Shown: positions 1-64,000 of the stretch, piece after piece | Position numbering within the stretch: position 1 is the stretch's first letter | Layout: every line of letters starts with the position of its first letter | Origin: Pachysolen tannophilus NRRL Y-2460 | Lineage: Eukaryota | Reading direction: 5' to 3' | DNA length: 64,000 bases | NCBI GenBank assembly: GCA_001661245.1 | Contig: KV454012.1 | Span: forward strand, 588,147 to 652,146 | Position numbers and translations under genes: made by a program | Notes under the pieces: model-generated | Seen by the model: only the letters and a program-made list of their open reading frames with translations | Told to the model about the DNA's origin: nothing | Database searches by the model: none

Positions 1-2
1 AG

Positions 3-1688
3 ATGTCACAAGTCGACACAGAAAATTTGTCATCGGCTCAAACGCCAGTTAACGATGATTTACAAGCCAAAACGGAAAATAACGAACAACCTTTGGCTAA
101 ACATGATACAGTGCATAAGTTGATTGCCAAAAGACCACTGTCCAAATATTTAGGTGTTGCCATTGAATGTTTATTAGTTGCATTTGGTGGTTTTGTCTTT
201 GGTTGGGATACCGGTACTATTGGTGGTTTTACTAATATGTCCGATTATAAAGATAGATTTGGTTCAAGACATTCTGATGGTACTGCATATCTTTCAAATG
301 TCAGAACAGGTTTATTAGTTTCTATTTTCAATATTGGTTGTGCTATTGGTGGTTTAACATTAGCTAGATCTGGTGATATGTACGGTAGGAAAAACGGTTT
401 AATTATTACCTTAATTGTTTATATCATTGGTATTATTATTCAAATTGCTTCAGTAAGTAAATGGTACCAATATTTCATTGGTAGGATTATTTCAGGTCTT
501 GGTGTTGGTTCTATTGCAGTTTTATGTCCAATGTTTATTGCTGAAGCTTCTCCACGTCAAGTCAGAGGTGTCTTGGTTACTTCTTATCAATTGATGATTA
601 CCTTGGGTATATTCTTGGGTTATTGTACTAATTATGGTACTAAATCTTATTCAAACTCAGTTCAATGGAGAGTTCCATTAGGTTTATGTTTTGCATGGGC
701 TTTATTAATGATCTGGGGTTTAACTTTTATGCCAGAATCTCCAAGATATTTATGTAAAGTTGGTAGAATTGATGATGCAAAGAAATCTATTTCAAAAGTA
801 AATAAAGTTCCATTAGATGATCCATTTGTTGATTCTGAAATTGATGTTATTATGGCAGGTATTGAACGTGAAAAATTAGCTGGTAATGCATCGTGGAAAG
901 AATTATTTGTTGGTAAGCCAAGGATTTTCTACAGAGTCTTTATGGGTGTTATGATGCAATCATTACAACAATTAACTGGTGATAACTATTTCTTCTATTA
1001 TGGTACCACCATTTTCACTGCTGTTGGTTTAAGTGATTCATTTGAAACTTCTATTATTTTAGGTTTGGTTAATTTGGTTTCTACTTTTATTAGTTTCTAT
1101 GTCATTGGTAGATTTACAAGAAGACAAGCATTAATGTGGGGTTCAGCTGGTATGGTAGCTTGTTTAGTTGTTTATGCTTCTGTTGGTGTTACAAGATTGT
1201 GGCCTAATGGTTATAGTGCAGGTACAACATCTAAAGGTGCAGGTAACTGTATGATTGTCTTTGCATGTTTCTTCATTGTCTGTTTTGCAACAACATGGGG
1301 TCCAGGTGTATATGTCGTTATTTCCGAAACATTCCCATTAAGAATCAGACAAAAAGGTATGGCCGTTGCAACTGCAGCAAACTGGATCTGGGGTTTCTTA
1401 ATCAGTTTCTTCACACCGTTTATTACCACTGATATTCATTTCGCTTATGGTTATGTCTTCATGGGATGTTTAGTCTTCTCATGGTTCTTTGTTGGTTCTA
1501 TTGTCTATGAAACTAAAGATTTAAGTTTAGAAGATGTTGATATCTTATATTCATCTTCAGTTAAACCATGGAATTCTACAGCTTGGGTTCGTGAGAGAAT
1601 TGCAAACTCTGAAAAGACAGAACAAGAAAAATCTGTACAAGAAAAAAGTTCTGAAACTGAAAACGAAAATGCTAATGAATCAGTTTAA
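3..1688 (+). CDS. MFS hexose transporter (HXT/GAL2/SUT family), copy A
   Basis: 561-aa ORF with sugar-porter motifs [36 protein letters not shown] and ETK; 12-TM pattern. Confidence 0.96.
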
Positions 1689-2830
1689 AAAAGAAAAAGA
1701 TTAGTTTAATCAACCTAGTCTTTTTGTGTTTTTGTTTTCTGTTTTTGTTATTCTTGTTGTTGTTTTATTTTTTAATTCGTTCCTCATACCTTGAATATGA
1801 ATAGCATGGGGAACTCTATAAGACAGTTTTGATAAGTTTTTTTAATGCGGTCAAAAATTTAATTTTTTAATTAATTATTTTTTTAGGGTTCTCTTTTTTA
1901 TTTTTCTTTATTTCCAATTTTTTTTATAAGTAATCCTCTTAATGATGATGGCCGTTATGATTTAGATTTTATTTAAAATAATAATAATAATTATATAATT
2001 ATAATTTAATTTTGATATTTATAAAAGGAATATTAAAGGGGATAATTGTAGATGCAGCAGAACGGCAGAACAGCAAAGGGTAAAAAACTCCCCGCTCCCC
2101 GCGCGCCCGCAGACGTTTTTCCCCCAAAAAAAATAAAAAATTTGTTCAAGCACCTGCATATTTACAGGAATGCCTACTGATTTTACAAATGAAATGAAAT
2201 TGTGCATTTTAATCGACGTACGTGAAATTTCCTGATAAATGCAGGTGCCTCTGAGTGTTCAAAAAAAATTTTTTTTTTCAACTTTAATACCTGTTTACGT
2301 CACTTTTAAAACAGAAAGAAATCAATATGAGAACAAAAATAATACCTTTACCGATATTTATTTTGTTTCAAGCAATCATAAGAATATATAAAGCTTATGA
2401 GTTTTTTTTTGGTTTTTGTTGTTGTTGTTGGTCTTTTCGATTTTAGGTTTTCACTTATTGGATCTTGAATGTTCCTGTTTTTTTTTTTTTTTTCTTTACA
2501 GCTTATATAGTAAGCTTATTCAAATCTTTAATACCCCAACTTTAGATTCTAATTATGTCTCATTTTTTAAAAAATAAAAAAAAAAAAAAAAGGTGCACAA
2601 ATACTGATGTGTAATCTGTTGACATTTGACGATTCAAAGTAATTATTAATTTTCTTTTAGGTTATGAAACTTAAGTACATACGTACCTACGTACGTATGT
2701 ACTTATGTCTTGGAGGTGAACAACCGCAGGGAGGGCTTATTTAAAAACTTGTTATAATATGGAGTTGTTGACTTTAATTTATATTATGAAGACCGCCAAA
2801 AAGGGAAAATACATGCATAATTCAGAACAT

Positions 2831-2939
2831 TTTTCCGGAATGCATAATTTTTCCATTGGCCATACATGAAACTAGATGATTTTTTCCGCAGTTATGCGAA
2901 GTCCGAAGTATTTTCTGTTAAAAAGATTGAAGTATTCCG
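2831..2939. promoter_or_regulatory. Three Rgt1-type sites (TNNTCCG) upstream of HXT copy B
   Basis: TTTTCCG at 2831 and 2882, TATTCCG at 2933, matching the reverse complement of CGGANNA; TATATAAA at ~3057. Confidence 0.5.
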
Positions 2940-3219
2940 GGGAATTTATTGACTTTAAAGTATGGATATTTCGTAGTTAAGTATAATATGAGCGTGTGCA
3001 TCAATTGCTAAAGTTTTGGAAAGTTCAAACATTATTAATTTATTTCTATTCTGTAATATATAAATATTGAATAATCCTTGTCTTTGACTGACTGAGTTTA
3101 AAAAAAAGAAAAAAAAAATTTTTTTTCTTATTCTTTTCTCTCTTTCTTTGAAAAAAAAAGTATTTAATACTTGGTATTGTTCAGAAATAATTAAAAAATT
3201 TATCTTGATAACTACAAAA

Positions 3220-4974
3220 ATGCCTCCAACTAATAATTCTTCAGAAGCAGAGGCTGAAACACGTTCAGGTGCTATAACACCTGTTAACGATAATGAATTA
3301 GAAGAAGCAAAGGAAAATTTGGATACTAGTAATTCACAAAATGAAAAAATTGACCTGGGTGAAGGATATAGGTCTGCTTTATCAGAAAAGAAAGCATCTG
3401 ATTATACTTTAGTTTCAGTTTTATGTTTGTTGGTTGCCTTTGGTGGTTTTGTCTTTGGTTGGGATACTGGTACTATTTCTGGGTTTGTTAATATGTCAGA
3501 TTTTAAGAGAAGATTTGGATCTCGTGAATCTGATGGAACTTATTATTTTTCAAATGCAAGAACAGGGTTGATTGTTTCTATCTTTAATATTGGATGTGCT
3601 ATTGGTGGTATTACCTTGGGTAAGACTGGTGATATGTATGGAAGAAAAAATGGGTTAATGATTACTATGGTTGTTTATATGATTGGTATTATTATTCAAA
3701 TTGCATCCATAAATAAATGGTATCAATATTTTATTGGTAGAATTATTTCAGGTCTCGCCGTTGGTGCAGTTTCTGTTTTATCACCAATGTTTATCTCAGA
3801 AACTTCTCCACGTCAAATTAGAGGTGCATTGGTTTCTTGTTATCAATTAATGATTACCTTGGGTATATTTTTAGGTTATTGTACTGATTATGGTACTAAA
3901 TCTTATACAAACTCAGTTCAATGGAGAGTTCCATTAGGTTTATGTTTTGCATGGGCAATCTTGATGATTATTGGTATGCTTTTCATGCCAGAATCTCCAA
4001 GATATTTGATTAAAAAGGGTAGATTAGATGATGCTAGAGCCTCATTAGCTAAAGTTAATGGTGTTCCATTTGATGACCCTGCTATATTTAGCGAAGTTGA
4101 AGAGCTTGATGCAGCAGTTCAATATGAAACTTCTTTAGGTAAGGCAACTTGGTCTGAATTAATTACTGGTAAACCAAAGATTGGATTCCGTGTTATTACA
4201 GGTATTATTTTACAATCTTTACAACAATTAACTGGTGATAATTATTTTTTTTATTATGGTACTACTATTTTTGATGCTGTTGGTTTAAGTGATTCTTTTG
4301 AAACTTCTATTGTTCTTGGTGTTATTAATTTTGCTTCAACATTTGTTGCACTTTGGACTGTGGAACATTTTGGTAGAAGAAAAGTTTTACTTTTTGGTTC
4401 AGCAGCTCAAGTTCTGTGTTTTGTTGTCTTTGCATCTGTTGGTGTTACTAGATTATATCCAAATGGTTATGATGGCACAACATCTGAAGGTGCAGGAAAT
4501 TGTATGATTGTCTTTGCATGTTTCTTCATCTTCTTCTTTGCTACAAGTTGGGCTCCAGGTATCTTTGTTGTTGTTTCAGAGATTTATCCACTTAGAATTA
4601 GATCAAAAGCAATGTCTATTGCTCAAGCTGCAAATTGGATTTGGGGTTTTTTAATTTCATTTTTTACACCTTTTATTACTAGTGCAATTCATTTCGCCTA
4701 CGGTTACGTCTTTATGGGATGCTTGGTCTTCTCCTTCTTCTTTGTTTATGCAACTGTTCCAGAAACAAAAGGTTTATCCTTGGAAGAAGTTGACGAAATG
4801 TATAGAGCAGGCGTTATTCCATGGAAATCTTCTTCATGGGTACCAAGTAAAAAATTAACTCAAGAAGGTGCTTATCATAAAGCTCAAACACAATCAGTTG
4901 AAAATGCAGCAGAAACTAATGAAAGTGGTGAACAGGCTACTCCAACTACTACTGATAACGTTCAGGAAGTTTAA
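3220..4974 (+). CDS. MFS hexose transporter (HXT family), copy B
   Basis: Paralog of copy A with the same motifs; real start is the ATG at 3220 (AAAAATG context), not the TTG at 3148. Confidence 0.96.
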
Positions 4975-5466
4975 ACCAGAAAATTAAGAGAAAAATAATC
5001 AAACAAACTAAATCTGTTTGCTTTGCTGTATCACATAAAATTTCAATATATGAACGAACATTCTACAATATGGAATTAGTGTTAAAAACTTTTTTTTTTT
5101 TTTTTTTTTTATTCTTTATAAACAATTCTTCAAACATTCCACTTATAGATTATTGACTTTTCTCATAAGTGGTCTCTATATATATATATATATATATATA
5201 ACTTATATATATGACTTAATTCCTTCACACTAATTAAATTATAGTAGTTAACGCTGGTTACGTGCTCTTGTTTCCATTTTAATTTTTTAGAAAAATTTTT
5301 TTTTAAATGAGTAACCAAAAAACAAGCAAAGAAGAGTAAAAATGAAAATAAAGAGAAAAAGTGAATAAAAAATTATATTGGGCATCTCTTTCTCTTTTTT
5401 TATTTTGTTGTTTTTTAAATTTTTATCTTTTAAATTGAAAAGTGTTAGAATCTATTTAAAAGATAG

Positions 5467-7416
5467 ATGGTTAGATTTTTGAAACCATTTAATAGTATTT
5501 TATCAAGTTATAAATTAAGTTTTTGTTGTTCTAAAGCTTTGTATTTGAGAGTTATACCAAGGGTAACAATAAGAAGAAGATCGATAATGTCTGAAGCTTC
5601 AGTTGAATTTTTAACTTCTAGTCTTGGTAAATTAGAAATTAATCAATTACCACCTAATGTTGAGAATTCGTATCCTCAATCGAATGTGATTGATTTGCTT
5701 CGTAATTATATTACAGAGGAGTTATACAAGTTATCAGGGGTTGATAAGAGTATTATTTTTTCAGCATTGGAATGGTCAACTACTCTTGAAAAAGGTGATT
5801 TATTAATACCAATTCCAAGATTAAGAATAAAAAATTCAAATCCAAAAGATTTAGCTATTGAATGGGCCAAAAATTTCCCAAAATCTGGATTTTTATCAAA
5901 AGTTATAGCTGAAGGTCCATTTATTCAATTTTTTTTTTCACCAAAATTATTATATAATATTGTTATAAAAGATGTTTTAAAAAGGAAACTTGATTATGGA
6001 GCAACACCATTAGGAAAGGGGAAAAAACTTGTTATTGAATTTTCTTCTCCAAATATAGCTAAACCTTTCCATGCTGGACATTTAAGAAGTACAATTATTG
6101 GTGGATTTCTTTCAAATTTATATGAAAAATTAGGTTGGAATGTTGTTAGAATAAATTATTTAGGTGATTGGGGTAAACAATTTGGATTATTAGCTGTTGG
6201 TTTTGAAAGATATGGTGATGAAGCAAAATTGAAAACTGATCCAATTAATCATTTATTTGATGTTTATGTTAAGATTAATAAAGATATCGAATTAGAAGGA
6301 GATTCTTTATCTGAAGAAGAATCAACTAATGGTAAAGCTCGTTATTATTTTAAACGTATGGAAGATGGTGATGAAGAAGCTTTAAAAATTTGGAAAAGAT
6401 TTCGTGATTTATCAATTGAAAAATATATTGATACTTATGCTCGTCTTAATATTAAATATGATGTTTATTCTGGTGAATCTCAAGTTCCAACTGAAGTTAT
6501 GGAAAAAGCTACAGAAATTTTTAAAGAAAAAAATTTGGCTCAAGAAGATAATGGTGCTTTACTTATTGATTTAACAAAATTTAATAAAAAATTAGGTAAA
6601 GCTGTTGTTCGTAAAAGAGATGGTACTTCATTATATCTTACTCGTGATGTTGGTGAAGCAATGTCAAGATATGAAAAATATAAATTTGATAAGATGATTT
6701 ATGTTATAGCTTCACAACAAGATTTACATACTGCTCAATTTTTTGAAATTTTAAAACAAATGGGTTTTGAATGGGCAAATAGATTACAACATGTTAATTT
6801 TGGAATGGTTTTAGGTATGTCTACAAGAAAGGGAACTGTTGTATTTTTGGATAATATTTTGGAAGAAACAAAAGAAAAAATGCATGAAGTAATGAAGAAA
6901 AATGAAACAAAATATTCTCAAATCAATGAACCAGAAAAAATTGCAGATTTAGTTGGTATTTCAGCTGTAATGATTCAAGATATGCAAGCAAAACGTATTA
7001 ATAATTATGAATTTAAATGGGAAAGAATGACTTCATTTGAAGGTGATACAGGTCCTTATTTACAATACGCACATTCTCGTCTTAGATCAGTTGAAAGAAA
7101 GGCAAACATTCCATTTGAAAACTTTTTAACTGCAAATTATGACTTATTAACAGAACCTCAAGCAATTTTATTAATCAGATTAATATCACAATATCCAGAT
7201 GTACTAAGAGCTGCATCAAAGAACAATGAACCAACAACTGTAGTCACTTATTTGTTCAGATTAACCCACCAAGTCTCCTCATGTTATGACGTCTTATGGG
7301 TTGCTGGTCAAGAAGAAGAATTGGCTACTGCTCGTTCTGCCTTGTATGCTGCTGCAAGACAAGTCTTGTATAATGGTATGGTATTGTTAGGTCTTACACC
7401 TGTTGATAGAATGTAA
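5467..7416 (+). CDS. Arginyl-tRNA synthetase (YDR341C/MSR1-like), probably dual cytosolic and mitochondrial
   Basis: EFSSPNIAKPFHAGHLRS (HIGH-like), GMSTRKG (KMSKS-like), GPYLQYAHSR, C-terminal PVDRM; second in-frame ATG at 5587. Confidence 0.96.
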   Translation: MVRFLKPFNSILSSYKLSFCCSKALYLRVIPRVTIRRRSIMSEASVEFLTSSLGKLEINQLPPNVENSYPQSNVIDLLRNYITEELYKLSGVDKSIIFSALEWSTTLEKGDLLIPIPRLRIKNSNPKDLAIEWAKNFPKSGFLSKVIAEGPFIQFFFSPKLLYNIVIKDVLKRKLDYGATPLGKGKKLVIEFSSPNIAKPFHAGHLRSTIIGGFLSNLYEKLGWNVVRINYLGDWGKQFGLLAVGFERYGDEAKLKTDPINHLFDVYVKINKDIELEGDSLSEEESTNGKARYYFKRMEDGDEEALKIWKRFRDLSIEKYIDTYARLNIKYDVYSGESQVPTEVMEKATEIFKEKNLAQEDNGALLIDLTKFNKKLGKAVVRKRDGTSLYLTRDVGEAMSRYEKYKFDKMIYVIASQQDLHTAQFFEILKQMGFEWANRLQHVNFGMVLGMSTRKGTVVFLDNILEETKEKMHEVMKKNETKYSQINEPEKIADLVGISAVMIQDMQAKRINNYEFKWERMTSFEGDTGPYLQYAHSRLRSVERKANIPFENFLTANYDLLTEPQAILLIRLISQYPDVLRAASKNNEPTTVVTYLFRLTHQVSSCYDVLWVAGQEEELATARSALYAAARQVLYNGMVLLGLTPVDRM

Positions 7417-7637
7417 TACAAAGTACTTGATTTTTTATATACACACACGACCCGGTTTCGATACCAGGTGAAAATAAAATAAAAAAAAATAAAAAAAAAT
7501 TTTCTTTCTTTTTTCCATATAGTTTTTAGTTGAATATATATTATAAATTAATTTATCTTAATTGTATTAGAATCAGTTTCTTTATAAATAGAGCTGTGAT
7601 TGTTATATCTGTGTTATTATATTGTTGAAAAGAAAAA

Positions 7638-8213
7638 ATGGGGAAGGCTAAAAAAACCAGAAAGTTTGCTCAGGTTAAACGTACAATCAATGCTAAGGAT
7701 CCTAGAATAGTTAAGAATCAAAAAGATCAGCAACAACAAAAAGAACAAAAAGATCCTGAATTAGTTAGAGATATTCCTCAAGTTTCATCAGCTCTTTTTT
7801 TCCAGTTTAACTCTGCAATCAAGCCACCATACCAAGTGCTCATCGATACAAATTTTATAAATTTCAGTATACAGAAAAAAATTGATCTTGTAAGAGGTAT
7901 GATGGATTCGTTATATGCTAAATGTATACCGATAGTAACGGATTGTGTAATGGCAGAGTTGGAGAAATTGGGCCCAAAGTACCGTATAGCTTTAAGATTA
8001 GCTCGTGATCCAAGAATTCAAAGGTTAACTTGTACTCATAAGGGAACATATGCAGATGATTGCTTAGTACATAGAGTCATGCAACATAAATGTTACATAG
8101 TTGCCACAAACGATGCCGATTTGAAGAGAAGAATAAGAAAAGTTCCCGGAATACCAATCATGAGTGTTGGAGGACATTCTTATGTTATCGAAAGGCTACC
8201 AGATGTTTTCTAA
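7638..8213 (+). CDS. FCF1: PIN-domain rRNA-processing protein Fcf1/Utp24
   Basis: MGKAKKTRKFA N-terminus, LIDTNFINFS, HKGTYADDC, ATNDADLKRRIRKVPG. Confidence 0.97.
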   Translation: MGKAKKTRKFAQVKRTINAKDPRIVKNQKDQQQQKEQKDPELVRDIPQVSSALFFQFNSAIKPPYQVLIDTNFINFSIQKKIDLVRGMMDSLYAKCIPIVTDCVMAELEKLGPKYRIALRLARDPRIQRLTCTHKGTYADDCLVHRVMQHKCYIVATNDADLKRRIRKVPGIPIMSVGGHSYVIERLPDVF

Positions 8214-8457
8214 CAAAAAAATAAAAAATTTTTTTTGTACTGCATTATATTTTCTTCTTCTAATATGTATTTCATTTTTTTTTCTTTTTAGTTTCTTTTA
8301 TAACTTTTCATGGGGTGGTGTATCTTTTTAATAAGAACTAACAACAGGTTTATCTAGCTATTCAAACACGTAGATTATCCCAATAATTTCAAACTAAATC
8401 AATCTATTCTTTGGTTTAAATAGAATTGAAAAATTCCATCTGAAATATATAAGAGAG

Positions 8458-8476
8458 TCACGTGAAAATCACGTGA
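8458..8476. promoter_or_regulatory. Tandem Cbf1-type RTCACGTG sites upstream of TRA1
   Basis: GTCACGTGAAAATCACGTG. Confidence 0.55.
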
Positions 8477-8662
8477 AAGTTTTTTTTGAGTTCAATTCAA
8501 ATTTCCTCTCTTGAAAAAAAAAAAAATATTTTAAAAAAAAAGTGAACAATATATATATACAAACTTATAAAGAAAGTTATACTTAATACTTAACGTACAA
8601 TATCATCATTTGGATTGATTCTTTTTTCTTTTTTGACCATTTGTCAAAGAGGGAAGCTGCCA

Positions 8663-8837
8663 GTTAGTGTTATTACTAATTTTTGATGGCTTGGTAAAGA
8701 AAAGTATTGTACAATCGATCATTTAAAGTTGGTGTTTTTTTTTTTTTGTTATTTTTTTTTTGTATTTCTTAATAAACAAGGTGACTTAATTGATTACTAA
8801 CTAGATACCTTTTTTTTTTTTTTTTATCAAACTATAG
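8663..8837 (+). other. Candidate 5'UTR intron of TRA1
   Basis: Perfect TACTAAC at 8795-8801, poly-T tract, and TAG at 8835-8837, 26 nt before the ATG; the 5' splice site is uncertain (GTTAGT at 8663 is the best candidate). Confidence 0.5.
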
Positions 8838-8863
8838 TTTTTAAGTACTTTGTATTTTGAAAA

Positions 8864-11800
8864 ATGTCATATACTGTTCATCTCGATGGGTTTGCCTCGA
8901 AGTTGTCTGATCAGTCCACGGACTTTAAGACAAAAACTTCACTTTTGTCAGAATTATGTGATATGATTGAAACTTTTAATGGTACTCAAGAATATGAATA
9001 TTTCTTGAAAACATTGGTACCAATTTTTTTAAATAATTTGGAGAGTGTTCCAATTACTTTTATGAGTAGTACTCATGAGCATAAATTGAGGAATTTAATT
9101 TTGAAAATAATACATAGATCGGCAATGAATGATATTTTTAAGCCTTATGCAAATGATATATTAGAAAGTTTGATGAAATTGTTGAAAACAGAAAATGAAG
9201 AGAATGGAGTATTGTGTATGAAGATAATAACTTCATTGCACAAATCTTATAAGCAAGATTTGGGGGAGAAAGTTGGGCCCTTTGTTGATATTATAGTTGA
9301 GATATACACCAATATGCCACAAGTTGTGGAAGAAACTTTTAATAATCCTAATCTGCAGTCTCAATCTCAATCTCAATCTCAGTCCCAAGCACAGTCGCAG
9401 TCTCCAAATATTAACAACTCAGCTTCATCACCTTTAGCGAACCAATCACCAAGACCACTGTCTCCATCATTATCACCTAATGATGAATCACAAACTAAAA
9501 TATTAGCAAAGTCTATGCATTCTTTCAAGACATTAGCTGAATGTCCCATTACTATGGTGTCGTTATATTCATCATACAGAAACTTGATACAGACTTCAAT
9601 GCCAACGTTCTTACCACATGTCATTGATATTTTGAGCTTGCAAGCAAAGCCTCAACAAGATGCAAGATTGCTGGCAGAACAAAAAAATGAACGTTTAATC
9701 TCTTTAACACCAGCAATTAAAAACAGAGCTGCATTTTGCGACTTTATATTAGGACAAGTCAAGGCTGCATCGTTTGTGGCGTATATTTTCATTCGTGGGT
9801 ATGCACTGAATATAATGACAAATTTTACAGATATTATACCTGATTTAATAATTAGACTATTACAAGATTGTCCTAGTGAACTCTCTGCAGCAAGAAAAGA
9901 ATTATTACATGCAACCAGACATATATTATCTACAAGCTTTAGAACCATGTTTATTCCAAAGATAGATTTGTTATTTGATGATAGAGTTTTAATTGGTGAT
10001 GGTTTAACATCATATGAAACTCTTCGCCCATTGGCATATTCAACAGTGGCAGATTTTATTCATAATGTTAGAGCAGAATTGACACCGGAGCAAATTTGGA
10101 AAACTGTTAGAATATATTGTAAAAACTTACAAGATAGTTCATTAGCTTTAACGGTACAAATCATGAGTGCAAAATTATTGTTGAATCTCGTGGAAAGGGT
10201 AATGAAATTACCATCTAAGCTGGAATCCAGACAGTTATTCATGCTTATTATTGATGCTTATGCCAAGAGGTTTGCAAGCTTGAATAGACAACATGACTAC
10301 ATTATGCATCAACATGATTTATATACTAAAAAAAAACAAGAGAAAGAAAAACTGCAAGAAAATTTATTAGTAAAACGTAACAGTTTAGAACTTTTAAAGA
10401 ACAATCAACAACAAAAGACACTCAAAACTGAAGAAAATGGAACAAAGCAACATGATAAGCTAAATATTGAAGACGTAGAAATGAAACACGCTGATGATGA
10501 ACTGAAAGAAGAAGAAAATAATCATAATCAAGAGGAAGAAAATGAACAACAACAAAAAAATTCCGACGAAAAAATGCAGATTGATGAAGACGGAGATCAG
10601 AATGACGAGAAAATGAATGATGCAGAAGAGTCCACAGAATCTAGAAAAGTGAAATCTGAAGAAAATGAAGAACCAAAACAGGTAAAAAAAATTCAAGAGA
10701 AATTAGAAAAACCTGATTCAGAAGCTGATCAGAAAGAAGAGCTATGTATCTTTAATATAGATCAAGTATCTGCAACCGTAATTGCACCAAAAAGTACAAC
10801 TGATCCATTGAAAGACTCTCGTTATTTATTCAGAACTTTAATGTCATTTTTAAAATCTGTCATTTTTGGATTGAAGAATTGCAATCCATCTCCTCCTTCA
10901 AACGATTATAATTCACAAACTTGGAATAGCTCAGCTAGAATTTTTACAAATGAAGAATTGAATATTTTGAGAAACTTGTATAAGGAAGGAATATCAGGGT
11001 TGAGGTTTTTCAGGAGTTTTAAGCCAACACTTCCACCCCAATTGGCGAAACATTCTTTTGATATCACAGGCCCTAATTTGCCTATCACGTCTTCCAAGGA
11101 TGAAAAAGACTTAATGGAAATATTTGCTACCATGTTCATTCATATAGATCCTGCTACATTCAATGAAATAGTCCAATCTGAGATGCCATTTTTGTATGTT
11201 TCTGTATTAGAAAATGCTGCTTTATTACATATTCCACAATTTTTTTTGGCAAGCGAAATTACAACCTCTAATTTCTCCGGTATATTAATTAGTTTTTTGA
11301 AAACAAAATTACCAGAATTAGGAGAAGTTGATATTATAAAATCCAGTATATTAATGCGTCTCTTCAAATTATGCTTTATGTCGGTTAACTTATTTCCTAG
11401 CGCAAACGAGAGCGTTATTGTACCTCATTTGAATGAATTAATTTTAGACTCTCTAAAATTGACAACGACAGCAAAAGAACCATTAGACTACTTTTATTTA
11501 ATACGAACATTATTTAGAAGTATTGCTGGTGGCAGATTTGAGAATTTGTACAAAGAAATTATGCCACTTTTGCAAGTTTTCTTAGAATCTTTGAGCAGAA
11601 TGATCGAAACGGCAAGAAGACCACACGAGCGTGATATTTACGTTGAATTATGTCTTACAGTCCCAGTTAGACTATGCGTTTTGGTTCCTCATTTGAGTTA
11701 TTTAATGAGACCCTTGGTATATGCTTTAAATGGTTCACAAGAATTAGTTTCTCAAGGTTTGAGAACTTTGGAATTATGCGTAGATAACTTTACTGCTGAA

Positions 11801-14800
11801 TATTTTGATCCGATTATTGAACCGGTCATTGAGGATGTGATGGAAGCGCTTTGGAAACATTTGAGACCCTCTCCATATTTTCATCAGCATTCACATACAA
11901 CATTTCGTATTTTGGGTAAATTGGGAGGAAGAAACCGTAGGTTTTTGAAGCCACCTTCCAATTTGAAAACTGAAGCGGCTGTTTACCAGGAAGTCAATGC
12001 CTTATTTGACATACATGGGATTCCAGATAAAGTTCCAGTTTCAATTACTCCGGGGGTAAATTCTGCTTTATCTTTGTTAATTGATTTACGTCCGAAGATT
12101 CACTACAGAGTCAATGCTTTCAAATATTTAAGTTCAATTTTAAAACTTTTTATTGATACTTCTAATATTCCAGAAAACTACTCTGAAAAAGTTGAAGAAT
12201 GCGTGAATTTTTTGATTCTGGAGCCATCGGCTGAGGATAGTAATGTGGCTTTGCAACCAATCAATGTTAAGGATCCAAGTAAGTTAAATAGACAACAAGA
12301 GTTATTGGAAAGGCTAATAGAAGCCATGTTTTATTCTGTCTCTATTGACGAAATAAAAGAAGAAAGTGAAGAGTTAATTGATGGACTTTGTAAACATATG
12401 ACTTTATTAGCTCTTGCAAGAGCAGCTATTGAAAAACGGAAAGCTGAACGTCCTTTTTCTGTTAATCACTATGAAGGAAAAGTTTTTCTTGATGAACGTG
12501 CACTTTTAAATGCTATTTCATACTCTTTGAGCTTCTATATGGAGGATGTAACAAATTCTGGAATAAAGGCGATCAAAATTATATTTGAGACTAGTGTCAC
12601 AATATTTGGATCGGTTGAAAATGCATTGAAGTTTCCTTTTTTGAAACTAATGTTCAGCACATTTCTTCATAACTGCTATGAAGAAGCTTATTTCACAAAA
12701 CTTGGTGGTTGCATTGGGCTTAAAACGATGATAAATGAGTTGGGAATTCCAATATCATGGGTAGCTGGTCGCCAGAGTGAATTTTGCAGTGCCATGTTTT
12801 TCATCTTACGTGATACACCAGCAGATGTGCCCTCTGAAGTTCGTGATATAGCCAAAAAATTGGTTTTAAAGGTATTGACGGATTGTAACAAAGAAGTATC
12901 TCAAAAAGATGTTTTTGAGCGTCCGTTCCAAATTCTAGTTGGCTTATTAGTCACTGATTTAGCCAATCCATCTCAGATTGTTAGAGAAACTGCTCAAGAA
13001 GCTTTGAATACTTTATCGAAGACCACTCAGGTTCCAGTTGCTGTCTTGATGGATAAATGCAAACATGTTTTACTAGCTCCAATTTTTAGCAAACCGTTAC
13101 GAGCATTACCATTTCCAATGCAAATCGGAAACATTGATGCTATTACATTTTGTTTAGGTCTTGAAAATACTTTTTTGACATTCAATGATGAATTGAACAG
13201 ATTGCTTTCGGAGGCCCTTGCTTTGGTGGATGCTGAAGACGAGTCTTTGATTAGTGCACATCGTATTTATGAGCACAGGACATCGGAGCAACTCATCAAG
13301 CTTCGTGTGGTTTGCATTAAATTGCTTTCGTTAGCTTTGACGAAACCTGATTTTGCTGCTGCCCAACAAGGATCAACTAGAATTCGTGTCTTAGCCGTCT
13401 TCTTCAAGACCTTATGTGCCAAATCTTCGGAAATTATTGATGCATCTCATAATGGTCTTGCTGCTGTATTAGCTCAAAATTCGAAATTACCAAAAGAACT
13501 ATTGCAAAATGGATTACGTCCGATGTTGATGAATTTATCAGACCATAAGAAATTAACTGTTAAGGGGCTCGAAGCGCTTTCGCGTTTACTTGAGCTATTG
13601 ATTTCTTACTTCAAAGTTGAAATTGGTCGTAAATTACTTGACCATTTAATGGCCTGGGCTCAACCAGCTACGCTTCATCAAATAGCTAGTCAAGAATTGG
13701 ACAATAACCCCACTGTAAAAATCATTGTTGCCATTTTGAATATCTTTCATCTTCTACCACCTAAGGCTTATACATTTATGGATGAAATCATGAAAACTCT
13801 ACAGTATCTAGAAGATAACTTGCACCGTCGTCAATACTCGCCGTTTCGTGCTCCGATAGCTAAATTTTTGAACAGATTTTCACAGGAGAGTCTTCAATAT
13901 TTTATTGGTAAATTTGCAACTCGTCCAGTTGGAGCACGGTTTGCTTACTTTGTTGGATTAGAAAGCTGCGATTCACTTCGTACTGCAGTTAAAGAAAATA
14001 TTAATGCTTTCTATCAAAATGTTTCGCAAGAAACAAATAATGATATTAAATGTGTCAAATTTTCTAATTTGGTTGATCTTATTTCTGCCATCTCAGCAAA
14101 TGATAGTGACTGGTTCAAGTCACAGAAAAAATTGCTCTTAGATATTTCTTCAGTGGTAGCAGAGGTTTCGAATATTGAGCTTCTGGCGCCCTTGACTTCC
14201 CCCATCCATTTCTTAGTTAATCAAGGTATTGAAAAATTACAAGAAAATTTTGTTAAATTTTTCTATCTTCAATTAGGAGAAACAGAAGAAGTTATTCTGT
14301 TCATTGATCGCTTATGCACACTTAATATTCCAATATCCTGGGCATTAGAAAATTTTATCTTTGAAAAAGTCATCAAATCTGAAGATGCTGATCTCCGCAA
14401 GCAGTATTTAGTAAAGTCAATTGAATTAGTAACTTCTGAAGAAACATCGTTAAAAACAAGAGTCCACATTTTCAAAAGAATCATTAATTCCATTTTCATT
14501 TATGAAGGCCATAAGAATGGTAATTTGGATGCACTTGTTGAAAGATCTGATGGTTCTGTAAATTCCGAATGGTTAGATCTTATTCATAATAAGATATGGC
14601 GTGCGACTAATAATATTGTAACTATTCATACTGCTGGTAGATCTGATGCTTATAGATTTGAATTATTACAAATGACAGCTGTGTTTATAAAATTTGCTTC
14701 CGATCTTGTTGCTGACTTGCGAAGGGATATGATCAAATTTTGCTGGAACTTCATCAAATTAGAAGACGGTATTACCAAACAAACGGCATATGTTGCTACG

Positions 14801-17800
14801 GCCTATTTTATTGCAGCCTATGACACACCAGTGAAAATTGTTACTCAAGTATTTGTTGCGTTATTGCGTACTCATCTAATTGATACCAGATATCTAGTCA
14901 AACAAGCCCTTGACATATTAGCTCCAGTAATGCCAAAGCGCATGGAAAACACTGGATCTCCTATGAGTTGGTTAAAGTGGCCTCGAAGGGTTATCTCTGA
15001 AGACGGTTTCAATGCAACACAGGTATTGAACGTGTATCAGTTTATTGTTCAGCATTCTGATTTATTCTTTGTTGCTCGTGATCATTTCATACCAAACATA
15101 ATTAATTCTATGGGAAAATTAACAATTTTATCCAACCCTGCTTTGGAGAACCAAATTCTTGCGATTGATCTTGCTCAGCTCATTTTAAACTGGGAGAAAA
15201 AGGCGAAGGAACTAAAACCGGAAAATGCTGATGCAGAGAAAGCTGATGGAAATGCTGAAGCTCTGGAGACGTCAACATCACCATCCGACTCTTTAGATAT
15301 CACTACTCCTAGTTCATATGAGATTCCGTTTGCTCAAAGAGAAGCTTGCATTACGTTTTTAATCAGGTACATCTGTATTAGTCCACAACGTGCTTCGGAG
15401 CATGAACTTGGTCAAAAGGCATTACATATTTTACATGAATTGTTGGGTACTGATTTTTGGCCTGAAGTTACTGTTAAGTTGGCCTTTTTTGAACGTTTTT
15501 TGGTTACAACTGATTTAAATACTAGTAGTTTATTAGGTTATTGCCTCAATGCTCTTGAAGTTCTTACTGTTGCTTTAGAATGGAAGTCTCAAGAATGGAT
15601 CATATCGAACCTTTCGTATCTTGAAAAATTACTAGAAAAATGTTTACGTTCAGACAATCAAGACATCCAAGAAGTTTTGCAACGCGTTTTATCGATAATT
15701 CTTAATGCAATCAACTCTCAGAAAGCATCAGAAGATGAAATGCAATCAGAAGAAATCAAGGCTTTTTTGGCATTGATAGTTAACATTATTTCTGAAGATT
15801 TATCTAATACCTCTTCCGTTGCTGCAGGTGTTACATTATGCTGGACATTGGTTCAATACGATCCGTCATCTTTGGATTCGCTATTACCAACGATCATGCG
15901 TACATTTGGTAGGCTCTGCAAAGATCATATTTCTTTAGCGCATCTGGCACAGTCTCATGACGGTGCAAATGCTTCTTCAACAGATTTTGAAGCTAGGACA
16001 ACAACTCGATTATTAGAGAAAATATTGAATTTAGCTTCAATGAGAATCTCGTACCTTGGAGATCAACGTCGTGTTTTCCTATCCTTGTTAGCACAGTTGA
16101 TTGAAAGGTCTCTTGATAAAGAGACACTTCAAAAAATTATCAAAATCGTTCGAGATTGGGTTTTCACTAAAAACAATCTGTATCCAACAATAAAGGAAAA
16201 AGCTGCTATTTTAACAAAAATGATGGTATTTGAAATTAGAGGTGAACCTTCTTTATCCAACGAATTTTATCAAATTATTGTTGATATATTCGAAGATAAA
16301 TCATTGGCCTGCAGTGAGTTGACTGTTCGTATGGAACAACCATTTTTGGTGGGAACTCGTTTATCAGATGTCAAAATTCGGCAAAAATTGGTTTCTTTGT
16401 TAAATGACAGTTTAGAGGAGGATATCAGTAAAAGGCTTTTTTATATTATTCGTGAACAAAATTGGGAATACCTTGGAGACTATCCTTGGTTGAATCAAGC
16501 TTTACAATTACTTTATGGATCATTTGATTTTGATTATGAACTTAAACTTGAAAATTCTGAGTACAAATTTGCTTCATTATCGGACATTGAAGAAGGATTG
16601 ACTATCAATGAAGTCGATAAAAAAGTTAAGGAGACTATCAAATCTGAATCAACAGAAAGTAATGACAAGACGGTGAAGGATCAGGAGGATTTATCCGAGG
16701 ACAAGAAAACGGATGCAGAAAGTTCTGATCTAAAAGAAAAAGTTGAGGATGTCAATCTGGAAGATAAAGACGAAGATGTAAAGGTTACTACTGAAGAGGA
16801 TGTAACAGAAGAGAAAACTTTGAAGACTAGTGTTATTGATGAAAATGCGAAACTGAAACTTCAGGAGTTTCTAAATAATCATCAGAGCTTTATTAAATCA
16901 ACGAGTTTGCTTAAGACTGGAGATCTCATCGTTCCATTTACTGACCTTTTATATCAGAGTGCAGAAACAATACATGCTGCGTGGGTTAATCTTTTTCCTA
17001 TTGCTTGTTCAAAATCTATTCCTCGTCGTGATGAAATGGACTTCACCCGTTATTTAGTCCAGTTGCTATCTAAGGATTATCATGCTCGTCAACAAGATAG
17101 CCGCCCAAATGTTATTATTTCATTATTGGAAGGAATATCTAAGTGTTCTGAGTTTCAACTACCACCTCACCTAGTAAAATATCTTGGTGTAAACTTTGAT
17201 TCGTGGTACCCAGCAATTAAGATTCTTGAAGATATTGATGCGAACCCAATAGTAGAAAATGATAAGATTCGTCAAACTAATCAAGATGCTCTTCTTGAAA
17301 TGTACTCGAGTTTGCAGGAGGATGATATGTTTTACGGTCTATGGAGAAGACGCGCAAAATATTCTGAGACTAATATTGCTCTTTCATATGAGCAAATTGG
17401 ATTATGGGATAAAGCTATTCAACTTTACGAAGCTGCCCAAATTAAAGCTCGTAGCGGAGTTTTACCTTTTAGCGAATCTGAGTATTCTCTTTGGGAAGAT
17501 AATTGGATTTTATGTGCAGAAAAGTTACAGCATTGGGATATTTTAACCGAACTCGCTAAGCATGAAGGTTTCACTGATTTGTTACTTGAATGTGGCTGGA
17601 GAGTTGCTGATTGGACTGCTGATAGGGAACCTCTTGAGCAAGCTGTAAAAACTGTTATGGATGTTCCTACTCCACGTCGTCAAGTTTTTCAAACTTTCTT
17701 ATGTTTACAAGGATTTGCGCAACAGAAGGATACATTGCAGGAAGTATCTCGATACTGCGATGAAGGTATTCAGTTGGCATTGCGTAAATGGCATTCTTTG

Positions 17801-20632
17801 CCTGAACGATTTACAAATGCGCATGTGGCTCTATTACATACCTTTCAACAATATGTTGAGTTTATGGAAGCTAGTCAAGTTTATGGTAGCCTTTCGACTA
17901 CTAGTGCTCAAAATCTAGACGTGAAATCACAGGAGCTCAAGCGTGTATTACAAGCTTGGCGTGAGCGTTTGCCAAACACTTGGGATGACATAAACATCTG
18001 GAATGATCTTGTAACTTGGCGTCAGCATGCATTTGGAGTTATTAATCGTGTTTATATGCCGTTTATTCCAGCATTACAACAGGCAAATGGAAATAACAAT
18101 GCCAATTCATACGCTTATCGTGGATATCACGAAATTGCTTGGGTTATAAATAGATTCGCTCATGTTGCCCGGAAACATGATATGCCAGAAGTCTGTATAA
18201 ATCAATTAACTAAAATTTATACACTTCCAAATATTGAGATTCAAGAAGCTTTTTTGAAGCTTAGGGAACAAGCAAAATGTCATTATCAAAACGAGAACGA
18301 ATTAAATACTGGTCTAGATGTCATTAGTAATACTAATCTTGTTTATTTTGCAACCCAGCAAAAAGCTGAATTTTTCACATTGAAGGGAATGTTTTTAGCT
18401 AAGTTAAATGTTATGGAGGAGGCCAATCAAGCTTTTGCCACAGCGGTTCAAATTGATTTGAATTTGCCAAAAGCATGGGCTGAATGGGGGTTTTTCAACG
18501 ATCGAAGATTCAAAGAAAATCCTAATGAAATATTTTATGCAAACAATGCAATCAGCTGCTACTTACAGGCTGCTGGTCTCTATAAATGTGGTAAGACAAG
18601 AAAATTGCTCAGTAGAATTCTTTGGCTTGTCAGCTTAGATGATGCTACAGGAACCTTAGCTTCTGCTTTTGAAACTTACCGCGGAGAAGTTCCAGTTTGG
18701 TATTGGATTACATTTATCCCACAATTGTTGACATCATTGTCGCATAAAGAAGCTAGATTGGTACGTCAAGTTTTGATCAATATTGCGAGAACATATCCCC
18801 AAGCTTTACATTTTCAACTTAGGACCACTAAGGAGGATTTTGCTGTTATCAAAAGAGACGTCACAGCCCGTCAAACACCAACTAACCCTACCGATGGTGA
18901 TGGTAATGCTGGTCAATCACAAACAGGAACACCACAACTTGGGCAGGCTACTCCTCATGCTGCTTCTATTGGGTTTAGTCCAATTGGTTCTCGTCAACCA
19001 TGGGAACATGTTGAAGAAATTATGGGTATTTTGAAAACGGCTTATCCTCTACTTGCTCTTTCTTTAGAGTCATTAGTGGATCAAATTACGCAAAGATTCA
19101 AATGCAGTAGTGATGAAGATGTTTACAGACTTGTTGTTGCATTGTATAATGATGGTGTTTCATACCTCAACCGTTTAGGAAATCCAACTCAAGATGCTAA
19201 ATTACCTCCTTCTACTGAAGTTAATATTAGTAAATTTGCTGACACTGTTCTACCAAGAAATATCAGAGCAGAATTTGAACAAGATGTTATAACAAGTAAA
19301 CCAAATTTGGAAACTTATATATCGAAATTGAGGAGATGGCGTGATCGTATGGAATTGAAGTTGGATAGAAGATTTAACAAGATTAACTTAGAAATTTTAT
19401 GTCCACATCTTAGCGAATTCCATCACAAGAAATTTGAGTATATCGAAATTCCTGGACAATATTTATTAAATAAAGACAACAATAGCCATTTTATAAAAAT
19501 TGAACGGTTCTTCCCTGTGGTCGATTTAGTTCGTGGTCCGGCTTCGTGTTACAAACGGTTGACAATTCGTGGTCATGACGGTAGTTTACATCCATTCGCT
19601 GTACAATTCCCGGCTGCACGCCATTGTCGTCGTGAAGAACGTATTTTCCAGCTCTTCCGCATATTTAACGAAGCTTTGTCGAGTAAAGTTCAGACTCGTC
19701 GTCGTAATATTCAATTTACTTTACCAACTGCTGTTCCATTATCTCCTCATATCCGTATTATGACAGATGATAAGAGATATGTTAATATGTTATCGATTTA
19801 TGAAGAGTACTGTCGTCAAAATAATCAAAGCCGTGATGAACCACTTGCTTATACTATTCAAAAATTACGTGCTGCTTTTGACCCACGTTTACCAAAACCT
19901 GATTTAATCAGTATAAGGACAGAAATTTTAGCTGCTATCCAATCATTATTGGTTCCAGGTACAGTTCTAAAAGATTATTTCACAAAATTGTATCCAAAAT
20001 TTGAGGATTTCTGGTTATTTCGGAAACAGTTTACTTCGCAATATGCAACATTCATCTTCACTACTTATATGATGTCCATAAATAGTCGTCAACCTCAAAA
20101 AATCCATATAAACCATGGATCTGGTAATATTTGGACTTCTGAAATGCTTCCATGTAAGATTGCTTGTGGAAGGACTACCAGTACAGCTTTCAAAGATAGT
20201 ACTTTGGATATCTCGAATCAACGTGCTGCTCCTTTATTACATAACGCAGAACCTATTCCGTTCCGTTTAACACCTAATATTCAGAAACTTATTGGTGAAG
20301 CTGGATTAGAGGGTATATTATCTGTCAATGTTTTAACCATTGCCAACAGTCTTTCAGATCCAGATTTTGATATGGAACAATATCTTAGTTTGTTTGTGCG
20401 TGACGAAATTATTTCTTGGTTTACTCAACAACATCGTCCAAGTGCTCAAGATCCGCAATTACGTGAAATTGTTAGAGTTAATGTAGAGCTACTTGTCAAG
20501 CGTGTTCTGCAACTTGGAAGTCAAGGTACAAAACCTGGAGTTGCTTCGCAATTTGTTTTAGATTTGATTGCCCAGGCAGTCAATCCTCGTAATCTTGCCG
20601 CAATTGATACTTTATGGATGTCATATCTTTAG
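8864..20632 (+). CDS. TRA1: Tra1/TRRAP pseudo-PIKK subunit of SAGA and NuA4
   Basis: 3922-aa HEAT-FAT-PI3K-like-FATC protein; RPLAYSTVADFIH, QFPAARHCRREER, PFRLTPNIQ, C-terminal PRNLAAIDTLWMSYL. Confidence 0.98.
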   Translation: MSYTVHLDGFASKLSDQSTDFKTKTSLLSELCDMIETFNGTQEYEYFLKTLVPIFLNNLESVPITFMSSTHEHKLRNLILKIIHRSAMNDIFKPYANDILESLMKLLKTENEENGVLCMKIITSLHKSYKQDLGEKVGPFVDIIVEIYTNMPQVVEETFNNPNLQSQSQSQSQSQAQSQSPNINNSASSPLANQSPRPLSPSLSPNDESQTKILAKSMHSFKTLAECPITMVSLYSSYRNLIQTSMPTFLPHVIDILSLQAKPQQDARLLAEQKNERLISLTPAIKNRAAFCDFILGQVKAASFVAYIFIRGYALNIMTNFTDIIPDLIIRLLQDCPSELSAARKELLHATRHILSTSFRTMFIPKIDLLFDDRVLIGDGLTSYETLRPLAYSTVADFIHNVRAELTPEQIWKTVRIYCKNLQDSSLALTVQIMSAKLLLNLVERVMKLPSKLESRQLFMLIIDAYAKRFASLNRQHDYIMHQHDLYTKKKQEKEKLQENLLVKRNSLELLKNNQQQKTLKTEENGTKQHDKLNIEDVEMKHADDELKEEENNHNQEEENEQQQKNSDEKMQIDEDGDQNDEKMNDAEESTESRKVKSEENEEPKQVKKIQEKLEKPDSEADQKEELCIFNIDQVSATVIAPKSTTDPLKDSRYLFRTLMSFLKSVIFGLKNCNPSPPSNDYNSQTWNSSARIFTNEELNILRNLYKEGISGLRFFRSFKPTLPPQLAKHSFDITGPNLPITSSKDEKDLMEIFATMFIHIDPATFNEIVQSEMPFLYVSVLENAALLHIPQFFLASEITTSNFSGILISFLKTKLPELGEVDIIKSSILMRLFKLCFMSVNLFPSANESVIVPHLNELILDSLKLTTTAKEPLDYFYLIRTLFRSIAGGRFENLYKEIMPLLQVFLESLSRMIETARRPHERDIYVELCLTVPVRLCVLVPHLSYLMRPLVYALNGSQELVSQGLRTLELCVDNFTAEYFDPIIEPVIEDVMEALWKHLRPSPYFHQHSHTTFRILGKLGGRNRRFLKPPSNLKTEAAVYQEVNALFDIHGIPDKVPVSITPGVNSALSLLIDLRPKIHYRVNAFKYLSSILKLFIDTSNIPENYSEKVEECVNFLILEPSAEDSNVALQPINVKDPSKLNRQQELLERLIEAMFYSVSIDEIKEESEELIDGLCKHMTLLALARAAIEKRKAERPFSVNHYEGKVFLDERALLNAISYSLSFYMEDVTNSGIKAIKIIFETSVTIFGSVENALKFPFLKLMFSTFLHNCYEEAYFTKLGGCIGLKTMINELGIPISWVAGRQSEFCSAMFFILRDTPADVPSEVRDIAKKLVLKVLTDCNKEVSQKDVFERPFQILVGLLVTDLANPSQIVRETAQEALNTLSKTTQVPVAVLMDKCKHVLLAPIFSKPLRALPFPMQIGNIDAITFCLGLENTFLTFNDELNRLLSEALALVDAEDESLISAHRIYEHRTSEQLIKLRVVCIKLLSLALTKPDFAAAQQGSTRIRVLAVFFKTLCAKSSEIIDASHNGLAAVLAQNSKLPKELLQNGLRPMLMNLSDHKKLTVKGLEALSRLLELLISYFKVEIGRKLLDHLMAWAQPATLHQIASQELDNNPTVKIIVAILNIFHLLPPKAYTFMDEIMKTLQYLEDNLHRRQYSPFRAPIAKFLNRFSQESLQYFIGKFATRPVGARFAYFVGLESCDSLRTAVKENINAFYQNVSQETNNDIKCVKFSNLVDLISAISANDSDWFKSQKKLLLDISSVVAEVSNIELLAPLTSPIHFLVNQGIEKLQENFVKFFYLQLGETEEVILFIDRLCTLNIPISWALENFIFEKVIKSEDADLRKQYLVKSIELVTSEETSLKTRVHIFKRIINSIFIYEGHKNGNLDALVERSDGSVNSEWLDLIHNKIWRATNNIVTIHTAGRSDAYRFELLQMTAVFIKFASDLVADLRRDMIKFCWNFIKLEDGITKQTAYVATAYFIAAYDTPVKIVTQVFVALLRTHLIDTRYLVKQALDILAPVMPKRMENTGSPMSWLKWPRRVISEDGFNATQVLNVYQFIVQHSDLFFVARDHFIPNIINSMGKLTILSNPALENQILAIDLAQLILNWEKKAKELKPENADAEKADGNAEALETSTSPSDSLDITTPSSYEIPFAQREACITFLIRYICISPQRASEHELGQKALHILHELLGTDFWPEVTVKLAFFERFLVTTDLNTSSLLGYCLNALEVLTVALEWKSQEWIISNLSYLEKLLEKCLRSDNQDIQEVLQRVLSIILNAINSQKASEDEMQSEEIKAFLALIVNIISEDLSNTSSVAAGVTLCWTLVQYDPSSLDSLLPTIMRTFGRLCKDHISLAHLAQSHDGANASSTDFEARTTTRLLEKILNLASMRISYLGDQRRVFLSLLAQLIERSLDKETLQKIIKIVRDWVFTKNNLYPTIKEKAAILTKMMVFEIRGEPSLSNEFYQIIVDIFEDKSLACSELTVRMEQPFLVGTRLSDVKIRQKLVSLLNDSLEEDISKRLFYIIREQNWEYLGDYPWLNQALQLLYGSFDFDYELKLENSEYKFASLSDIEEGLTINEVDKKVKETIKSESTESNDKTVKDQEDLSEDKKTDAESSDLKEKVEDVNLEDKDEDVKVTTEEDVTEEKTLKTSVIDENAKLKLQEFLNNHQSFIKSTSLLKTGDLIVPFTDLLYQSAETIHAAWVNLFPIACSKSIPRRDEMDFTRYLVQLLSKDYHARQQDSRPNVIISLLEGISKCSEFQLPPHLVKYLGVNFDSWYPAIKILEDIDANPIVENDKIRQTNQDALLEMYSSLQEDDMFYGLWRRRAKYSETNIALSYEQIGLWDKAIQLYEAAQIKARSGVLPFSESEYSLWEDNWILCAEKLQHWDILTELAKHEGFTDLLLECGWRVADWTADREPLEQAVKTVMDVPTPRRQVFQTFLCLQGFAQQKDTLQEVSRYCDEGIQLALRKWHSLPERFTNAHVALLHTFQQYVEFMEASQVYGSLSTTSAQNLDVKSQELKRVLQAWRERLPNTWDDINIWNDLVTWRQHAFGVINRVYMPFIPALQQANGNNNANSYAYRGYHEIAWVINRFAHVARKHDMPEVCINQLTKIYTLPNIEIQEAFLKLREQAKCHYQNENELNTGLDVISNTNLVYFATQQKAEFFTLKGMFLAKLNVMEEANQAFATAVQIDLNLPKAWAEWGFFNDRRFKENPNEIFYANNAISCYLQAAGLYKCGKTRKLLSRILWLVSLDDATGTLASAFETYRGEVPVWYWITFIPQLLTSLSHKEARLVRQVLINIARTYPQALHFQLRTTKEDFAVIKRDVTARQTPTNPTDGDGNAGQSQTGTPQLGQATPHAASIGFSPIGSRQPWEHVEEIMGILKTAYPLLALSLESLVDQITQRFKCSSDEDVYRLVVALYNDGVSYLNRLGNPTQDAKLPPSTEVNISKFADTVLPRNIRAEFEQDVITSKPNLETYISKLRRWRDRMELKLDRRFNKINLEILCPHLSEFHHKKFEYIEIPGQYLLNKDNNSHFIKIERFFPVVDLVRGPASCYKRLTIRGHDGSLHPFAVQFPAARHCRREERIFQLFRIFNEALSSKVQTRRRNIQFTLPTAVPLSPHIRIMTDDKRYVNMLSIYEEYCRQNNQSRDEPLAYTIQKLRAAFDPRLPKPDLISIRTEILAAIQSLLVPGTVLKDYFTKLYPKFEDFWLFRKQFTSQYATFIFTTYMMSINSRQPQKIHINHGSGNIWTSEMLPCKIACGRTTSTAFKDSTLDISNQRAAPLLHNAEPIPFRLTPNIQKLIGEAGLEGILSVNVLTIANSLSDPDFDMEQYLSLFVRDEIISWFTQQHRPSAQDPQLREIVRVNVELLVKRVLQLGSQGTKPGVASQFVLDLIAQAVNPRNLAAIDTLWMSYL

Positions 20633-20927
20633 GCGTCATTCTATATTTTTCATAAAATATTATTGCTCTTTTTCTTTTTCTTTTTCTTTTATTTTCTTTT
20701 TTTTTTTATTAAATTTATTATTTTTATTCAATGTTCAAAGATCAGTATGTATTTTTATTTACTTTAAATTTAGTTTTATTTTACAAGCTAGAAGTTCAAA
20801 CATTTCATTTTAATGGAAAATTTTTGTTAATAGGTAATATATATATATATATATATTTAATGTATTTTACGACTATTGTTTTTCAGCTCCATCATAGTGA
20901 AAACAACTTTTATGACAACTGGATTGA

Positions 20928-21883
20928 TTATACGAGAAACTGTTTTTCAAGTTGCGACCGATAAATAGTTGGGATCTCATTTTTCTGATTAGCATGTTGT
21001 TCAGTAGATCTATCAGTCATATTTAGTTTTCTTCTTAAACATATGTAATAAAATAAAGAATTAAAAACGCTTGTTAAAAAGCATAAAGAATTAACTGTTA
21101 GACTAAGACATGCCATAACTCTAACAAAAGTTGTCATGTCCACCTCTACTTTCTCAGACCCGACTGTATTACCTTTGTTATCAACTTGATCGACATAACT
21201 ATAGCCCATTGTTTTATTACTTCCAAAACAACGAATTGTCAGGATTAAACTGAGTATAACCCCAATAAATTGGATTCCAGATAAAGAACAAATCACTCCA
21301 AAGGAAAAAATATTTATGTTACTTTCAATCACCACTTGAAATGAAAAAATGAAAACGAAAACCTTTCCAAATAAATATTAAAAGTTAGAATTATCTTATA
21401 ATCTTTTTGCAATTCCCATATATCTTGCAAAAAAAAAAAAAAAAAAAAAAATGGTAAAACACTTACACTGAGCAAATTAAATAAAGCTGAAAACAATTGG
21501 GTTACAGGTCTATCTTTGATATCATCCATTTCCATTAACAAAAGGGACATCAAGTACATGAGAGCTACAAACACATAAAAGCCTGGAATTGAAACTGATA
21601 AAAATTCCAAAAGCTTAACGTTTTTGCTTGGTGGATAAGTTGATATAAAAGCACCATATCTGAAAATTCTATTTTGTTGAACTGGAGCATCAAGACTTAT
21701 ATCTTCCATTACTGGTAAATTATCATTCAGCAAATTTTCTTCCTCATATGATTGAAAATTACTAAGATTTATAGATTCCAATTCATTTCTATATGCATGT
21801 GATGGTGGACCCAAACTATTGCCAAGCTCAACATGGTGATGATTCCCATTACTATCTCGATTATCCATATTCCCACTGCTCAT
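20928..21883 (-). CDS. Unknown multi-pass membrane protein (~283 aa), one intron at 21363-21466
   Basis: GTAAGT..TTCTAAC..AAG intron joins ORFs 21329-21883 and 20928-21335 in frame (LFNLLS|VFVFIFSFQVVIES); several hydrophobic segments. Confidence 0.7.
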
Positions 21884-22149
21884 TCTTCAAACTCTCAACT
21901 CCAACAAAACCCCTTTAAAATGAAATTGAAGCGAAATAGCAACCTCTGCTCAACATATATAACCATTTTCTCTTGTACTTCAATTTATTGTATATGTGTA
22001 ACATTATGCATATGCATCTTTCTTTCAACTTTTTTTTTTATTATTCACACAAAAGACATTCAAGAAATCATGAATTGAAATTTTCTTTATACAAGTAATG
22101 GATATATGTATAGTTCATGTAATTGTTCCTAGTTCTTAGCTTTCAAATC

Positions 22150-22899
22150 TTATTTCTCTTTAGTGTTCAATTTTGGTAATGGTGGCTTTACGTTATTTCT
22201 AGACAAATAATTAAAGAAATTTCTTTCAATTTTACAAATCAAACTATTATTTGGGAATACTCCATCTCTAACCCATATTCCGTATGATCCCATCATGTTG
22301 GCCATTAAGATATCGGTGAATAATCTATCACCTATAACAGCAACTTCGTGTGGTCCACTAACAGTATTATTCTTATAAAAATAATCCATAATTTCTTTGT
22401 GACATCCCGGTTTCTTGGTAGAGTGTCTCAAAACAGTCACACCAGTTTCCGATTCAATCTTCAAAGCCTGTTTATGCCCAGCATCATCATCAGTCCCAGC
22501 AGAGTTACTCACAATAAGCAACTGAGCACCGGGATAAGCTTTTCTTAAACTTGACCAAGTCTCCTATAAGTAAAAAAAAAAAATAAAAAAAAAAATTGGG
22601 GGAAAAGTAGGAAAAGTCAGTATACTCTCTTTACTTACTGAATTGAAGTTCAATCAATTATTTACTAGATACATCAAGCTTACCTGATACTCTGGCCATA
22701 CCCTATCTTCATGTGCTTTGGCAAAACAATTATCCTTATCCAACACCACAGCTTTAATACTAACATCCGATGATTTAATCTTGGACAGAATACTCAATGG
22801 ATTTGGTATATCGTTAAACGTTGAAACACTCATATGCGGCATACAGTAATTCGGATTCCAAAATAACCTCAACACATTTATCGTAGCACTAACATTCAT
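22150..22899 (-). CDS. GEP4: Mitochondrial phosphatidylglycerophosphatase Gep4, intron at 22564-22683
   Basis: AVVLDKDNCF, LIVSNSAG, KKPGC and VIGDRLFTDI HAD motifs; GTAAGC..TACTGAC..TAG intron restores the frame. Confidence 0.93.
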
Positions 22900-23314
22900 T
22901 ATCCACTCTTCTTCCACCAATATCTAACTATCCAATCTCTATACTCTCTATACTCTCAACACTCTTGCAATTAATAAATTAAATTCAAAAGCTCTTCTCG
23001 TCAGGCTCTTTGGCCAATAAATTTGTGGTCGTTTGTGAAAAATCAAGAGTGAAAATTTTTGATGTCTTCCATGAGAAGCCAAAAAATACTAACAAATGGA
23101 CTAAATTATAATGAAGTTGATGTTAAAATTAATAAGTTATTTAACATTTGCTTTGAGCGATTGTTGAGGTATCAGGTTGATAGCTGTGTTTTTCATTTCT
23201 GGCTTTGATTTTGGTTGCCCTTTTTTTTTGCAAAGTTTTTATTTTAACTGGAGTGGGGATTTTATTTTTTTGATTTTGATTTGCTGTTGTATTGTCGGAT
23301 GACAAAGGGTACTA

Positions 23315-25402
23315 ATGAGCTCATCAACGATAGATAAAGAAAGAGGTGGAAGTAATGGTAATGTTAATGGGGGGAAGTCGTATAATAAGTCGAGGTTTGG
23401 GCGACATACTCCAAATGGTTCTTGGAAACGAGATGGACATGGTCATGGTCATGGTCATGGCAATGGCAATGACAATAGCAATGACGGAAACACTGAACCA
23501 CAGGAGGAGATTGATGAGGCCGAGCAATGTATTATTTGTGCCAATAGGATTGAGTATGGGGCTTTGACCCCATGTAATCACCAGACTTGTCATATTTGTA
23601 TATTTCGTCAAAGGGCTTTATATGGGAAGAATTTATGCCTTGTTTGCAGAACTGAAAATTCAAGAGTTATAATAACTGAGGATTTCCTTAATAAATATTA
23701 TCATGAATTTAAACAAAAAGATATTGTTACTAGAGAAGAGAAATATGGTTTAGATTTTACTTCTCATAATGGTCATGTTGCAACATTGAATTTGCTTAAT
23801 TTTAAATGTCCAATGAAATATTGTAAAATGCATAGTTTTGATTTTAAAAATTTTAAACTGTTAAATGAACATGTAAAGATAGAACATGATAAGCAATATT
23901 GTGATATTTGTGCTAATAATAAGAAAGCTTTTATTTCAGAGTTGAAATTATATACACATAAAAGTTTACAGAGACATAAATCTGAAGGTGATGAAGAAGG
24001 TTTTAATGGACATCCGTCTTGTAAATTTTGTACAGGTAAAAGATTTTATTCAGATGATGAATTATTTGTTCATTTAAGAGAAAAACATGAGAAATGTCAT
24101 GTTTGTAATCAAATTGATCCTTCAAAACCGAGATATTTTAAAAATTATGATTCTTTAAATGAACATTTTAGAGAACAACATTTTGTATGTACAGTACAAA
24201 GTTGTCTTGATCAAAAATTTGTTGTGTTTAGAGATGAATTTGGTTTAAAAGCACACATGATAAAAGAACATAAAAATATTTATGGAGGTGATACTTCGTT
24301 GCTAAGTATAGGAAGCAATTATGGTAGCTATAATAATAATCAAAGGAAAAATGGGTATGCATCACAGCTATCTACATATCATCCAGATAATACACAAAGT
24401 ACTAGTAATAATAGGAAAAATAGAAATCATAACAATAACAATAATAATGCAGATCGCAATGATGACTATGAACAGGAAGAACCAGACTCTTTAGAATTGA
24501 AGAAAATGCGACTCGAAGAAAGGGCAAGACATTATTTGAAATATTCTTCTGCAGATTTTAACAAATTTCAAAAAATAAATAAAGACTATGAGGATTATAA
24601 AGTTTCAGCAGATGAACTATTGACAGAATATAAATCCATCTTCAAAGGCATAACTAAAGATAATTTGAACATTTTATTATTCGAATTGTCCGAACTATTT
24701 AAGAAAAACTCAGAAAGAAGAACAAGTCTTATGAAGTTGAATATTGAACTGTCTTCTACAAGAAATGAATCAGAACAATTCCCAAGTTTACCTGGAACAA
24801 GTTCACAATCAATATATAACTTTAATACAGGATCTTGGGGCAGTAAAAACAGAGATACTTCCCAAAAATCATCAAAAAAGAAATCAAATGCTTCAACTTC
24901 CAAATCTCAATTTGAACTAGCTGATCAGTTTCCTTCCTTGCCACCTCTGCCCAAAACAAATATAAAATTACAAACAGATGTAACATATAGAACTGCATTG
25001 TTACAAAAAGGTAATACCAGCAAGCCTGTCATCAACCGTGTAGACCAGGCTTCGTTGAATTATAAACCAACATATTTGTCCACAAATGAATCGTCAGTTA
25101 AACCTAAAGTAGTTGCCATGAAAAATGGACAATCTAAAAAGACAGAACTAAATGATTCATCATTTCCACAACTTCCAAAAGTTGTTACTAAGAAACCACC
25201 AAGAGTTAACCCAATTAACATTTCAAATGGGACATGGGTTAAATCTCCAAATTCTTTGAGTAGTAATACTAGTAATACTACATCCGGAAATAGTTCCAAT
25301 TTAGATTTAAATTCGTTAGGAGAATCATTACCTAATGATGGTGAGTCCAGTAATAAGAAAAAGAAAAAACAAAAACAAGTTCTATTCCACATGGGTATAT
25401 AA
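23315..25402 (+). CDS. HEL2: RING E3 ligase Hel2/ZNF598 (ribosome quality control)
   Basis: N-terminal RING (CIICA..PCNHQTCHIC..CLVCR), C2H2 fingers, GFNGHPSCKFC, RFYSDDEL, FPSLP repeats, basic C-terminus. Confidence 0.92.
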   Translation: MSSSTIDKERGGSNGNVNGGKSYNKSRFGRHTPNGSWKRDGHGHGHGHGNGNDNSNDGNTEPQEEIDEAEQCIICANRIEYGALTPCNHQTCHICIFRQRALYGKNLCLVCRTENSRVIITEDFLNKYYHEFKQKDIVTREEKYGLDFTSHNGHVATLNLLNFKCPMKYCKMHSFDFKNFKLLNEHVKIEHDKQYCDICANNKKAFISELKLYTHKSLQRHKSEGDEEGFNGHPSCKFCTGKRFYSDDELFVHLREKHEKCHVCNQIDPSKPRYFKNYDSLNEHFREQHFVCTVQSCLDQKFVVFRDEFGLKAHMIKEHKNIYGGDTSLLSIGSNYGSYNNNQRKNGYASQLSTYHPDNTQSTSNNRKNRNHNNNNNNADRNDDYEQEEPDSLELKKMRLEERARHYLKYSSADFNKFQKINKDYEDYKVSADELLTEYKSIFKGITKDNLNILLFELSELFKKNSERRTSLMKLNIELSSTRNESEQFPSLPGTSSQSIYNFNTGSWGSKNRDTSQKSSKKKSNASTSKSQFELADQFPSLPPLPKTNIKLQTDVTYRTALLQKGNTSKPVINRVDQASLNYKPTYLSTNESSVKPKVVAMKNGQSKKTELNDSSFPQLPKVVTKKPPRVNPINISNGTWVKSPNSLSSNTSNTTSGNSSNLDLNSLGESLPNDGESSNKKKKKQKQVLFHMGI

Positions 25403-25553
25403 AAAGATGTTATAGTTATATAGATATTTATAAAGATTGTTTTTCTCTTCATTTTTTTTTTTGTTTTGGTTTTTGTTTTCTTATCATTAGCATTGCATTG
25501 TATAACAGAGTAAAACAAAAATGAATTGTAATATCGGCATTATTCAAACATCA

Positions 25554-26653
25554 TCACCGTAGAGGTAATATATTTTGCGTAAATACTGCTTGCCGACACA
25601 ACGGGCATTCAGGTCTTTCGCTACACCAATTAGTAATACAAGTCCAGCAAAAACAGTGTCCACATGGAGCAGCTGACGGGTTCACCATATATGATAAACA
25701 AAGTATACATTTCCTTGACAGCTCCGGAATATAAGGTAGATGTTCTGCATTGGATAGATCAATAACATTATTCTTTGATGTCTGCGCTTTTTCTTCTTCT
25801 TCTTCTTCGGATGGAATACCTTGTAAAATATCTGAAACAGATTTGCGTTTATCGTCTGATTCCAATTGAGATTCTTCCTTTGAAGTGATATTATTTTTAT
25901 TGATAACTTCTGATATTTTGTTTGAAATCTTAAAGAAAAACTGTAACAAAATCAATGCACCCAAGAATTCATAACTTCCAGTATTATGATTCTTTTCGTC
26001 GACTCTATGTCCAAAAGCATATCTTAATCCAAATAATCTTTTTGACAAATTATAGTATTTACCGTTCAAATAGAATAAAGCAATATGGATATTCATTATT
26101 GTGTCCATTAAACTCTTGTAATGAATTGAAGATAAAAATTTCTTAATTTTTACCAAAAATGAATTATCCTTCTTCTCTTCATCTGCTTCAGAATCAATTG
26201 ACCTCAATTTTTTTGTTAGCAAAACAAATATATACGGTAATAATGAATAAGATAACACAAATCCCAATCTTTTCAGTAATGCTGGTAACTTCTTGCCATC
26301 TTTTGAAACATAAATCAAATCGGTATATTCTTCACCCAAGGTTTTAGAACCTAACAAAGTAGTAAGACTCAAATATACAAATTTTGATAAAATCGTTAAC
26401 TCCTCTGGGTGAGTATGAACAAATCTTTGTCCCTTAAATATCTGAAGGACATTTTGTAAATTGGATCGAAGCACTGCTTGAAAATATGAATCTTTTTGAT
26501 GACTACGAACTATGAAAAATGTTAGTTAATTTCATTAATAATAATGAATATTCATGCTTATTAGGATAATAACTTACCAATTGCAGGTGCATCTGAAAAT
26601 TGCAAGTATGGCTTCCTGCCCTTTATCTTGTTGCTTTCATCTACCAAATTCAT
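25554..26653 (-). CDS. PEX10: Peroxisomal RING E3 Pex10, intron at 26510-26577
   Basis: Spliced N-terminus FSDAPAI|VRSHQKD, TLGEEY motif, C-terminal C3HC4 RING. Confidence 0.95.
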
Positions 26654-26827
26654 ATTCCTGTCATACTATTAATGTATTAGCAACAACTTATTTCAATTGA
26701 TAGTATTATTAAAATATTATAAAAAAAGAGGTTTTGCACCATAAACGCGATACACTAGTAATTTGAAGCTTTTACATACTTACATACTATTAATACTATT
26801 AATACTATTAATACTATTAACATTTAT

Positions 26828-29035
26828 TTAAAATGGTAAAGTCGATTGTCCTTTATCCAATTTTTTTTTCTTCCTACTTCTATATAGTTGCTTTGATGAT
26901 GATCCAGTGGGATCATTATTGAGGTTTTGTTCATTATCTCTATTATTAGTTGGTGTAGTATTACTTTCTTCGTTCCATTTTTTTGACAAGTTCAAAGCGT
27001 AGTGAAAATCATCATGCTCAGCAGTTTGATCTTTTGATATAATTTTTTGGCACTCGGCGCAATAATTCGGTGGGTATTCATTGTTTTCTTTTCTATTCTC
27101 ATCATCTTCATCGGTGAGAGAAATTGGTTCTTGAATAGTATTATCTTTTAAATTTTTTTTAGCTAAACTCTGGAAGATGTCTATGTGCTTATTGTTGTTA
27201 TTTGTAGTTAGAGTTTTGTCCATTTCTACTTTATTATCCTTCTTTATTGGTTTGTTATTAGTACTGGTATTGTCATTCTTGATTTCATTAAACATTAAAT
27301 TAATCAGTTCATCTTTACGCTCAGATTTTGCCTTATCACCTTTAATATGGAAAAATTCGTCAATCGATTTCGACTTGAAATTGATATTTTCAAAACTTGA
27401 TATAGTCAAACTAGCATTAACCGATGGGAACATTTCTCCAAGGGTTGTATTATCCCAAGTTTCGACTAACTGATTCACCAACTTGCAACCAGTTTGATAT
27501 ACTATTTCATTGAGCCTCTCTATAGATGCGACTAGTGGTAATTGGCACTGCTTAGATACCATACGATACTTTGCTGATTTATAATGTACAGACATTGTCT
27601 TGGGTCTTCGTATAGTGCAAGCTTTTGTAATGTTATTGTTATTATTATTGTTAAGATTTTCAGAATTAAATATTCCTTCTTCTTCGTCCAATTCTGTTAA
27701 TCTTTGCATTAAATCGCTGGTAAATACTTTCATCCATTCGTATAAATCTTCTTTTGATGAAAGTGATTTTCCTCTAAAATTCTTTGTTGAGCACATTGAC
27801 TTAACATCAGTTTTCAAATCTAGCATATCATACAGTTCTCCTTTCAGCATACTATACAATCTTGTTGCTAATGCTGTATCAGGTTTTAATTTCAATTGGA
27901 GTTCTTTCAAGGAGAAATTTTTCAAAATATATTCAATTGAATTTTCATCTGTTGGAATCATTAATTTTTGTCGTATTATTTCTCCAGTTTTACCTCCCAT
28001 ACTCCAAAAATCTGTAAATTCAAAATTTTTTAAAAAAATTGGTATTGCCGAAGATCTTACAATTGTTTGATCATTTGGTTTAATAAATCCACTTGCTAAT
28101 TTCGAAACAGTTTTCACTCTGCTTATTCCACATGATAAAGTATAACCTAATTCTTTACGAATTCTTTCTCTTATTTGATAAGCAATCTTAGAACCTATCA
28201 TGATGAAGATATCATCCCAATCAGTTAAAATCCTTTGATTATTATGCACATCTTTACTTTCCCCAATTCCAATTTCATTTTCATTTCCAATTTCATCTCC
28301 ATTGCTTGGAATCACCTCACCTTTAAACTCGCACCATTCGGGTAAAACTTGAGGTATTGGAGGTAAAAAATCATCCAAATTTTCCATACTTTTAGGATCA
28401 TTTAAAATTGGGAATAATTCAATTGCTTTAGTGAAAATCAATCTTCCAAAATCTAAGAAACATTCATCAACACTTGCCTTTTGTACCTTATCACATTCTG
28501 ATCTAAAAATTCTCATAATTTTCCTACTTTCTCTACGATAAGGATCTAATGAAACTTTATGATCTAAAACACTAGGTAAAACGCCAGCTTCTTTATAAGT
28601 CCAAAAAGGTTCTCCTTTTTTGAAAACTGCTGTATGTGCCAAGATAACATTAGGACATTTTTTCTTTGCTGAAGCTACAGTATCCATTCTATTAATACCA
28701 TATGCTCTAGCCGCATATGATACAGCAATTAAACTCCACCACTGAACACAAACAACAGGATCTTTTGAAGAAAGACCCAACCGAATCATCTCAGCCTGTG
28801 CAAAGAAAGCATTCACATCAATATGTGCAATCACCGCCAATGGTGTACTATGAGATTCCATTGAATTATTAAGACATCGAAAATCTCTCCATGTAAATCT
28901 CGATGGTTGCGGTGCGCATAAAACCTGATACTGTCTACCCTTAGAACCAGAATCATTAAAACTAAAATCGTTAGAACTAAAATCGTTCAAAGTTCCAGAT
29001 TCTTGACTATGATTACTACCACTCTCCTCACACAT
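26828..29035 (-). CDS. RAD30: DNA polymerase eta (Y family)
   Basis: HIDVNAFFAQ, IAVSYAARAYG, ASVDECF, C-terminal UBZ finger (CAEC..EHDDFH) and basic/PIP-like tail. Confidence 0.95.
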   Translation of the reverse strand: MCEESGSNHSQESGTLNDFSSNDFSFNDSGSKGRQYQVLCAPQPSRFTWRDFRCLNNSMESHSTPLAVIAHIDVNAFFAQAEMIRLGLSSKDPVVCVQWWSLIAVSYAARAYGINRMDTVASAKKKCPNVILAHTAVFKKGEPFWTYKEAGVLPSVLDHKVSLDPYRRESRKIMRIFRSECDKVQKASVDECFLDFGRLIFTKAIELFPILNDPKSMENLDDFLPPIPQVLPEWCEFKGEVIPSNGDEIGNENEIGIGESKDVHNNQRILTDWDDIFIMIGSKIAYQIRERIRKELGYTLSCGISRVKTVSKLASGFIKPNDQTIVRSSAIPIFLKNFEFTDFWSMGGKTGEIIRQKLMIPTDENSIEYILKNFSLKELQLKLKPDTALATRLYSMLKGELYDMLDLKTDVKSMCSTKNFRGKSLSSKEDLYEWMKVFTSDLMQRLTELDEEEGIFNSENLNNNNNNNITKACTIRRPKTMSVHYKSAKYRMVSKQCQLPLVASIERLNEIVYQTGCKLVNQLVETWDNTTLGEMFPSVNASLTISSFENINFKSKSIDEFFHIKGDKAKSERKDELINLMFNEIKNDNTSTNNKPIKKDNKVEMDKTLTTNNNNKHIDIFQSLAKKNLKDNTIQEPISLTDEDDENRKENNEYPPNYCAECQKIISKDQTAEHDDFHYALNLSKKWNEESNTTPTNNRDNEQNLNNDPTGSSSKQLYRSRKKKKLDKGQSTLPF

Positions 29036-29333
29036 CAAACACCCATTATTTTAATCTTATTCAATAATTACCTTTACCCTCATCATCATCACCTTTCCTT
29101 GCTTTCTCTTCTTCACTTTAAAATTTTACCGCTAAAAATTCAAGTCGTGTAAATTTGGCTCAATTTGTGTGCTTAAGTGAAAATTTTTTTTATCAACAAC
29201 TTTTCAACTTCTATTTAAAAAGAATAAATTTTTGATATTTTAAATATATTTATTTTATTTTTGTTTCTTTAAAATTTTTTCTTTTTTTATTAGTGATGGT
29301 GATGGTGATCAAGTTAGTAAAAGAAATTAGATG

Positions 29334-29761
29334 GTAAGTGTTTAAAAATAGAGTGTAGTGTTGTGTTGTGTTTATGATGCGATACGATGGATTCAAGAGA
29401 TGTTGATGCTTGATGTTTTTGTTGATGGTAGCGCTTTTCGTTTTTTTTGCTTTTTCACTTCTTCTTCTTCTTTTTCTTCTTCTAGTGATGACTCGATGTC
29501 GCCCCAAACGGACTATATAATGACCGATTCGATTTCTAAATAACCAAACTCACACTGAAAATTCTGATATTAGAAAGAAAGAAAGAGAAGAGAGAAAAAG
29601 AGAAAAAAAAAGTTTTTGTTTTAATTGCTTGAAAGAGAATGATTTAAAGCGTTACCCTTGATGTCAATCAGCTAGAATGGTTAAGGTCTTCAAGACGCTT
29701 GCATTTTTTTTTTTATTTCACGATAGACATACTAACATCCAATTTTTCAAATATTATAAAG
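29334..29761 (+). other. Intron of a probably non-coding host transcript, containing snR67
   Basis: GTAAGT at 29334, TACTAAC at 29730-29736, first downstream AG at 29760-29761. Confidence 0.7.
29481..29572 (+). ncRNA. SNR67: Box C/D snoRNA snR67
   Basis: Box C GTGATGA at 29485, guide TGTCGCCCCA with D' CGGA, guide CACACTGAAAAT with box D CTGA at 29564. The guides are complementary to 25S UGGGGCGGC and AUUUUCAGUGUG, the layout I recall for S. cerevisiae snR67. Confidence 0.9.
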
Positions 29762-29876
29762 GTATATGATTTTTGCAAGATATTTATAGGTGTAGATATC
29801 GTCATATAATGTTTTATTTCTTTTAATTTTTTTTTTTTTCTTTTTTTAATGGTTATAGCTATCTTTAATTTACAAG

Positions 29877-29979
29877 TTGCTAGTGATGTTTTCCATGCTA
29901 ATCATGAAATAATTAGTGATTAAAATTTTTTAAAAATCGCAGACTTGATTGAAAAAAAAATTGAGCTGCGTCTGAAGCA
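29877..29979 (+). ncRNA. SNR53: Box C/D snoRNA snR53
   Basis: Variant box C GTGATGT at 29883, guide TTCCATGCTAAT (complementary to 18S AUUAGCAUGGAA) with D' ATGA, box D CTGA at 29972, TGCT/AGCA terminal stem; follows snR67 as in S. cerevisiae. Confidence 0.87.
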
Positions 29980-30362
29980 CTTTTAAAATAAAATAAACTA
30001 TAACTATATATATATATGATTCTTAATTATCATGAACTGACTCTGATTCTGCTCATGCTTCATTCATTTCCAAATCCAATTTGTAATTGTAATTGTAATT
30101 TTTACATATTTCATTGTTGAATTGTAGTTTAAAACCTGAAATTTTCTTCTTTGTAAAATGTTGATTTTTCATCGCGCATGTTGGAAATTTGTAAACACAT
30201 TTAAATATTTTTATTTACTAAATATTGAAAAAAGGTTTTAACAGTATTAACGAATAGATTATAGTATATAAAGCAATCAAGTCATTTGATTCTTTTTCTT
30301 TCTTTCTTTTTTTTTGCTTTTTTTTATTTCTTTCTCTTGGTTTACCACCCCCCTCTACCGTC

Positions 30363-31553
30363 ATGTCATTGACGAGTTTTGACATATTTTTGCCGCTACC
30401 TTTTAGAATATTATTTTTGGTGACATTAGCTACATGGCTTTGGGCAATCAATTTAAAAATATGTTATGATCATAATATTGATACATTTCAGGTACTAAAG
30501 TTGCAACCTTCACAACCTGTAAATCTGTCGACGAATTTTTACAAGAAACCAATAAAAGTTAGTTCAATAACAATATTAAATTATATAATATATTTGACAT
30601 TTAAAAATTTATATTTAAGTGATGTTGGTAATGGAATTACAATACTTGATTGTTTCAGTTATTTTAATTTAATTTTAATATTTCTGACATTAATTCTCCC
30701 CATAAATAAGTCACCTTCAAATTTAAGATTATATCAAACTTTTAAAAGAATATTATTTTTTGGTAAAATTGATATAAATTTGAGAAATAATGATATTCTC
30801 TTGGCTGATACTTTTACATCTTATTCAAAAATTTTGGTTGATCTTCATGTTTTGAATTGTAATTTCATTAAAAATAAGACTTTATTACCAAATTTATCAA
30901 AAGATGAAAATACTTTGGATAGATCAATTGGTTCAGTTTATTGTACAGATTTAATAATAGGTTGTATTCCTTCTACAATTAGACTTAAACAATGTCTTTA
31001 TGAATATAGTGAAACTAAAAAAATACAACATTTATTAAATCTGATCAAATATAGTACAAATTATTTACCAATGTTTCTGACAATATATATGAGACAAAAT
31101 AATAATGATGGAATTTTATTTTGGTACCTGTTCAGTTTTATAAATTCATTTTATTCATTTGTTTGGGATGTAATGGTTGATTGGAATTTTGAATTTTTCC
31201 ATTATGTCTTATCTGCAGATCGTAGACAAAAATATTTGTTAAGAAGTATATTAATGTATAACGTTAGTTTTTATTATCATGTATCAATAATGGTAGATTT
31301 CATATTAAGGTTCATTTGGGTATTAAGAATGTTTAGTAATCCTGATAGTAAATATTTATTATTAAGATCATTTGATTCAGAAGGTGGATTATTTTTATTG
31401 GAAATCTTGGAAATTTTAAGACGTTGGATTTGGGTTTTCATTAAAATTGAAACAGAGTATATTAAGATGTTCAATGGAGATATCAATAAGTTGAGAGACA
31501 TTGATGAAGATAAAGGTACAATCGAAATGGATTCATATAATAAAAAATATTAA
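30363..31553 (+). CDS. ERD1: EXS-domain protein Erd1
   Basis: PLPFRI, NDILLADTFTSYSK, IRLKQCL, YSFVWDVMVDW, EILRRWIWVFIKIETE; no SPX domain. Confidence 0.9.
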   Translation: MSLTSFDIFLPLPFRILFLVTLATWLWAINLKICYDHNIDTFQVLKLQPSQPVNLSTNFYKKPIKVSSITILNYIIYLTFKNLYLSDVGNGITILDCFSYFNLILIFLTLILPINKSPSNLRLYQTFKRILFFGKIDINLRNNDILLADTFTSYSKILVDLHVLNCNFIKNKTLLPNLSKDENTLDRSIGSVYCTDLIIGCIPSTIRLKQCLYEYSETKKIQHLLNLIKYSTNYLPMFLTIYMRQNNNDGILFWYLFSFINSFYSFVWDVMVDWNFEFFHYVLSADRRQKYLLRSILMYNVSFYYHVSIMVDFILRFIWVLRMFSNPDSKYLLLRSFDSEGGLFLLEILEILRRWIWVFIKIETEYIKMFNGDINKLRDIDEDKGTIEMDSYNKKY

Positions 31554-31773
31554 AAAAATATTAAAATATATATAAATGTCATGATGAAATTCTTTCAATT
31601 AGAGAAAGAAAAAAAAAAAAAAAAAAAATAAAAAGTGGGAAAGAAAAAACTAATTAATTAATTAAATAATGTCTTTTATAGAATTTACTCCTGTATTAGT
31701 TCAAATTACTTTTATATAAATAATACAAAATGTCTTTTTTTTAACAAAAAGAAAAAGAAAAAGAAAAAAAAGT

Positions 31774-32574
31774 TCATTTTTTAGCTCTCTTGTCATGCTG
31801 TTTTTTCAAGTTTTGTCTTCTTTCTGATTTGGATAAATATCTAAATTTTTTCTTCTTTTTCGGTCTTTCTTCATTTTGAACAATTTTTGCATATTCTTTA
31901 GCTCTTTGAATTGATTTTTTCAAAACCTCTTGTGATTTCGCCAACTCTACATTGTTTTTCTTCGCTATTGCCTCCAAGTCATTGCTTGATCCGAAATCGT
32001 CATCGCTATCAGAGTTATCAGGGTCCATGGACTCTATAGTCACCGTTACCACGCCATCTTCCCCATTCAGCAGATGTAGTATATCCGGATTAGAAGGATA
32101 TACTTCTTTTCTTTTTAATATACCTTTAACATTAAGATCAATTGTGTCCTTATTCCCATTACCATTAGAAATTTTCTCAACCACCCCATCATCATCCTTA
32201 AATCCCTCCCATTCTTCTGTTTCCGTTAATTTACCACTACTACTCTCATCATCGATATTATCTCCTTCATCAGAATCATCAACTATACCACTTAAATCTT
32301 TCAATTGCTCGTTATATCTCTCTAATTGCTTAGCAACAACTTCTTTCCTCTCATCCCTTATCTTCTTACGTTCTTCAATCTTGGCAAGTCTTTCGCGCTC
32401 TTTATTAAATTCTTGAGCTTTCTTCTGTCTTTGAATTTTTCTCTTGTGAAACCCTGTTAAATACTCTTCTCTTGATTCTTTATCAAAAACAACTTCATCT
32501 ACTCTGTGTTTTTTCTGCTGCTTTTGAGCATATTTCTTACCACCAGTAAGAATCTCTCTATTCTGTTTCCCCAT
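31774..32574 (-). CDS. RRP17: Rrp17/Nop25 rRNA-processing protein
   Basis: NREILTGGKKY, FDKESREEYLTGFHKRK, C-terminal KKKFRYLSKSER. Confidence 0.95.
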   Translation of the reverse strand: MGKQNREILTGGKKYAQKQQKKHRVDEVVFDKESREEYLTGFHKRKIQRQKKAQEFNKERERLAKIEERKKIRDERKEVVAKQLERYNEQLKDLSGIVDDSDEGDNIDDESSSGKLTETEEWEGFKDDDGVVEKISNGNGNKDTIDLNVKGILKRKEVYPSNPDILHLLNGEDGVVTVTIESMDPDNSDSDDDFGSSNDLEAIAKKNNVELAKSQEVLKKSIQRAKEYAKIVQNEERPKKKKKFRYLSKSERRQNLKKQHDKRAKK

Positions 32575-32981
32575 TTCTTACCCAACTTAGTTTGTTTTCT
32601 TCTTTTTTCAGTCTCTCTCTCTTTCTTTCTCTTCTTCTTTTTTTCAATAAAACAGATAACAAGTTCTTGGAGTTAACAAACCCAAACTATAAGCATTTTA
32701 TTATTAGCCTTGAAAAGTTAGTTAAAAAGAATAGAAAAAAAAAAATTTTTTGAAAACAAAAAAAAAAAAAAAAAAACAAAAAAATCAAAAAAAAAAAAAC
32801 CGAAAACGGAACAAATTACTGAATAAGGAAACGTGTACCAAAACGGTAATTGCATGGTACAACATTCTAAATGTTGTGATGATGTTGAAAAGTATAAATA
32901 GTGATAAATTTCTGTATTAAAGATGGGTTATTCAGTGGGTAGCAGTTTATATCACAAAAGAGATTTGTGTGTGTCTATCAG

Positions 32982-34595
32982 ATGGAGAGGCTTTCCCAGT
33001 TGACACAGTCTTATAAGTATAACAACACATCAAGAGTGTTAGGATATTTAATTCAAGTTGAAGACAAAGAAAAACTTTATGGATCCCCATTGGAACAAAT
33101 AAATTTGAAAGAGAAGGCATACAAAGAGCATGGGTTTGATCAAGTTGTTTTAGAAATTGTTAAGAATGAGATATTTAGAGTCGGTAGAAACAAATTTAAT
33201 TCAGATTATAACAAGACCAAAAATGATTTAGTTTTAGATCATCCATCGATATCTGGTTTACACTGTTTAATTTGGTCAGTTCAATTTTCAGAGGAGGTTA
33301 AACCTTTAATTTATATTAAAGATGTTTCTCTCAATGGTTGTTTTATAAATGGTGAGAAATTGGGGTACGGTAATATTTATCTTTTCAATCAAGACGATGT
33401 ATTGGAAATTAAATATGGTATTAAATTAGTTTTTAAAGAAAATTTTAAGGGAAAATTTGATAAAGAAGAAAATAATTTACTACAAGTACCTGGAGAATCT
33501 ACTACATGGATAGTCACCAATAAGCTTATTGGTAGTGGGACATTTGGCCAGGTAAGTAAACAAAGGTTTCCAACTATTTTTTTTTGAAAACTTTTTCCAA
33601 TAGGATTTTAATGTTAACACTTATTCACTCACCGTCTTAGGTCTTTGTTGCAAAAAACACAAATCATAAGCACAAATTTTATGCAGTCAAGACAACAACT
33701 GTTCATCCTAATAATAATATTCTTTCTAAAAGAGAAGCTGAAATTTTACTAAAATTAGATCATGTTAGTATTACCAAGAATAATTAATTAATTAAATTGT
33801 AAATTTATTGTCTCTTTTTCAATTTTAGCTTAACTTTTTTTTTTTCTTTTTACTTTGATACTTTGACTTCTTTAGCCCAATATTATTAAAGTTCATGATG
33901 CAGTATGTTCAAAAGACAGACTTTTCATTTTCCAAAGTTTAATCCATGGAGGAGATTTATTTTCCTATTTGGCAAAATCTGATGTTTTAATGCCATTAAA
34001 TCAAAGTGAAAGCCTTATTATCACTTATCAAATAATTATGGCTTTAAAATACTTACATGGACAAAATATTATTCATAGAGATCTTAAATTGGATAATATT
34101 TTATTAAAAACACCAGAGCCTTATTCTAAGATATTATTAACCGATTTTGGAACTGCAAAATCATTACCAATTTCAAGAACTTATACTGTTATTGGAACTC
34201 CTGAATATAGTGCACCTGAAGTTGGATTCAGAAATGATATTAATTATTGTTCTAATGAAAATGGAAATAAAGGATATGGTAAACCATGTGATATGTGGTC
34301 TTTAGGAATCATATTACATATTATGTTAAGTGGAATTTCTCCATTTTACGTTGAAGATGGGGATCCTTTTAAAATAGTTGAAGCATCAAAAAAGGGAAAA
34401 TTAAATTTCCATTTACCGCAATGGCAACATATTAATGATCATGCTAAAGATTTAATATCAAAATTGTTATCTGTTAATCATTATAAAAGATTGACTATTA
34501 ATCAAGCATTTTTACATCCGTGGATTTCTGGTCATGCTGAATTTCTTTCTTCAATTTATCAGAAAATATTAGATAACGATCAGGATAGTTTTTAA
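32982..34595 (+). CDS. MEK1: Meiotic FHA-domain kinase Mek1, introns at 33552-33640 and 33764-33875
   Basis: FHA domain (VGRN..SISGLHCLIW..DVSLNG) plus kinase (GSGTFGQ|VFVA..YAVK..LDH|PNII..GGDLFSY..HRDLKLDNILL..DFG); both introns restore the frame. Confidence 0.88.
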
Positions 34596-35089
34596 AATAA
34601 ATAAACAAGTATCTCGGTAACCAAGTTACTGTCTCCGAATGGAAATCAAAAATCCGAGGATGGATGGATGGATTTTTTATGTGTTTGTTTGTGAGAATAG
34701 AAAATAGAGAAATAAATAGTAGTAATACAAGTAAGTGTGGTTTACGATACTACATAAACGCATACATGCATATATATAAATATATATATATACATTACAA
34801 TGCATTTTCTCTGCCGTAGTTAAAAAACTAAAATCGTACCTTGAGGCTCTGTCTTCCATAATATAACCACAAACAGATCAATCTTAGTCTTCATCTTATA
34901 AAGAAAGCACAAAAAAAGGAAAAAAAAAAATAACCTCTAATTAAATATCGCAATGGCAATGGCAATGGCATAGTAATTGTAGTATTGTACATCATTGTCG
35001 TATTTAGGGTATACTCGGTTTTTTTTTTTTTAACTTTCTTTCTTTCTTTCTTTCTTTGAGTGCATTAAAAAAAAAAAAAAAAAAAAAAA

Positions 35090-35334
35090 NNNNNNNNNNN
35101 NNNNNNNNNNNNNNNNNNNNNNNNNNNNNNNNNNNNNNNNNNNNNNNNNNNNNNNNNNNNNNNNNNNNNNNNNNNNNNNNNNNNNNNNNNNNNNNNNNNN
35201 NNNNNNNNNNNNNNNNNNNNNNNNNNNNNNNNNNNNNNNNNNNNNNNNNNNNNNNNNNNNNNNNNNNNNNNNNNNNNNNNNNNNNNNNNNNNNNNNNNNN
35301 NNNNNNNNNNNNNNNNNNNNNNNNNNNNNNNNNN
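35090..35334. other. Assembly gap
   Basis: N-run between poly-A tracts. Confidence 0.99.
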
Positions 35335-36452
35335 AAAAAAAAAAAAAAAAAAAAAAATAAAAACTTTAGTGCACTACCTAATAAGCTCTAATGTCAAAAA
35401 AAAAAAAAATAAAAAAAAATTGATTGTATTGATTGTTTTATCATATATCATATATCCTTGTTGCAGGCAATAAGGAAAAACAAAAAGGAAAAAGAAAAGA
35501 AAAAAGCGGGACGGTTCCGTGCAATGGTAAAACTTGAACTTCCTAAAACAGTAATAATATAGAGCAAACTGGGGCGTTTTCTCACTTTCTCAATTTTTTT
35601 CTTTAACGGTTGAATAAGGTTCGGCAGTTAAATTTATGTTAGACTTAACTTCCTTACATTAAGAAATAATAGCTAAAAAAATAAAATAAGGTATATTTTT
35701 AATTTCGTCTCTGCGCGGAACGGTAAATACTGGAACAAAAAGTAGTGCGTCAATTTGCTATTGTTTTTTTGGCAAATTAGATCCGAGAGAATTGAGTTTA
35801 CATATATACACATAATACATATAAAGGATACATACATTTTTATATTATTAATAAAATAAGTATGCTTCAAACTTAGTAATGTTTAAACTACTATGATCAT
35901 TCCTCTCCTTTTTTAATCATTATCCTATGCTGTACATTATATTAATTTATTATGTATATTATTATTATTTATCGATATCGGAAACTACGGGGAAAATTTT
36001 TTTTTTTTTATTTTTTTAAAATTTTTTTTTTTTTAAAGGATTTCATTGGGCTTTTCATAGAAAGTTCCAGTACATCTTACCGAAAATAATAAAAAATGGA
36101 AGGAAAAAATTTAGGTGGGAAAAAAGAAAAAAAATACACTCAAACAAAAAGGAAATCGATTGAAAGTAAGCGCCTAAGAGTAAGAATAAGAATAAAGAAT
36201 AAGAGTGAAAGTGAGAGAGAAAAAAAAAAATCTCAGCTCATCATCACTTTTCTCAGAATTTTTTTGTTATTTTTTTTTTTAAATTTTTTTTTTCTCTTTT
36301 TGACACACGTCAGCTGTGTTCCTTGCTGGTGTTTGGGTATCTTTCGGCTACTTTGTAAAAAAAAAATACTGGAATTGAACACACTTTTTTAAATCTTAGA
36401 TTTTATTTATCTTTTTTGTAAAAAAAGATGATGTTTAATTATTGAAAATTAA

Positions 36453-36496
36453 AATAATAATAATAAAAATAATAATAAAAATAATAATAAAATTAA

Positions 36497-36527
<31 letters not shown>

Positions 36528-36531
36528 AATA
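36453..36531. repeat. Imperfect (AAT)n microsatellite
   Basis: AATAATAATAAAAAT... array. Confidence 0.85.
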
Positions 36532-37171
36532 TTAAAAGTTCTAGTTTTTTCTTTTTAAAATCATTTTCAATTCTTCTTTTCTTTGGAAATAGTTTAAACA
36601 GAAAAAGAGTTATTTAGAATACTATATTTCAAAATTTGAATATCATCCATAAGTAATAAATAACTTCAAGAAAAAAGACTAATGGGTTTTTAATTCTTTA
36701 TTCCTTCATTTTTTTTAAAAGAAAAACAACAAAGATTAATATAGCGCTGCCTACTATTCAAAAATTCAACTTTATTTAAAAGGAAAGTTGTTTGTCTTTA
36801 AATAAAGGAAAAAAAAAAATAAATAAAAAAAAAAAAAACTTTTTTCACAATATTATTAAAAAATAATATAGGAAAAAGGAACATTACATTGGGTAGTTGA
36901 AAAGTAGTAAAATAGGTTGGTTTTTTTTTATTTTTATTTTTTTTTAAATTAGAAAGGGATCATCACATTATCAAAAGTCAAAAAAATAGAAAGATTTATT
37001 AAGTTCATTGAGGTGGTAATAGGCTCCCAGGAGAGAGTGTGAGAGTGAGAGAGAAGAAAAAAAAAATTTTTCAAAAAAATAATAAATTACTTGCTATAAA
37101 TTTATAAACGAAGATAGTTGAAGATAATAAAGATTGGAGGTAGATTTTAGATATATTATACATTTAAGAAG

Positions 37172-38782
37172 ATGTCGAATAGTTTTAATAATGGATATAT
37201 TCCAGCTGAGCAGTTGTCGTCGTCGTCGTCATATGCCCAGACACAGACAGATTTCTACTCGCAGTCCCAGCAACAACAACAACAACAACAGCTGCAGCAG
37301 CATCTGCTGCTGCAAGCACAATTCTCTCAACCCCAAGTTAATCTGTACTTGAACTATTATAATACTGCCAATGCCAGTGCTAATACGAGTGCAAGTGGAA
37401 GTGGAAGCGGAACTGGCGGTGTGTATAGTGGAAATAGTAGTTACTCGAATCTTCCTCAACAGCAGCAGCAGCTGCTGCTGCAACAACTGCAACAACTGCA
37501 ACTTCAACCGCAAAACCAGATATGGATGGGAGATTTGGATCCATGGTGGGATGAAAGTACTATAAAGCAAATATGGGCATCTGTGGGAGAAACTGGCTTG
37601 ATACAAGTGAAATTGATTTATAATAAAAATTTGCATGCAAATCAAACGAGTAATAATGCTAATTCAGGGTATTGTTTCTTAACTTTTAATAGTTATCAAT
37701 CAGCTCTGGAACTGTTGCTTAAAAATGGAACTGTGATCCCTGGAACTTCAAAATTGTTTAAATTGAATTGGGCATCGGCAGGACAACAACAATCGCAGCA
37801 GTCACAACAATCCCAACAATCCCAACAACTGCATTTACAACATCAACAGCAATCTCCAGATTATTCGATATTTGTTGGAGATCTTGCACCAGATGTCAAT
37901 GATAAGATATTGTACGATTTTTTCCTGTCACAATACCCTTCATGTTCAAATGTCAAGATTATGATAGATCAATTAACAGGAAATTCAAGAGGTTATGGTT
38001 TCGTAAAATTTAATACAGAATTAGATCAAAATAAGGCATTATTGGAAATGCAAGGTGCAATTCTTCATGGAAGACCAATAAGAGTTTCTACAGCAACTAA
38101 AAATACTATAGTTGGAAATAATAGTAATAATAGTAATTCTGTTGGTGCTGGAAGAAATTTACAAAATTTAAATAATTTTTCTCAAAATCAACAAGTGCAA
38201 CAAAGTCTGTTACTGCAACAGCAGCAGCAACAACATTTGAAAACTAATGTTCCTCTGCAACAATTTAACCCACAGGTATCTCCATTCACCGACTCCAATA
38301 ATACTACTGTTTTCATTGGTGGTTTGAATGTTCCAATTTCAGCTGAAGAACTTAGATCTTATTTCAGTAAATTTGGTGATATTGTTTATGTCAAAGTTTT
38401 GGATGGTAAAAATTGTGGGTTTGTACAATACGTTCATAGAATTGATGCTGAAAAACTGATGATCGAAATGCAAGGCTTTCCAATTGGAGGTTCTCGTATG
38501 AGGCTAGCATGGGGTCAAAAGTATAGTCAACAACAACAGCAATTGCAACAGCAGAGGCAAGCATTGGCTACAAGTCTTGGTATAAATAGCACTTCAACTA
38601 CTGCTGGTGCTACCAATAATAACAATATTACTTATATGGGCCCTAATGTTTCCAATATAGGATTAAATCAAGGAGATGTCAAAAGTAACCCTTCAACTGG
38701 TTACAGCAACTCGGATTTAAATGATATGTATTTAGCGGCAAAAGAGTTCAAGTTGGATAGATTAAATCTTTTTAATAATTGA
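37172..38782 (+). CDS. NAM8: Three-RRM U1 snRNP-associated protein Nam8
   Basis: WMGDLDPWWDE..QIWASVGE, GYCF, LLKNG..KLNWA, SIFVGDLAPDV, NNTTVFIGGL, MQGFPI; Q-rich tracts; closer to Nam8 than to Ngr1. Confidence 0.88.
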   Translation: MSNSFNNGYIPAEQLSSSSSYAQTQTDFYSQSQQQQQQQQLQQHLLLQAQFSQPQVNLYLNYYNTANASANTSASGSGSGTGGVYSGNSSYSNLPQQQQQLLLQQLQQLQLQPQNQIWMGDLDPWWDESTIKQIWASVGETGLIQVKLIYNKNLHANQTSNNANSGYCFLTFNSYQSALELLLKNGTVIPGTSKLFKLNWASAGQQQSQQSQQSQQSQQLHLQHQQQSPDYSIFVGDLAPDVNDKILYDFFLSQYPSCSNVKIMIDQLTGNSRGYGFVKFNTELDQNKALLEMQGAILHGRPIRVSTATKNTIVGNNSNNSNSVGAGRNLQNLNNFSQNQQVQQSLLLQQQQQQHLKTNVPLQQFNPQVSPFTDSNNTTVFIGGLNVPISAEELRSYFSKFGDIVYVKVLDGKNCGFVQYVHRIDAEKLMIEMQGFPIGGSRMRLAWGQKYSQQQQQLQQQRQALATSLGINSTSTTAGATNNNNITYMGPNVSNIGLNQGDVKSNPSTGYSNSDLNDMYLAAKEFKLDRLNLFNN

Positions 38783-38878
38783 AAGGAAGAAGGAAAAATA
38801 AAATATAAAAAATAAAAAATAAAAAAAAAAAAAAAAAAAGAAAAAAGAAAGAATTTTTTTTTTTTTTTTAAATTTCTT

Positions 38879-39287
38879 NNNNNNNNNNNNNNNNNNNNNN
38901 NNNNNNNNNNNNNNNNNNNNNNNNNNNNNNNNNNNNNNNNNNNNNNNNNNNNNNNNNNNNNNNNNNNNNNNNNNNNNNNNNNNNNNNNNNNNNNNNNNNN
39001 NNNNNNNNNNNNNNNNNNNNNNNNNNNNNNNNNNNNNNNNNNNNNNNNNNNNNNNNNNNNNNNNNNNNNNNNNNNNNNNNNNNNNNNNNNNNNNNNNNNN
39101 NNNNNNNNNNNNNNNNNNNNNNNNNNNNNNNNNNNNNNNNNNNNNNNNNNNNNNNNNNNNNNNNNNNNNNNNNNNNNNNNNNNNNNNNNNNNNNNNNNNN
39201 NNNNNNNNNNNNNNNNNNNNNNNNNNNNNNNNNNNNNNNNNNNNNNNNNNNNNNNNNNNNNNNNNNNNNNNNNNNNNNNNNNNNNNN
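38879..39287. other. Assembly gap whose flanks overlap
   Basis: N-run with AAAAAGAAAGAATTT..TAAATTTC on both sides. Confidence 0.97.
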
Positions 39288-40352
39288 AAAAAAGAAAGAA
39301 TTTTTTTTTTTTTTTTAAATTTCATTTTCATTTTTCATTTACGGTTAACCAGCTTTTAACAGCTTCAGTTTTGTTGTTCTTATTTATAAATAACGTCATT
39401 TTACGATAATGAAATTCAGCTTTATTGATTTGATATGCTCTTTTATTCATCATTATTTTTTTCTATTTTTTTTTTTTTTTTTTTTTTATTATTATTATTA
39501 TATTATTTCAAATCACTTTTTTTGCTTTTACAGTTTATTGCACATTTTTGAATCAGTTTGTTTCAATGTTTTTTTTTTTTTTTTTTAATTAGAAAGAGCT
39601 GTTTTTTTTTTTAGTACTATAGTTTTTTTTTTATCTTCAGATTATTTATGCGTGTTAAAAAGTTTGATTTTGTTACTATTCATTGACATGTTTTATTTTA
39701 ACCCCAATATTCCATTTTTTTTAAAAAAAAGAAAAAAAAAAGCTGAAAATCGAAAAAAAAAAAAAATTAGTTTTAGAAATGATTAAAAAAGAAAAAGGTG
39801 ATGATGGATGATAAATTTATTTAAAAATATTCTCTTTTCATTACCTTTAAATCATTTCAATTCTAACCTAGAAAAACTAATATTCATTAATAAATTATAT
39901 TCATTTTGAGGCTCTTTTTTTTATATAAAAGCAAAAAATAAAAAACAGTTTATATATTTTTATTTTATTTTATTTTATTTTATTTAGCATTTATCTGTGA
40001 TCATATTTTTATTTTTTTTATTTTTTTTTTTCATACATGCGCATATATACATAACATATTCACATATATTTTATGATTTTATTGTTTTTAACAGTTTTTT
40101 ATTATTGAAATCATAAAAGAATTTTTTGTTAATTGTTTGAATTTATATCGATGTTATTAATTGCTACGAATTTTTTATCAATATCTTTTACTTTGCAGCA
40201 TTTGTTTTTCTAAATTTTCTTTTTTTTTTTTCTTTACAAACAAAAAAAAAAAAAAAATTGGGTAGAATTTAATAATTTGAATTCATTAAAAATAAATAGA
40301 ATAAATAAATAAATAAGGATAAATAAATAAATAAATAAATAAGATTAATTTT

Positions 40353-40850
40353 TTAATCTGCCTTGTCAATTCTAGCAGCATATAAATGAGCATCTTCATC
40401 AGTTCTAGAACCTAAATCTTTTGCCAAACCACCATGCGGATAAGTTCTTGGATAAACAGGTCTATCTGGATAAAAATTACCAAAATAAATTATACCTGAG
40501 CCAGCACCAATCACTGCGAATAAAGTTAAAAACCATCTTATCCCAACACGATCACTGATAAAATCAAAATAATCTGGTGACCACATATCCAACAGGTCCA
40601 GATTCGGATGCAACGGCTCGTTAAAGTTTCTCCTATTCTGCTGATCATCATACTTCAAATATGGATCTCTTTTCTGATAATTTATCAGTTTAATCTTTGG
40701 ATAATCAACATAATGATACTCTTTCGGAACAAAATTTGGAATACTTGAGTTAAACCTCAAATTCTTGAAATTTCCAAAAAAATTAATTTTAAAATTTTTA
40801 AAATTTTTAAAATCCTTAGAGTTCAAAACTCTACTTCTCAATATAGACAT
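40353..40850 (-). CDS. Complex I accessory subunit NDUFB8/ASHI (NIAM)
   Basis: Presequence-like N-terminus, DYP..YQKRDPYLKYDDQQNRRNFNEP, one TM, YPRTYPHGGLAKDLG. Confidence 0.88.
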   Translation of the reverse strand: MSILRSRVLNSKDFKNFKNFKINFFGNFKNLRFNSSIPNFVPKEYHYVDYPKIKLINYQKRDPYLKYDDQQNRRNFNEPLHPNLDLLDMWSPDYFDFISDRVGIRWFLTLFAVIGAGSGIIYFGNFYPDRPVYPRTYPHGGLAKDLGSRTDEDAHLYAARIDKAD

Positions 40851-40859
40851 GATAAATAT

Positions 40860-40913
40860 TCCTCAATTGATTAAATCCTCAATTGATTGAATCCTCAATT
40901 GATTGAATCCTCA
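40860..40913. repeat. 16-bp tandem repeat, about 3.4 copies
   Basis: TCCTCAATTGATT(A/G)AA repeated directly upstream of the NDUFB8 ATG. Confidence 0.9.
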
Positions 40914-41276
40914 AAATTAATATTAAATATATATATATATATATATATATAAATTAGTTTCTTATTCTTGATCTTCTACTTCTTTTACTTCTTCTGCTTG
41001 TTCTTCCTTGTACACTCTTGCTGGCACGCTAAAACAATCTGCCATTTTGGTTTTGCTCCCAATTTTTTTTTTTTTTTTTTTATTTTTCATTAAAATTCTC
41101 TGTTTAACGGCGGTTTTTTTCCCCCAAATTGGATTTGTTTCCTGTTGCTGTGTTTTGTTTAACTAAAAAGAAAGCCTTTATTTAAACAAGTAAATATTTA
41201 TATATATGAATATATATATAAATATAAATATAATTATAATTAATTATATATTCGAAAAGAATACGGCGGTTAAGTC

Positions 41277-44200
41277 ATGGTTGATATAAGCGCTGTCGGT
41301 GGCCATGGACTGGCCACTTCTGCTGGACGCAGGCGTGCAAGTGGTCGATTCAAACATGCTGATGGTGATTATAATCGGAATGATAATAAAAGTGATAATG
41401 GAGGTGATAATAACGGGTTTGGCGCCGATACCTGTACGGCGGTAGAAGATATTGATGTTGATGGTAGTTTGCTGAATGGCGCTGGAGTAGGGGGCGCTAG
41501 AGCAGGTGCTGGATTAAACGCTGATAGGAATGGGAAAAGAAGAAGGACAAATGGGAGAGCTACAACGTTAAATGTAAATTATGATATAAGGAGACATTAT
41601 AAAAAAATAAAAATTCACAAGTTTTAAAGAATGATAATGATTTAGATACAGATATATTTGCCACTGATTTAAAAAATAATGATCTTGTGCGAGAACCGTT
41701 GGAATCAATTTCTAAAATAGAGAAAGAAAAACAATATAAAGAAAATTTAGCTCGAATAATAATAGATAATGAAATCAAAATTGATGAATTATTTCAATTG
41801 ATGAATTATACATCGTTAATATATTACAATCCAAAAAATCCAAAGATAAATAAGGATAGTGAAATTTACAAATCTTTTGTTGAAAATTTTAATATTTGGG
41901 GAAATCTTGATTTTTTAAATAAGGAAAATAATAGTAATAATCAAAAAAGAAGAAATTCAAGAAGAGTTGCAGCTGTACAAAATCCTTTACAAAAAAATAT
42001 TGAAGATTTAGTATCACTTTTGAAAAATGGAAACGGTAATGATGATATAGTACAAGAAGTTAAAAAGGATAAAAAAGAACAATCACAAATTCATAATCAT
42101 AATCATATTAATAATAATAATAATAATAATAAACAAGTGATACCCAAGAAAAAAGAAACTCATTCACCAATAAAACAGAAAAGAAAAATTAATAATAAAA
42201 AAATTAAAGAAGAAGAGAAAGTTAATGAAGTAAATGAAATAAATGAATCTAGTCGCGAAGAAGATTTATCAGAAAGTGAAAGTGACATCCTGGAACTGGA
42301 ATTAGAACCAATAAATATTAAAAGAATCAAGTTTACTGTACATGAACCAAGAGGAATAGTTACACACCCATCACACGTTACTAACCCAAAGTTTGGAAAT
42401 TTATCTATTTTTTTAAATTCTTTTAAATCTTTAGACGATGATTTAAATAATGATGAATATCAAGATTATTTAAATAATCAAATTAAACTTGTTGGTAAAA
42501 TAAAAAAAGGTATTGAAAGTAAAACCTTAAAATTGGATTTTAATGAAAATGTTGATAAAGTTCATTGGAATCAAAAAGAAGAACCAACAATGATCAAATT
42601 AAATACTAAAATATCAAAGTTTAAAGATCCATTTAGACAAAATTCAGTTCCAACACATTATGATCATTTATTAGCTCAAGGAATTCATTCTTCAAAATTG
42701 ATTCATGATTCAAGAATGTCAAAATTACAAAAAACTCGTAAGATCTCAGCCATGGTTGAACAATATTTTAAAAGAAAATCAACATCAAAGGAAAAAGAAG
42801 AAAAAGAATTCAAATTAAAAATTTTAAGAATTGCCAAAGAATGTGCAAAGATGGTTAAGAGAAGATGGCAACAAGCAGAAAAAGCATGGAGAATTTTGGA
42901 AGAACGTAAAAGAGAACAACAAAGGATATTGAAAAGTAGACAACACTTGTCTGAAATGTTGGAACATTCAACTCAGTTGTTAGAACAACAAATGACCAAT
43001 AACGCTGCTTCAAATTCGACAACAAGGGCTACTACTCCTGGTAATTATACTGATTCTATAAATGAAGAAGGTTCTAACTCTGCAGTATCTGAAAGTGATG
43101 ATTCCCTGTCTGATGATGATAATAGTGACAACGATAGTACCAGTAGTAGCGAAGATGAATCTTCGGAATTGGATGAAGAAGATGATAGTAAATTGACAGC
43201 TAAAGAATTAAAAGCTAAATACAAAGATTTAAATGATTTCACTATTGAAGATGAATCGAAAAAACTGGATCTCGAAGCAAGTTCTGATTATGAGATGGAA
43301 GATGATGATAACAGTGAACCATCGGGACTTGCTGCTTTGTATGATAATGGTAATAACAATAACATCACTGTTGATGAGGAACAAGACAAAGAATTATTAG
43401 CTGAGAAAATTAAGAGATTCACCGATATCACAGAGGAAGAAAAGATGGCACTAAGAAATCAGGAAGGCTATAATTCGCTATTAGATAGTGATACATCATT
43501 ATCCGACTCTGATGATGAAAGTATGCTTGACAGTGAAGAGGAAATTGAGGAAACTGAAGATGAATCATCAAATGAAGAAGAAATGAAAGATGAAGTTGAT
43601 ACCAAGAAGGAACCAACTCTAGCTTCTTTATTTGATGGTGGTGCAACTCTTGAAGATAGTGATGATGATTCAGTTAAAAGTAATGATGAAAATATTAGGC
43701 AGCATGAAACACCAATTTCCACCCCAGATGAGGAAGAAGGAGGAGAAGCTGAAGGAAGTAGTGCAAAATCAGGCGATACTTCTACAGCCTCTCCATTGAT
43801 AAGCAAAGTGTCAGATGCTGTTACAAATGATCAGGTTAATTCCGTTGCTGATGTTCCTATTCCATCACTTTTGCGTGGAAATTTAAGAATATATCAAAAG
43901 CAAGGTTTGAACTGGTTAGCTAGCTTGTATAACAACAATACAAATGGTATTTTAGCAGATGAAATGGGTTTAGGTAAGACTATCCAAACTATCTCTCTAA
44001 TTGCATATTTAGCATGTGAAAAACACATTTGGGGTCCACATTTAATTATTGTGCCAACATCTGTTATGTTGAATTGGGAAATGGAATTTAAAAGATTTGC
44101 TCCTGGATTTAAAGTTATGACCTATTACGGTAATCCGCAGCAGCGGAAAGAGAAAAGAAAGGGTTGGAATAAGCCTGACTCTTTTCATGTATGCATAACT

Positions 44201-46399
44201 TCATATCAATTGGTTATACAAGATCATCAAGCTTTTAGAAGGAAAAAATGGAGATATATGATTTTGGATGAGGCACATAATATTAAAAACTTTAGATCTC
44301 AAAGATGGCAAGCATTATTAAATTTTAATACTGAGAATAGATTGTTATTAACTGGTACTCCTTTACAAAATAATATTATGGAATTATGGTCTTTGTTATA
44401 TTTTTTAATGCCTTCATCGAAAGCTTCTCAGTCAATGCCTGCCGGTTTTGCAAATTTACAAGATTTCCAACAATGGTTTGGCAGACCTGTTGATAAAATA
44501 ATTGAAGCAGGAGGTGATACTTCAGCAGATGCTGATGACGAAACTAAAAAGACTGTGGCCAAGTTACATCAAGTTTTAAGGCCATATTTACTTAGAAGGT
44601 TAAAGGCAGATGTGGAGAAACAAATGCCAGCAAAATACGAGCATATTATTTATTGTCGTTTATCTAAAAGACAACGATATTTATATGATGATTTCATGTC
44701 GAGGGCTCAAACAAAGGAAACTTTGGCATCTGGTAATTTTCTTTCAATCATTAATTGTTTAATGCAATTGAGAAAAGTTTGTAATCACCCTGATTTGTTT
44801 GAAGTCAGACCTATTGTTACATCATTGGCGATTAGAAAATCTGTTGTTTCAGATTTTGATATGAAGGAGTTGGTTGTTAGGAGAAATTTGCGAGAAAATG
44901 ATGATACTAAAGTTGATCTATCAGTCGTTAATTTGATACCAACAATTAATGAATCAATTTCTACTTGGAATGCAACATCAAGTTCATCTTTGAATGCTAA
45001 TAAATATTTAAAACAAGATTGCCTGAAATTGGAAGATGTTCTTAACAAAACAGAAGTCCAAGAAGATTATACACATTTGAACTCATATTACCAATTTTTG
45101 AAGTATAAAGAGCAGCGTGAAGCCTTAGATCATAGCGAGCAATTACTTTATTTGAACAATTTGAGATGTGAAAGAAATCCAATATATGGTTCAAATTTGA
45201 TTAATATGTTGTCTATAACAGAAATAAATGGTCCTTCAAATGAGAAAACTTCAAAAGCATATCAAGATATTGTTAAGCCATTGAATACCAGAATCTCAAT
45301 GATGTACAACACGATTGAGAAGTACGCTTTTGTTACACCTGCTGTTGTAGCTTTAAATATGAAGAATTATGTTTTACCAAACGAAAGTTTGAGAGCTGAA
45401 ATGATGAATACAAATAGCGGAATTGAAAATCCATTTCATCATTCTCAAGTTAAATTGACAATTGCCTTCCCAGACAAGAGTTTATTACAATATGACTGTG
45501 GTAAATTACAGAAATTGGCATCTTTACTTCTTGAATTGAAACTGAATGGTCATAGAGCTTTGATTTTTACTCAAATGACTAAAGTATTGGATATTTTGGA
45601 ATTGTTTTTAAATTACCATGGTTATAGATATATGAGATTAGATGGTGCTACTAAGATTGAAGACCGTCAAATTTTAACCGAAAGGTTTAATACAGATCCT
45701 AGAATAACTTGTTTCATATTGTCGACTAGATCTGGTGGTCTTGGTATCAATTTAACGGGTGCAGATACTGTTATCTTTTATGATTCTGATTGGAATCCAG
45801 CTATGGATAAACAATGTCAAGATAGATGTCATAGGATTGGTCAAACAAGAGATGTTCATATTTACAGATTTGTTTCCCAATATACAATAGAATCAAACAT
45901 TTTGAAGAAGGCAAATCAAAAGAGACAATTAGATAATGTTGTTATTCAAGAAGGTGATTTTACAACAGATTATTTTGGAAAACTTTCTGTCAAAGATTTA
46001 ATTGGTGAAGAAGTTCCTATAGAAGGAGACAATACAATAGCTAAACCATTGATTCCTGTTGCAGATACAGATAATAAAGATTTTACATCTGTGTTGGCTC
46101 AAGCAGAAGATGAGGATGACGCAGCTGCTGCAAATGCTGCCATTAAGGAAGTTGAAGTGGATGATGCAGATTTTGAAGAAAGTGGTATGAAGTCAAATGG
46201 AGAAAATACTCCAGGAAATGATACAAGTAATTCTATTACTAGAAAGCCCACTACACCACTTCCTGGTGATAATAGAAAAGAACAACCAGAAAATATTAAA
46301 GAAGAAGAATATGGCGAGGAGATGTCGGACGACGATGACGTTGGTCACATTGATGAATATATGATCAGGTTTATTGATCAGGGCTACTATTGGGAATAA
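41277..46399 (+). CDS. SWR1: Swr1 Snf2-family ATPase, with an apparent 1-nt frameshift at the A7 run 41601-41607
   Basis: HSA-like region, GILADEMGLGKT, DEAHNIKNF, split-ATPase insert, QYDCGKLQ, DWNPAMDKQCQDRCHRIGQ; one extra A joins ORF 41277-41627 to the main frame. Confidence 0.93.
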
Positions 46400-46906
46400 A
46401 AAAAGTTAATAAAAGAGAAGGTAAATAGAATGCTTATTTTTGAAAAAAAAACAATTGTACAATTAATTTATGTTATATTATTAATACTATATTATTCTGT
46501 AGTTGCTAGAAATTTCCTTTTTCTCCATATTACGTCAGATAGACACACACATACCTTCTTCTTACTGTTTCGACAATGTTAATGGAGAAACGAGGAATGC
46601 CATTCCTTATCCATGTCATGATTTCGTCACCACAATCCATTTATTGCTATGTTCCACACCCACTTCTAACTTATAATAATATAATGAATCTTTAATTTAT
46701 CATTTTAATTTGTAATTACTATTAAGCTGTATTTTCTACATCATATAATTAACTAAAGATGGTTAAAAAAAAAAATAAAAACACATTTTATTTAAACATT
46801 ATTCTTTTAAATAACAAAAATATGATGATAATCAAATCAAATCAAATCAAACCAAGATAAGACAAATTGCACAGAAATAGCAATGTCTCAAAAATAATCT
46901 TTCTAT

Positions 46907-47242
46907 TTATGTTGCTGGTCCAAAAGAATCATTTGTTGAAGTATACCTCTTGGTAGCCACATTCAGTGAAGCCCGAACTGAACCTTCTTTCACAATTTTC
47001 ACAATTGCTTCATCAACGTTACTTGAACCAAATTCATTTGATAATTGTGATTTAGAAGCCTCATCTAACTTTCCTTCCGAACCTCTTGAAGAAGAAGTTG
47101 TAAAAACTTTATAAATCGAAACAACATCGACTAATGGAATTGAACTATCTTTCTTAAATTTTTGAAGAGCATCTTCTGATTCAACAAAGACTATAAAATC
47201 AGTATGTTCTCCAGTGAAAAAAACTTTAACTGGTCCGCTCAT
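46907..47242 (-). CDS. RTC3: Rtc3, SBDS N-terminal-like protein
   Basis: FFTGEHTDFIVF, IPLVDVVS, RGSEG.L.EASK...NEFG. Confidence 0.88.
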   Translation of the reverse strand: MSGPVKVFFTGEHTDFIVFVESEDALQKFKKDSSIPLVDVVSIYKVFTTSSSRGSEGKLDEASKSQLSNEFGSSNVDEAIVKIVKEGSVRASLNVATKRYTSTNDSFGPAT

Positions 47243-47792
47243 TATATCTTTCTTTTATTCAACCACTTGATCTAATTCCTTATTAAAAAAAGTAAAAAAG
47301 AAAACACACACACACAATATAATAATTATATGTCTTTAAATAATTTTACTAATTTATAAAGAATAATGTTCATAAATGCTATTTATAAAGTTTCCAATAT
47401 TTCCACCCCCACTAAACGAGTTGTCGATCGAGTACATACCATATAGTAATGCCCAACTAGTAATAATACTCTATAGCGTGATAAAATACTACTTTGTGTG
47501 TGCTATGTGTCTGTGTGCCTGTCTGCCTTATGCACCCGCAAGTATAATCGTAACTGATGCAGACACGTCACACAGGCGACGATGAGATGCCGATATTGCT
47601 AACTAACTAAAGAAGTGACACGGGTCTGAGGTGCAAATGTCACAAGCGGACAAGAAATTAGGGCTAGAAGATAATCGAAGGTTCAAGAAAAGATTAACAA
47701 GAGAAAGAAGAAGAATAAAATGGGGTTTAACTTTAAAAAGAAAAAATGTAGTTTTAAATATCATTTAAATAATGAATTTGTTTTCTTCTTAT

Positions 47793-50258
47793 TTACCTAC
47801 TATTTTTAGTTTTAGTTCTGAAAAGTCCATTGATAACTGAAGAAGTTCTTTTAATTAAGTTTGGTCCTGAATTTTTCCGTTTTAATACTTTTGAATTGTT
47901 ATCATCATCGGTATTAAATTCAGTACTATCAGTCTTTAATCTAGCACTCTTAATTCTATTATTATTTTTGTCATCATTTTTCAAATCATATGATGATACT
48001 AAAGTCATTGAACTATCACTATCTAATCTCTGTTTTTCATTCCCATATTTGGATTTTCTTCTTCTAATTGTACCATGATTAGATCCAATTTTTCTTTCAG
48101 ATAAGAGAAAAGGTAATTCTTCTTTACTCCAGATATTTTCCAACTTCAATTCAACTGCTAATCTTTCACTGCTTTTAATTTTAACCATATGAGATACACA
48201 ATTGAAAACTGGAACTGTGTTAACCTCTTCTTTATCTCTCCATGTATCGTTATCATCTTCATAATATTTTAATGTTGAAAAATGTTGGATTCTAATTGGA
48301 ATTAATTCTTCAAAATAACAATTGTTGAAATTATTTCTAAAACTTCCAATTTTACTTGAAACTAATTTATCAAGTGAAACATCTACTGGAATAAGATTGT
48401 TAGGATATTTTGTCATACTTCTAATGTCTTTTTGCCAATCTGAAAAAGAATAGTCAAATTTATAAGGTCCATTAACATAATTGATTAAAATATCCAATTG
48501 AGTTATCCATTCAGTTGTTTCTCTTTCATTTACAGCAAAAAACAGTACTTCATATAATGAATATCTATCTTCAAAGACCAATTTAAAACTAAATTCATAA
48601 TTTGATGTTAACCCATCTCCATTAGATTTAGCATATGGGACAATCTTACAACCAGCCAAGGGAATTATAAATTTTATCTCCCAACTATTCAGCTTACTGC
48701 ATGTAGATAAGATCAAATGTGATTTAAAAAGAAAACATCCTAAATATTGAGATTCAATCAGTTTATTTGAAACAACCCATATACATTCTAAACCACCACA
48801 TAGTATAACGTTACCAAAAATATGGAATGGGAAATGGCGATGATCTTGTTCATTATTTTCACGAAATCTTTGGTTTAATGCTAGATTATTAGCATCACAA
48901 GAATTCAAGAAATTGAATAACAAATTAGTTTTTTTTATAACAACTTGTCTACTATTCACATTTGAATTAAGTTGATCTAATTGTCTTTTTAAATCTTCCA
49001 AATTTAATGAAACCAGATTGTAAGTCTGTTGATCTTCTTCTGGAATTATTGTTTTCAATAATGAATCTAAAAGTAATTTATATTTGGGGATTCTTGCAAT
49101 TGGTTTTTGAAATAAAGAAATAAATGATAAATCCATTTTTTGACCTGCAATTTGAGCTGATTCAATAAATCTCAGACAACCATCAGCCCAACAATCCAAT
49201 TTATCATCGGTAAAGACATTTTTGTTTTCATTTGAAGGGCCTAATAATTCCAAAACTTGATCGTATATTAAACAATATTCTTCATAAATATAAGTGCATA
49301 CAGCATTTTTGACAATCAAATCTGAAAATTTTTTCGTTATTAATGGATCTGATGTGGATATGTAACGACGATTTTCTTCTTCTTTTGAAGAAGTTGTATT
49401 AGAAGCAGCAGAGCCCGGGGAAAGAATTAGTGAAGGACTATTTAAAAGGTTTGATACAAAACGAAGTTGTGAACTGGTAATACCACCATCATGACCATAA
49501 TAACTCTTTGTAGTTTTCAGTGCATTCGTAAATAGCGTTTTGAGTTGATCCAAAAAAGAGCTGTGGTTTTCAATTAAAATTTCAACGTATTTTTCACCAT
49601 AAACCATTGGAGAACAAACTGATTTTTCATTTGCTGCAAGTAATGGCTTGATATAACTTGTAGATAACAAGATCAAAGAGTCCAAATAATTTTCTTCAGT
49701 TTCTATTAATTCTTCAATAAGTTTTTGTCTTTGATAAGCTCTTTTGGAAACAATATTCTCCGAATAAACGTAATGATCTGAAAGCACTGGTGAAGTTATC
49801 GTCGAATATGAATAATTTGAAACAGGACTAGAATCATCGGCAATATGTTTCTTAATGTCAGATGAAATAGGTCCTCCAAAATTTAAAAATGAAGGCTCTG
49901 TAAGTTGAAGCTTATTATCGTTTGTCAGTTTAAATGAATCATTCAGCGTAACACTAATGGCTTCTGAAAAATTCTCCGATTGAATGCCACCACCACCACC
50001 AGTTAAAGAGGTATTATTTATATCCTTAGGTACAAGTTCTTTAAATTCTCCAGAAATTTTTATTGATGATTTACCATTCTCCGTTTTCTTTATATGTGAA
50101 TGTGAGCTTTCCAACCTTTTATTTTGCAGCAAATGGGTATAGGGATTGGTAACCATAAAAGGGGTACTGTGATTAAGTTGAAATAAAGAAGCTGGTGACA
50201 AAAACAAGTTGTTTGGTGTCGACTCTGAAGAGTAAACTTCAAAACTAGGCTTAGACAT
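47793..50258 (-). CDS. Dbl-family RhoGEF (DH + PH)
   Basis: KLIEELIETEENYLDSL (DH CR1), QKPIARIPKYKLLL (CR3), followed by a PH-like region (FLFKSHLIL..EWITQL). Confidence 0.85.
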   Translation of the reverse strand: MSKPSFEVYSSESTPNNLFLSPASLFQLNHSTPFMVTNPYTHLLQNKRLESSHSHIKKTENGKSSIKISGEFKELVPKDINNTSLTGGGGGIQSENFSEAISVTLNDSFKLTNDNKLQLTEPSFLNFGGPISSDIKKHIADDSSPVSNYSYSTITSPVLSDHYVYSENIVSKRAYQRQKLIEELIETEENYLDSLILLSTSYIKPLLAANEKSVCSPMVYGEKYVEILIENHSSFLDQLKTLFTNALKTTKSYYGHDGGITSSQLRFVSNLLNSPSLILSPGSAASNTTSSKEEENRRYISTSDPLITKKFSDLIVKNAVCTYIYEEYCLIYDQVLELLGPSNENKNVFTDDKLDCWADGCLRFIESAQIAGQKMDLSFISLFQKPIARIPKYKLLLDSLLKTIIPEEDQQTYNLVSLNLEDLKRQLDQLNSNVNSRQVVIKKTNLLFNFLNSCDANNLALNQRFRENNEQDHRHFPFHIFGNVILCGGLECIWVVSNKLIESQYLGCFLFKSHLILSTCSKLNSWEIKFIIPLAGCKIVPYAKSNGDGLTSNYEFSFKLVFEDRYSLYEVLFFAVNERETTEWITQLDILINYVNGPYKFDYSFSDWQKDIRSMTKYPNNLIPVDVSLDKLVSSKIGSFRNNFNNCYFEELIPIRIQHFSTLKYYEDDNDTWRDKEEVNTVPVFNCVSHMVKIKSSERLAVELKLENIWSKEELPFLLSERKIGSNHGTIRRRKSKYGNEKQRLDSDSSMTLVSSYDLKNDDKNNNRIKSARLKTDSTEFNTDDDNNSKVLKRKNSGPNLIKRTSSVINGLFRTKTKNSR

Positions 50259-51029
50259 TTTTTTCTTTTCTTTTTTTTTTATTTTTCAAGAATCACAATA
50301 ACTTTTCTTGAAACTTTGCTCTCCTTTAAAGGACTTGGTCACATCCAATTTCTTCTTGTAAATCAACGAGTTATCTCTCTCTCTTCTTTTTTTTTTGTTT
50401 TTTCTTTAAAGAAAATTTAATAGCTAAATGATTATTGTAAATAGCTTTTAGAAGAACCTAAATTGAGTATCTAGCAATATCTTTGATTTCCAAGCAAAAA
50501 AAATAATTCTATATTGATTTAAGATTCAATTTTCAAATTAGAAAAAAATTAATTCTTCTCTTTTCAATATCAAGAAAATCATTCCAACTCGAAATTAAAT
50601 CAAAACAAGAGAGTTAAAAGGAACTTGATCAATTCATTCAATTGATCAAACAACTTGATCCAAATGTCAAAAAGAGGAAAAAAATGTTCTTTCATGCAAG
50701 TTTATGCAAGTTGTGCTACATGCCACAAAAGTCAATTTTCTTTTTATTTTGGAGTATCCAGGAAGTTGCAATGGAAGATGGATCAAGATGATGGGTAACA
50801 AAAAAAAAGGAGGGGAGGAGGAAGAGGGAATCCAATTGAATGACAGATTACTGTTAACAAGAGTTATATTCTATTGTTACTGTTTTAGTAAGGTTCTATT
50901 TAGTTATTATAGCCTTAGAAAAAATGAAAAAAAATGTATTTATATATATTAATGAAATATGCATCTACTAGATAAGCCAGATAAGCCAGGTAAGCCAATT
51001 GATAAGCCAACCAAAAAAAATGCATAAAA

Positions 51030-52706
51030 TCATTTTTCCTCTAAGTTGAGCTTCAATGCATTAGTTAAAGTACTTGATAGAAATAAAGCTTTTTCTTCTT
51101 GGTACCTCGGAGCGACTACTTGTAATGTGACTGGGGTCCCATCAAATAATTCGGGATCGTAATATTCATGGGTAAATTTATCCATTTCATTGATGGGTTT
51201 GTAAGAGTTGTTGATTAAATCAATTTTTTTATCAACTTTTGTAATCGGTGTAACAACAACGGAGTAGTCTAAGACGTTGAATACTGAGGTGTACATTGTG
51301 GTTAATTTGGGGAAATCACCACTTTTAAAAGAACAAGTTTCCCAAGATGGAGAAATTAAACCATCAATTGGCCTGCCAGTTGTAGTTAAAGTTTTAGTGC
51401 TAAGCCAAAAATCGTCATAAATCTGTTGGTACTTGTACCTTAAGCCAGCTTGTTCCCAATGCTCTTCAATTGAGATTGATGGTCCACCAGCTTTACCTCC
51501 ACATAGGGCAATATCTTCTTTTATTAATGGCTCGCCAGATTTAGCACATTCGTTTAACATTTCTTTACAATTATCTGCACCAAAGATAGCAGAGGCTAAG
51601 TTAAGCAAATCTAAATGGCTTACTGGAGGTTCCCATTCAACAACTTCATGACCCAGTTTGAGTAAAGCAGTTTTAGCAGTTTCAATAGCTCTCAAGATTG
51701 GTGGATGTGGCATGATATATTTATTCCATTTCATAATACCAAAACATAATTTATCTGTTGGCTTTAAAGAAACTTCTCTATATGGAATAGGTGGAACTTT
51801 TGGATCACGAAGATATTGTTTTGATTCAACAATAAATTTAAAAATAAATTTTATATCTTCTAAATCTTGAGCCATTGGTCCAATAACAGATACCATAACT
51901 GGTTGATTACAATAAGAATTTGTCACATTACGATATGTAATTCTATGAGAACTTGGTCTTAAACCATAAATACCTTGAAATGCAGAAGGAATTCTAACAC
52001 TTCCACCAATATCGGTTCCAAAACCTAATAGAGCTCCACGGGCACCAATAAGGCATCCTTCACCACCTGAAGAACCACCACAACTCAATTTTCTATTAAT
52101 GGAGTTTTTAGTATAACCATAAATATTTGAAACTGTATCACCTGCCATCATTGCAGTTGGAACTGTTGTCTTTACAAAGAAAATTGCACCTGCAGAACTT
52201 AAGATATCTGCTAAAACAGATTCTTGTTCTTTTGGAAATGGTTTATTCAATAAAGAAATATAACCAATTGCACTATCCAAACCTTCTAAATTAAACTGAT
52301 CTTTTAATGAGATGGGAATACCATGTAATGGACCAATTGTCTTGCCATACTTGGCGTAATATTCATCCAACTCCTTGGCTTTGTGAAAAGCTCTATCAAA
52401 GAAAATCTCAGCACAACACGATGTCATTTGGTGAACTAATGCAGTTCTATGACAGAAAGCTTTTGTAACATTTGAAGCTGTCAATTCACCTTTAGAAATC
52501 TTATCAGCCAATTTTAAAACTGTAGAACTAGTAATAGCTACTTCTTCTTCGGGTAAAAATTTATCAAGATATTCACAAACATTTGGAACTTCTTTCTCTG
52601 AAGGTATACTTTCAAGAATCCATTCTTTTGGAATATTGTCAAGTAATGACTGACGTTTAGCCAGGGCAATCTCTTGATATGGAACAGCAATATCTTTTGC
52701 AGTCAT
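51030..52706 (-). CDS. Amidase-signature family amidase (Amd2/acetamidase-like)
   Basis: GPLHGIPISLKD, GGSSGGEG, GTDIGGSVRIPS; ATG at 52706. Confidence 0.93.
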   Translation of the reverse strand: MTAKDIAVPYQEIALAKRQSLLDNIPKEWILESIPSEKEVPNVCEYLDKFLPEEEVAITSSTVLKLADKISKGELTASNVTKAFCHRTALVHQMTSCCAEIFFDRAFHKAKELDEYYAKYGKTIGPLHGIPISLKDQFNLEGLDSAIGYISLLNKPFPKEQESVLADILSSAGAIFFVKTTVPTAMMAGDTVSNIYGYTKNSINRKLSCGGSSGGEGCLIGARGALLGFGTDIGGSVRIPSAFQGIYGLRPSSHRITYRNVTNSYCNQPVMVSVIGPMAQDLEDIKFIFKFIVESKQYLRDPKVPPIPYREVSLKPTDKLCFGIMKWNKYIMPHPPILRAIETAKTALLKLGHEVVEWEPPVSHLDLLNLASAIFGADNCKEMLNECAKSGEPLIKEDIALCGGKAGGPSISIEEHWEQAGLRYKYQQIYDDFWLSTKTLTTTGRPIDGLISPSWETCSFKSGDFPKLTTMYTSVFNVLDYSVVVTPITKVDKKIDLINNSYKPINEMDKFTHEYYDPELFDGTPVTLQVVAPRYQEEKALFLSSTLTNALKLNLEEK

Positions 52707-52888
52707 TTGGGTTACAATTGTGTTCAATTGGAAATTGGAAATTGAAAATTAATTGATTCCTACCTACAATTCCAAGTTACATACAAAGAAAAAAAAATTA
52801 AGATAGGAAAAGATTACTTAAATATATACTTCCAACAGTTTCAATGCAGCCCAGACAACTGTATCAGCAGAATCAGTAGAAATACAGA

Positions 52889-52904
52889 TCTTATCTAGAT
52901 AAGA
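52889..52904. promoter_or_regulatory. Palindromic double GATA site upstream of the amidase
   Basis: TCTTATCTAGATAAGA is a perfect 16-bp palindrome containing two GATAAG sites. Confidence 0.6.
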
Positions 52905-53065
52905 ACTCCCAAATCAGGGTTTGCCGATTGAACCATACATGTAAGTTTTAACACGGCCCGGCAACTCTTCCAAAATGAGTAATAATAAGGCGGAGGAGAG
53001 TCGTGTAAATAGAAACTGAAAAATTTAGAAGATGAGTCGAGGAAGAAAGGTATTAAACATTACAA

Positions 53066-53929
53066 ATGGGACATAAATCAATAATACCCATATATGAGAA
53101 TTTATGCTTTATGACCGGTATGATGAGATCTAATTTTGGAATTGTTCTTCGCGGTATACGTGGAGCCTTTAAACTTGGCTTATCAAATAATAGGATAGTG
53201 TTTGTACCTAAATTGAAAGTGAATCCGGCAACTTTCCTGTTAATATCATTACGTCAGTTTTCTTCAACTCAAATTTCATTAGCTAAGAAAGATAAAAAAT
53301 CTGGTAAAAACTCTAAAACCAATAATAAGGATGATAAAGAAGAGGATGTTGTAGAGGTGATAGATGGGAAGAAAGTTTTGGTAGCTGTTGAGAAAAATTT
53401 CGAAAAATGTTTGGATCTGCATCAAAAGAAAATCACAGAGATCAAATTGGGGAAATCAAACCCTAAATTGTTTGATAGATTGAAATTAAACATTGATGGT
53501 AAAGAAGTTCTTTTTACTGCTGTGGCTCAAACAACTACAAAAGGTGGTAGGTCTTTGAATGTTACTGTTTTCGATCCAAAGAATGCGAAAACTGTTGTTA
53601 GTGCTATATTGGCTTCAGGTTTAAATATGAATCCAGAGATGGATACCAAAAATCCACAATTATTAACGGTTCCTCTTCCACCACCAACAGCAGAGTCTAA
53701 AATGGAGAATTTAAAAAATTTAAAAGAAAACTTTGAATATTTCAAAAATAATAATTCAAATAAGTTTTCTTTGAATTTTGTTAGATCAGAATATTTGAAA
53801 AATTTTAAAAAATCAAAATTAGATGATGATTTAAAGAAAACTGTTGCTGAAATTGAAAAATTGCATAAGAAATACGCAGAATTATTGAATGAACAATTCA
53901 AAGCAGCTGAAAAAAGTTTAATGAAATAG
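53066..53929 (+). CDS. RRF1: Mitochondrial ribosome recycling factor
   Basis: Presequence, GKSNPKLFD, VAQT..KGGR.L.VTVFDP, AILASGLNMNP, VPLPPPTAE; the true start may be a downstream ATG (53111-53123). Confidence 0.88.
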   Translation: MGHKSIIPIYENLCFMTGMMRSNFGIVLRGIRGAFKLGLSNNRIVFVPKLKVNPATFLLISLRQFSSTQISLAKKDKKSGKNSKTNNKDDKEEDVVEVIDGKKVLVAVEKNFEKCLDLHQKKITEIKLGKSNPKLFDRLKLNIDGKEVLFTAVAQTTTKGGRSLNVTVFDPKNAKTVVSAILASGLNMNPEMDTKNPQLLTVPLPPPTAESKMENLKNLKENFEYFKNNNSNKFSLNFVRSEYLKNFKKSKLDDDLKKTVAEIEKLHKKYAELLNEQFKAAEKSLMK

Positions 53930-54153
53930 AATTATATGTATACATTTTAATTTTTATTTTAAAAACTTTCTCCGTTTCTTTGTATACTGTACATATTAGG
54001 CTGAAAATCAAAAATAAAGAAAACGGAAAAATAGTGACGAGTCAATAATAAAATACAGATTTAAAAATTTTTCTTTTTTTTTTTTTTTTTCTTTCTTTCT
54101 TTCTTTCTTTCTCTTATTGTTGTTTCAGATGCCTTTCATTCTATCTGAATTCT

Positions 54154-56052
54154 TCAGCTACAATTTTTAGCCAAGGTAAAAACTGCTTTGAACCTTTCCC
54201 ATAAGCTGTTATCGTAACCTGACTTATTTAACGATTTAACGAAAAGCCATGCTTTTTTTTCATCTTTTATTGGGTAATCCACAGGTGGTGGGATTGTTGT
54301 ATGGATGAATGGGTATTTGTCGTAACAAACAGATTTAGCATTGCACAAACCACGTAATCCTTCTTCGCCGCCAAATTTACCATATCCTGATTTTTTAACA
54401 CCACCAAAGGGTAATTGACAGAGGTAAAATGTAGCAAAGTCATTAATAGAGACATTACCTGTAACCAAATTATTTGCTATGTAGTTACCCAATTTGAAAT
54501 CATTTGAGAAAACAGAAGCACCAAGTCCATATTCTGTTGAGTTAGTAATTGAGATTGCTTCTTCAACGTCATTAGCTTTAATCATTGTTAATACTGGGCC
54601 AAAAATTTCATTTTGTGCAATATCCATTGATGCGTCTACATCTACCAATAAAGTTGGTTGAAAATAATGACCTTGAGGATAGTTTGGATGATGGAATTTT
54701 TTACCTCCTGCAAGAAGTTTTGCTCCTTGATCAACAGCATTAGAAATAATTTTTTCAAGAGTATCAAATCTTGCATCTGTAATAATTGCACCCATGTCTA
54801 TATCTTCCAATTGATCGATATCAGAACCTAATCTCAATTCTTTTATTCTCTTGGACAAGATCTTTACTAATTGATCATAAACACGTGGTAATGCAATGAC
54901 TCTTTCAATACCAATACAATTTTGTCCTGAACTTTGGAAAGTACCTCTTAATATAATTGAAGCAACTGATTCTATATCTTTAACATCATCACAAACAATT
55001 ATTGAATCTTTCCCACCAAGTTCCAAGACTACTGGGGTTAAAGATTTTCCAGCTGCATTTATAACTTTATGAGCAACAGGTTTTGAACCAATAAATGTTA
55101 TATGGGATAATCCTGGATGTGATGTGAAATAATCTGCTTCTTCTGGCCAACAACATACTAATTGAACAATATTTGGATCATGTCCACATTTTTGTAATGC
55201 AGCTTGAACTATTGAAATAAAATAAGTTGAACTCCAAAAAACTTGTTCAGAACATTTAATGATACAACCATTACCTGTGAATATACTTGCAACAATTGGT
55301 CCCATTAAATTATGGAAAGGATAATTCCAGCTAATTAAAGCAGCTACAACACCCAATGGTTCATATCTAACTTCAGCTTCTTTATATTTCATGAATAAAT
55401 TAGAAGGTCCTGGTCTTGAAGAAATAGATAAACTTTTTTCACCATTTTGTAAGATCCAATTAATTTTTTCTAAAGTTACTAATATTTCACCCATTGAAGC
55501 ATCAACCATTGTTTTACCTGAATCTCTACAAGCAACTCTAACAATTTCACTTTGATGATCACAAATAAATTGATTTAAAGTTCTCAAAACTTTACGACGT
55601 TGTTGAAAACTTGTTTTTAACCATTTTAATTGTGCATTTTGACAATTATTAATTGATTTATCAATATCTTCTTTTGAAAAAGATTTATATTTCCCCAAGA
55701 ATTGACCTGTTGCAGGACAATAACATTGTATATAATTTGGATCATCTTGATTTCTTATAGAAACTGGAAATAATCTTTTACCTTTCCAATGCGGTTTAGC
55801 AGCTTCCGGAGTATTTAATTCAATCTTAACAGGTCTTTCTAATCTATAATTTGAATTTAATTTATAATAAAAAGCAAATGAAATAGGTAATACAACTGTA
55901 ACCAAAAATGAAATCGATATTTCCACAGGTAAATTTTGTGAATTTAAAACATGATTCCAAATCGAATCTAATAAACTTAAATTCGAAATAAAAAAATTGC
56001 TTGGATTAATCTGTGATAGCACCATTGATAATTCAGTAAAACTCGATTTCAT
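54154..56052 (-). CDS. MSC7: Msc7-type aldehyde dehydrogenase-like ER protein
   Basis: N-terminal TM, IQCYCPATGQ, ISWNYPFHN, LELGGKD, SGQNCIGIER, QLPFGG. Confidence 0.92.
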   Translation of the reverse strand: MKSSFTELSMVLSQINPSNFFISNLSLLDSIWNHVLNSQNLPVEISISFLVTVVLPISFAFYYKLNSNYRLERPVKIELNTPEAAKPHWKGKRLFPVSIRNQDDPNYIQCYCPATGQFLGKYKSFSKEDIDKSINNCQNAQLKWLKTSFQQRRKVLRTLNQFICDHQSEIVRVACRDSGKTMVDASMGEILVTLEKINWILQNGEKSLSISSRPGPSNLFMKYKEAEVRYEPLGVVAALISWNYPFHNLMGPIVASIFTGNGCIIKCSEQVFWSSTYFISIVQAALQKCGHDPNIVQLVCCWPEEADYFTSHPGLSHITFIGSKPVAHKVINAAGKSLTPVVLELGGKDSIIVCDDVKDIESVASIILRGTFQSSGQNCIGIERVIALPRVYDQLVKILSKRIKELRLGSDIDQLEDIDMGAIITDARFDTLEKIISNAVDQGAKLLAGGKKFHHPNYPQGHYFQPTLLVDVDASMDIAQNEIFGPVLTMIKANDVEEAISITNSTEYGLGASVFSNDFKLGNYIANNLVTGNVSINDFATFYLCQLPFGGVKKSGYGKFGGEEGLRGLCNAKSVCYDKYPFIHTTIPPPVDYPIKDEKKAWLFVKSLNKSGYDNSLWERFKAVFTLAKNCS

Positions 56053-56880
56053 CAATAATTATTAAATTATCTTTTAAAATTAGAATTAGAATTAGAATTA
56101 GAAAATTAAAATGAAAATAATTTCTTTAAAAACCAATAATCAAAAAATATAACAACTCTTTTTCAATCTCTATTAATTTATCATAATCATTAAATCAACT
56201 CATCTCTCGTAAAATAACTAGTCTTATTTCTTCGTACAATAAAACTCGTCAACTAAACAACCTGAAGTGTCAATCAGCCCGTCAATCAGGCCGTCCGTCT
56301 GCCAGCTCTGCCAGCCAGCCCGCGAGTTAGCCTGCGAGAGTCTATCTGCCCGCTGAAGCAAAGAAGGCCCGGCTGAAGCACCAGCAAGGCCAATCCGCCA
56401 ATCCGCCAATCCGCCAGCTAGTTAGGCGGCCAGGCTGCAAGGCGGGCCTTCGTGCCACAATTAAAGAAAAAAAAACACTTTCTTGATTCCCGCGCGCACG
56501 ACCCTCCCTAAACATCCCCTTTTCCCGCTTAAAAATCCAATTCAAACAGTTTTACTAATTCAATCAGTTAGCTTTTGCAATAAAAGAAAAAAACAAATTG
56601 GTGTAAACTGATATAAAGTATAATATCTCTCATATAGAACAGCAAAGCATATAACTTTTATAGAAGGGAAAATTGGTTCTAGTTTTAAAATCTCTGTTAC
56701 CAAAATATATTTTTTTTTTTTGTCTTTTTTTTTGGGGGGGAAAGAGAGTTCTTTGAATCACGTGCAAAGTTGACTGGTATAAAGAAAAAATTTTTCAAAT
56801 GCATATGAAGAGAAGAGAAGAGATAAAGATATAGATAGGTTTATAAAGAGATATTGATAAAGGTAATAATTTTGGGAAAG

Positions 56881-57066
56881 ATGGGATCTAAGAGGAAGAA
56901 GTCGGAGAAGCAGAAGGATTTTAAGAAGGCCAAGTTGAAAGTTGGGAAGACGAAGCTGAAGGCTTTGAATCATACTGATACTTCGTTTGTTGCCAAGACG
57001 ATTTCGTTACCTTCACAGTCTATAGCTAATAAGAAATCATCGTTGACATCTAATAAGATTATCTAA
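56881..57066 (+). CDS. IPI1: Ipi1 (Rix1 complex), N-terminal 61 codons only
   Basis: MGSKRKKSEKQKDFKKAKLKVGK..NHTDTSFVAKTISLPSQ is the Ipi1/TEX10 N-terminal signature; ends at TAA 57064-57066. Confidence 0.88.
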   Translation: MGSKRKKSEKQKDFKKAKLKVGKTKLKALNHTDTSFVAKTISLPSQSIANKKSSLTSNKII

Positions 57067-57277
57067 CCTATTACTCTCTTAAAAACAACAATTTAAAAAA
57101 TGAATTAAATATTACAAACTCTTAAAAAGAACTTTTCACCTTTTATTTAAAAAAAAAAAAATACAACATAATAATAAACTGTGGTCGTGTTTTCAACCTG
57201 ATGAGCTTTTAGTTATTTAATATTTTGACTATATAATATATAGATAGATATATATCGAATTATTCTATATGAATGTG

Positions 57278-58249
57278 CTATTGTCTACTGTTAAACTCTT
57301 GTTCGTCCTTCTCTGCTTGGTCTAAGATACTCAATACGTTTTTAGCTGCTTTAGTAAAGTCTCCAGCTTCATTTAGCAACTCTGTTAAACCTCTTTTCAT
57401 TGGTTTTTCAAAAAAATCAATCAAGATTTTTCTTCTAGTTTCTATATCTTCACAACTTGTATTATTCAAATCGATAAAAGAGCTATTATTTGGATTGGTA
57501 TTTGAAGGTAATTCTTTAATGAAAAGTTTTAAATGAGTATAAGGTTCGGGCACTGTAGGTAATAAATACAAATTTGTTAATGCATGAATTGAATAAATTT
57601 TTAAATCATTATTTGAAATATCATCTAAGTTTTTTTCAATTTCAAATTTAAATAATCCCTTATTTAAAAAATTTGACAAGATTTCTAAATGATATAACCT
57701 TGATTGTGAATTAGATTTGCTTGAAATTGATTTTGTAGATATTGATAAACTTAAAGATTTTTTACTATCCACATTTAATTGCCAATTCAACAATTGACAA
57801 AAACATTTTAAAGTTTTAATCCATGAACTCTTTATTAATGAATTTGGTCCATAATCAACCAATATTTTTAAAAATTTTGTAGAATCATTTCTAATATCAG
57901 GTTGAATATGGGTCATTGCAGAATGAATAAATAAAACTATTGATCTTGCATGTAATTCCATTATTCCTTCTTGCTTCTTTGATATCGAAATCAAAAGTGA
58001 AACCAAAGATTGCCTTACAAGCGAATTTTGATCCATTATTAATGGTACTATAGAATTTAATAAATTCTTATATGAAGATGGATTTGAAGGTAAATGCAGC
58101 TCAATATAATTTAAAACTTCTTTCCTAGTTGTAGCAGAATGATGCTTCGTTAAAGACAAATGCCGTGTTAAATCCACATCCTCAACAACAGCTAAACCTT
58201 GTGAAATAACCTTTGACCCAGTAGATTTATTACCAGATATATTTTGAAG
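57278..58249 (-). CDS. IPI1: Ipi1 remainder on the opposite strand, with no ATG at its 5' end
   Basis: DLTRHLSLTKHH..RKE, SAMTHIQPDIRNDSTKFL, PEPYTHLKLF; open frame runs from 58249 to the stop at 57278. Confidence 0.9.
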   Translation of the reverse strand, partial: LQNISGNKSTGSKVISQGLAVVEDVDLTRHLSLTKHHSATTRKEVLNYIELHLPSNPSSYKNLLNSIVPLIMDQNSLVRQSLVSLLISISKKQEGIMELHARSIVLFIHSAMTHIQPDIRNDSTKFLKILVDYGPNSLIKSSWIKTLKCFCQLLNWQLNVDSKKSLSLSISTKSISSKSNSQSRLYHLEILSNFLNKGLFKFEIEKNLDDISNNDLKIYSIHALTNLYLLPTVPEPYTHLKLFIKELPSNTNPNNSSFIDLNNTSCEDIETRRKILIDFFEKPMKRGLTELLNEAGDFTKAAKNVLSILDQAEKDEQEFNSRQ

Positions 58250-58251
58250 TT

Positions 58252-60459
58252 ATGAGTTCAAGAGGGTTAAGGAAGTTGGAAAGACAAAACTTGGAAGAAG
58301 AATTAGCCAAGTATTCGAAAAACAGCGAGTTACCAGTGGATCTGGAGGCGGAATCAAGTGAAGAAGAACAAAAAGATTTATCCAACAAGAGCAAAATCAA
58401 TGCTTTTGATTTGCTAGGAGCGGAAGAAGAAGAGGAAGAAGAGGAAGAAGAGGAAGAAAAGGAGATTAAAGATGAACAGTTGAAAGATTCAAACAAGGTA
58501 GAGGTACTCCCGAAACCTATTAATTCTAATAAAAAAAAGAAAAATAAAAAAAGTAAAAAGAGTAAAAGTAAGAAAACAGAGAAAAACAACTCTGGAGAAA
58601 GTGATCAAGAAGATATTGATCAAATCTTGAAAGAATTGGAAATCAAGGATAAAAAAGGACGTTTTGCTAATGCTTTGGTAAATACAGTTGGTAGTGATGA
58701 TGATGATGATGATGATGATGAAAATGAAGAAAGTGAATTAAACAGAACAAATTATGTTGAAGGAAATTTTGTACTGAATCATAAATATTTCACTTTATTC
58801 AAGTTGAAAAAATGTTTAAATCTTTTAAAAATTAATCCAAAAGATTTAGATCCAGATAGAGAATTTAGGAATTTATTTGGTACTGAATTGTCGGATTCAG
58901 CCATTGAGGATGCTGATTCAACTTCTTCTTCTTTTGTAACTCCTGAAATTTTGCGTCAAATTAAAAAATTATCCAAGATGGTTAGAGGTTGGGGAGGTAA
59001 GGATAGAAGATCTTTCCCAGGATCTTCAAGGAAATTGGTTTTCACTAAAATTAGAGATGATTGGATACCAACACAGATTAAAAATATATCTATGAAAGAA
59101 TGTGAGGATGAAGAAATATTAAATTTGAAAACAATTAATATTACAGATATAAATGAAATTTCTAAAATAAAGGAAACTTTACGAAAAGAAAAAAAATTTA
59201 ATATAAGATATTTCAAATTTACTGAAAATACAGATATGAAATTAGATAATTCCCAATTTTTCATATCAATTGTTATAAGACCTGATCATGAGTCATTGAT
59301 AAATTTATTACAGAAAAGTCCATATCATGTAGAAACTCTTGTACAAGTTTCTACTATTCTTTTCAGACAGGGTGACAAGTCCAATTCCAATGGTTTGATT
59401 GAAAGAGCATTATTTGTATTTGATAGAGCATTGAGACAAAATTTTGATATTGGAAATGGTTTAGTGAGATTACCTTTCAAGTATTTTCTCAATAGACAAT
59501 TTTATTTAACTTTATTTCGGTATATTCAGATATTAACACAGAAATCTACATTTTACACTGCGTTACAATATTGTATATTCATGTTATCGTTAAATCCTAC
59601 AGAAGATCCATATGGTGTTAGATATTTTATTGATTATTATTGCATTATGTCAGGAGAGTACAAGTATTTGATTGAGTTTGTTGATTCATACCTTTGTATT
59701 ACTTATAATTCTTGGTTAACTCCCAGTTTATGTTATTCTAAAGTATTGGCTTATTTACTTGATGATTATGAAAAGAATTTTGATAAGGCTGTGGAATCTT
59801 TAATTTTTGCATTTGAAAGATATCCATATACTGGTTATAAATTATTGGAAACAATAGGTCTTGGAAATGCACCACCATTATTGGATGACAATTTTTTCAA
59901 AAAAGTAACAACTACAGATGAAATTGCAACGGAAGCATACTTGATAAGAGTTAAATTGATGTGGAATAATTCTAAAGTCAAGGATTTTTTGCATGATGAA
60001 TTAATGAAATTATTTACGACTAAAAAAGAAATATTAGAAACAGAAAACACTGGTAACAATGGTGGAGTAACTTCATTTTTTTCATCTTTTTTCAAAAGAA
60101 GCGGATATACAGAGGATAAACAAAAAGAAGAAGAAGAAGAAGAAGAAGCAAAAGCAAAAGAAGAAGAAATGAAAAAAATGATTCCACTGAATTTATTAAG
60201 ACATGCAATTTTAATAGACGAACCTAGTGTTATGGCAAAGATTCCTGAAAATGTATGGGAGGGGAACGAAATTTATGATTTTGATGCGTTCCCACCAAAA
60301 GGATTAGCTGGAGAATCTATTGAAAATTTTATTGATCATGATATGATTGCAGGTGCACTAACACAACACAATGAAAACGATGCGATAATGGACGCTATAA
60401 GGGCAAGTCTTTTAGATATCGAAAATGAAAACCAAGTAATGGATGACGCTGAACCCTGA
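58252..60459 (+). CDS. RQC1: Rqc1/TCF25 ribosome quality control subunit
   Basis: MSSRGLRKL N-terminus, PYHVETLVQ, IERALFVFD, NRQFYL, EDPYGVRYFID. Confidence 0.9.
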   Translation: MSSRGLRKLERQNLEEELAKYSKNSELPVDLEAESSEEEQKDLSNKSKINAFDLLGAEEEEEEEEEEEEKEIKDEQLKDSNKVEVLPKPINSNKKKKNKKSKKSKSKKTEKNNSGESDQEDIDQILKELEIKDKKGRFANALVNTVGSDDDDDDDDENEESELNRTNYVEGNFVLNHKYFTLFKLKKCLNLLKINPKDLDPDREFRNLFGTELSDSAIEDADSTSSSFVTPEILRQIKKLSKMVRGWGGKDRRSFPGSSRKLVFTKIRDDWIPTQIKNISMKECEDEEILNLKTINITDINEISKIKETLRKEKKFNIRYFKFTENTDMKLDNSQFFISIVIRPDHESLINLLQKSPYHVETLVQVSTILFRQGDKSNSNGLIERALFVFDRALRQNFDIGNGLVRLPFKYFLNRQFYLTLFRYIQILTQKSTFYTALQYCIFMLSLNPTEDPYGVRYFIDYYCIMSGEYKYLIEFVDSYLCITYNSWLTPSLCYSKVLAYLLDDYEKNFDKAVESLIFAFERYPYTGYKLLETIGLGNAPPLLDDNFFKKVTTTDEIATEAYLIRVKLMWNNSKVKDFLHDELMKLFTTKKEILETENTGNNGGVTSFFSSFFKRSGYTEDKQKEEEEEEEAKAKEEEMKKMIPLNLLRHAILIDEPSVMAKIPENVWEGNEIYDFDAFPPKGLAGESIENFIDHDMIAGALTQHNENDAIMDAIRASLLDIENENQVMDDAEP

Positions 60460-60579
60460 GTGTGATTACATTTAATTTCATTTATAGAATTGAATTACAT
60501 TTAAAACCAGTGTATAGTCAAAAATAAAAAATAATTGAAAAAAAAATTACATACATACATCCTGTAGTATATATAAACT

Positions 60580-61208
60580 TTACTTCAAATTAGCATTGAT
60601 GTGCAATTCCGAGGCCGGCTTGGTAACAGCTCCTAGCAACAAGTCAATCACAGCCTTTTTATTCTTCAGCGCAGTGGCTTCAAGTTTGGCTATTTCAGTT
60701 GCAGCTTCTTTCTCAGCATCAGCATCAGCAGTGACATTTTCACCTGAGTGCTATTCATAAAAAAAAATAAATTAATAAATTAAAAACTTGTTAGTTTAGG
60801 AGCAAAAAATAAAATAAGATAATAAGACCTCCATCAATTGAATCAATAAACTCACCTCAGCTTCAAATTTCTTAAGTTCTTGCTCTTTCTTTGATTTGTA
60901 TGCTTCAATTTCTTTAGCAGCATCAGCCTTTGCATCTTTCAACTTTTGAGCACGGTCTACATCACAATTATCAATATAATACATTAGTATTCGCCACATC
61001 TCAATAACAAAACACCAGATTCCCTATCTTTGAGAAGAAAAAAGTTATCTATACTTACAAGCTCTAGCCTCTGAAACTATTTCATGAGCTTCTTTCTCGG
61101 CTTTTAAAAGAGTTTGAATTCCTGACTATCATAAAGTGTTAGTAAAAAAAAAAAAAAAAACAACATCCAGCAAATAGATCCATCACCACTCTACTTTCAA
61201 CATACCAT
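60580..61208 (-). CDS. VMA10: V-ATPase subunit G, four exons (61206-61208, 61059-61125, 60856-60956, 60580-60750)
   Basis: Splices to MSGIQTLLKAEKEAHEIVSEARAYRAQKLKDAK...ELHINANLK; 5' sites GTATGT, GTAAGT and GTGAGT. Confidence 0.93.
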
Positions 61209-61450
61209 TGCTATCACTATCTTCTATATCAGAGTTATAACCTTTTAATTACTTTATCAACAATTGACTTATAATTTGGCCTTTTTTGTAATTGAAATTA
61301 TTTCATTTAAAAATTTTATAGCAAAAACACTACAAAAAGTGAATTAACAAAGAATTTTATCTTTAATTCAAATGATTTTTTTTTTAAAATAGAATTAGAA
61401 TCGAGTTGAAGGTGAGGTATTGACGTTGAAGAGAGATTAGAGGTTGATCG

Positions 61451-62410
61451 ATGGAGACTCTGCAGTTATGTCAGATATGTTATGCGAGCGAGTATAGGTA
61501 TAAGTGTCCTGCCTGTGGTTGTAAGAGTTGTTCTTTAAAATGTGTTAATAGGCATAAGCTTCAATTTGAATGTAGTGGTATGGTTGATCCTACCAGTTAT
61601 AAGGCTAAACAAGAGTTACAAGACTCTGATGTTAATAGAGATTACAATTTTTTGATGGGGTTGGGACGTAAGATTGATATTGGGAAGGCTGATTCTGGTA
61701 AGACCAAGCCGTTGCTTAGTTATAATAATAGTTATAATAATCGGAAAAGAACGTATAGTGGAAGAAATAATGTTGATGGAGTTGATCATCATTTTTTTGG
61801 TAAAAATAGTATGGTGAAGAGAGGATGTTTTGTTAAACCTCTTCCAAAGGGGATGCATCGTTCTAATGTTAATAAGACTGGATTTGATAAGAGGAAAAAT
61901 TGTTTTAATTGGACAGTAGAGTGGATATTAATAGATAAAGGAAATCAGATTTTACAAACTTTCACCAGTTTTAGATGTAATGAGAGTTTAAAACTAATTG
62001 AAGCCTTCCCAGGGAGAAAATTTGAAAAAATTCAAGATTTAAAAGACAGTGATGATTTAGATCGAAATAATCAGTATTATTTCTTTATACGTGACTATTC
62101 TACTAACGATAAGACATTGTTTAAATTGGATGGAGAAAGCGTCATAGCAGATATAGTCAAGAATAAGACTGTGCTAGAGTTCCCGACCATTTACTTGTCA
62201 TTGGATACTACCATCGATGGCTATAAGATCCTAGGCGATGGTGAAGATCATGAAAATGAGACTAAAAGCAATAACAATAGTAGTAGTAGTAGTAGTAGCA
62301 ATAGTAGTAATAGTAGCAGCAGTAGCAGCGAGGAAAGCGATACCGATGATAACGTTAACAATTCAGAAGAAGATATAGACGAGGGACCCACTGAGGAATC
62401 AGCAAAATAA
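61451..62410 (+). CDS. BCD1: Zf-HIT box C/D snoRNP assembly factor Bcd1
   Basis: CQIC..YKCPAC..CSLKC..HK..CSG, RDYNFL, LPKGMHRS..NKT, WTVEW, VLEFPTI. Confidence 0.92.
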   Translation: METLQLCQICYASEYRYKCPACGCKSCSLKCVNRHKLQFECSGMVDPTSYKAKQELQDSDVNRDYNFLMGLGRKIDIGKADSGKTKPLLSYNNSYNNRKRTYSGRNNVDGVDHHFFGKNSMVKRGCFVKPLPKGMHRSNVNKTGFDKRKNCFNWTVEWILIDKGNQILQTFTSFRCNESLKLIEAFPGRKFEKIQDLKDSDDLDRNNQYYFFIRDYSTNDKTLFKLDGESVIADIVKNKTVLEFPTIYLSLDTTIDGYKILGDGEDHENETKSNNNSSSSSSSNSSNSSSSSSEESDTDDNVNNSEEDIDEGPTEESAK

Positions 62411-62613
62411 AACAAAAAGAAAGAAAGAAAGAAAGTGAAAAAAAAAAATTGCTGAAACTTGAAATTTATATGTATGTACAAAGTTGAAATGTAAATTTTT
62501 TATTTAATTAAGTAAAATTCTTTAAATTGTATATTTTATAGAATTAGTGATAAATTTATAAAAGTGAAAGATTTAAGATATAAGAGTTGGAAGGGCTCTT
62601 TATAGTTATGTAA

Positions 62614-64000
62614 ATGGCGTCATCGCAATTTGGTGATTCCAATAATTTAGATGAAAGTCTTTTAATTTCGTCACTTTCATTAGGTGAATCTGTTTCAAAT
62701 TCAGATTTGATGCAGTTAGAAACACCTTTCAAACAAGGTGATAGCGATGATAGTAATAATAATAACAACAATAATAATAATAATATGAAACACTCGTTGA
62801 ATGTTTCTTCGTTGAGAAGGCTGTATGACATTGATGGGGATGTGATAATGACAGACTCGCCATTACCCAAGAGGTATTATAATTATTTTGATACAATTAA
62901 AAAAGTTCAAGATATAAGGACAAGTAATAATACTACTGGGACTATGGATATGAATGGTTATGGTTATAATTATGGGACTGTAATTGGTGATGCTAATGCT
63001 CATAAAGATGGAAATAACAATGATAGAAATAAGAATATGAGCTTGGATTTGTTAAATTTGCAAAATAAGTTACAAGTGATTGATAGTGATATTGAAATTT
63101 TAAATCATAGAGAAGAAGATATTTTAACAAATTATGATACTGAGAATGTAGATATAAATACCAATTACAATGAAGAAAAGGAAGATTTACAAACTCCACA
63201 AGTTGTAACTTATAAAAAAAATGGTGGTGATAGTTTGATAAAGACAATACTTTCACCAACTTTATTGGGAGCAAAGACAGCTTATAAAATTTCTCCTCAT
63301 AGTAATCCAAAGAAGCTATTATTAGAAATGCCTCAACAGGAACTGGAATTTCAAGAAAAGTGCAAATGGGGAACAGATCATGGAAATCAAGAAGAAGAAG
63401 AAGAAGAAATTTTAGAGTATGATACTGCAAAGAATCTGGTGGCTGTGTCCAATTACAACTATATGGGAAGTATTAATCGGGACAGTAGTTCATCAAACGT
63501 TACTATCCAGGAGCCAGATGATAATTTTGGAAATCAGGTACGACAATTATGGAATAGAAATGAGAATGACCCAGCTCTTCCGATCCAGTTTCAACTCCAT
63601 CAGCATCAGCATCAGCATCATCATCATTACTACAACAATAATAACAACAATAACAACAACAACAGTCAATTGCAAAAAAATAATAGCGCAGGCGCAAATG
63701 GTAATTCTTTAACAAAGGTATCACCAACAACCTCAGGACCTTCAGTACCTTCATCACAAAGGTTTCAAAGCTTAGCACAAAATCAACAGCAACATAGGTT
63801 AGATTTAGAACCTTATTACTTACCTTCTCCTTGGATGGTAAAAATTTCCAAATTTCCATATGTGATATCATCTTATTTGCAAATCTTTTTCAACATTTTA
63901 ATCCTGGGATATTTCCTGGTTGTTGTTTTCAAAATGACCAAGACTATAAATTTCGATATCAATTTAAAAATTAAAGAAAATTTAAACAATATTCATAGCG
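62614..64000 (+). CDS. Brl1/Brr6-family nuclear envelope protein, 3'-partial
   Basis: Open frame running off the window end (absent from the ORF track); long N/Q/H low-complexity region, then PYVISSYLQIFFN-TM-..DINLKI, the start of the Brr6-like domain. Confidence 0.75.
   Translation, partial: MASSQFGDSNNLDESLLISSLSLGESVSNSDLMQLETPFKQGDSDDSNNNNNNNNNNMKHSLNVSSLRRLYDIDGDVIMTDSPLPKRYYNYFDTIKKVQDIRTSNNTTGTMDMNGYGYNYGTVIGDANAHKDGNNNDRNKNMSLDLLNLQNKLQVIDSDIEILNHREEDILTNYDTENVDINTNYNEEKEDLQTPQVVTYKKNGGDSLIKTILSPTLLGAKTAYKISPHSNPKKLLLEMPQQELEFQEKCKWGTDHGNQEEEEEEILEYDTAKNLVAVSNYNYMGSINRDSSSSNVTIQEPDDNFGNQVRQLWNRNENDPALPIQFQLHQHQHQHHHHYYNNNNNNNNNNSQLQKNNSAGANGNSLTKVSPTTSGPSVPSSQRFQSLAQNQQQHRLDLEPYYLPSPWMVKISKFPYVISSYLQIFFNILILGYFLVVVFKMTKTINFDINLKIKENLNNIHS

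Follow-up and report, generated by a model that had tools for sequence, protein, structure and literature searches.

Results

The window, by which we mean the whole 64-kb stretch of DNA that was analysed, is a budding-yeast nuclear locus with a G+C content of 30.5%. It contains 24 ORFs of at least 150 codons, most of which receive a name from Pfam: two hexose transporters, ArgRS, Fcf1, Tra1, a ZNF598/Hel2-like protein, Pol eta, an EXS-family protein, Nop12, a three-RRM protein, NDUFB8/NIAM, Swr1, a RhoGEF, an amidase, the mitochondrial RRF, an aldehyde dehydrogenase, Ipi1, a Tcf25/Rqc1-like protein and Bcd1. Together, these 24 ORFs harbor 78 CTG codons. This density of approximately 3.3 per ORF agrees with the genome-wide value of approximately 3.2 per protein published for Pachysolen tannophilus NRRL Y-2460, in which 16,824 CUG positions were counted in 5288 predicted proteins (PMC4937558). 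The CTG codons discussed below lie mainly in the Tra1 ORF (8864..20632, + strand, 3922 codons, 16 CTG), the Nam8-like ORF (37172..38782, + strand, 536 codons, three RRM domains, 18 CTG), the EXS-family ORF (30363..31553, + strand, 5 CTG), the RhoGEF/PH ORF (47793..50258, − strand, 821 codons, 9 CTG), the hexose transporter ORFs HXT-A (3-1688, + strand) and HXT-B (3220-4974, + strand), and Swr1 (41801-46399, + strand). Others are found in the Hel2-like, Pex, Nop12, RRF, Tcf25-like and Bcd1 ORFs, and in the ORF at 21329-21883.

Several further features of the locus deserve mention. The two hexose transporters are tandem paralogues with 64% identity across 565 residues. The genes for Pol eta and EXS flank a C/D-box snoRNA that matches Rfam snR67 (29481-29569, + strand, 71.2 bits against a gathering score of 55). 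No tRNA gene was found within the 64-kb window by ARAGORN or by Rfam at gathering thresholds. There are two runs of N, at 35090-35334 (245 bases) and 38879-39287 (409 bases). A 189-codon ORF on the − strand (38762-39331) crosses the second of these. As Pfam matches nothing in it, this ORF probably exists only because the N run is translated. The + strand carries an ORF with an FHA domain (32982-33587) and, 400 bases further downstream, a second ORF (33990-34595) that matches the protein kinase model at its C-terminal positions 99-263 of 263 alone. The two look like parts of one Rad53/Dun1-type checkpoint kinase gene with an intron or a frame break between them. Likewise, a RING-finger ORF (25554-26108, − strand) covers only positions 134-212 of 214, the tail end, in the N-terminal model for Pex2/Pex12, and the first part of this gene must be upstream, in another exon or frame. 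Finally, the RhoGEF/PH protein has 27 relatives besides itself at E ≤0.001, three of them yeast-like with 30-37% identity and the others from Fusarium, a distribution that appears unusually lineage-restricted for an 821-codon yeast gene.

CTG codons in Nam8 face alanines of S. cerevisiae Nam8

The initial annotation had proposed that CTG is read as Ala in this DNA, on the strength of six codons in four genes, all of which we find to be in frame. The most informative are in the Nam8-like ORF, whose best match among solved structures is Saccharomyces cerevisiae Nam8 (chain 5zwn_V, E 4e-77). Three of its CTG codons, 179 (37706..37708), 181 (37712..37714) and 429 (38456..38458, in helix 2 of the third RRM), all on the + strand, are each opposite an Ala in that protein. 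The homologous residues given in the initial annotation agree with the real Nam8 and HXT sequences. Among 120 homologues, column 429 is Ala in 119 and a gap in one, with no Leu and no Ser, and column 181 is Ala in 76, Val in 36, Ile in six and Gln in two, again with neither Leu nor Ser. Column 179 is more mixed, with Ser in 59, Ala in 27, Thr in 12 and other residues in the rest. The Ser count at this last column would suit a serine reading of CTG, to which columns 181 and 429 are opposed, as they are to a leucine reading.

Ten of the 18 CTG codons in the Nam8-like ORF are inside N-terminal Q-rich tracts, amid CAA and CAG codons and in runs resembling (CAG)n(CTG)n. As had been anticipated, these tracts, which are Q/L by the standard reading, become Q/A when translated with table 26. 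At 37283-37318 and 37460-37500, the CAA/CAG runs adjoin CTG runs (e.g., CAGCAGCAGCAG then CTGCTGCTG), and the two kinds of run are self-complementary.

CTG codons in other genes are opposite diverse residues

In the hexose transporters, HXT-B codon 399 (4414..4416, + strand) faces an Ala in HXT-A, as the initial annotation had it, and HXT-A codon 46 (138..140, + strand), absent from that annotation, faces an Ala in HXT-B. Both alignable CTG codons of the pair are thus opposite an Ala of the other copy, and the third is opposite a gap. In the solved transporters STP10, GlcP and STP6, the residues in column 399 are Ile, Ala and Ile, respectively.

The last two of the six codons, for which a small residue had been thought a better fit than Leu, bear out only half of that claim. 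A PDB search with Swr1 codons 1200-1400 alone aligned codon 1248 (45542..45544, + strand) with Asp in S. cerevisiae Swr1, Ala in human SRCAP and Glu in an Ino80. The CTG in the last exon of Vma10, the V-ATPase subunit G (60667..60669, which reads CAG on the + strand and is an in-frame CTG of this − strand gene), faces a Glu of S. cerevisiae subunit G (3j9t_L). Neither site is Leu, and the residues found there are not consistently small. Both are exposed, variable positions, and they speak against Leu without speaking specifically for a small residue. Swr1 has further CTG codons at 164, 166, 436, 489 and 1075.

A similar diversity is seen elsewhere. Amidase codon 351 is opposite Ala, Leu and Ala in three different solved relatives; NIAM codons 55, 84 and 86 are opposite Pro and Pro, Gln, Asp, His and Leu, and Asp, Leu and Ile, respectively, in solved structures; and Rad30 codons 397 and 401 are opposite Ser (in S. 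cerevisiae) and Tyr. In the EXS family, the column of codon 227 is Ala in 94 of 149 homologues, and Leu is the commonest residue at codons 55, 239 and 256 (44, 58 and 49 of 149, respectively). Among the Tra1 columns, that of codon 2439 is strongly Leu (98 of 118 homologues), that of codon 2361 is strongly Gln (91 of 118), and several contain Ser at moderate frequency.

Conservation across four families excludes leucine

The six codons of the initial annotation turn out to be a favourable selection, but in the pooled evidence the signal is still above chance. Following its suggestion that the code be inferred from columns of homologues, we scaled the Codetta approach down to four families, Tra1, Nam8, EXS and RhoGEF, with 118 of 120, 119 of 120, 149 of 150 and 27 of 28 homologues, respectively. 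Proteins of the species itself and of one close relative (P0002 and P0122) were excluded. For columns with at least 70% occupancy, log-odds of the weighted column frequencies were summed for each amino acid. For 60 of the 61 sense codons, the standard residue had the best score, and that score was large and positive. Leu was recovered in this way for CTA, CTC, CTT, TTA and TTG, and Ala for each of the four GCN codons. The sole exception was CTG. Its scores over 27 columns were −3.5 for Gln, −4.5 for Ala, −11.9 for Ser and −23.1 for Leu. When RhoGEF was omitted, the remaining 23 columns gave +2.9 for Ala, −6.7 for Gln, −8.4 for Ser and −20.5 for Leu.

The score for Leu is far outside what a Leu codon would produce. 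When sets of 27 ordinary Leu codons were sampled at random in these genes, they had a mean Leu score of +43.8 (SD 5.5, minimum +19.5), and none of 20,000 draws was as low as the −23.1 of CTG. CTG therefore does not act as a Leu codon here, and Leu is excluded. Ser is disfavoured by the same test, at 7 to 11 units under Ala. Ala is favoured, to a degree that is moderate on 27 columns and, in so small a sample, not decisive over Gln: it ranked first in nine of nine parameter settings with three families and in three of nine with four families, being about one unit from Gln in the other six. The inference by homologue columns thus delivered the rejection of Leu outright and a first place for Ala in three families that becomes a tie with Gln in four. 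RhoGEF is thinly sampled, its 27 relatives being mostly from Fusarium, and it is the four usable columns of this family that shift the score of CTG toward Gln.

The residues in the CTG columns were also compared with the background. Ala is 2.5-fold enriched over all columns (mean homologue frequency 0.169 vs. 0.067) and Gln 2.4-fold, whereas Leu (0.127 vs. 0.124) and Ser (0.083 vs. 0.079) are at background. A simple majority count points the other way: in the well-occupied columns of the four families, the commonest homologue residue is Ala in five of 27 and Leu in six of 27. Where conservation at a CTG is clearest, however, the column is one of Ala.

CTG sites are variable and are not typical alanine sites

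CTG codons occupy an unusual set of positions. In the four genes, only 27 of 48 (56%) are in well-occupied columns, compared with 86% of all codons, and mean column entropy is 2.41 bits for CTG, 1.00 for Leu codons and 1.49 for GCN codons. Random sets of 27 GCN codons had a mean Ala score of +35.2 (SD 6.7), and none of 20,000 draws came down to the −4.5 of CTG. The Tra1 relative P0002, which is 75% identical, has Leu at 414 of 465 ordinary Leu codons and Ala at 190 of 256 GCN sites. At the 16 CTG sites, it has Ala at two and Leu at one. Because the Ala score of CTG is so far below the GCN draws and P0002 has Ala at only two of these 16 sites, CTG sites are not typical Ala sites.

Deposited proteins of the strain already read CTG as alanine

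The best hit of the Tra1 ORF is a protein deposited for the strain (PACTADRAFT_39977 [Pachysolen tannophilus NRRL Y-2460]), to which it is identical at 3760 of 3776 aligned residues. Fifteen of the 16 differences are CTG codons, Leu by table 11 and Ala in the record, and the last coincides with a splice junction in the gene model as deposited. The database proteins that match the RhoGEF and EXS ORFs differ from the table 11 translation solely at CTG, where they always have Ala (nine of nine and five of five, respectively). The window is therefore DNA of P. tannophilus NRRL Y-2460, whose public annotation already reads CTG as Ala. These residues reflect the annotators' choice of table and are therefore not independent evidence for the alanine reading.

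Separately, the deposited Tra1 model (3776 aa) omits three in-frame stretches, 9395-9454, 10631-10795 and 16613-16825 (60, 165 and 213 bases, respectively), which are open in the window, within the single 3922-codon ORF, and encode low-complexity, charged sequence. The sole tallied codon within them, 2632, is opposite a gap in 118 of 118 homologues. The omitted stretches may be lineage-specific insertions that were mis-modelled as introns, or they may be true in-frame introns.

Discussion

In this report, we analysed a yeast locus in which CTG stands apart from every other sense codon. We are close to certain that the window is P. tannophilus nuclear DNA, that CUG is read by an alanine tRNA with its anticodon mutated to CAG, and that every CTG specifies Ala, as in translation table 26. 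An alanine tRNA altered in this way would read CUG and would insert Ala at every CTG codon. The evidence has two sources. The behaviour of the columns comes from the window, whose homologues reject Leu and favour Ala. The tRNA and the mass-spectrometric proof come from the literature: the same strain has an alanine-type tRNA(CAG) bearing G3:U70 and A73, and of 907 CUG positions with full support in LC-MS/MS, 97.2% were Ala, according to Muhlhausen et al. 2016 (PMC4937558). A second report of CUG-Ala from 2016 is cited as references 11 and 12 in PMC5951914, where the Ala clade is given as Pachysolen, Nakazawaea and Peterozyma. NCBI translation table 26 carries the label "Pachysolen tannophilus nuclei: CTG=A". 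The assignment made in the initial annotation, which also named the right group of organisms and the right table, is thus amply borne out by published work. Organism, codon and reading are all the same as in the window, with no difference between the two. CUG-Ala here is already known and nothing in our data goes beyond the published code; the code change, the tRNA and the proteomic proof for this strain have all been in print since 2016, so that nothing is added as a discovery. In the library searched, no paper was found that mentions both Codetta and Pachysolen.

Three other readings of CTG were weighed against the alanine code, and each of them seems to us to have a very small probability. 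The first is that CTG is decoded ambiguously, for instance as Ala with a little Leu, or that it stands for some other residue, e.g., Gln. With four families, Gln and Ala are tied in our test, ten of the Nam8 CTG codons are within Q-rich tracts, and in the published data the peptide matches are ambiguous at eight CUG positions and other than Ala at 18 (PMC4937558). However, the Gln signal comes mostly from Tra1 codon 2361 and the thin RhoGEF family, and is gone when the latter is omitted. Moreover, CAG is one base from CTG, so that Q-rich surroundings would be expected by mutation alone. As for the deviant peptide matches, they are reported to be equally frequent at AUG, and the authors of that study deemed CUG unambiguous (PMC4937558). 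A straightforward Gln reading, which depends on a single Tra1 column and one thin family and contradicts the published mass spectrometry (PMC4937558), was rejected.

The second reading, CTG as Ser, is known from other budding yeasts and is scarcely credible for this one. In the Ser1 (Candida, table 12) and Ser2 (Ascoidea, Saccharomycopsis) clades, CUG has likewise been reassigned through a tRNA whose anticodon is mutated, and it is rare and found at poorly conserved sites (PMC5951914), much like the variable CTG columns of the window. Nam8 column 179, Rad30 codon 397 and the moderate Ser frequency in several Tra1 columns are in keeping with such a reading. Unlike in the Ser clades, however, Ser scores well under Ala with either three or four families and is without enrichment at CTG columns, it is absent from the two Nam8 columns in which Ala is the predominant residue, and P. 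tannophilus is placed outside the Ser clades (PMC5951914). The third reading, that CTG is Leu as in the standard code and that chance substitution at variable positions accounts for the Ala matches, has practically nothing left to it: Leu is commonest at six CTG columns, Tra1 2439 among them, and one solved amidase has Leu at codon 351, but the Leu score is unlike that of true Leu codons, the other five Leu codons all score strongly as Leu, Leu is at background in CTG columns and occurs in none of 120 homologues at Nam8 181 and 429, P0002 keeps Leu at one CTG site out of 16 compared with 414 of 465 ordinary Leu sites, and the reading was already refuted by mass spectrometry (PMC4937558).

With CTG read as Ala, the peculiar distribution of the codon still calls for an explanation, which the history of the reassignment may provide. 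Reassigned CUG codons are described as rare and as favouring poorly conserved or poorly aligned regions (PMC5951914). In the window, CTG sites would be variable and Q-rich because most CTG codons would postdate the reassignment and would have appeared where an Ala can be accommodated. They could have re-arisen by single-base changes from neighbouring codons, the likely sources being CAG (Gln), GTG (Val), CCG (Pro), and TTG or CTN (Leu). The Nam8 N-terminus, with its ten CTG codons amid CAA and CAG, would be a plain example.

It is also conceivable, if unlikely, that a minority of the CTG codons are survivors of the ancestral CUG-Leu set and not new Ala codons. The candidates are the six of 27 CTG columns in which Leu is commonest, above all Tra1 2439. 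The case is weakened by P0002, the closest relative, which has Pro and not Leu at this position. If such survivors did exist, CUG would never have been wholly purged before its capture by the alanine tRNA, and some conserved Leu sites would have been forced to Ala. As regards annotation, every CTG-bearing gene in the window needs table 26, and the 78 codons counted in the 24 ORFs are all affected.

Follow-up and report, generated by a model that had tools for sequence, protein, structure and literature searches.

Is IPI1 of Pachysolen tannophilus truly broken across two DNA strands beside RQC1, or does the break belong only to the public record of this genome? The question arises from one locus of the window, that is, the whole stretch of 64,000 nucleotides that was analyzed. 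In the ORF listing and the sequence, codons 1 to 61 of IPI1 lie on the plus strand at 56881 to 57063 and run directly into a TAA at 57064 to 57066, and the rest of the gene is found on the minus strand as an ORF of 323 codons, extending from 58249 to 57278. No ATG occurs in this minus-strand ORF before codon 72, and strongly conserved Ipi1 residues lie upstream of that codon. Its outer end is separated by 2 nt from the ATG of RQC1/TCF25 at 58252. The initial annotation had described IPI1 as split over two strands next to RQC1, and the ORFs, Pfam matches, and sequence agree with that description of the window.

The identity of the two genes is well supported by domain matches. The minus-strand ORF matches Ipi1_N (PF12333) with an E value of 1.6e-31 and 109 bits against a cut-off of 24, with residues 97 to 195 of the ORF covering positions 3 to 100 of the 100-position profile. 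The RQC1 ORF matches Tcf25, residues 321 to 682 spanning the entire profile (positions 1–337 of 337). For the short plus-strand piece, 34 to 44 of the 51 to 55 aligned positions are identical to those of eight full-length homologues, and by this alignment the 61 N-terminal residues are genuine Ipi1. The public protein is a 281-residue "partial" model (P0001) that agrees with the minus-strand ORF at 276 of 277 residues, implying that the deposit itself carries the break and that a start codon could not be located. In the protein collection searched, this partial model was the only Ipi1 of P. tannophilus, and no full-length form of about 379 residues was present.

The orientation of the locus was checked by comparing window positions 56000 to 59500 with Logan contigs of four public runs (X1, X3, X4, and X5; three samples, two studies). 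In every run, a single contig of 6071 to 7077 bases aligned on the plus strand over 56000 to 57062, on the minus strand over 57063 to 58235, and again on the plus strand from 58236, and both joints scored as "opposite strands". No contig of the four runs had the window's orientation across either breakpoint in this interval. The contigs showed no base substitutions relative to the window in any run; the only differences were one-base homopolymer lengths at 56466, 57148, and 59189. The window's shorter poly-A lengths at two of these sites are common only to run X3, in which the order is still collinear. Pieces of one record lying on opposite strands of independent sequence from the same genome, the defining mark of an inversion misjoin, were thus found in all four runs and both studies without a single substitution. 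The contigs pass both joints unbroken and unbranched, and their depth is flat over the right joint; the higher depth in the left bin is due to 31-letter pieces that fall on the poly-A tract (57145–57178). The share of window words recovered was 0.95 in all five matching runs, none of them from RNA, close to the value of about 0.946 predicted from the loss of 31-mers spanning the junctions and homopolymers, which is a loose consistency and not evidence, as 236 words were sampled and X3 lacks two of the homopolymer differences.

The contigs also fix the breakpoints at 57062|57063 and 58235|58236, enclosing a segment of 1173 bp; they are unique, and neither has room to shift. Re-inverting exactly 57063 to 58235 yields one IPI1 ORF of 379 codons from the ATG at 56881, with the joint reading ..SNKII|GNKST.. 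and falling within codon 61. The basic N-terminal region (MGSKRKK..DTSF..ISLP), which is separate from the rest of the protein in the window, is contiguous with it in the contigs of all four runs. The re-inverted ORF is collinear with the eight full-length homologues at 47 to 52% identity overall. The linker between the basic N terminus and the conserved "DLT..L.L.KHH" block is some 15 to 27 residues longer than in these homologues; this is a species-specific low-complexity insertion, unrelated to the breakpoint.

These coordinates modify the earlier picture. The inversion proposed in the initial annotation stands, and we reproduced its open frame of 384 codons upon reversal of 57064 to 58249, as well as the in-frame TAA left by an exchange at the TAAC/GTTA letters (57067–58249). 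The exact ends do not stand: the right end lies 14 bp inside the one proposed, and the joined protein is 379 residues long rather than 384 residues with the joint ..SNKII|LQNIS... The first five residues of the minus-strand ORF, LQNIS, are the antisense of the RQC1 leader and not Ipi1. For this reason, the weak similarity previously noted between the junction peptides QSIANKKS and QNISGNKS compares coding with noncoding sequence, and we rejected its reading as a homologous overlap left by an old real event, the contig joint being 14 bp further in. The 4-bp TAAC/GTTA microhomology is not located at the contig-defined breakpoints; moreover, the two strands of the window together contain 562 copies of TAAC, about one per 114 bp, which places such a match at chance level.

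Table 1. Features of the IPI1–RQC1 locus in the window
Feature	Position	Strand	Evidence
IPI1 5' part in native orientation: codons 1–60 and first two bases of codon 61	56881..57062	+	ORF listing, homologue alignment, contigs of four runs
Back-to-front segment, 1173 bp: remainder of IPI1 and most of the IPI1–RQC1 spacer	57063..58235	-	Contigs, four of four runs
IPI1 3' part: third base of codon 61 to codon 379, and stop at 57280–57278; contains Ipi1_N	57278..58235	-	Pfam PF12333, partial model, in-frame join
IPI1 3' region and RQC1 upstream region (terminator/promoter spacer), 215 nt; misplaced directly 3' of IPI1 codon 61	57063..57277	-	Re-inversion
RQC1 leader, last 16 nt, in native orientation; its antisense gives the spurious LQNIS	58236..58251	+	Contigs and sequence
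RQC1/TCF25-family ORF, 735 codons and stop	58252..60459	+	ORF listing, Pfam Tcf25 PF04910 (E 1.9e-93)

Taken together, we consider it very probable that the record contains an inversion misjoin, with 57063 to 58235 wrongly oriented, and that the locus is neither a switch nor a split gene. The 1173-bp stretch would have been set in the wrong orientation within a draft scaffolded assembly, whereas the organism's DNA, as independently assembled from the public runs, has an uninterrupted IPI1 of 379 codons on the plus strand, followed by RQC1 on the same strand. After re-inversion, a spacer of 231 nt separates the IPI1 stop from the RQC1 ATG. By our inference, assembly or finishing of the record introduced the fault, rather than an event in the cells. 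The initial annotation had taken misassembly as its default and had named an exclusively collinear IPI1–RQC1 order in the reads as the sign of an artifact; this order is the one that the contigs of all four runs display. The window contains two runs of N, at 35090 to 35334 and 38879 to 39287, from which it follows that the record is a scaffolded draft.

The ends of the segment do not resemble those of a typical scaffolding error. Where a scaffold piece is placed in the wrong orientation, gaps or ragged ends are the usual result. However, the inversion here is base-exact, with no base lost or gained at the joints, and the two N runs of the window are its only ones, so that none lies within 17 kb of the segment. 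Of the 147 inverted pairs in 56500 to 58800, none of the 25 longest has arms at 57063 and 58235, no letters at the joints fit both sides, and the end bases of the segment are not complementary. The statement of the initial annotation that neither an N gap nor a long inverted repeat marks the ends was confirmed on the N-run listing and these 25 pairs. Inspection of N runs, inverted pairs, and contig depth revealed nothing at the joints, whether a gap, a repeat, or a drop in coverage, that would explain the error. Base-exact, gap-free, and repeat-free ends argue against a misjoin. A literature search that included the available text of PMC4937558 found no description of the record's assembly method; that text cites a further assembly of this strain (Liu et al. 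2012, CAHV01). The record could also describe a different clone from those behind the four runs.

The cleanness of the ends speaks for a real event, a two-break or template-switch inversion private to the clone or subpopulation sequenced, which would disrupt IPI1 and uncouple RQC1 from its promoter. A clean biological two-break event can give repeat-free ends at which nothing is lost or gained, the annotation of the deposit itself has the broken gene, and rare variants are lost from assembled contigs, which makes a small share of cells in the window's orientation compatible with our evidence. Such an inversion would be tolerated if it were subclonal or heterozygous, or if the two Ipi1 pieces still worked. 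Nevertheless, we regard it as unlikely. The collinear form is the only one in all four runs and both studies, in contigs that do not branch at either joint, and an assembler would not normally pick a minority orientation. In addition, the minus-strand piece would have to start at or beyond codon 72, downstream of strongly conserved residues. IPI1 is essential in Saccharomyces cerevisiae, so one would not expect a break in it to become fixed in a haploid genome. In its narrower form, a base-exact, repeat-independent inversion of 1173 bp in the DNA preparation of the record, subclonal or recently arisen, the proposal appears quite improbable. If it were true, a single event would truncate a 60S-maturation gene and detach RQC1 from its promoter, and cells would either tolerate Ipi1 without its basic N terminus or carry the variant in a mixed population.

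Far less probable still is a reversible DNA switch, in which flipping of the segment would toggle expression of IPI1 and RQC1. The idea gains some appeal from the inducible MAT inversion of this very species, in which an 8-kb region is flanked by 2-kb inverted repeats and for which nitrogen-depleted medium is the reported inducing condition (available text of PMC6692504), and from the position of the segment's ends, which coincide exactly with functional boundaries: one lies within the IPI1 linker, the other 16 nt 5' of the RQC1 ATG. However, an invertible switch would be recognized by repeats or recombination sites at its ends and by both orientations in the DNA; the ends lack inverted repeats within the pairs inspected, and the contigs of the four runs contain one orientation only, with the reservation that contigs drop rare variants. 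There is no evident benefit in silencing an essential gene of ribosome biogenesis. No recombinase was found among the neighboring ORFs scanned, which encode a Pex2/Pex12 RING protein, a sugar transporter, an SNF2 helicase, an aldehyde dehydrogenase, and BCD1. A true split gene, with Ipi1 made as two polypeptides or joined by RNA-level trans-splicing from opposite strands, has the lowest probability of all, barely above nil in our estimate. Although each of the two Ipi1 pieces has an open, conserved reading frame in the window, the 3' piece has no ATG upstream of its conserved region and starts without an AG acceptor, and neither GTAAGT nor GTATGT occurs close to where the 5' piece ends. The true joint lies inside a codon, and the DNA is collinear in all runs examined. 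An ordinary intron with an upstream exon for the minus-strand piece was also rejected, given the missing acceptor and the occupation of the upstream DNA by the RQC1 ORF. The invertible switch and split gene raised in the initial annotation are therefore unsupported, there being no flanking inverted repeats and no contig in the window's orientation.

We also looked for similar breaks elsewhere in the window. Among the window's 28 stop-to-stop ORFs with 150 codons or more, a late or absent ATG was seen in 5. The Pex2/Pex12-like ORF at 25557 to 26525 (minus strand) was dismissed as a break and has an ordinary 5' intron instead. Open codons precede the first methionine in the sugar-transporter ORF (44 codons) and in the SNF2 ORF (66 codons), and the domain matches of both start far downstream; nothing indicates a break in either. 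The ORF at 62996 to 63472 (minus strand) is antisense within a longer ORF.

An inversion misjoin has consequences for how this locus is read. Such an error in the record accounts both for the promoter that RQC1 seems to have lost and for the "partial" state of the public gene model. The motifs GATGAG, at 57200 on the plus strand, and TGAAAAGTT, at 57130 on the minus strand, are present as earlier described, and both lie in the misplaced spacer piece; single hexamer or nonamer matches of this kind (PAC, RRPE) are too weak to claim regulation. In biological terms, IPI1 and RQC1 would form an ordinary tandem pair of intact genes, with nothing split or switched. As for curation, the IPI1 model is broken and RQC1 lacks its upstream region in the public record and its annotation; left uncorrected, these faults could mislead orthology tables, essential-gene surveys, and promoter analyses that use this genome, a reference for the CUG-Ala genetic code. 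More generally, draft assemblies can hide a base-exact inversion without a flagging gap or repeat, and signals of a "split essential gene" need a read check first.

Comparing the locus with known systems, the MAT flip/flop (FF1 type) of P. tannophilus shares with it the species, by best protein hit, and a DNA segment found in opposite orientation. However, the MAT region needs its 2-kb flanking inverted repeats and occurs in both orientations in cultures, according to the available text of PMC6692504, whereas the IPI1 segment has no inverted repeat at its ends, contains no MAT genes, and occurs in one orientation in the four runs. Both proteins are typical of their families by domain match, Rqc1 of the TCF25 family and Ipi1 of the Rix1-complex subunits; after re-inversion, Ipi1 is so by full-length collinearity as well and differs from the eight homologues in its longer linker. 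Inversion misjoins are a defined and counted class of assembly error in evaluations of the GAGE-B type (available text of PMC3702249). The present case differs from that class in its base-exact flip and in joints devoid of gap, repeat, or ragged end. It resembles the class in that independent sequence of the same organism matches pieces of the window on opposite strands, in that N runs elsewhere mark the record as a scaffolded draft, and in that correcting the orientation restores two ordinary genes.

As written in the record, IPI1 is divided between two ORFs on opposite strands upstream of RQC1, and this layout, described in the initial annotation, was confirmed by the sequence together with an ORF listing. 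In Pfam, the minus-strand ORF matches Ipi1_N (PF12333; E 1.6e-31), and the 735-codon ORF matches Tcf25 (PF04910; E 1.9e-93). No Pfam match was obtained with the 61-residue plus-strand piece alone; it aligns to the N termini of eight full-length Ipi1 homologues, with 34–44 identical residues over 51–55 aligned positions. Among the 25 longest inverted-repeat pairs in 56500–58800, none had arms at the ends of the reversed segment. Just two N runs occur in the window (35090–35334, 245 bases, and 38879–39287, 409 bases), which marks the record as a scaffolded draft with unclosed gaps.

Coordinates of the IPI1 and RQC1 reading frames as they stand in the record
Feature	Position in window	Strand	Basis
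IPI1 5' ORF	ATG 56881, 61 codons, TAA 57064–57066	+	ORF reading
IPI1 3' ORF, stop-to-stop	58249 down to 57278, 323 codons; first Met at codon 72	-	ORF reading
RQC1 ORF	ATG 58252, 735 codons	+	ORF reading

Five public sequencing runs from two studies contained 56500–58800, and four of them (X1, X3, X4, and X5, which represent three samples and both studies) were compared with the window over 56000–59500, all as Logan contigs and with 58415–58573 left out as a repeat. In each of the four, a single contig of 6,071–7,077 bases spans the whole locus through both joints, running on the plus strand over 56000–57062, on the minus strand over exactly 57063–58235, and on the plus strand again from 58236. 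The contigs carry no substitutions relative to the window and differ from it by one-base homopolymer lengths alone: at 56466 and again at 57148, X1, X4, and X5 are longer by one A, and X3 has one base fewer at 59189, these sites being runs of 9, 13, and 8 A, respectively. The lengths in the window are those of X3 at 56466 and 57148 and those of X1, X4, and X5 at 59189, and the differences are probably miscalls in one data type. Despite sharing the lengths of the record at two long poly-A tracts, X3 also shows the collinear order. Both joints were called as lying on opposite strands, with no letters fitting both sides. Contig depth stays level through the right joint, whereas the excess depth by the left joint arises because 31-letter pieces sit on the poly-A tract at 57145–57178. 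Among the pieces listed for the four runs, none crosses either joint in the orientation of the window. The collinear order alone, the outcome that the initial annotation had taken as the sign of an artefact, was therefore found in the contigs of all four runs; as contigs and not raw reads were compared, a rare subpopulation in the orientation of the window could escape.

When 57063–58235 was reverse-complemented by script and translated with table 26, the ATG at 56881 opened one IPI1 ORF of 379 codons, with a 231-nt spacer separating its stop from the RQC1 ATG. Codon 61 is split by the joint after its second base, and the protein sequence across the joint is ..SNKII|GNKST... This ORF is collinear with the eight full-length homologues at 47–52% identity overall, and its low-complexity linker is some 15–27 residues longer than theirs. 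With the orientation corrected, IPI1 and RQC1 are ordinary, intact, conserved tandem genes. The earlier proposal to reverse 57064–58249 does yield an open frame, of 384 codons, but its ends are contradicted by the run contigs: the residues LQNIS, assigned to Ipi1 after the joint, are the antisense of the final bases of the RQC1 leader, and the TAAC/GTTA letters pointed out in the initial annotation lie outside the true breakpoints, TAAC occurring 562 times in the window. Because the end bases are not complementary, the breakpoints are unique, and the range can neither shrink nor grow.

An exact TGAAAAATTT, which we take to be an RRPE-like motif, is located at 56788 on the minus strand, about 90 nt 5' of the IPI1 ATG, and is one of five occurrences in the 64-kb window. 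Its position would fit a ribosome-biogenesis gene, a single motif match being weak evidence.

Searching protein sequences with the minus-strand ORF as the query returned 74 relatives, the top match among them being 'hypothetical protein PACTADRAFT_48611, partial [Pachysolen tannophilus NRRL Y-2460]' (281 aa). This partial model corresponds to residues 14–290 of the ORF and is identical at 276 of 277 positions (table 26, CTG = Ala), implying that the public deposit for the strain has the same broken gene, for which the annotators found no start. No full-length Ipi1 of P. tannophilus (about 379 aa, a length inside the range searched) was present in the protein search. The second-best relative, the protein P0002 (57% identity, 314 aa), begins at a Met within the conserved LP(N/H)QS motif, without the 42-residue basic N terminus of all other full-length homologues. 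Its gene call may be truncated, or an intron or a contig break may account for the shorter protein; its start point differs from the IPI1 breakpoint in the window. CTG codon 26 of IPI1 (56956–56958) falls in a column occupied by Ala in all eight full-length homologues (K-T-x-A-K), an alignment that fits the Pachysolen CUG = Ala code (table 26). At a second CTG, residue 51 of the minus-strand ORF, the homologues mostly have Gln, and the position is uninformative on the code.

The window holds 28 stop-to-stop ORFs of 150 codons or more, and in five of these, the IPI1 piece included, the ATG is late or missing. In the main ORF of a Pex2/Pex12-RING peroxin (25557–26525, minus strand), the first Met comes only after 139 codons; an ordinary 5' intron explains this, the gene (25557–26660, minus strand) having a short exon 1 with an ATG near 26653, GTAAGT, an AACTAAC branch site, and a TAG acceptor. 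Nothing abnormal was found in the sugar-transporter and SNF2-helicase ORFs with late ATGs, and the remaining one is antisense inside a longer ORF. Judged from the starts of ORFs of this size, no second anomaly of the IPI1 kind came to light in the window sequence. A very long ORF of 3,923 codons occupies 8861–20629 on the plus strand.

Since the record conflicts with every independent reconstruction that we reached, and its correction restores two intact genes, the reversed segment is very probably an error of the record and not a biological feature. Among assembly errors, inversion misjoins form a class of their own that is well recognised (PMC3702249). The main point against this reading is that the flip is base-exact and that neither a gap nor a repeat marks its ends, an unusual pattern for a scaffolding error. 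Such clean breakpoints would fit a genuine inversion, private or subclonal, but this is unlikely given that all four runs show the collinear order, that the conserved 3' piece of IPI1 lacks a start codon, and that IPI1 is essential in S. cerevisiae. The misassembly that the initial annotation held as its default is supported by 4/4 runs, and the switch and split-gene readings it raised find no support. A split or trans-spliced gene is scarcely credible, as the ends of the IPI1 pieces carry no splice signals and the joint falls within a codon.

With the segment read as an error of the record, the practical result is that the reference annotation needs correction. A reversible DNA switch has a precedent in the inducible flip/flop inversion at MAT of P. 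tannophilus itself, yet it is highly improbable here, where the run contigs show one orientation alone. Whereas the IPI1 segment has no inverted repeats at its ends, the MAT flip/flop (PMC6692504) involves an 8-kb region lying between 2-kb inverted repeats.
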